From Candidatus Auribacterota bacterium (lineage in GTDB: Bacteria; Auribacterota; UBA6266), in assembly GCA_023136205.1 (NCBI GenBank), contig JAGLRQ010000027.1:1-26414 (forward strand): DNA of 26,414 nt. The letters run 5' to 3'. Numbering within the stretch: the first letter of the stretch is position 1; every line of letters begins with the position of its first letter. Below are positions 1 through 26,414 of this stretch, piece after piece. The notes beneath the pieces were generated by a model. It was given only the letters and a program-made list of their open reading frames with translations. It was not told the origin of the DNA and did not search any database. The position numbers and the translations under genes were made by a program.

Positions 1-1382
1 TTTTGGCAGTGCTTACATCCTTCACCATGAAACCAATTTGTATCTTCTTCAAATTCACTTCCCAGCGGATTAAACAGCTTTTTACAGAATTCACAATTAA
101 CCCTTACCAATCGCTGGGCCAAAATAGCACACACGGTGGAACTGACCAGAAATGGTTCACAACCCATATCAACCAGACGCGTAAGGGCACTGGAAGAATC
201 ATTAGTATGCAGTGTAGAAAAAACCAGATGCCCTGTCAAAGCGGACCTTAAAGCAATATCAGCCGTCTCTTTATCGCGAATTTCGCCCACCATAATAATA
301 TCAGGATCCTGACGTAAAATACTCTTGAGTGCCTTTGCAAACGTAATCTTATGGGCATGGTCTACCTGTGTCTGGGTAATACCTTCAATCTGGTACTCTA
401 CAGGATCTTCAATAGTAGTAATATTAACTCTCGCGGAACGAATCATGGAAAGAGCAGAATAAAGAGTTGTTGTCTTTCCGCTCCCCGTCGGGCCTGTAAT
501 AAGAATAATACCATGAGGCCTTTTTATTAACATTTTGAAGGCCTTCAGGCAGTCCTTTTCCATTCCTAACCCCGACAGAGTAATCACTCTTTTTTTCGAG
601 GGAAGAAGGCGTAACACAGCTTTCTCTCCGTGTATATTAGGTAAGACTGAAACACGAATATCCGTGGATCCATCCACATCTTCGAATACAAAACTTCCAT
701 CCTGGGGAGCACGCTTTTCAGCAATATCCAACCCGGATAGAATTTTAATCCTGGAAATAAGCGGCGGTGATAATTCCTTTGACAAAGTATTTATTTCTTT
801 TAATACACCGTCAATTCTAAATCTTACGCGCAATCTATCTTTTTGAGGCTCAATATGAATATCTGAAGACCTTTGTCTTAAAGCATCGGAAACATACTCG
901 TTTAAAACATCAACAATAGATTGGTCAATGTCATTTTCTGCCAGTATTTTCCCGGAGAAAGTTATACTATCGGCATAATTCTTCTTTAACAAAGTATTGA
1001 TAGCAGAATCACTGGCAATAAAAAAAGCAATTTGTTTATTTAACAACCTGCGCAAATTAGCGGCAACCTGTACGTTCAGAGGTTTAGAACAAGCAATGAA
1101 TAAAGTATTATTTTCTATTTTTACCGGAATAATACTGTGTCTGAACGCGAGGTTTCCCGGAATATACCTTATTGTGCTTAAATCTATATCCAACTCCACC
1201 AAATCTATATAAGGTAATTCATAAATTTCAGCTATAGAACGGGCAACATCTTCTTCAAAACAGTATCCTAATTTAATCAGAATACGGCCTAAGACATTTT
1301 TATCTTTAACTTGAAGCCTTAGAGCTTCATCCAGTTGATTCCTATTGATAACTCCCTTTTCAACTAATGCTTCCCCAATCAT
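1..1382 (-). CDS. pilB: PilB/GspE-family pilus/secretion assembly ATPase; first 460 codons only, the C-terminus runs off the left edge
   Basis: Absent from the supplied ORF track because it has no stop codon inside the window. My reverse-complement translation from ATG 1382 is open to base 1. It begins MIGEALVEKGVINRNQLDEALRLQVKDKNVLGRILIKLGY, a T2SSE_N-type N-domain. Further motifs: SSDIHIEP, RVRFRIDGVL, SRIKILSGLDIAEKRAPQDG, Walker A GPTGSGKTTT, ITTIEDPVEY, Walker B DPDIIMVGEIRD, His box TGHLVFSTLHTND, and a Zn tetracysteine CEFC...CKHC. The start lies 2 nt after the pilT stop. Confidence 0.9.
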   Translation of the reverse strand, partial: MIGEALVEKGVINRNQLDEALRLQVKDKNVLGRILIKLGYCFEEDVARSIAEIYELPYIDLVELDIDLSTIRYIPGNLAFRHSIIPVKIENNTLFIACSKPLNVQVAANLRRLLNKQIAFFIASDSAINTLLKKNYADSITFSGKILAENDIDQSIVDVLNEYVSDALRQRSSDIHIEPQKDRLRVRFRIDGVLKEINTLSKELSPPLISRIKILSGLDIAEKRAPQDGSFVFEDVDGSTDIRVSVLPNIHGEKAVLRLLPSKKRVITLSGLGMEKDCLKAFKMLIKRPHGIILITGPTGSGKTTTLYSALSMIRSARVNITTIEDPVEYQIEGITQTQVDHAHKITFAKALKSILRQDPDIIMVGEIRDKETADIALRSALTGHLVFSTLHTNDSSSALTRLVDMGCEPFLVSSTVCAILAQRLVRVNCEFCKKLFNPLGSEFEEDTNWFHGEGCKHCQ

Positions 1383-1384
1383 TT

Positions 1385-2437
1385 TCAGCTAATCCTTTTT
1401 TCAACAAGTTTTACATTCTTCGCTGTTTTGAAGAGAGTATCTTTATCAATCTTTCCCTGTTGATAAAGCTTTACCAGTGACTGCTCCATTGTCTGCATGC
1501 CGAACCCGCCGCCTGTTTCAATAGCTGAATATATTTGTTCTGTTTTACCCTGGCGTATTAAATTCCCTATACCTTTTGTTATCATCATAACTTCAACAGC
1601 CGGAATACGTATTTTTCCATCCGCGCATTTTAACAATCGCTGAGATACCACCGCTTTTAAAACTTCGGAAACTTGCTGTCTGATATATTGCTGTTCAATA
1701 GGCGGAAAAACTCCCAGTATTCTGTTGATAGATGAAACGCAATCATGGGTGTGAAGAGTTGAAAAAACCAAATGTCCGGTTTCAGCAGCAGTAACAGCAG
1801 TACGCATTGTATCTACATCCCGTATCTCTCCGACAAGAATAACATCAGGGTCTTCCCTTAAAGCATAACGCATCGCTTCTGAAAAGGAATTTACATCGGT
1901 ATAAAGCTCTCTCTGGTTAATAACACTTTTTTTATACTCATGCACATATTCAATAGGATCTTCGATAGTAATAATATTGCATGATTTAGTCTGATTTGTC
2001 ATATCAATAAGTGTTGCCAGTGTAGTACTTTTACCGCTTCCGGTAGGGCCGGTTATCAAAACCAGGCCATCGCGCAGGTCAGAAAGCCGATGAAGGCTTT
2101 CAGGCAACCCAAGACTATCAAGGCTTAAAATCGCATCGGAAAGCCTGCGAAAAGCAATAGTAATTGTGCCTTTCTGGCGATAAGCATTTATACGGAAACG
2201 CCCCAAGCCTTCAAAAGTATACGCAAGGTCAATAGAATGTTTTTTATCAAACAAATCTTTCTGTTCGGATGAGAGCAGTTCAAAAATAACCTTTTTTGTA
2301 TCACCCGGCAATACCCTTTTGTCTCCAACAGGACATAGTTCTCCATGAATTCGCAAAAGAGGCGGACTGCCTGTGGTAAGATGTAAATCTGAAGCGTTTT
2401 CTTTTACAGTGTCTTTTAAAAGCCCGCGTATGTCCAT
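1385..2437 (-). CDS. pilT: PilT-type twitching-motility (retraction) ATPase
   Basis: 350-aa ORF with no T2SSE_N domain. Motifs: Walker A GPTGSGKSTT, IITIEDPIEY, Walker B DPDVILVGEIRD, His box TGHLVFSTLHTHD, and GIGNLIRQGK, which resembles the PilT signature AIRNLIREGK. An AAGGAG Shine-Dalgarno lies upstream of the ATG. Confidence 0.92.
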   Translation of the reverse strand: MDIRGLLKDTVKENASDLHLTTGSPPLLRIHGELCPVGDKRVLPGDTKKVIFELLSSEQKDLFDKKHSIDLAYTFEGLGRFRINAYRQKGTITIAFRRLSDAILSLDSLGLPESLHRLSDLRDGLVLITGPTGSGKSTTLATLIDMTNQTKSCNIITIEDPIEYVHEYKKSVINQRELYTDVNSFSEAMRYALREDPDVILVGEIRDVDTMRTAVTAAETGHLVFSTLHTHDCVSSINRILGVFPPIEQQYIRQQVSEVLKAVVSQRLLKCADGKIRIPAVEVMMITKGIGNLIRQGKTEQIYSAIETGGGFGMQTMEQSLVKLYQQGKIDKDTLFKTAKNVKLVEKRIS

Positions 2438-2460
2438 TTTATTTTCTACTCCTTACGTTT

Positions 2461-4548
2461 CTACTCATTCCTTTTTGACATAATTTTCAATGTGTTTTTA
2501 TCGAGTTCTGCAAGCCGCTTCCTGGCCCCTTTATTTTCCGGATCAAGTTTAAGCACTTTTTTATACTCCTTTGCGGCCTCGCTAAATAAGCCCCTATTCA
2601 CGCACTCATCAGCCATCATGATATAAGCATTTATCTTATCTGAATCAAGTTTAGTTTCTGTTTTTTTAAACATCTTTTTCTTAATTTTTGAGAGGGCCTT
2701 CTTTGCCTTACTGTTGCCGGGGTCAATTTCCAAAGCTTCTTCATATTCTTCTTTTGCCTTGTCAAACATACCTCCGGTTACATATTCTTCGGCCAGTTTG
2801 ACATGTTTTTGAGCTACCGCCCTGCGCGACTTGAGCTTAACTTCTTTTTCCTCAATGGGATCTCCTTCAGAATAAAGTAAGTCCATTCCCTCATCATAAC
2901 GTAATAACTTTCCCTGCTTTTTTTTAATAAAGGGGTGCTCTGATATTTCAGCTACACAATTATTAGACACTTCCTGCCCTTCCCGCGGCGTCATCATAAT
3001 ATGCGGTGTAATCAGGAAAACAAGTTCCTTTTGTTTCTTCTCTTTCTCTGTTTTTCTGAAGAAAAATCCTAACAGGGGAATATCTCCCAAAAGTGGAACT
3101 TTATGGTCATTATCTTGAAGGGTCTCTCTTATAAGCCCGCCAATAGCTAAAGTACTGCCATCATTAGCCACTATGATATTTTCCACACGGGATGTATCTA
3201 CCACATCTATAGGCACCTCTACAGCACCTGACTTTTCGGTAACAATAGTTATAGCTGCTCCGGCATTTTTTACACTATCAACTTCCAACAAAAACCTCAT
3301 TGTCACCGTTCTGTCCTCATTTATAGATGGGGTAATGGTTATTTTTGTTCCGATATCTTTCATCTCTATAACCGGACGTACAGTCTCTGTAGTCCGGTCT
3401 TCAAATTCCCTGATTTCCTGTTCATAATTAACTGTAATCGGCCTTTTTTCTCCAACGAAAAATTCCCCGGGGGCATTATTAGCGCTCAGGATAATCGGTG
3501 TCCCTATTACTTTGAGCCTATTATCCTGGCCGAGCAGTTCAACGCGGGCTTCAATATGCTTATCAATAATAGAATAAATAAAGTTCGGCGCTGTCAAATT
3601 GGTAAAGTTTCCAACAATTATATCACTGGAACCAGGCTTAAATTTCCAATCAAAAAAAGATTTAAAATTATCGTCCAGCGTTATTTCTAAAATCTTGCAC
3701 TCAAGCAAAACCTGAGATGTAGGAGTATCTATTTCTTCAAGAAAACTATTTATTTCTTCTAAAATCCTGGGGTCAACCGAGCGGCAGATCACGTAGTTAT
3801 TTCGCGGGAATACAGCCAGATAAACAATTGCTCTGCTTTGCCTGGCATCAAAAATATCTTTAAGCTCTAGCTGGTGATCCGCGGCAGACTTTTCAAGTTG
3901 CTCAATTCTTTTAGAAGTAAGTTGTTTCCCTATTTCTACCTGCATATTATTATCATCGAGGTAATATTCTCTTTTAGTTTCTGTGTTATAGCCTCTTTTT
4001 CCACCTCCGCGATAATTATCTCGACTCCTTCCCCCCATGCCCTCTTCTGTTCCCACATGGCCATAGCTCTCAATTTCACCCGGTTCTTTATATTGAATAC
4101 GATCCCCGAAAAGATTTTCAAGCAAATCAGCAGCCGCAAGGGAAGACGCATATTTAAGTTTGTAAACAATGGTTTTTTCATCCCGCCTGATTGTCAATTC
4201 CTTCCCATACTCTTGTGCTGTCATAACACGGATAACATTATCTTCCTCGCTGTACCAAAAATTATAAAGCTTACACAAGGTTTTAAGCGCTTCGTCAGAA
4301 GTAACATTTTTCAGAAAGAGTGTTACCTTGAGTTTCATAATATCCCTGCTTGAAATCACATTCTTACCGGTCAGCTCGGTAAAAACCTTCAGGACATCAG
4401 ACATGGGTGTATTTTTAAAATCAAAGACTTCGATTCTTTGTGATTTTCCGGCCTGAGATTCATCTACATACGCATCAGATGAAAATAAAGGAAAAACTAA
4501 CATAATAAAAATCATAATCGGAAATAATAACTTATGTAGTAAATTCAT
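2461..4548 (-). CDS. Outer-membrane secretin (PilQ/GspD family) with a C-terminal TPR extension
   Basis: 695-aa ORF. It has a signal peptide (MNLLHKLLFPIMIFIMLVFPLFSS) and an N0/STN-like segment (NTPMSDVLKVFTELTGKNVI...ALKTLCKLYNFWY). The secretin C-domain ends VPLLGDIPLLGFFFRKTEKEKKQKELVFLITPHIM. A tail of about 135 aa follows with two TPR-like units (AEEYVTGGMFDKAKEEYEEALEIDPGNSKAKKAL and ADECVNRGLFSEAAKEYKKVLKLDPENKGARKRL). Confidence 0.85.
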   Translation of the reverse strand: MNLLHKLLFPIMIFIMLVFPLFSSDAYVDESQAGKSQRIEVFDFKNTPMSDVLKVFTELTGKNVISSRDIMKLKVTLFLKNVTSDEALKTLCKLYNFWYSEEDNVIRVMTAQEYGKELTIRRDEKTIVYKLKYASSLAAADLLENLFGDRIQYKEPGEIESYGHVGTEEGMGGRSRDNYRGGGKRGYNTETKREYYLDDNNMQVEIGKQLTSKRIEQLEKSAADHQLELKDIFDARQSRAIVYLAVFPRNNYVICRSVDPRILEEINSFLEEIDTPTSQVLLECKILEITLDDNFKSFFDWKFKPGSSDIIVGNFTNLTAPNFIYSIIDKHIEARVELLGQDNRLKVIGTPIILSANNAPGEFFVGEKRPITVNYEQEIREFEDRTTETVRPVIEMKDIGTKITITPSINEDRTVTMRFLLEVDSVKNAGAAITIVTEKSGAVEVPIDVVDTSRVENIIVANDGSTLAIGGLIRETLQDNDHKVPLLGDIPLLGFFFRKTEKEKKQKELVFLITPHIMMTPREGQEVSNNCVAEISEHPFIKKKQGKLLRYDEGMDLLYSEGDPIEEKEVKLKSRRAVAQKHVKLAEEYVTGGMFDKAKEEYEEALEIDPGNSKAKKALSKIKKKMFKKTETKLDSDKINAYIMMADECVNRGLFSEAAKEYKKVLKLDPENKGARKRLAELDKNTLKIMSKRNE

Positions 4549-4580
4549 TCTAGTCTACCTCTTTTTTAAACGCGCTGTCC

Positions 4581-5000
4581 TCACCTGAATCTTCCATGGA
4601 TTATATATCCACCTTCTAATAAAATAACCATTTCACTAGGGGTAATTTCTTTTATAGTAAAAGAATTAAAACTCTTACTTCCTGAAACCGAAGGCGCGAA
4701 GACTACAATGTCATTCGGCTTCAATGTTACATCTCCAAGTGTTTCAATATTCGCAGTAGCCATCGTCTTGCTGCCGGCAACCATAACACCGGTAATTTCA
4801 ATCCTGGGCAGCCTGAATTTATTTGAGCTTTGCCCTGTAAAATAAACGTATTTTTCGGAGATGGTTTTTTTAAGCAGCTCTGCGCTGACATTAAAAGGAT
4901 CTCGTTCACATTCTATTGAAGAATTTTCCTCAGCACACAGAAAACCCATTCCAATAAAAAAACAAATGATTACTGAAAGAAACCTTTTTAACATATTCAT
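4581..5000 (-). CDS. Small exported protein, PilP / GspC-HR-like (assigned by pattern and synteny only)
   Basis: 139 aa with an N-terminal signal peptide (MNMLKRFLSVIICFFIGMGFLCA). The beta-rich C-terminal segment is LPRIEITGVMVAGSKTMATANIETLGDVTLKPNDIVV...FTIKEITPSEMVILLEGG. It sits between the PilO-like gene and the secretin. GAGG lies 7 nt upstream of the ATG. Confidence 0.45.
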   Translation of the reverse strand: MNMLKRFLSVIICFFIGMGFLCAEENSSIECERDPFNVSAELLKKTISEKYVYFTGQSSNKFRLPRIEITGVMVAGSKTMATANIETLGDVTLKPNDIVVFAPSVSGSKSFNSFTIKEITPSEMVILLEGGYIIHGRFR

Positions 5001-5120
5001 TTCTCTACCTCAATTTTTTTGTGATCCAGAATGTGGCAAAATAAATCTCCACGGGCTAAAGCACATGATTTCTTTCTTACATGACCCCGCCAGTTTTACT
5101 TCGCGAAACTAACCGAGGGG

Positions 5121-5152
5121 TAATCGTTGCGCGGAATTCCGCGCAACGATTA
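5121..5152. repeat. Perfect 32-nt palindrome (16-bp arms, GAATTC centre) overlapping the stop codon of the PilO-like gene
   Basis: TAATCGTTGCGCGGAATTCCGCGCAACGATTA read directly from the sequence. It is identical to its own reverse complement. No U/T tract follows on either strand. Confidence 0.95.
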
Positions 5153-5725
5153 AATCGCAATCAACAAGGTTATTTTTAAAATATCTCTTTTCCTCTCACG
5201 TTCAATTACAACATTTTCAACAGTAACAAGCTTAGGTAATTGCCCTATGCTCTTTAAAAAAGCTTTAAAATTTACAAAATTACCGAACATTACCAGGCTA
5301 TGCCTGCTTCTTCTAAGCTCATACATCTCTTCTGTCTTAAGCTTATCTGTTTTTGAACTGGCATCTACATCTTTAAACTCATTTATTCTCAAATTATTGG
5401 CCGCGGCTATCTGGTTAATAGCAGTTAAAACCTGAGGCAAATCTTCCCTTCCGGCTAATGATAACCGTACCTCACCGAATTTAGTTTGCTCTTCACGTAA
5501 TTTTTCAGTATTTTTTTCTATTAACACAAAAATATCTTTCCCCTCTTTTTGCTGCCATTTTAGAATTCTAACCTCGCTAAAAAGTTTGGAGCATTTTTTA
5601 CGCAGGGCCTTAAATTTTTTGCTCTCAGGATCATAAACCTTTTTAACATAAAAAAAACATGCTATAACCACAACAAGGGCAATAATGCCCATCTGCTCAA
5701 ACCTGGTCATACTTTTTTTAGCCAT
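5150..5725 (-). CDS. PilO/GspM-like bitopic inner-membrane alignment protein
   Basis: 191 aa with a single N-terminal TM helix (IIALVVVIACFFYV), a coiled-coil region, then an alpha/beta C-domain. It sits directly after the PilM-PilN fusion gene. There is no diagnostic motif, so the call rests on architecture and synteny. Confidence 0.55.
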   Translation of the reverse strand: MAKKSMTRFEQMGIIALVVVIACFFYVKKVYDPESKKFKALRKKCSKLFSEVRILKWQQKEGKDIFVLIEKNTEKLREEQTKFGEVRLSLAGREDLPQVLTAINQIAAANNLRINEFKDVDASSKTDKLKTEEMYELRRSRHSLVMFGNFVNFKAFLKSIGQLPKLVTVENVVIERERKRDILKITLLIAI

Positions 5726-5738
5726 TTTTACACTCGCT

Positions 5739-7145
5739 CTACAAAACTATCTTAATTCTAAACTGATACACAAACAACTGTGATTCTTCGTTTTTTACGT
5801 GCTTCTCGCTAATAGTTTCAAGCTTTGCGTCTTTAACAACCGCCTTAAGGCTCCTCAACGTCATAACAAAACGCGTAATGGAACTGGCGGAAAGGCCGCC
5901 GCCTTCCAGGAAAATTTCATCGTTTTCATATAATATTCTATCTAATATAAGATCGGCGGGGATTTCCCGGGTTATACCATCAAATAAATCAAATAATGTT
6001 TTCTGCTGAGCAGGAAGTACCTGTTCAATATACCGTTTTTTATTTTGGATTTTGCTTACCCGCGTTTTTAGATTTTCCAGTTTCGACGCGTTATCCTGCA
6101 TTGCCTTTTTTTCAGCTTCGAAAACTTTCAGCTGCAAGGAATATTTAGCAAAAGAAAATTTCATATATCCATAGTGCAGTAAAAAACCTACAGCTATAAT
6201 AATCACGGCCGCAATGGGTAAAATATGGATTTTCTTCTTAAGTTTTTTTACCAAGCTGATCCTGTCATTAATACCCAGGCAGCTTTTTCCCAAAAACCCT
6301 AATTCATGCAGAGCGGCACCTGAAACAGACGCGTACTGAGGACCGGCATTCATGGAAGTTTCTGTATTAAAACAACACACATCATCCTGAGGTTTCCATT
6401 TTCTCACCGGGAACCCGAACATATTTTTAAGCTGATCGGTTACTTTACCATCCTGATCGCCTGCCGCAACTACTTCATATTTATCTTCTTTATTTATCCC
6501 TAACTCGGAAACAAGTGTCTCAACACTGTCAAGATGAGCATCATGAAAAGAAACAGGGCCTTCACAATTTATAAGGGCAGCCGCGACTGAATTTCCCTCT
6601 ACATTGATAATAATTTTCCCCGAGGAACCTTTTTGCAGCAGGTTAACAGAAAAAGCGAAAGCATTTTCTTTCGCGTATACAGATTGCAGTTTTATACCGC
6701 ACTTCCTGCATATATCAGATAGCTCAACAAAAGCATCACGGGGCATAGCCGTTATTACCGCGGGGGTGGTTTTCCTATTCTTATAACTGCCTGTTTGCAG
6801 CTTATAGCCGAAAAATCCTTCAGCCGCGTTAAAACTCAAATAAGGCTGAGCTTCCCACTTAACTGCTTCAAGTAACTTATCCGGAGATAGTTTTGCCCCA
6901 TGGGGTATAGGCAATTCGCTTGTTAAAAAACTCACCTCCGAACTCACTAACACCGCTTGCTTTGGATAATTCCCTAATTTTCCAAGAAGGGTTTTAACAG
7001 CTTCTTCCTGTAAAGCGCCTGGGCCTGCCTGAGATACAAAAACCTCAGCGGACGCGAGAAAAACCGTTTTTCCGCCTCTTCTTTTTACCACAACAGCTCT
7101 AAGAGCATTGCCGCAAATTTCTATTGATAAGATTTTATTCTTCAT
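5739..7145 (-). CDS. Fused PilM-PilN protein (GspL-like architecture)
   Basis: 468 aa. Residues ~1-300 are a PilM/FtsA-like actin-fold region (KILSIEICGNALRAVVVKRRGGK...). One TM helix follows (ILPIAAVIIIAVGFLLHYGYM), then a coiled coil and a periplasmic domain of about 100 aa, as in PilN. The ATG overlaps the upstream stop (TAATG). Confidence 0.7.
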   Translation of the reverse strand: MKNKILSIEICGNALRAVVVKRRGGKTVFLASAEVFVSQAGPGALQEEAVKTLLGKLGNYPKQAVLVSSEVSFLTSELPIPHGAKLSPDKLLEAVKWEAQPYLSFNAAEGFFGYKLQTGSYKNRKTTPAVITAMPRDAFVELSDICRKCGIKLQSVYAKENAFAFSVNLLQKGSSGKIIINVEGNSVAAALINCEGPVSFHDAHLDSVETLVSELGINKEDKYEVVAAGDQDGKVTDQLKNMFGFPVRKWKPQDDVCCFNTETSMNAGPQYASVSGAALHELGFLGKSCLGINDRISLVKKLKKKIHILPIAAVIIIAVGFLLHYGYMKFSFAKYSLQLKVFEAEKKAMQDNASKLENLKTRVSKIQNKKRYIEQVLPAQQKTLFDLFDGITREIPADLILDRILYENDEIFLEGGGLSASSITRFVMTLRSLKAVVKDAKLETISEKHVKNEESQLFVYQFRIKIVL

Positions 7146-8023
7146 TATCCTGAATATTCTATTTCTTCCAATGTATATGTTCCATTACCAGAAGGAAGGC
7201 AAAACATTTTAATTACCTTTACTATATTACCCGCCGCCGCATCGCGAATAACAACTTTCCTTAACCCTACCGGTATCCCGCTGCCGCCATGAACAATGTC
7301 AACAAAATTAAACAGGTGTGTTTCTCCCACAAAAGTAAAATTATGATTCTGTAATTCCGTCTGAACATTCCCCCGCCAGGAATAAAGTAACTCCACATTT
7401 AGGTTTGCTCCCGCAACAACATTATTTTTTATAGTTATATCTACTTGAGGCCTCCGCCAACAAAAAGTATCAACTATATCCCGGTCATAATCGGCGGGGG
7501 GAGGTGCGCCATCATTTATCCCATCACTGCCCCAGCTTTCTATTTCTATCCGGTCAGCTATGAAACGAACTATTATGTTATTACCCCAACCATCTCTGAA
7601 AACAGACGTGCCGCCACACTCGTCTAAGTAACAATCCCCGCGATACCCTGCCCAAAATTCACTATTATAAACATAAGGCAACCCTATCCAGGCGACACTA
7701 TTTCTATCCAGTAAAACACCTGAAAAATTGCCCGTTCCAAAAGGGTCTATATTATCAGGTTCTCCATAATCATTTATAAAGCCGCCGCAAGAAGTAATAT
7801 CCTCTCCTCCGCTAATATCAGTTAACCTGCCAATAAGTGCTCTTTTTACATCCAGCATTCTTTGCCGGGTAATATCATATCTCTCATCTTTATTTGCCTC
7901 ATGACTCAACACAAAAGCACAAATCATAACCGTTATTGCCAGAAAAGAAATTATTGCTGTCATTATTAAAAGAGCATAGCCGTTGTTGGTTGATTGGTTA
8001 ATTGGCAATTGGTGATTTCTCAT
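7145..8023 (-). CDS. Minor pseudopilin with a GspG-like globular domain but a degenerate prepilin N-terminus lacking Glu5 (GspK/PilX-like role)
   Basis: 292 aa. The N-terminus MRNHQLPINQSTNNG|YALLIMTAIISFLAITVMICAFVL is hydrophobic but has no FTLxE. It carries T2SSG-type motifs DGWGNNIIVRF and IESWGSDGINDG. Its C-terminal extension shares IPVGLR with the upstream paralog. Confidence 0.65.
   Translation of the reverse strand: MRNHQLPINQSTNNGYALLIMTAIISFLAITVMICAFVLSHEANKDERYDITRQRMLDVKRALIGRLTDISGGEDITSCGGFINDYGEPDNIDPFGTGNFSGVLLDRNSVAWIGLPYVYNSEFWAGYRGDCYLDECGGTSVFRDGWGNNIIVRFIADRIEIESWGSDGINDGAPPPADYDRDIVDTFCWRRPQVDITIKNNVVAGANLNVELLYSWRGNVQTELQNHNFTFVGETHLFNFVDIVHGGSGIPVGLRKVVIRDAAAGNIVKVIKMFCLPSGNGTYTLEEIEYSG
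7986..8015. repeat. Four imperfect tandem 7-8-bp units (TTGGTTGA TTGGTTAA TTGGCAA TTGGTGA) inside the leader-coding region of the Glu5-less pseudopilin
   Basis: Read directly from the sequence. On the coding strand this is a repeated CCAA(T) motif encoding HQLPINQSTN. Confidence 0.8.
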
Positions 8024-8040
8024 TATTTTCCTTTTTTGTA

Positions 8041-8062
8041 AACTTGTAACTTGTTCGCTTGT
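8041..8062. repeat. Short tandem repeat AACTTGT AACTTGT TCGCTTGT in the 48-nt spacer between two pseudopilin genes
   Basis: Read directly from the sequence: two perfect heptamers plus one imperfect unit. Confidence 0.8.
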
Positions 8063-8071
8063 TCTCTGCTG

Positions 8072-9022
8072 TTACTGTATCTCAATATCCCCCAGCCAGT
8101 TGCCAGTAGGCTCAATGGTAATAATTCGTTGAGCGGTCTTAGTATTTGGTACAGGAGTACTATCCGAAATAAAAATACTCCTTAAGCCAACGGGAATATT
8201 CCCATTATACAAACCCGTTCCTACTGCACCAGTTTCAAAACGGAAGTATTGATCCGCATCAAATTGGTCACCAGAAATAGCATCTGGAGTAGGATTTAAT
8301 AAAGTTTCAACACCATTTAGAGGAACATATAAACTAACTGTAACAGGGGAAGTATACCCGGGCAGTACAGACGGCAATTTCACTCTCCCTGCCAGAGGTG
8401 CCATATATTCGGCCTCCCTTATCGTTATTTCAATATCAACATCGTATCCTGTCTCTCCGCCTACATCATTGATATTATCTGCCCCATAACTTTCAATCGT
8501 AATATCTCCGCCTCCTATGGTAAAACGAAAAGGATTACCCCAGCCGTCATTTAATTTCTCCTGCCCTGGAACTTCTCCTGTTCTCAAAGGCGGAACTTCA
8601 ATATAAGGCCCGCGCCACCCCATCCAGGTTCGCGATATTGCTCTATACCCCCATATAACACTATCTGGTATATCTACAAAATCAATTGTGTCACCATCGG
8701 CATTAAAATCTCTCGTCCAAAGTCCCTTAGGCTGGCCATTTGGATCCGCAACCCCATTTTCATCGACCAAATTGGGCAATCCACCCATATCCGCCGCATA
8801 GCCGGCAAATTGCCTCTGGCCATTCGTATAAGAACCAGAACTACCTAAAATTGTCTTTTTAATCTCCGCCATCCTCAGCCTTGTTTCGTCAAACCGTTTC
8901 TGGTCATCATCTTTCATAAAAACCTGAGCCGCCATTGCCACTATAAAACCCAGAATAACCAGAACAACCAGAACTTCGATGAGGGTAAAACCTTGTTTTA
9001 AATAAATTTTTGATTTCTGCAT
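8072..9022 (-). CDS. GspG-like (T2SSG-type) pseudopilin with a C-terminal extension
   Basis: 316 aa. It has a canonical prepilin motif MQKSKIYLKQG|FTLIEVLVVLVILGFIVAMAA. T2SSG-type motifs: GWRGPYIE, DGWGNPFRF, IESYGADNINDVGG. The C-terminal extension contains IPVGLR. Confidence 0.85.
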   Translation of the reverse strand: MQKSKIYLKQGFTLIEVLVVLVILGFIVAMAAQVFMKDDDQKRFDETRLRMAEIKKTILGSSGSYTNGQRQFAGYAADMGGLPNLVDENGVADPNGQPKGLWTRDFNADGDTIDFVDIPDSVIWGYRAISRTWMGWRGPYIEVPPLRTGEVPGQEKLNDGWGNPFRFTIGGGDITIESYGADNINDVGGETGYDVDIEITIREAEYMAPLAGRVKLPSVLPGYTSPVTVSLYVPLNGVETLLNPTPDAISGDQFDADQYFRFETGAVGTGLYNGNIPVGLRSIFISDSTPVPNTKTAQRIITIEPTGNWLGDIEIQ

Positions 9023-9034
9023 TTTGATTTTATC

Positions 9035-9773
<739 letters not shown>

Positions 9774-9795
9774 TTTTTGTTTTTTTTTGCCGACC

Positions 9796-9823
9796 GTCGA
9801 CTGTAGACTGTTAACTGTAGACT
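9796..9823. repeat. 14-bp tandem duplication (GTCGACTGTAGACT / GTTAACTGTAGACT, 12 of 14 identical)
   Basis: Read directly from the sequence. It lies in the 64-nt spacer between the TPR-protein stop (9828) and the pseudopilin ATG (9763). Confidence 0.9.
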
Positions 9824-9827
9824 TATT

Positions 9828-10811
9828 TTATTCATGGTTTTCTTTCTCAATGTATTCAAGAAGCCTGTCTGAAAGCGCGGCAGATTCTTTTGAATTAAAC
9901 CCCTTTAAAAGTTTGTACTCTTTTTTTGCTGCTTCTATATCTGCCATACTTATATATAAAATCCCAAGATTATAGTGGGCTTTGAAATCATCAGGTGAAA
10001 GCGAGTTATATTTCTTATAGGCTTCTATCGCCTCTCTGTATCTTTTTGATTTTCCGTAACAGACACCGAGTTTAAAATATGCTTCCTTATCATCAGGATG
10101 TTCTTTAATCAGCTCTTTTAATTTTATAGTTGCCTCTTCATACTTACTCATTCCCATAAGATAAACGATTATCTGTCTTTTCCCTGTATCACTTTCCATC
10201 CATCCCTTAGCCCTTTTTTCTTTCCATTCTTTTATATTCAAAAGGCCGATATTTTCAAAAGAGATTCCCTTTAAGGTAGGTATAGCATAAACATAATTCT
10301 TATCCCGGATAAAAAACTCAATAATCCCCAAAACCTGCCCCTCTTTATTAAAAACAGGCAACCCCCTTATCTTTGGCATTTTAGAGTCTATTTCTATTTT
10401 TATCCTGTCTTCTATAGAGATAATTTTCCCTCTTATAGCATCCTCTCCAGGTACCTTTATATATACTTTTTCGTTTTCCTTTATCTCCCTGGCAAAATCT
10501 GCCTTTTTAAATCCATTCTCAGCAATTTTTATCTTTAGTAACTTCTTCTCTGTATTCCTTCCGCAAATCCCCTTTATTTCAAATTCTTTGCCTTCTGATT
10601 TTAAAACCGCTCTTTCCACACCGGAAAATACATAATAATGTGTAAGCACTTCGTTTTCTGAAATAAATATGCCTGCCTCTTTGCCGATAACCTTATCTTT
10701 TTGATTGTAAATCTGGATTATGGCAATGGAATCATCACCTGCAGTACAAAAAGTAAGCTGGGAAAAAAGAAAAAAGAAAATTAAAAAAGAAATCTTTGCT
10801 TTGCTCAACAT
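9828..10811 (-). CDS. Secreted protein with a degenerate (probably inactive) trypsin/HtrA-like domain fused to C-terminal TPR repeats
   Basis: 327 aa with a signal peptide (ISFLIFFFLFSQLTFCTAG). The N-domain follows the S1C pattern: GKEAGIFISENEVLTHYYVF, KKLLKIKI, KIRGLPVFNKEGQVLGII, YVYAIPT. The C-terminal TPR units are HPDDKEAYFKLGVCYGKSKRYREAIEAYKKYNSLSPDDFKAHYNLGILY. Confidence 0.6.
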   Translation of the reverse strand: MLSKAKISFLIFFFLFSQLTFCTAGDDSIAIIQIYNQKDKVIGKEAGIFISENEVLTHYYVFSGVERAVLKSEGKEFEIKGICGRNTEKKLLKIKIAENGFKKADFAREIKENEKVYIKVPGEDAIRGKIISIEDRIKIEIDSKMPKIRGLPVFNKEGQVLGIIEFFIRDKNYVYAIPTLKGISFENIGLLNIKEWKEKRAKGWMESDTGKRQIIVYLMGMSKYEEATIKLKELIKEHPDDKEAYFKLGVCYGKSKRYREAIEAYKKYNSLSPDDFKAHYNLGILYISMADIEAAKKEYKLLKGFNSKESAALSDRLLEYIEKENHE

Positions 10812-10861
10812 TATAATCCCGTCTTATTTGTCCATCTATCTATCTATAAAAACTTTTTAAA

Positions 10862-10907
10862 GAAGAAAAGGAAGGGGACAGAAGATACCTACCCCCTTCT
10901 CCTTCTT
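10862..10907 (-). terminator. Candidate intrinsic terminator/attenuator hairpin just downstream of the first (major) pilin gene
   Basis: On the minus-strand RNA, GAAGGAGAAGGGG pairs with CCCCUUCCUUUUCUUC across a loop of about 14 nt. This gives 7 perfect G/C-rich base pairs, then an internal loop, then 5 more base pairs. A U-rich stretch UUUAAAAAGUUUUU follows. Confidence 0.4.
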
Positions 10908-10934
10908 TCAAGCCTTTAATAGAGATTAGAAGGT

Positions 10935-11969
10935 TTAATGAATAGTTTCAATCCCCCAAGCCTCTACTACTTCCGGATACCTGTGTCCTTCCGGGCAGAA
11001 AATGTCAAAAGCTGCTCTCTTATACTCCCCATCCACATAGGTCAAATCAAATCTCTTTTTTTGTGAGGTTGCATCAGAAGAGTCTGCCCAGCAGGTTATA
11101 TCCTCATGCACACCACTGCCGGAAAAGCTGTCAACAGTTTCCTGTAAACGAGGAAGCACTACTACATACCACCCCCACATCGTATCATCAGCCGCTGCCC
11201 GCTCAAAACTAGGGCACTGGCCTTCAGCGGCAATAATCCTGTGCATTAACTCGCTATCAGGGCCGATACCCAAAATAAGCCTGTAAGCCCATTTCGGATC
11301 AGCAATGTCCTCACCTACCGCGTTCCAATCAGCATGGTTTGCCCAGCCCGTGCCATCACCAACGTTATCACCTCCGCCAATCATCGGCCAGGTCATGCCT
11401 GCCGGCGCGGCAGTAAGGTCAATTAAACAAAATTGTGAGGCATCATTCGCTGGAGCACCGCCCCACAAACCAGCAGGTCCATCTGCATCGTCAGAATTAT
11501 TTAACACAACTACTTCACGTATTCCCAGGTCATTAACAATTTCGTCAACTTCATCCACATTCAACACATGCGGCATAAGGCGAATTCTTTCCAATATGGC
11601 GCTTGTGAATACCTCATTACCATCTGCAATAACATTTTCTTCTGTCGGGCCATGCCAGGTACCGGCGGTATCATCGTAATAAGCAGGCACCATCATCTTG
11701 TCAGGCAATTTGCTATACTGTGTCTCAAAGGCAGAGACATACTTTTTGCTCTCCTTAATATTGCTGTCGCAGATGGTGTCCTCCGCATCCTGAAAAACGC
11801 CTAATAATTTCGGGGCAATCATCGCAAGAAGGAAACCCATGATCATGATTACCACAAGCATTTCAAGAAGCGTAAAACCCTGATTCCTCCTGCTTTTGCA
11901 TTTTTCCGTACATTTAGTACACATTTCCTTGCTTCTCCTTTTGTTTTTTTCCGCAAGCAACTTACCCAC
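10935..11969 (-). CDS. Large type IV pilin-like prepilin, first gene of the operon and candidate major subunit
   Basis: 344-aa ORF starting at GTG 11969. An alternative ATG at 11924 is preceded by AAAGGAGAA and gives the leader MCTKCTEKCKSRRNQG. The prepilin motif is NQG|FTLLEMLVVIMIMGFLLAMIAPK. The mature C-terminal domain of about 300 aa is rich in Asp, Gly, Ala and Trp, and I do not recognise its family. Confidence 0.8.
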   Translation of the reverse strand: MGKLLAEKNKRRSKEMCTKCTEKCKSRRNQGFTLLEMLVVIMIMGFLLAMIAPKLLGVFQDAEDTICDSNIKESKKYVSAFETQYSKLPDKMMVPAYYDDTAGTWHGPTEENVIADGNEVFTSAILERIRLMPHVLNVDEVDEIVNDLGIREVVVLNNSDDADGPAGLWGGAPANDASQFCLIDLTAAPAGMTWPMIGGGDNVGDGTGWANHADWNAVGEDIADPKWAYRLILGIGPDSELMHRIIAAEGQCPSFERAAADDTMWGWYVVVLPRLQETVDSFSGSGVHEDITCWADSSDATSQKKRFDLTYVDGEYKRAAFDIFCPEGHRYPEVVEAWGIETIH

Positions 11970-12130
11970 TAAGTTTTCCCTGCAGTTGTTCTGTATAAAT
12001 TTCTAAACCAGTATATTTCTTCAAGCCCCACGCTGACAGAAAACAATTGTCACAAGTTATTCTTATTTGTCTCTCACCTCCCTTTTTTAAGTGCGCAAGG
12101 TACAAGCACGCAAGCTAAACAGATATGTTT

Positions 12131-12367
12131 TTACGCTCTTGTACTCTTACCTGTGCCCATTGGGGTATACTCTTGTGTTCTAACATAGTTCACTACAAAC
12201 CTATATTGTTTACCACAATGGATGATCACTTCTTTCTGTCCTTTCTTGAGAATGCGGAATTCAACTTTTATTTCTCCATAACCATCATGTAAGAATACCT
12301 CATCATAAAGATTATTAAGCTTTGCTTTTACTTCTTTATTTGTATGCCCTTTTGCCATCATCCTCAT
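12131..12367 (-). CDS. Small hypothetical protein, possibly DUF2292/YezD-like
   Basis: 78 aa. The segment YGEIKVEFRILKKGQKEVIIHCGKQYRF resembles the YezD-family pattern (hydrophobic-G-x-V/I-x-I ... K-x-R-F). The match is weak and made from memory only. Confidence 0.4.
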   Translation of the reverse strand: MRMMAKGHTNKEVKAKLNNLYDEVFLHDGYGEIKVEFRILKKGQKEVIIHCGKQYRFVVNYVRTQEYTPMGTGKSTRA

Positions 12368-12482
12368 ATTTCAGATCCAAGACTATTTATTAGATGCAGG
12401 TAATTAAGTTATATATGCCTAACTTTTAAGCCAAAAAAAAAGTTTTGATATTAAACATACCTACCATTAAACTTAAAATTTT

Positions 12483-12953
12483 TCATTTTTTTGGACAACC
12501 TTCCGGGCGTTTTTGATGTTCGCTAAAATAATAAAAATTTTCCAACCAATCGGGGTTTTTTCCTTCAACGGAATATGTTTCAATAAATTTTACAAAATCA
12601 ATGATTTTCCTTAAAGTTTCCTTGCTCAAATAATGTTCAATCTTACAGGCATCCTCCTCAGCAGTTTTTTCTTCAATTCCAAGAATCCGGTTGAGAAACT
12701 TTTTCAATGTACTATGTCTTTCGTAGAGATTTTCCGCCTGGTTAAGCCCTTCATTGGTAAGCTTTATATAACCGTAGTGCTCATGCACAACTAAATTTTT
12801 TTCCTCTAAGTGCTTTAAAGCTTCTATAACCGATGGAGGTTTGACATCAATAAACTTCGCGACATCTTTTACCCGCACATGTTCCTTTTCTTTTTTTATA
12901 ATTAAAATACTCTCGAGATAATCTTCCAGAGCAGGACTCATTAACCTAGACAC
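12483..12953 (-). CDS. DtxR/IdeR/MntR-family metal-dependent transcriptional repressor
   Basis: 156 aa. The N-terminal winged HTH is LEDYLESILIIKKEKEHVRVKDVAKFIDVKPPSVIEALKHLEEKNLV. The dimerisation/metal domain is YERHSTLKKFLNRILGIEEKTAEEDACKIEHYLS. An AGGGGG Shine-Dalgarno lies 5 nt upstream of GTG 12953. Confidence 0.88.
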   Translation of the reverse strand: MSRLMSPALEDYLESILIIKKEKEHVRVKDVAKFIDVKPPSVIEALKHLEEKNLVVHEHYGYIKLTNEGLNQAENLYERHSTLKKFLNRILGIEEKTAEEDACKIEHYLSKETLRKIIDFVKFIETYSVEGKNPDWLENFYYFSEHQKRPEGCPKK

Positions 12954-12982
12954 TTTTGCCCCCTATTTGTTAGATAAAGCTA

Positions 12983-13011
12983 AATATATTAGGCTTCCCT
13001 ATTTTTGTCAA
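12983..13011 (-). promoter_or_regulatory. Sigma70-type promoter of the DtxR-family gene, with a DtxR-box-like operator in the spacer
   Basis: On the minus strand: TTGACA, a 17-nt spacer, then TATATT. The spacer and -10 read TAGGGAAGCCTAATATA; by hand I count 13 of 19 matches to the DtxR box TTAGGTTAGCCTAACCTAA. In a 48-nt alignment, 38 positions are identical to the feoA promoter. Confidence 0.6.
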
Positions 13012-13113
13012 GGAAAATTATTTAAATCTATAAATCGCTCAAACTAATCCAGTCCAGGAATACTTCCTGCGTGGTAAATAATAAACGCTAAAACCCAGGC
13101 AATTGCTGTTGTA

Positions 13114-14823
13114 TTATAAAATCGCGTTCAGCAAACCTCCAACAATTAAACTACTTATCAGCATGGCCAGGACACTTTTAAGCGTATCAGTTATACCTAA
13201 CTCCTTAAATAGGACAACAAAAGTAGCAATACAGGGGAAAGACATTGCCAGGGCGGTAGCAGCAACCACAAGCTGCTTGGCAGTCAAATCAAGTGTCCCA
13301 AGCATGCCCACCGCGACATCTTTACGAAGAAACCCTATCGCCATTGCTATAACTGCCTCTTTAGGTAATCCGAATACATTAGTAATAAGCGGTGCGGCAA
13401 AATCAGCCAGAACATCGAATATTTTCAGGAAATAAAGAATATTTACCACCATAATTCCTAACAGCACTATGGGAAGAGCTTCTTTTAAAAAGGCTGCCAT
13501 CCTCATCCAGAGTTTTTTAACCACTGTTTGTAGAGACGGCATCCGATAAGGAGGCACTTCCATAATCAAGCCCTGACTTTCTCCCTTAAGAATCATGTTC
13601 AGGATTCGGCCAAGAACAACCCAAACTACAAAAAGGCTCAAATATATAATTGCCACATACCTGCCGCCATGCTCCCCAACTAATCCCCATATCATCGCCT
13701 GAAGAGCGGCACAGGGAACCCCTATAGAAATTATCGTCGCCGTTATCAATCTCTCTCTCCGGCTCTCAAGAATTCGGGTAGCCATAATTCCGGGAACATT
13801 ACAACCCAGCCCTAAAAGCGTAGGAATAATAGCCCAGCCGTGAAGACCCATTCGATGCATGAGGTTATCCAGAAGCACAGCCAGCCGGGGCAAATAACCA
13901 GAATCTTCCATAACTCCCAAAACTATGTAGAAGGAAAAAATATAAGGCAAAACCATACCTATAGGAACAAAAAGGCCAGTGGTAAGAACTCCGAAAGACT
14001 GGACAAAATCAATTTCCCCATCAATTAACTTTCCGATTATAATAGAGCGAAGGAAACTTCCCGGATCTAAAATTGAACTCAATTGCATCATTAGAGGCTG
14101 CCAGAACCGCTCAAAAATCGGCTCAAAAACATTCCCGATTAACCATTCCCCAATAAAGCGAATAACTTTAAATGCGGCAAACATAACCAGAATGGCTATG
14201 GGAATCCCGCTCAGCGGCTTAACAGAAGCATCGCCAATAACTTCTAGCAGTGTGTGATGCCGGTGTTGTAATAACTGAACTTTGTCAAGAATCCTGCCTG
14301 CTTCCGTCCATTTTTCTTCCTCAGAACGCCTGGCAACCTTAGGATTACAAGCCTGGGGTATGCGCGAGACCAGTTCCTTAATGCCTTCTCCTGTAACCGC
14401 TACGGTTGGAACTACCGGAACACCAAGAAGCTCCTCCATCTTTTTAACATCAATTGTAATGCCTTTATGTTTGGCATCATCCCAGATATTGAGGGCTATA
14501 ATAACCGGTATATTTCTCTCCAAAAGATGCAATGTAAGATGAAGATTCCTTTCAAGGTTGGTAGCATCAACAACATTAATAACTGCATCTCCGTCTTTAA
14601 GCATTTCTACGGCTATCTTTTCTGCTTTAGAGGTAGCTTCCAGGCCATATGTACCGGGAACATCAATAAGAATGGCTTCCTCATCTCCTATTTTCATTGT
14701 CCCCTGAGTAAACTCAACTGTGGTTCCCGGATAATTGGAAGCAATTACATGTATTCCTGTAAGCCGGGAGAAAACTGCGCTCTTACCCACGTTAGGATTA
14801 CCCATAAGCAGTATTTTCTTCAT
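13114..14823 (-). CDS. feoB: Ferrous iron transporter FeoB (G-domain plus membrane permease)
   Basis: 569 aa. The G1 motif is MGNPNVGKSAVFSRLTG, followed by DVPGTYGL and NIWD. A polytopic membrane domain follows. The start overlaps the feoA stop by 4 nt. Confidence 0.95.
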   Translation of the reverse strand: MKKILLMGNPNVGKSAVFSRLTGIHVIASNYPGTTVEFTQGTMKIGDEEAILIDVPGTYGLEATSKAEKIAVEMLKDGDAVINVVDATNLERNLHLTLHLLERNIPVIIALNIWDDAKHKGITIDVKKMEELLGVPVVPTVAVTGEGIKELVSRIPQACNPKVARRSEEEKWTEAGRILDKVQLLQHRHHTLLEVIGDASVKPLSGIPIAILVMFAAFKVIRFIGEWLIGNVFEPIFERFWQPLMMQLSSILDPGSFLRSIIIGKLIDGEIDFVQSFGVLTTGLFVPIGMVLPYIFSFYIVLGVMEDSGYLPRLAVLLDNLMHRMGLHGWAIIPTLLGLGCNVPGIMATRILESRRERLITATIISIGVPCAALQAMIWGLVGEHGGRYVAIIYLSLFVVWVVLGRILNMILKGESQGLIMEVPPYRMPSLQTVVKKLWMRMAAFLKEALPIVLLGIMVVNILYFLKIFDVLADFAAPLITNVFGLPKEAVIAMAIGFLRKDVAVGMLGTLDLTAKQLVVAATALAMSFPCIATFVVLFKELGITDTLKSVLAMLISSLIVGGLLNAIL

Positions 14824-15059
14824 CGTTCTACCTCCACAATAACCTTATAGGACATCCCAAATCCAAGAGCTATCTGTGTGCTGCCTACACGCACAATGAT
14901 CGGGCCGCGCCCAAAAGCCGCGTTTACCCTGGTAATCTTTTTCCCGGGCCTGATCCCCAGCGCGCACAAGCGATTATGCACCCCCCGCCCACCAATAAAC
15001 TCAACGGCTGTACCTGTCTCACCGGCGTTCATATCGGTTAAAGAAATCCGTTCCACCAT
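14820..15059 (-). CDS. feoA: FeoA-domain protein
   Basis: 79 aa. It is SH3-like FeoA (LTDMNAGETGTAVEFIGG...RLCALGIRPGKKI). It sits directly upstream of and overlaps feoB. A GAGGTGA Shine-Dalgarno is present. Confidence 0.85.
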   Translation of the reverse strand: MVERISLTDMNAGETGTAVEFIGGRGVHNRLCALGIRPGKKITRVNAAFGRGPIIVRVGSTQIALGFGMSYKVIVEVER

Positions 15060-15094
15060 ATCTTCACCTCTTCTTTAAATATTAGACACAGATA

Positions 15095-15123
15095 GATATA
15101 TTAGGTATTCCTAACTTTGTCAA
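15095..15123 (-). promoter_or_regulatory. Sigma70-type promoter of feoAB, with a palindromic DtxR-box-like operator in the spacer
   Basis: On the minus strand: TTGACA, a 17-nt spacer, then TATATC. The spacer contains the inverted repeat TTAGGAATACCTAA (plus strand 15101-15114). Confidence 0.6.
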
Positions 15124-15150
15124 GAAAAAAGCTACTCCTTAATTTTTCTC

Positions 15151-15816
15151 TTAAATTTTTTTAGCATTAATAACCACAAAGCCACCTTTGCCAAACCCCT
15201 TTTGCGGCCTTTCAACTGAATTTATTTTGTTAGGAAAGTTAAACAAAATTTGATAATAACAAAACCGGCTGAATCCTGTAGTTTTAATTAAATCCGTTAA
15301 TTCCCTGACATTGAAAAAATTTGCCTGTTTGTAAAATACACCCTTCTTTTTCTGATAGAATTTACCCAAAAAGTTATCTTTATCGATAATGCCAATAATA
15401 AGCTTCCCGTTTTTCTTTAAAACTCTTCTGGATTCTTTCAAAACTTTTTGTGGATCTCTGACAAAACATAAAGTAATAATAATCGCTACGTAATCAAAAG
15501 AACTGCTTCTAAACGGCAGGCGTTCACCAAAACCTAATCGTGCATCCACACCTCTTTTTTGGGCAATCCTTATCATGTTTTTTGATGAGTCAATACCGGT
15601 TGTAATGCCCAAAGGCGCGGCAAATCTCCCCGTGCCGACACCGATTTCTAACCCCTTACCTCTTTTAGGTAAAACTTTTTTAACGGCTTCCAGCTCTGAT
15701 AAATATGCAAACTTATTCTTGTCATACCAGGCGTCATACTTCTTATGATAATGATTAAATATATTCACTTTGATTAAAATTTGCCATTTTATAACCCTGC
15801 CTTTATTGCAGGACAA
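15151..15816 (-). CDS. Class I SAM-dependent methyltransferase (Methyltransf_11-like)
   Basis: Motif I is GLEIGVGTGRFA, the post-I motif is GIDSS, and a later segment reads VLKKNGKLIIG. The 5' end overlaps the upstream gene by 28 nt, so the true start may be internal (GTG 15768). Confidence 0.8.
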   Translation of the reverse strand: MSCNKGRVIKWQILIKVNIFNHYHKKYDAWYDKNKFAYLSELEAVKKVLPKRGKGLEIGVGTGRFAAPLGITTGIDSSKNMIRIAQKRGVDARLGFGERLPFRSSSFDYVAIIITLCFVRDPQKVLKESRRVLKKNGKLIIGIIDKDNFLGKFYQKKKGVFYKQANFFNVRELTDLIKTTGFSRFCYYQILFNFPNKINSVERPQKGFGKGGFVVINAKKI

Positions 15817-16163
15817 ACTGTAACTTTAGATACTATGGAATTAGATATAAGGCAATTCTTCTCAGCAAGTTCTATAAGCTCTTTTGCCTTTTCGATTTGA
15901 TTACTCGAAGCAACTACAATCTTGGGCCTGACTTTGATTTCGGAAAACATAAACTGATTTTTTACTCTTTCCAAAACTCCTTCTGCTTCGCTCTCATAGC
16001 TTAAAAATTCAAAATTGATCCTCTGAGCATAGTGTAAAAAGGTGGTTTTAATACAAATATTAACTGATGCGACAAACAATTCTTCCGGTGTCCATATCCC
16101 TTCATGCCCTTTGAATTCCGGAGGGGTTGCTACTTCGATAGTTGGTTTACCGGCTGAACACAA
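15789..16163 (-). CDS. OsmC/Ohr-family protein; the true start is probably upstream of the TTG used by the track
   Basis: The sequence GKPTIEVATPPEFKGHEGIWTPEELFVASVNICIKTTFL matches the OsmC-family pattern (GKP...PPEF.G....W.PEEL..A....C). The frame stays open upstream to 16265 and encodes KFTYRTNVTWTEEKKG. Confidence 0.8.
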   Translation of the reverse strand: MCSAGKPTIEVATPPEFKGHEGIWTPEELFVASVNICIKTTFLHYAQRINFEFLSYESEAEGVLERVKNQFMFSEIKVRPKIVVASSNQIEKAKELIELAEKNCLISNSIVSKVTVCPAIKAGL

Positions 16164-16304
16164 AATTCCTTTCTTTTCTTCTGTCCATGTTACATTTGTT
16201 CTATAAGTAAATTTTCTATTTTTCTGCTTTCTAATAGGGTAAACCTTTCCTTCCTTAACAAATCCTTAATTCCGCTAACATCTCTATTAATAAAAAATAG
16301 CGGT

Positions 16305-16691
16305 TTATTCTTCTTCCTCTGTTTCCCGAAACTGCTGCCAAAGTCGTTTGAAGCGGGGTTCATATATTAAATCATATAGATGTATTTTTTCGGGAACGAG
16401 TTTTCTTATCAATTCCCTAAATTTTTCTTTTTCTATCTCTATATCAATCTGCTGATAATCGGTATTCAATATAAGCGATGCTATCTCATCCGAAGCTCTT
16501 TGTATCTCTGATATCTTTTTCTCCTCGAGTTTCAGGTCATATTGCCTGCAGATTTCTTCCACCTGGTTAAAAATCTCTTCATGTTTTAACCCAAGTCTAT
16601 ATCCGCACTCACAAATTATATCTTTCCCAAATTCAAAAAGAGTTACATCATATTCCCTTTTGCAATGTGGACATCTTATAGACATAAGCAA
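16305..16691 (-). CDS. Hypothetical protein with an N-terminal zinc ribbon
   Basis: 128 aa. The N-terminus has CPHC...CEC, followed by an acidic helical region. The likely start is ATG 16685 (MSIRCPHCK). I recognise no family. Confidence 0.5.
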   Translation of the reverse strand: MLMSIRCPHCKREYDVTLFEFGKDIICECGYRLGLKHEEIFNQVEEICRQYDLKLEEKKISEIQRASDEIASLILNTDYQQIDIEIEKEKFRELIRKLVPEKIHLYDLIYEPRFKRLWQQFRETEEEE

Positions 16692-16804
16692 AAATATATC
16701 CTATTTTTCAGTAAACCCCTTGTAACCTACCTGCATCTTTATACATATTTAGTGTAGTTAAACATTATATCCGAGAGAAAGGGATAAACTTACAACATTG
16801 CCTC

Positions 16805-17158
16805 TCAGCAGGTAAGATGGAAAGCAGCCACTACTTTTTTTCCGGCTGAAAGCTCATTAAAAATTTCGGCGGCCTTCTCAGTTTTTTCCGCTATAAATTC
16901 AATTCCTCGTGATTCTATCTTTTTTCGAACCTCAGGGGAAACTTGCATCGCACCGTAGCACCCAGTGCCTACTATCAGAACATCCGGATTATAGTCTAAA
17001 ATAGATTCTACATCTTCCAGTACAAGGTTATGGCCCTGGCGACGCCACCACCTATCATCAATCTTATCAGGGTAAATTATAACATCAGACTCATATCTCT
17101 TGCTATCAACCTCAATAACTCCAAAGGAATAGGAATTTACCATATTAAATCTGCCCAT
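16805..17158 (-). CDS. MTH938/DUF498-family protein
   Basis: 117 aa. The pattern is FGVIEVDSKRYESDVIIYPD...W...DVLIVGTGCYGAMQVSPEVRKKIESRGIEFIAEKTEKAAEIFNEL...VVAAFHLTC. Confidence 0.7.
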   Translation of the reverse strand: MGRFNMVNSYSFGVIEVDSKRYESDVIIYPDKIDDRWWRRQGHNLVLEDVESILDYNPDVLIVGTGCYGAMQVSPEVRKKIESRGIEFIAEKTEKAAEIFNELSAGKKVVAAFHLTC

Positions 17159-17164
17159 TTCTTT

Positions 17165-18586
17165 TTATTCCTCTCTATTTTTACCCGCCCCCGGGCATTT
17201 TCCCGTCCAGCAGTACAGGCAAAGCTTCTCCCTGGGAACACCGATAGCTTTAACCATATCCTCTACCGTTTGATACCTTAAGGTAGTAACATCCAAATCT
17301 TTCGTAATCCAGTCTATCATCTTTTCATATTTCTCGGAGCCGCTGTCTATATATTCGCTTACATTTTCCAGATCACACCCTTCCAGGCTTCTGATAGCTC
17401 TTCTTGTAACAAGCTCATGTATGCTCCTGGTCGAATAGTTGAATTTACAGGGAAACATTAATGGGGGGCAGGCAGGCCTTATGTGAATTTCCCTGGCTCC
17501 GGCATCCCATAATTTCTTTACGGTAAAGTTTTTAAACTGCGTTCCCCTGACTATGGAATCATCACAAACAATAATCTTGTTGCCCTCAATAATCTCTTTT
17601 ATAGCGAGAAGTTTCATCTTGGCCACTAAATCACGTCTCTGCTGAGAAGGGGGTGTATAACTTCTGCCGTAGCCGGGGGTATATTTCACAAGCGTACGCC
17701 TGAAAGGTTTTCCTGACTCCATAGAGTACCCTATCGCGTGTGCCGTTCCTGAATCAGGAACTCCGGAAACTACATCCACTTTAATATCTTTATCCTGTTT
17801 CGCCAGAAAACGTCCGCACTTCTCCCTTACAGTTTCCGCATTTATACCTTCATAACTTGAAGCCGGGAAACCCGTATATATCCAGAGAAACGCGCAGATC
17901 TGGTTAATTTTTCCACCATGCTTCCTCTGCTCCACACCATTTTTGTTAACCAGTACTACTTCCCCGGGTTCAAGATATTTAATAATTTTAAACTCGGTAT
18001 TCAAAAAAGCACTGGTTTCTGAAGTTATCGCGAAAGCATCCTCCCGTTGTCCCACGACAAGTGGAGTATAACCGCATTTATCCCTGGCGGCATAAATACC
18101 ATCTTTATTAAGCAATAACAGGGAGCATGAACCGTCAATTACGTCAAACATCTTTTCTATGCCGTTTACTAAATCTTCCCCCTGGTTAATAAGTTTAGCC
18201 GTAAGTTCGGACTGATTGATATTGCCTTTACTTACTTCACTAAATGAGATCCCTTTTCTCATAAGTTCATCGGCCAACTCCTTCGCGTTTTCTATAAATC
18301 CATTTGTGACTAAACAAAACGGCCCATGCTTTGAATTCAGATAAATGGGCTGTTCTTCAAAAGCGCTGATGACCCCAATCCCTTTATCACCCTTCATGTG
18401 TTTACAGTTTTCGAAGAATTTCGACTTGAACTGGCTCTGGCTTATATTATGAATCTGCCTGGCAAAATCATCACCCAGAACAGATATTCCCCCATATTCC
18501 GTTCCCAAATGAGAATGGTAATCTGTGCCGTACAAAAGAATTTCCGCACAGTCCTTATTAGAAGCTACCCCAAAAATACCGCTCAC
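17165..18586 (-). CDS. Amidophosphoribosyltransferase (PurF)-like protein with a divergent glutaminase domain (Ser in place of the Cys1 nucleophile)
   Basis: 473 aa. The N-terminus MSGIFGV compares with MCGIFG in PurF. The PRPP loop is IIVCDDSIVRGTQ, and SGVPDSGTAHAIGY is present. The Cys ligands of the [4Fe-4S]-type PurF are retained (ICAFLWIY, FPCKFN, CLYCWTGKCP). A strong AAGGAGGA Shine-Dalgarno lies 5 nt before GTG 18586. Confidence 0.8.
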   Translation of the reverse strand: MSGIFGVASNKDCAEILLYGTDYHSHLGTEYGGISVLGDDFARQIHNISQSQFKSKFFENCKHMKGDKGIGVISAFEEQPIYLNSKHGPFCLVTNGFIENAKELADELMRKGISFSEVSKGNINQSELTAKLINQGEDLVNGIEKMFDVIDGSCSLLLLNKDGIYAARDKCGYTPLVVGQREDAFAITSETSAFLNTEFKIIKYLEPGEVVLVNKNGVEQRKHGGKINQICAFLWIYTGFPASSYEGINAETVREKCGRFLAKQDKDIKVDVVSGVPDSGTAHAIGYSMESGKPFRRTLVKYTPGYGRSYTPPSQQRRDLVAKMKLLAIKEIIEGNKIIVCDDSIVRGTQFKNFTVKKLWDAGAREIHIRPACPPLMFPCKFNYSTRSIHELVTRRAIRSLEGCDLENVSEYIDSGSEKYEKMIDWITKDLDVTTLRYQTVEDMVKAIGVPREKLCLYCWTGKCPGAGKNREE

Positions 18587-18611
18587 TCGATTCCTCCTTA
18601 ATTACTATTTT

Positions 18612-19376
18612 TTACGCCTCTCCCAAATGCCTCACGACACCGGAACTTCGAGGAATAACTATATCCGCTTTTCTCTGAATCTGATCTTCTCCCGGGCTGT
18701 AATCAACATCCATGATTTCAATAAATTCCGCCGTATAATCCCTTAAAACCCCGGACAGCTCATATTTTTGTCCATCCTTTATCAGTCCCAGAACAACTTT
18801 TTTGCCAATATACCTCTCCAATATAGGTTCATATGACATCCCCGTTCCGGTGATTATCCGGCTTTGAATTTGTGAAACATATTTATCCTGCCCCTTCAGT
18901 ATCTTTCCCATCGGAGTAGCTGTTTTCATCTTTCCAACAAACATGTTCACAATTTCCATTATGGAGTCTTTTACTGTCCCAAATATGTTTCTAACTTTTC
19001 TTCCCAGAACCGGCAACCGCCCCGGATGATGAGATTTTTTCAAAATCTTATGGCGCCGTGCCAGCTCTTTTCCGGACAAATCGTCAACATATCGCAAAAG
19101 GACAAAAATCTGTCCGAATTCATTTTTATAAACCACACAGCTTGTTTCAAAATGCTTGTCTTTTTCATCAAGATAAGGCTCCGCGTATACAAACTCCAGA
19201 CACGAGTTTTCAACCCGGAGTTTTCCCCATATCTTCTTTGAATCCTTGTTTTCAAGTGTAACAGGATAACCGGAAAAATGGCGCAAACACCGGTCTTTTG
19301 TTCGGCCCTTGATAAAAGCACCCAGGAAAGTAACGGCAATTATAAAAATTATTGTTATGGCAAATGTATCCGGCAT
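18612..19376 (-). CDS. Hypothetical membrane-anchored protein
   Basis: 254 aa with one N-terminal TM helix (FAITIIFIIAVTFLGAFI). A GGAG Shine-Dalgarno lies 7 nt upstream of the ATG. I recognise no family. Confidence 0.55.
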   Translation of the reverse strand: MPDTFAITIIFIIAVTFLGAFIKGRTKDRCLRHFSGYPVTLENKDSKKIWGKLRVENSCLEFVYAEPYLDEKDKHFETSCVVYKNEFGQIFVLLRYVDDLSGKELARRHKILKKSHHPGRLPVLGRKVRNIFGTVKDSIMEIVNMFVGKMKTATPMGKILKGQDKYVSQIQSRIITGTGMSYEPILERYIGKKVVLGLIKDGQKYELSGVLRDYTAEFIEIMDVDYSPGEDQIQRKADIVIPRSSGVVRHLGEA

Positions 19377-19467
19377 AATTGTACTCCTATATTCCCAGAC
19401 ACTTTATAAAAATTTTTTCAAAAAAGCAAGTATTCCCCGCTCCCGGATTACGCGATCCGCGGTTTTA

Positions 19468-20010
19468 TTAGCAGAAATAATCTGATACAAATTTTGAAAG
19501 TTTTGATTCTTCTTCAGGCGAAGGATTTAAGAAAGCAACCGCAACTTCATGAAAATCAAGATTTGGATTCTTTTCAACCCTTACTATCTTACCATTAATT
19601 TCCAGTAAGTATTCTTTAGAGGGTGACTCAATAACAAGATGAATAAACGCGTCCCCGGGCAATAATTCTTTGACCTTAAATAAGACACCCGAGGCGCTTA
19701 TATTCTCGGCAAAACCTTTTCTGTAAACCCCTCCTTCGGAAATTATCCTGCCGCCCTCCCTCCTGATATAAGATACACTGCAAAAAACAGGGTTCTTCTT
19801 TTTTGGTATTATATGGTACCTAACAGCAGTTCCCGCGGTAATCCTAATATACCTTCTTCTTTCACGTGAAGGTGTTCTAGACGTTCTTATCTCCGGTTTT
19901 CCGTACTGCCTCTCTGTAGAAAAAAAGTGCCCAAGAAATAAAACCATCGAGACGGCAAAAAGGACCATTCCTCCAAAAAACAACATCTGCTGTACTAATT
20001 CGTAATTCAA
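19468..20010 (-). CDS. Membrane-anchored PilZ-domain (c-di-GMP-binding) protein
   Basis: 180 aa with an N-terminal TM helix (MLFFGGMVLFAVSMVLFLG). The PilZ signatures are RxxxR (RERRRYIRI) and N-x-S-x-x-G (ENISASGVLF). The start is either TTG 20010 or ATG 19986. Confidence 0.7.
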   Translation of the reverse strand: MNYELVQQMLFFGGMVLFAVSMVLFLGHFFSTERQYGKPEIRTSRTPSRERRRYIRITAGTAVRYHIIPKKKNPVFCSVSYIRREGGRIISEGGVYRKGFAENISASGVLFKVKELLPGDAFIHLVIESPSKEYLLEINGKIVRVEKNPNLDFHEVAVAFLNPSPEEESKLSKFVSDYFC

Positions 20011-20016
20011 GTTCCG

Positions 20017-21300
20017 TCAACTCCTTTTTATAGCCGCGAAATACCCACCGTCAGGGCCTTTTTTCTCCTGGATCGTCAACTTTTCACTGATTAACCGGGC
20101 ATCCGCGTTTCTACATAAAAAATTCTCTACTATATCTTTATTTTCCACATCAAGAATAGAACACGTGCTGTACACAAGTATCCCATCTTTTGACAAAAAT
20201 GAAAATGCCTTTTCAAGCATTTCTTTCTGTATTCTTACGATAGAGTTTAATCTGTCTATGGTAAATAACCATCTGGCATCAGGTCTGCGCCTCCAGACAC
20301 CGGTATTTGAACAGGGAACATCCAGTAATACCCGGCTGAACTTCTTATTACCGATTTTATCACACCTTTTTAAAAAATCACACTCAACAACATCAATATT
20401 TCTTACGCCCAGTCTTTTTACGTTTTCCCTTATAAGATCCGTTTTCTTCCTGGTTTTATCAATACAGGTTACTTTTACCATATTGCTGCCAAGCTGTGAA
20501 ATAAGGGTAGCCTTGCCTCCCGGGGCAGAACAAACATCAAGAACTTCGCTATCATTAACCCTGCTTAGAAAAGCGCAGGGCAAAACCGTAGTTCTATCCT
20601 GGACATAAAAAGCTCCTTCTTTAAACAGAGGGCTTAACAGCAAATCCCTTATACGGCTTGCCTTGTAGAGAAAATCAAATTCACCGTCTCTTTCAAATTC
20701 CACATCCATTTCTCTTAACCTGTCCTCAAATTCTTTTCTCTTTATTTTCAGAGAATTCAACCTCAGCCAAACAGGAGGAATAGAGTTGTTGGTTTCAAAA
20801 ACGCTTAAGGCTTTGCCCTTTCCAAAAGCATCGACAATACAGGCAACAAACCATTCAGGATGGGAATATGTAACCGCGATATCTTTTACCGTGTTGCCTT
20901 CCGGAAACTTATAATTTTCTTTTGACCTTATATATTTTCTTAAAACCGCGTTAATAAAACCTTTCGCCTTTCTATCACTTAACAGCGAAACGGATTCATC
21001 AACGGCCGCGTAATCAGGCATTTGAACATCAAATAACAAAAAATAAAAGCCTAAACGAAGAGCAATTAAAATATCAGGTTTTATAAACCTTTTTTTCCTC
21101 AAAGACACTTTTTCAATCATATAATCCAGCAGTTTCTGCCATCTTCTTACTCCGTTTATAAGTTCTGTCACATATGCTTTGTCCAAAGAAGAGTGGCAAA
21201 AGTCCAGAGAGGGGCCGCTTTCTTTTTCGCGGCATTTAAAATCTTTGAGAAGAATTTTATACGCGGCTTTTCTCGGAAGTTGTAAAAATCCTGATTCCAT
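20017..21300 (-). CDS. rsmB: 16S rRNA (cytosine-C5)-methyltransferase RsmB/Sun
   Basis: 427 aa. The N-domain is NusB-like. The SAM motif is DVCSAPGGKAT. The catalytic motifs are LLDVPCSNTGVWRRRPDARW and LVYSTCSI. Confidence 0.9.
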   Translation of the reverse strand: MESGFLQLPRKAAYKILLKDFKCREKESGPSLDFCHSSLDKAYVTELINGVRRWQKLLDYMIEKVSLRKKRFIKPDILIALRLGFYFLLFDVQMPDYAAVDESVSLLSDRKAKGFINAVLRKYIRSKENYKFPEGNTVKDIAVTYSHPEWFVACIVDAFGKGKALSVFETNNSIPPVWLRLNSLKIKRKEFEDRLREMDVEFERDGEFDFLYKASRIRDLLLSPLFKEGAFYVQDRTTVLPCAFLSRVNDSEVLDVCSAPGGKATLISQLGSNMVKVTCIDKTRKKTDLIRENVKRLGVRNIDVVECDFLKRCDKIGNKKFSRVLLDVPCSNTGVWRRRPDARWLFTIDRLNSIVRIQKEMLEKAFSFLSKDGILVYSTCSILDVENKDIVENFLCRNADARLISEKLTIQEKKGPDGGYFAAIKRS

Positions 21301-21712
21301 TTATGACTTCACCAATATTTACCCCGGTCTCAACACAGGGGCCGTTAGATATTATGTTTTTTACGGCTATTACAGGTTTGAAGGGAATTTTCATCAGCCC
21401 GGCGGCAAGTTCATAATTACACGCGATCGCGATTATTGCTTTAAATTTTGAAGACCTGGCTGTTTTTACGGCAAGCCTGCCTCCCTGGACAAAAACTATG
21501 TTTACTTTCTCTTTCTCTGCCAGATTTAAGAGCCTGCCCACATCGCACCTGCCGCATCTCTCGCACTCCAAATGGCTCCCCAGGATATTCCGGGGACAAT
21601 CCTTGCTCTGCAGGCATTTAGGGCAGAGTATTAAAACTTCCCCGGGGGAAAACCTATATTTCCGGAGCTTCACAAAAAAATTACTCACACATATAAGCAG
21701 GTTTTTAATCAA
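21257..21712 (-). CDS. DUF116-family Cys-rich protein
   Basis: 151 aa. The pattern is LILCPKCLQSKDCP...ECERCGRCDVG...VQGGRLAVK...IAIACNYEL...NGPCVETGV. It occupies the typical position between fmt and rsmB. Confidence 0.75.
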   Translation of the reverse strand: MIKNLLICVSNFFVKLRKYRFSPGEVLILCPKCLQSKDCPRNILGSHLECERCGRCDVGRLLNLAEKEKVNIVFVQGGRLAVKTARSSKFKAIIAIACNYELAAGLMKIPFKPVIAVKNIISNGPCVETGVNIGEVINGIRIFTTSEKSRV

Positions 21713-22652
21713 AACAATTCCCTTGTTTTAAATGATACCCGTTTATAAAATCCACAGCGCTAATCCTTCCTTTTCCTTCAGGCTGAACTTCGATAATTTC
21801 AACAGCACCTTTTCCGCAGGACACAACCAATTTATCCAAACATTCCATTACTTCCCCCGGTTTCCCGGCTTTTGAGCCGGAAACCTTGACTTTGTGTATT
21901 TTAATCATAACTCTTTTGCCTGAGCGGGCAAAAAAAGCAAATGCTCCCGGCCATGGATAAACGCCCCTGACAAAACATTCGGTTTCAAAAGCGCTTTTAT
22001 TCCAGTCTATTCTGCCGTCTTCCTTTCTTAGCTTCGGCGCCATGGAAAGGCCTTCTTTATCCTGAGGAATTCTTTCAAATTTACCGCCCGCGATTTTACC
22101 AATAGATTCCGCCAGAACATCTCCGCCGATTTTTGAAAGCCTCTCCACAAGAGTTCCCGCCGTATCAGAAGGCAGAACATCAAGTTCTTTTTTCATTATA
22201 ACATCCCCGCCATCCAGGGCTTCATTAAGGAAAAAAACGGTAACCCCTGTTTTGCTGATACCACTTATTACCGCCCACTGGACAGGAGCAGCCCCTCTGA
22301 ACCGCGGGAGAAGAGAAAAATGAAGGTTGATACATCCCATGGGAGGAATATCAAGGACTTCCTTTTTAAAAATTTCCCCGAAAGCAACCACAACTATTAA
22401 ATCAGGAGAAAGGCCCTTTAACAAATTTATGGAGCTCTCTGTTGAAATTTTCTCAGGCTGAAAAAGCTTAAGCCCGTATTTAAGCGCGGTTTTCTTGACC
22501 GGCGGAGGCACGGGTTTAGCGCTTCTTTTAACAGAACGGTCAGGGCGGGTAAAAACCCCGACAATGTTCATTTTCTTTCTCACAAGAATATCAAGACATT
22601 CTGCCGCCGCGCCAGGGGTACCGATAAAAACTATTTTTATGTTATTTTTCAT
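21705..22652 (-). CDS. fmt: Methionyl-tRNA formyltransferase
   Basis: 315 aa. Motifs: KIVFIGTPGAAAECLDIL and HFSLLPRFRGAAPVQWAVISG. A C-terminal formyltransferase domain is present. Confidence 0.95.
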   Translation of the reverse strand: MKNNIKIVFIGTPGAAAECLDILVRKKMNIVGVFTRPDRSVKRSAKPVPPPVKKTALKYGLKLFQPEKISTESSINLLKGLSPDLIVVVAFGEIFKKEVLDIPPMGCINLHFSLLPRFRGAAPVQWAVISGISKTGVTVFFLNEALDGGDVIMKKELDVLPSDTAGTLVERLSKIGGDVLAESIGKIAGGKFERIPQDKEGLSMAPKLRKEDGRIDWNKSAFETECFVRGVYPWPGAFAFFARSGKRVMIKIHKVKVSGSKAGKPGEVMECLDKLVVSCGKGAVEIIEVQPEGKGRISAVDFINGYHLKQGNCFD

Positions 22653-23544
22653 TTTCTCTCTTTTTCGCGCATGCTTTCAATCCCGCGTTAAGAAAATAAA
22701 TATAAACAAAACCGGTAGTTAAAAAACCAAAAAGAAAATTTCTGTCACGATCCAATCCCAGAGCATAAACACCGCACATAATCAAGACAGCCGGCGTAAG
22801 AGCATAAAGACTAACATTAAAAACCTGGACATATTTTAAATTCGCTTCAACTGCTCTGGCTGAGTTAAGCATAACATACGCGGTCAAAGCAGAAATTAAA
22901 ACTATCATAAAAGCTGTTTGTAATACGCCGAAGATTGTATTTATTATAATCATTAAGAAGAATGCCACTCTCAAATAGACCTTCATATCATTTTCATTCA
23001 GGTTAAAGCTTTTAACATTTTGCAGAGAATATAATTTTTCATGGATATTGCTGCCGGGCTGGGACCGGGCCACTGCTATTAGCATAAAAGAAACCCACCG
23101 GCAGAAAAAAGACGAATAGGAATCTCTTCCTATGTTTCTTTCATTCCTGCCTAACTTAATAACAACGCTGTCCTTTTGAACAACCATTTTATTCGTGTAA
23201 ACCTTTTTAATTTCATCAGGCTGCCTGCCAAAGATAATTAATGAGTCTCTATCGCTATAAACCAGAACATTGTCAAGATCGGGAAAAACAACCTTCCCAT
23301 CCTCTATGACGACAGGTGGTATATTTTCTCCCATCCACTTGCCAAAACCATTTAACCAGTCATAATTCCTCAGAGAAGAAAACGGAAGATAAACAAGATT
23401 AAAGAAAACAACTAAGAAAACAATATATCCCAGCTGGAACTTTTTCTTTTTACAAATTACTTCATAAACAGAAAAATCATACAAAGTTTTTAAAAAGGTT
23501 TTAAACATTATATTTTCTCTTATCTCCAGTATAAAAGAATTCAC
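22642..23544 (-). CDS. Polytopic membrane protein, DUF1189-like
   Basis: The N-terminus MFKTFLKTLYDFSVYEVICKKKKFQLGYIVFLVVFFNLVYLP resembles the start of DUF1189 proteins, and C-terminal TM helices follow. The likely start is ATG 23508 (M13), not GTG 23544. Confidence 0.5.
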   Translation of the reverse strand: MNSFILEIRENIMFKTFLKTLYDFSVYEVICKKKKFQLGYIVFLVVFFNLVYLPFSSLRNYDWLNGFGKWMGENIPPVVIEDGKVVFPDLDNVLVYSDRDSLIIFGRQPDEIKKVYTNKMVVQKDSVVIKLGRNERNIGRDSYSSFFCRWVSFMLIAVARSQPGSNIHEKLYSLQNVKSFNLNENDMKVYLRVAFFLMIIINTIFGVLQTAFMIVLISALTAYVMLNSARAVEANLKYVQVFNVSLYALTPAVLIMCGVYALGLDRDRNFLFGFLTTGFVYIYFLNAGLKACAKKRENEK

Positions 23545-23696
23545 AGTTTATCATAAACATATCATAATTGGAATCATATACCACAACCCCTTTTCCAGCG
23601 GCAGCAGAAAGTAAATCCTCAATTATTTTTGTTTTTTTACCCGCCGGTCTGTGTTAATCTCATGGTGGTTTATGCGCGTATAACAGGGAGAAATCT

Positions 23697-25118
23697 ATGG
23701 CCGAAATTAAGGAACCAACACCGAGCGGCAATGCTATAATGCTCTATAACAGAGGCATGGACGCTTTTAATAAAGACAATCTGGATTATGCCATCACCCT
23801 CTTCATATCGGCGGTCAAAGATTCTCCGGGGTTTGTAAAAGCCCGCAATATACTAAGGCTGGCAGAATATAAACAACTCGAAAAATCCAGCCTCCTCTCC
23901 GTCATTATTAAAAAATTTACCGCTCTGCTCATTACCCTGCCCGTGAAATCCCTGCTGCTCTTAAATGTTTTGCAAAAAGACTGGATAGGCGTAATGGCAA
24001 AAGCGGAAGATATTTTAAAAGAATACCCTAAAAATGTTCATATCCTGTCACAGCTTGCTAACGCGGCAGAAATGACGAAACAGGAAGGAATGATTTTAAC
24101 GGCAATTGACTCATATGAAAAAGCAAGAAGAGTAAGCCGCAAAAATCTCCGGGTTTTAAAAACACTGGCCAGGATTTACAGGCAAATAGGAGATCTTGAC
24201 AGGTCACGCGCGTGCTTTGAAGACATCAGAAGGTATCAGCCACACGACAAAGACATAGAGCGGGGCCTGAAAGACCTTGCGGCGCTTGGAACAATCGCGA
24301 GAGGCGGTTTGGATGATGTTACTACCTACAGAACAAAAATTCGAGATGAAGAACAGTCCGATATCTTTGAAAAAGAGTCCAGGCTGGTAAAAAGCAAAAA
24401 GGATATTGAAGCCCTCATAGCAAACACTGAAAAACAACTTCAGTCAAAGCCTGATAATACTAATCTGCATAAAAAATTGGCTGAACTCTATATAGAAAGC
24501 AGGGATTTTAGCAAGGCAATAAACACGCTTGAAATCGCGTCCAGGCTTGACGAAGGAGATATCACTTTAAAAAGAACTATCGCAAGTGTAAAAGTAAACC
24601 AATTTGACGAGAAAATTAAGAGCGCCGAAGAAAAATTAAAAAATGACCCGCAAAACAACAACCTGAAATTCGAGGTTCAGAGGATTATCAAGAACAAAAG
24701 TGATTTCATCATCAGCGATCTCCTTCAGAATATAAAACAGTATCCAAGCAACCTTATACTGCATTTTAAACTTGGAAACATATACTTTAATACCGGGGAG
24801 TTCGATAAAGCAATCGCGGAATTCCAGATCGCTGTAAAAAACCCCCAGCGAAGAATAAGCTCAATGAACAAACTCGGATTATGTTTTAAGGCAAAGAAAA
24901 TGCACGACATGGCTATAAACCAGTTTAAAAAAGCTATACAGAGTTTAAGAGAAATGGATACCACAAAGAAAGAAGTCATTTACAACCTGGGAAACGTTTA
25001 TGAAGAAATGAAAGAATGGGATAAAGCTATTGAACAATATAAAAAGATTTATGAAGTCGATATAAATTACAGGGACATCGCGCAGAAAATTGAGAACGTG
25101 TATAAGCAGAAGGGATAG
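23697..25118 (+). CDS. TPR-repeat protein
   Basis: 473 aa, and the only plus-strand gene. It has multiple TPR units, for example LHKKLAELYIESRDFSKAINTLEIASRLDEGD, LHFKLGNIYFNTGEFDKAIAEFQIAVKNPQ and VIYNLGNVYEEMKEWDKAIEQYKKIYEVD. A GGGAG Shine-Dalgarno lies 6 nt upstream of the ATG. Confidence 0.8.
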   Translation: MAEIKEPTPSGNAIMLYNRGMDAFNKDNLDYAITLFISAVKDSPGFVKARNILRLAEYKQLEKSSLLSVIIKKFTALLITLPVKSLLLLNVLQKDWIGVMAKAEDILKEYPKNVHILSQLANAAEMTKQEGMILTAIDSYEKARRVSRKNLRVLKTLARIYRQIGDLDRSRACFEDIRRYQPHDKDIERGLKDLAALGTIARGGLDDVTTYRTKIRDEEQSDIFEKESRLVKSKKDIEALIANTEKQLQSKPDNTNLHKKLAELYIESRDFSKAINTLEIASRLDEGDITLKRTIASVKVNQFDEKIKSAEEKLKNDPQNNNLKFEVQRIIKNKSDFIISDLLQNIKQYPSNLILHFKLGNIYFNTGEFDKAIAEFQIAVKNPQRRISSMNKLGLCFKAKKMHDMAINQFKKAIQSLREMDTTKKEVIYNLGNVYEEMKEWDKAIEQYKKIYEVDINYRDIAQKIENVYKQKG

Positions 25119-25120
25119 GA

Positions 25121-25981
25121 TTATCTCCCCATAATAAGCCCCTGGTTCCCGGGTAAATCCTCATTTGAAGGGACACTGTCTTCTTTTAATTTCCGAATGG
25201 TAGAAGTTCTGCTTTTTTGCCTTCTCCCTGAAGATTCATCTGCTGAAGAGGGTTCCTTACCGCCTTTATATCCCCAGACAATGGCATTCGGTTTTTCGGC
25301 AATTTTGGAGGTAAAAGTTTTTGTGTTATCAAGAATATCACCGATTTCATTATTAATTTTTCCCGTTATCCCCTTAATATTTTGCGCGCTTAGCCTGATA
25401 TCCTGAATAGAAGACCTGATATCTTCCCTGTTTTCCACCAGTAAAATATCCGCGTCATCTACCAGTTTATTTGATGAAGCTAATAGTTGTTCAATGCTGG
25501 AGCCCAGAACATCAAGTTTTTCCTTAACATCCACCATTAATGACCCTATCTCTACGGATTCCACGCCCATCACAATATTATCGGGCTTCATGTAGCCGGC
25601 ATCTTTTGTCCCGGGAGAAAAGTTTATGTACTTGCTTCCAAGAAACCCCATTGTTTCAATTTTGGCAACAGCATCATATTCAATACGCACCCCATTGTGT
25701 ATTTTTAATGTAACCTCGCAGTTGTACTTATTACTGTATTTTTGCCTCTCCGCGGGAGAAAGAATGATTATGTTTTCGATTTTACCTATTTCGTTTCCGG
25801 CATAAGTAACCGGAGCATCACTTTCAAGTTTAGACACGGAAGAGAAAAGAACACTTATCTGGTAAGGTTTTTTAAATTGGAAATCTCCTACTGAAACAAT
25901 TAGGAATACCAGTAGAATAATACATATAAGTATCACCAAACCGGTTTTCACTTCATTCCCGTAATATTCAGCCATATTCAA
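25121..25981 (-). CDS. MlaD/MCE-domain protein
   Basis: It has an N-terminal TM helix (TGLVILICIILLVFLIVSV) followed by an MCE domain (YQISVLFSSVSKLESDAPVTYAGNEIGKIENI). The likely start is ATG 25975, preceded by GGGGG 6 nt upstream. The track start at 25981 is TTG. Confidence 0.78.
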   Translation of the reverse strand: MNMAEYYGNEVKTGLVILICIILLVFLIVSVGDFQFKKPYQISVLFSSVSKLESDAPVTYAGNEIGKIENIIILSPAERQKYSNKYNCEVTLKIHNGVRIEYDAVAKIETMGFLGSKYINFSPGTKDAGYMKPDNIVMGVESVEIGSLMVDVKEKLDVLGSSIEQLLASSNKLVDDADILLVENREDIRSSIQDIRLSAQNIKGITGKINNEIGDILDNTKTFTSKIAEKPNAIVWGYKGGKEPSSADESSGRRQKSRTSTIRKLKEDSVPSNEDLPGNQGLIMGR

Positions 25982-25994
25982 CCCCCATCTCTCT

Positions 25995-26414
25995 TTATGA
26001 ATAGTTTTCAGCTTCTTTAATCAAAATATGTGCCAACTTTTTCTTAAGAATTACACCAAACCGTTTGTTAATTCCATTATCAAATATTACGGTAGTATCT
26101 ATTTTATCCGATTCAAACCCCGGTCCACTTTTTGAAATTCTGTTGGCTACTATTATATTACATTTTTTCCGCTTAAGCTTACGTTCCGCGTTCTTTACGA
26201 TGTTGTTGCTTTCAGCCGAAAAACCTACTATTACTTTTTTTCCGGAATATTTTTCACCGAGTTTCGCGAGAATATCGGAAGTCCTTTTTAGATTTAAAGT
26301 TAATAAGGCGTCTGTTTTTTTCAGTTTGGTGTGTAACCTTTTTTGCGGTGTATAATCAGCAACCGCGCTGCACATAAAAATAACATCGGCGCTTTTTGCT
26401 TTGTTAAGCACTTC
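25995..26414 (-). CDS. coaBC: CoaBC (Dfp) phosphopantothenoylcysteine synthetase/decarboxylase; C-terminal CoaB part only, with the N-terminus beyond the right edge
   Basis: The CoaB motifs are AAVADY-like SAVADYTPQ, KLKK, SDILAKL, VGFSAES, NAERKLKRKKCNIIVAN. The frame is open to the window edge, so the GTG at 26411 is probably not the real start. Confidence 0.85.
   Translation of the reverse strand, partial: EVLNKAKSADVIFMCSAVADYTPQKRLHTKLKKTDALLTLNLKRTSDILAKLGEKYSGKKVIVGFSAESNNIVKNAERKLKRKKCNIIVANRISKSGPGFESDKIDTTVIFDNGINKRFGVILKKKLAHILIKEAENYS

Follow-up and report, generated by a model that had tools for sequence, protein, structure and literature searches.

A conserved gene cassette for a probable type IVa-class pilus with large pilins in Candidatus Auribacterota

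[quoted passage not shown] Annotation-level reports of type IV pili exist for both Omnitrophota (PMC10066038) and Auribacterota (PMC9324843). Here, a window of 26,414 nucleotides, the whole stretch of DNA analysed, from a Candidatus Auribacterota genome was examined; the bacterium is uncultured and belongs to the PVC group. Judged from its sequence, the locus most probably codes for a single, complete pilus machine of the type IVa class, which would both extend and retract its fibre, rather than for a T2SS or a chimera of two systems.

As in the diderm T4aP of Pseudomonas aeruginosa, Myxococcus xanthus and Thermus thermophilus, PilB, PilT and PilC are accompanied by PilN, PilO, a protein in the PilP position and a secretin, and pilins carry class III signal peptides with F1/E5/P22. 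Different from these systems are a single operon holding everything but the peptidase, the fusion of PilM and PilN, a secretin without AMIN domains that scores nearer GspD, a presumed major pilin of 313 aa with a head unlike solved structures, and an orphan small gene upstream. By sequence matches the pilin set also departs from textbook T4aP: FimU/PilVWX-type minor pilins and PilY1 gave no matches in the operon, which holds three GspG-domain paralogues with C-terminal beta-sandwiches instead. Going by its published description, the primary cluster of Clostridioides difficile shares with the locus the PilM-PilN fusion (PMC6916266), a compact arrangement and PilT.

Layout and distribution of the cassette

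Eleven open reading frames follow each other on the minus strand, in the order and at the positions given by an earlier note on this DNA (Table 1). The spacers listed there (a 1-nt overlap, then 2, 12, 13, 23 and 32 nt) could be confirmed, and the two long spacers of 123 and 149 nt, in which secondary structure had been noticed, both contain strong hairpins (z -3.8 and -3.0). The parts list was correct as well; Pfam models, run as the note had proposed, and NCBIfam models hit the ATPases, the secretin, PilN, PilO and, with N_methyl, three of the four pilins. The count of eleven genes was too low, as a conserved small gene upstream had been overlooked and the operon comprises at least 12. The reported lack of a platform protein proved to be an artefact of the window edge, because inspection to the left of base 1 on the 538-kb source scaffold revealed a 408-aa T2SSF gene directly after the full-length PilB gene (530 aa). 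A prepilin peptidase (PilD), missing from the window as the note had said, was not found within 42.7-86.4 kb of the scaffold either. All machine genes except the peptidase lie in a single operon.

The operon had been described as a mixture of T2SS and T4aP components. The synteny survey unveiled one coherent, vertically conserved cassette instead. Seven related MAG loci of the PVC group (labelled Omnitrophota) have it, six of them syntenic across all genes they hold, and more distant forms are present in Desulfobacula, Methylomarinum, many metagenome contigs and the Bacillota isolate Desulfofarcimen acetoxidans. The D. acetoxidans cassette has the small protein, the large pilin, GspG-type pilins, PilMN, PilO and PilT in the same order and no secretin. 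Through this homologous cassette the locus resembles clostridial T4P, from which it differs by the added PilP-position protein and outer-membrane secretin.

Table 1. Features of the cassette, with positions in the window unless the source scaffold is given
Feature	Position	Strand	Basis or remark
Small cytoplasmic protein, no family match	12131..12367	-	tblastn, family alignment
Large prepilin, putative major pilin	10935..11924	-	N_methyl, orthologues, AF2 model
Stem-loop, GA/CU-rich, then U-rich tract	10850..10925	-	terminator scan, fold energy
Exported accessory protein, TPR	9828..10811	-	TPR matches, PDB match, synteny
GspG-type pilin paralogue 1, putative minor pilin	9035..9763	-	N_methyl, tblastn
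GspG-type pilin paralogue 2, putative minor pilin	8072..9022	-	T2SSG, AF2 model
GspG-type pilin paralogue 3, putative tip or priming pilin	7145..8023	-	tblastn paralogy, position
PilM-PilN fusion, 468 aa	5739..7145	-	PilN, pilM models
PilO, 191 aa	5150..5725	-	Pfam PilO 40.9 bits (cut-off 22)
Perfect 32-nt palindrome TAATCGTTGCGCGGAATTCCGCGCAACGATTA	5121..5152	.	overlaps pilO stop codon
Exported 139-aa protein, PilP position	4581..5000	-	conserved in 6 loci
Secretin, 695 aa	2461..4548	-	Secretin 137.7 bits + TPR matches
PilT retraction ATPase, 350 aa	1385..2437	-	TIGR01420 435 bits (cut-off 319)
PilB-type extension ATPase	1..1382	-	T2SSE + MshEN; window holds first 460 of 530 aa
PilC/GspF platform protein, 408 aa	L001 12721-13947 (source scaffold)		T2SSF match; directly after PilB gene

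The small upstream protein and the pilins

The large pilin gene is immediately preceded, in this locus and in many others, by a gene for a small protein of ~65 aa (in the window a 78-aa ORF, called as 75 aa). The core sequence of this protein, LYDxxFxHDGYGEIKVExRILKKGQKEVIIHCGKQYRFVV, hardly varies across phyla. Upstream of large-pilin orthologues, tblastn detected the protein with 67-76% identity in five related loci and 48% in Desulfobacula. The aligned family comprises 113 proteins; of 65 informative metagenome loci, 30 show a pilin within the next 700 nt. Searches of Pfam, NCBIfam, PHROG and the PDB returned zero matches. A conserved small orphan protein before the main pilin gene is a new observation.

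The unusual sizes of the pilins, already pointed out in the earlier note, are real. The largest major pilin in a survey of 1,955 sequences has 279 aa (PMC11046646); a major pilin of 313 aa would exceed every one in that survey, which counts against the preferred reading of the locus.

For the large prepilin, the longest open reading frame (10935-11969) reaches a GTG at 11969, and the ATG at 11924 is the likely start in view of the AGGAG ribosome-binding site before it. The 329-aa product (N_methyl, E 2.6e-8) has a mature form of 313 aa after cleavage between ...RRNQG and FTLLEM. Its family (93 clusters at E<=1e-10) is mostly 300-370 aa long; F1/E5/G14/P22 are kept in every orthologue, and among the pilins of this operon only the large one has them all. 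The AF2 model (pLDDT 87.8) has a confidently modelled head for which Foldseek found no PDB match with E<1. Directly 3' of the gene lies a stem-loop with a 12-bp stem (10899-10871 in the terminator scan; -33.2 kcal/mol, z -3.8), which resembles a terminator or attenuator. Among 12 loci spanning several phyla, 10 have a strong hairpin at this very place. Since the full signature is found only in this pilin, the conserved hairpin follows its gene and a Glu5-less pilin adjoins pilMN, the 313-residue pilin is likely the major fibre subunit.

The other three pilins belong to the GspG-domain (T2SSG) family, each with an extra C-terminal beta-sandwich. The GspG-type motifs reported for them were borne out. 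Of 56 relatives of the 316-aa pilin, 37 match Pfam T2SSG, the window copy itself scoring below threshold (16.2 bits, E 0.011, residues 154-196). Paralogue 1 has 242 aa from MDYGLWTKTG/FTLLEI (slash, cleavage; mature 232 aa), with E5 present and G at position 22; its longest open reading frame extends to 9859 (9035-9859), and it cross-matches the 316-aa pilin in tblastn. The latter, paralogue 2 (mature 305 aa; E5 present, Q at position 22), consists of an N-terminal helix, a GspG-like core (WRGPY, DGWGNP, SYGADNINDVGG) and the beta-sandwich; Foldseek matches to its AF2 model (pLDDT 89.2) are confined to the beta-sandwich, which resembles CBM20 or transthyretin-like domains. Paralogue 3 (292 aa, predicted cleavage NNG/YALLIM) has no Pfam match; tblastn identifies it and the 316-aa pilin as paralogues. 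No orthologue of it carries Glu5, position 5 being hydrophobic in all loci, and its gene directly precedes the PilM-N gene, as gspK precedes gspL in the T2SS. No operon protein matches GspH-K. The absence of Pro22 from all three GspG-type pilins and of Glu5 from one would fit minor or tip pilins.

The accessory protein, called trypsin-like/TPR in the earlier note, has a signal peptide, a degenerate S1C-peptidase-like domain and C-terminal TPR repeats. The TPR part of that label stood; the trypsin-like part, to which only a remote Trypsin_2 match corresponds (E 0.027), did not, and the best PDB match is the S1C-like sensor domain of RsgI9 (E 5e-5). Y, K and R occupy the His, Asp and Ser positions, orthologues share these substitutions, and the peptidase domain appears to be catalytically dead (a pseudoprotease). 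The protein is specific to its lineage, as synteny among related loci places it in the window, L012 and L016 only.

Motors, alignment complex and secretin

The dedicated PilT noticed earlier is a true PilT by model and by matches to solved structures (PilTs 302-328 bits, PilU 248). It carries GIGNLIRQGK where the AIRNLIRE motif is expected and is kept in the operon in five of the six related loci covering that position. PilB possesses an N-terminal MshEN domain with the NF053729 c-di-GMP motif (52 bits, cut-off 38); the first Arg of this motif is the initiator Met here, which counts against c-di-GMP control. PilB ties between the GspE (533.0 bits) and PilB (533.4 bits) models, its best solved structures being Thermus PilF and Geobacter PilB, and a small NJ tree placed it in a clade outside GspE, but with 1-14% support at the deep nodes. 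For the platform protein, GspF is the top-scoring model.

In the PilM-N fusion a cytoplasmic actin-like domain is followed by an IHILP motif with a transmembrane helix and a periplasmic PilN domain. It matches PilN (27.3 bits, cut-off 22.8), pilM TIGR01175 (E 8.8e-5) and PilM_2 (E 0.075), and has 13 close relatives. No GspL profile matched it, and hhalign gave a probability of 0.4% to E. coli EtpL. The fusion recognised earlier is confirmed and its T2SS-like character is not, the alignment proteins matching PilN and PilO and none of the Pfam models for GspL, GspM and GspC. Such a fusion is reported for C. difficile T4P (PMC6916266) and is thus no T2SS hallmark. The 139-aa protein, with a conserved ERDPF motif and then a beta domain, has no match in Pfam, NCBIfam or the PDB, so that its PilP label follows from position and pattern. 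The 32-nt palindrome in the second long spacer is strain-specific, being absent from related loci.

The secretin comprises N0-like and N1 domains, the secretin domain and a C-terminal TPR extension (~residues 565-695), which is lineage-specific, as relatives align only to ~residue 575. Its scores decrease from GspD (169.7 bits) over PilQ (138.6) to MshL (117), all under their own cut-offs, and the best PDB match is GspD (81 bits; PilQ 63). The core proteins PilB, platform and secretin score about evenly as T4aP and T2SS parts and cannot be told apart by sequence. What tips the balance towards a retractile T4aP-class pilus is the true PilT in the operon, the Pfam matches to PilN and PilO with none to GspL, GspM or GspC, the secretin-less cassette of D. 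acetoxidans and the known PilM-PilN fusion of C. difficile T4P.

Alternative readings and a proposed mechanism

It is conceivable, though unlikely, that the same machine operates with swapped roles, a GspG-type pilin (e.g. the 316-aa one) being the major subunit and the 329-aa protein a tip adhesin or effector-carrying pilin of low abundance. In the T2SS the major subunit is GspG, and the GspG-type family is large here. A 313-aa subunit would be bigger than all known major pilins (PMC11046646) and might pass the secretin with difficulty, and a head with no structural relative, as in the 329-aa pilin, is frequent in modular adhesin pilins. Against such a swap, only the 329-aa family retains Pro22, Gly14 and Glu5 together, its gene comes first, with a hairpin conserved in position behind it in 10 of 12 loci, and the three GspG-type genes are packed close to the machinery genes, as is usual for minor pilins.

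A T2SS, or a surviving T4aP-T2SS intermediate in which a short GspG-type pseudopilus pushes folded proteins through the secretin and PilT is kept, is very improbable. With the T2SS (E. coli O157 Etp, Vibrio Eps) the locus shares the T2SSG-type pilin domain, the single operon, a Glu5-less large pilin directly before the genes in the GspL and GspM positions, and a secretin and platform whose top-scoring models are GspD and GspF. Its fused PilM-N resembles GspL (PMC10191384), and its ATPase is equidistant from GspE and PilB. The locus differs in the conserved PilT, in lacking matches to GspC, GspH-K and true GspL or GspM, in alignment proteins that match PilN/PilO, in the MshEN N-domain of the ATPase and in the head of the first pilin, which is not GspG-like. 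Outer-membrane secretion would make no sense for the homologous, secretin-less cassette of D. acetoxidans, and the PilB clade falls, with weak support, outside the proteobacterial GspE clade. An MSHA-type pilus is hardly credible, even though the order of PilMN fusion, PilO-like and PilP-like proteins, secretin, TPR, ATPase and platform mirrors mshI-J-K-L-N-E-G in the single Vibrio cholerae locus, a TPR module is joined to the secretin and the ATPase carries the MshE-type motif NF053729. The MshEN domain is common in PilB too, the TPR tail is a fusion restricted to its own lineage, MshM is missing, and the secretin reaches 117 bits with MshL, whose own cut-off is 250, below GspD and PilQ. MSH loci are moreover without PilT (PMC10191384), which is present in this operon.

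In the favoured reading, a single T4aP-class machine, an unlinked prepilin peptidase would process all four prepilins, cutting behind the conserved Gly. The PilB hexamer, whose MshEN N-domain may sense c-di-GMP, would drive the PilC platform, which would polymerise the 313-residue pilin into a fibre. The three GspG-type pilins may prime assembly and occupy the tip, the Glu5-less one entering first. The PilM-N fusion and PilO would anchor the motor, and the PilP-position protein would form their link to the secretin, which would serve as the exit for the fibre. PilT, whose gene lies just upstream of pilB and is translationally coupled to it, would retract the fibre by depolymerising it, and the hairpin behind the pilin gene may allow a surplus of pilin over machinery.

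The sequence analysis establishes what the parts are, that the cassette is conserved and which signatures the pilin N-termini carry; the choice of major pilin, the roles of the minor pilins, control by c-di-GMP and the biological use are inferences. Attachment to surfaces or to host or prey cells is a plausible use of such a pilus. The cassette, found across phyla, represents a variant that has been little described; its pilins are unusually large, and a small orphan protein of nearly constant sequence is encoded before the main pilin gene.

Operon layout and surroundings

Eleven consecutive open reading frames occupy the minus strand at 1-11969 exactly as the earlier note had laid them out, with the intergenic spacer lengths that it had quoted, and both long spacers carry strong hairpins. 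Profile searches identified most of the encoded proteins, the 292-aa pilin-like protein and the 139-aa exported protein giving no match. Overlooked at that stage was a 78-aa reading frame that precedes the large pilin gene by 206 nt on its upstream side. One of the long spacers holds a perfect 32-nt palindrome that has a GAATTC centre and overlaps the pilO stop codon. It was rejected as a conserved regulatory element, as it occurs once in the window and is otherwise confined to identical contigs from that population, being absent from relatives.

The window is an entire NCBI contig (26,414 bp) labelled Candidatus Aureabacteria, i.e. Auribacterota, of the PVC group; the related loci bear the label Candidatus Omnitrophota. 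An exact look-up of PilT led to an identical sequence on a 538-kb ENA scaffold, where the full PilB has 530 aa; 72 nt beyond its gene comes one for a 408-aa T2SSF platform protein. The lack of PilC/GspF remarked on earlier is therefore an artefact of the window end. A prepilin peptidase (PilD) was not found in scaffold positions 42.7-86.4 kb; in type IV pilus systems pilD is commonly unlinked to the pilus genes. Genes for a DtxR-type iron repressor and FeoA/FeoB lie near the operon, on its upstream side in the window and downstream of pilC in a related locus, which could be coincidence or loose linkage. At a distance of 7.5 kb from the operon lies a gene for a PilZ-domain protein of 180 aa that is anchored in the membrane (Pfam PilZ, E 2.5e-10).

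Coordinates of the features discussed in the window and in compared loci (L-numbers) from related genomes, isolates or metagenomes; the window operon is on the minus strand
Feature	Locus	Position	Characters
Small orphan gene, 78 aa	window	12131-12367 (-)	
Large pilin, 329 aa	window	10935-11924	Glu5; Pro at position 22, with F1 and (all but one locus) G14; major-pilin signature at every locus
TPR/pseudoprotease protein	window	9828-10811	
Pilin, 242 aa	window	9035-9763	Glu5; position 22 Gly in most loci; putative minor pilin
Pilin, 316 aa	window	8072-9022	Glu5; position 22 Gln, Arg or Lys; putative minor pilin
Pilin, 292 aa	window	7145-8023	never Glu5; position 22 Phe or Tyr (where read); putative tip or priming pilin
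PilM-PilN fusion, 468 aa	window	5739-7145	
PilO	window	5150-5725	
32-nt palindrome	window	5121-5152	
139-aa exported protein	window	4581-5000	
Secretin	window	2461-4548	
Secretin TPR tail	window	2461-2860	secretin residues ~565-695
PilT	window	1385-2437	
PilB	window	1-1382	cut by window edge
DtxR-type repressor, FeoA/FeoB	window	12483-14823	
DtxR-type repressor, FeoA/FeoB	L011	9533-11572	
PilZ-domain protein	window	19468-20010 (-)	
Omptin-domain protein, 452 aa	L007	6705-8063	
Cassette variant lacking PilT	L016	7299-10728	
Cassette core	L025	1-3948	large pilin, pilin242-like, PilMN, PilO
Second pilin block	L025	8934-15754	
Small gene (~65 aa, cytoplasmic)	L007	4132-4314	upstream of large pilin gene
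Small gene (~65 aa, cytoplasmic)	L012	4623-4799	upstream of large pilin gene
Small gene (~65 aa, cytoplasmic)	L028	6001-6249	upstream of large pilin gene
Small gene (~65 aa, cytoplasmic)	L029	6001-6192, 8697-8888	upstream of large pilin genes

Class of the machine

Judged by similarity, the core proteins appear equidistant between T4aP and T2SS. The truncated PilB of the window consists of a T2SSE ATPase domain and an N-terminal MshEN domain; its full-length form scores 533.4 bits with the PilB model TIGR02538 and 533.0 with the GspE model TIGR02533, each below its own cut-off, and in PDB comparisons it reaches 459 bits with PilF, 420 with PilB and 374 with GspE, with similar values when the core region alone is compared. 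In a neighbour-joining tree with just nine references, three of them hand-transcribed from PDB alignments, the clade of these ATPases has 84% support and falls outside the GspE group of Proteobacteria; with deep nodes at 1-14% support the backbone is unresolved, and the tree was rejected as a classifier. The best-scoring model for the platform protein is GspF (310.6 bits, below the cut-off of 424). The secretin (Secretin domain, 137.7 bits) is favoured by the GspD model (169.7 bits, cut-off 351) over the PilQ model TIGR02515 (138.6 bits, cut-off 284), both below threshold, and GspD is also best in the PDB comparison. Its C-terminal TPR repeats are lineage-specific, and relatives bear different extensions: a small domain with NFAIINLG..DG..GD motifs at three loci (L007, L011, L012), while at L014 the extension is missing.

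The T2SS-versus-T4aP question is decided by discrete characters, among them PilT, the PilN/PilO matches and the cassette of Desulfofarcimen acetoxidans. The dedicated retraction ATPase proposed in the earlier note holds up well, with 435 bits for TIGR01420 (cut-off 319) and, against solved structures, 302-328 bits with PilTs and 248 with PilU, so that the operon protein classes as a true PilT. Its gene is translationally coupled to pilB (spacer 2 nt), and of the six related loci covering the position, five retain it within the operon. A T2SS works without a retraction ATPase; here PilT is present. A natural PilT-less variant of the cassette was also seen, in which PilB directly follows the secretin (L016).

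In the alignment complex, the 468-aa fusion protein matches PilN in its C-terminal part (27.3 bits, cut-off 22.8) and PilM weakly and below cut-off in its N-terminal part (E 8.8e-5), and PilO is matched with 40.9 bits (cut-off 22). The 139-aa exported protein, whose conserved ERDPF motif is accompanied by a beta domain, sits in the PilP position, and a comparison of its family profile with the PDB found neither PilP nor GspC. The PilM/N/O/P subcomplex of a T4aP is represented in this form, PilM being weak and fused to PilN and PilP recognised solely by position and the RDPF pattern. The corresponding T2SS set, GspL/GspM/GspC, is lacking: profile searches of the operon proteins with T2SSL, T2SSM and T2SSC gave zero matches at E<=10, and hhalign assigned the fusion a probability of 0.4% against E. 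coli EtpL. The fused protein had been taken as a T2SS-like sign, but the same PilM-PilN fusion is known in the type IV pili of C. difficile (PMC6916266) and is therefore no T2SS signature.

The cassette recurs in D. acetoxidans DSM 771 (Bacillota) with its gene order unchanged, from the small protein through the large pilin, GspG-type pilins, PilMN fusion and PilO to PilT, and contains no secretin there. Retention of the machine where there is no outer-membrane channel is incompatible with a T2SS. Current reviews regard the T2SS as a descendant of T4aP that lost PilT (PMC10191384, PMC6668835). This view, together with PilT, the PilN/PilO matches, the precedent for the fusion and the secretin-less cassette, argues for a T4aP-class retractile pilus machine of a deep-branching lineage and not for a mixture of two systems. 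The hybrid of T2SS and T4aP suggested by the earlier note largely dissolves.

An MSHA pilus would be marked by an MshE site, MshL, MshM and MshN in the absence of PilT. In this locus PilT is present, MshM is absent and the MshL model reaches 117 bits on the secretin (cut-off 250). The N-terminus of the window ATPase does satisfy the model for the MshE-type c-di-GMP motif (52 bits, cut-off 38), though the initiator Met takes the place of the motif's first Arg here and the position varies among orthologues; control of PilB by c-di-GMP is for this reason put forward as a possibility.

A large-genome bacterium, known from a 5.3-Mb metagenome-assembled chromosome (L025), has the cassette core and, six kb away, a second block. 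There, GspG-type pilin paralogues, five or six in number and reaching 473 aa, adjoin dockerin and PKD/beta-helix proteins.

Pilins and accessory proteins

The N-methylation motif of prepilins was found by profile search in three operon proteins. GspG-type motifs in the smaller pilins, pointed out in the earlier note, are borne out at family level: 37 of 56 aligned relatives of the 316-aa pilin match Pfam T2SSG (best E 2.4e-11), the window copy itself being sub-threshold at 16.2 bits. The family comprises at least 108 proteins, and the 242-aa and 292-aa pilins are paralogues of the 316-aa one. In hhalign comparisons with single E. coli Etp proteins (e.g. EtpG) just the N-terminal helix was aligned for both pilin families; since such a single-sequence template is weak, the Pfam T2SSG counts were relied on. 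The AlphaFold model of the 316-aa pilin (pLDDT 89.2) displays a long N-terminal helix, a small core and a C-terminal beta-sandwich, whose sole PDB likenesses are CBM20- or transthyretin-like domains. A T2SS would combine a GspG major pseudopilin with GspH/I/J/K. Here the T2SSG domain occurs in three paralogues without P22, GspH matches are restricted to the N-terminal helix, and GspI, GspJ and GspK were not found among the operon pilins; nor were FimU/PilV/W/X-type minor pilins, or a PilY1-like gene in the operon.

The four pilins can be told apart by their mature N-termini. In all seven loci the 329-aa family has the class III signal peptide G↓FTLLE with F1, E5 and P22, as is characteristic of T4aP major pilins. 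Its gene is the first of the eleven, with a good ribosome-binding site and a terminator-like hairpin (10850-10925) 3' of it, and 10 of 12 loci, drawn from several phyla, have a strong hairpin at this place; a search for a sigma-54 promoter upstream gave nothing above chance. The 292-aa pilin, lacking Glu5, resembles GspK or PilX, and its gene is directly 5' of pilMN, as gspK precedes gspL. The major subunit is probably the 329-aa protein, and the three GspG-type pilins would then make up a priming or tip complex. A reverse assignment, with a GspG-type pilin as the major subunit, is less likely but would sit well with size: the mature large pilin of 313 aa exceeds the longest major pilin in a published survey, 279 aa (PMC11046646). 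The family of the presumed major subunit counts 93 clusters, mostly of 300-370 aa. In its AlphaFold model (pLDDT 87.8), the head yielded zero Foldseek matches with E<1 in the PDB.

For the "trypsin-like" part of the TPR protein, similarity to Trypsin_2 is remote (E 0.027), and the top PDB match is the S1C-like sensor domain of RsgI9 (E 5e-5). The catalytic His, Asp and Ser are replaced by Tyr, Lys and Arg in the window copy and both orthologues. An active protease was rejected, all three catalytic positions being substituted, and the protein is predicted to be a pseudoprotease fused to TPR repeats. The gene occurs in just three loci. At L007 the same slot is occupied by a 452-aa protein that matches Pfam Omptin (outer-membrane protease barrel), and at L009 a 486-aa TPR protein is found after PilC instead.

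The small protein has neither a signal peptide nor a hydrophobic segment, and gave zero matches in Pfam, NCBIfam, PHROG and PDB. At the same position it is 67-76% identical in five related loci and 48% in Desulfobacula, and it is more conserved than the adjoining pilins. Its 113-member family, with the nearly invariant core HDGYGEIKVExRILKKGQKEVIIHCGKQYRFVV, extends over Omnitrophota, Bacillota, Armatimonadota, Kiritimatiellota and Proteobacteria. The small gene directly precedes the gene for a 319-aa or 365-aa pilin in D. acetoxidans and Methylomarinum vadi; in the latter it is present twice, with a ~365-aa gene after each copy. A metagenome scan retrieved 327 relatives; of the loci fetched, 65 reached far enough downstream, and in 30 of these a pilin (mostly 316-366 aa) starts within 700 nt, followed by pilin242-like and GspG-type pilins, then a PilM-like gene. 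In a second context (L047, L048, L055, L059, L074, L076, L098, L101, L102), Sec-signal proteins of ~230-255 aa are encoded ~160 nt downstream; they share AVWD...YAEWN[VI]F motifs and are not pilins, so the small gene is not exclusive to pili. Two further loci (L033, L095) have a Ser/Thr-kinase-like gene downstream. At a guess, the protein is a small regulator of surface-protein genes.

Novelty and biological meaning

Type IV pili have been annotated in nearly all Omnitrophota, where they are tied to a host-attached lifestyle (PMC10066038), and in Auribacterota (PMC9324843). Given these annotation-level reports in both groups, the existence of a pilus system is not new. T4aP expression in V. 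archaeovorus was reportedly described by Kizina et al. in 2022. The searchable papers give no description of a >300-aa pilin with an unmatched head together with three GspG-domain minor pilins with beta-sandwich tails, nor of cross-phylum conservation of the cassette or of the orphan small protein. It is conceivable, if rather unlikely, that the cassette (invariant orphan ~65-aa protein, >300-aa pilin with unmatched head, GspG-domain minor pilins with beta-sandwich tails, PilM-N fusion, PilT) represents an unrecognised type IV pilus subtype common to PVC-group candidate phyla, Desulfobacterota, some Proteobacteria and Bacillota, that its small cytoplasmic protein serves surface-protein genes as a dedicated regulator or chaperone, and that the lineage may be near the stock of the T2SS pseudopilins and GspL.

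A central part in the attached, perhaps predatory or parasitic life of Omnitrophota-like nanobacteria is ascribed to type IV pili, which, to our knowledge, have so far been reported in these organisms only as present or absent. The locus supplies the anatomy of such a machine, whose pilus subunit may be the thickest yet observed; predatory bacteria show an enrichment of large pilins (PMC11046646). GspG-type pilins, a PilM-N fusion and a Glu5-less pilin before the fusion are commonly taken as marks of a T2SS, and their coexistence with PilT in one conserved lineage bears on the evolution of the T2SS from T4aP. A tiny, almost invariant protein is tied to the pilin genes, with D. acetoxidans and Methylomarinum vadi among its cultured carriers.
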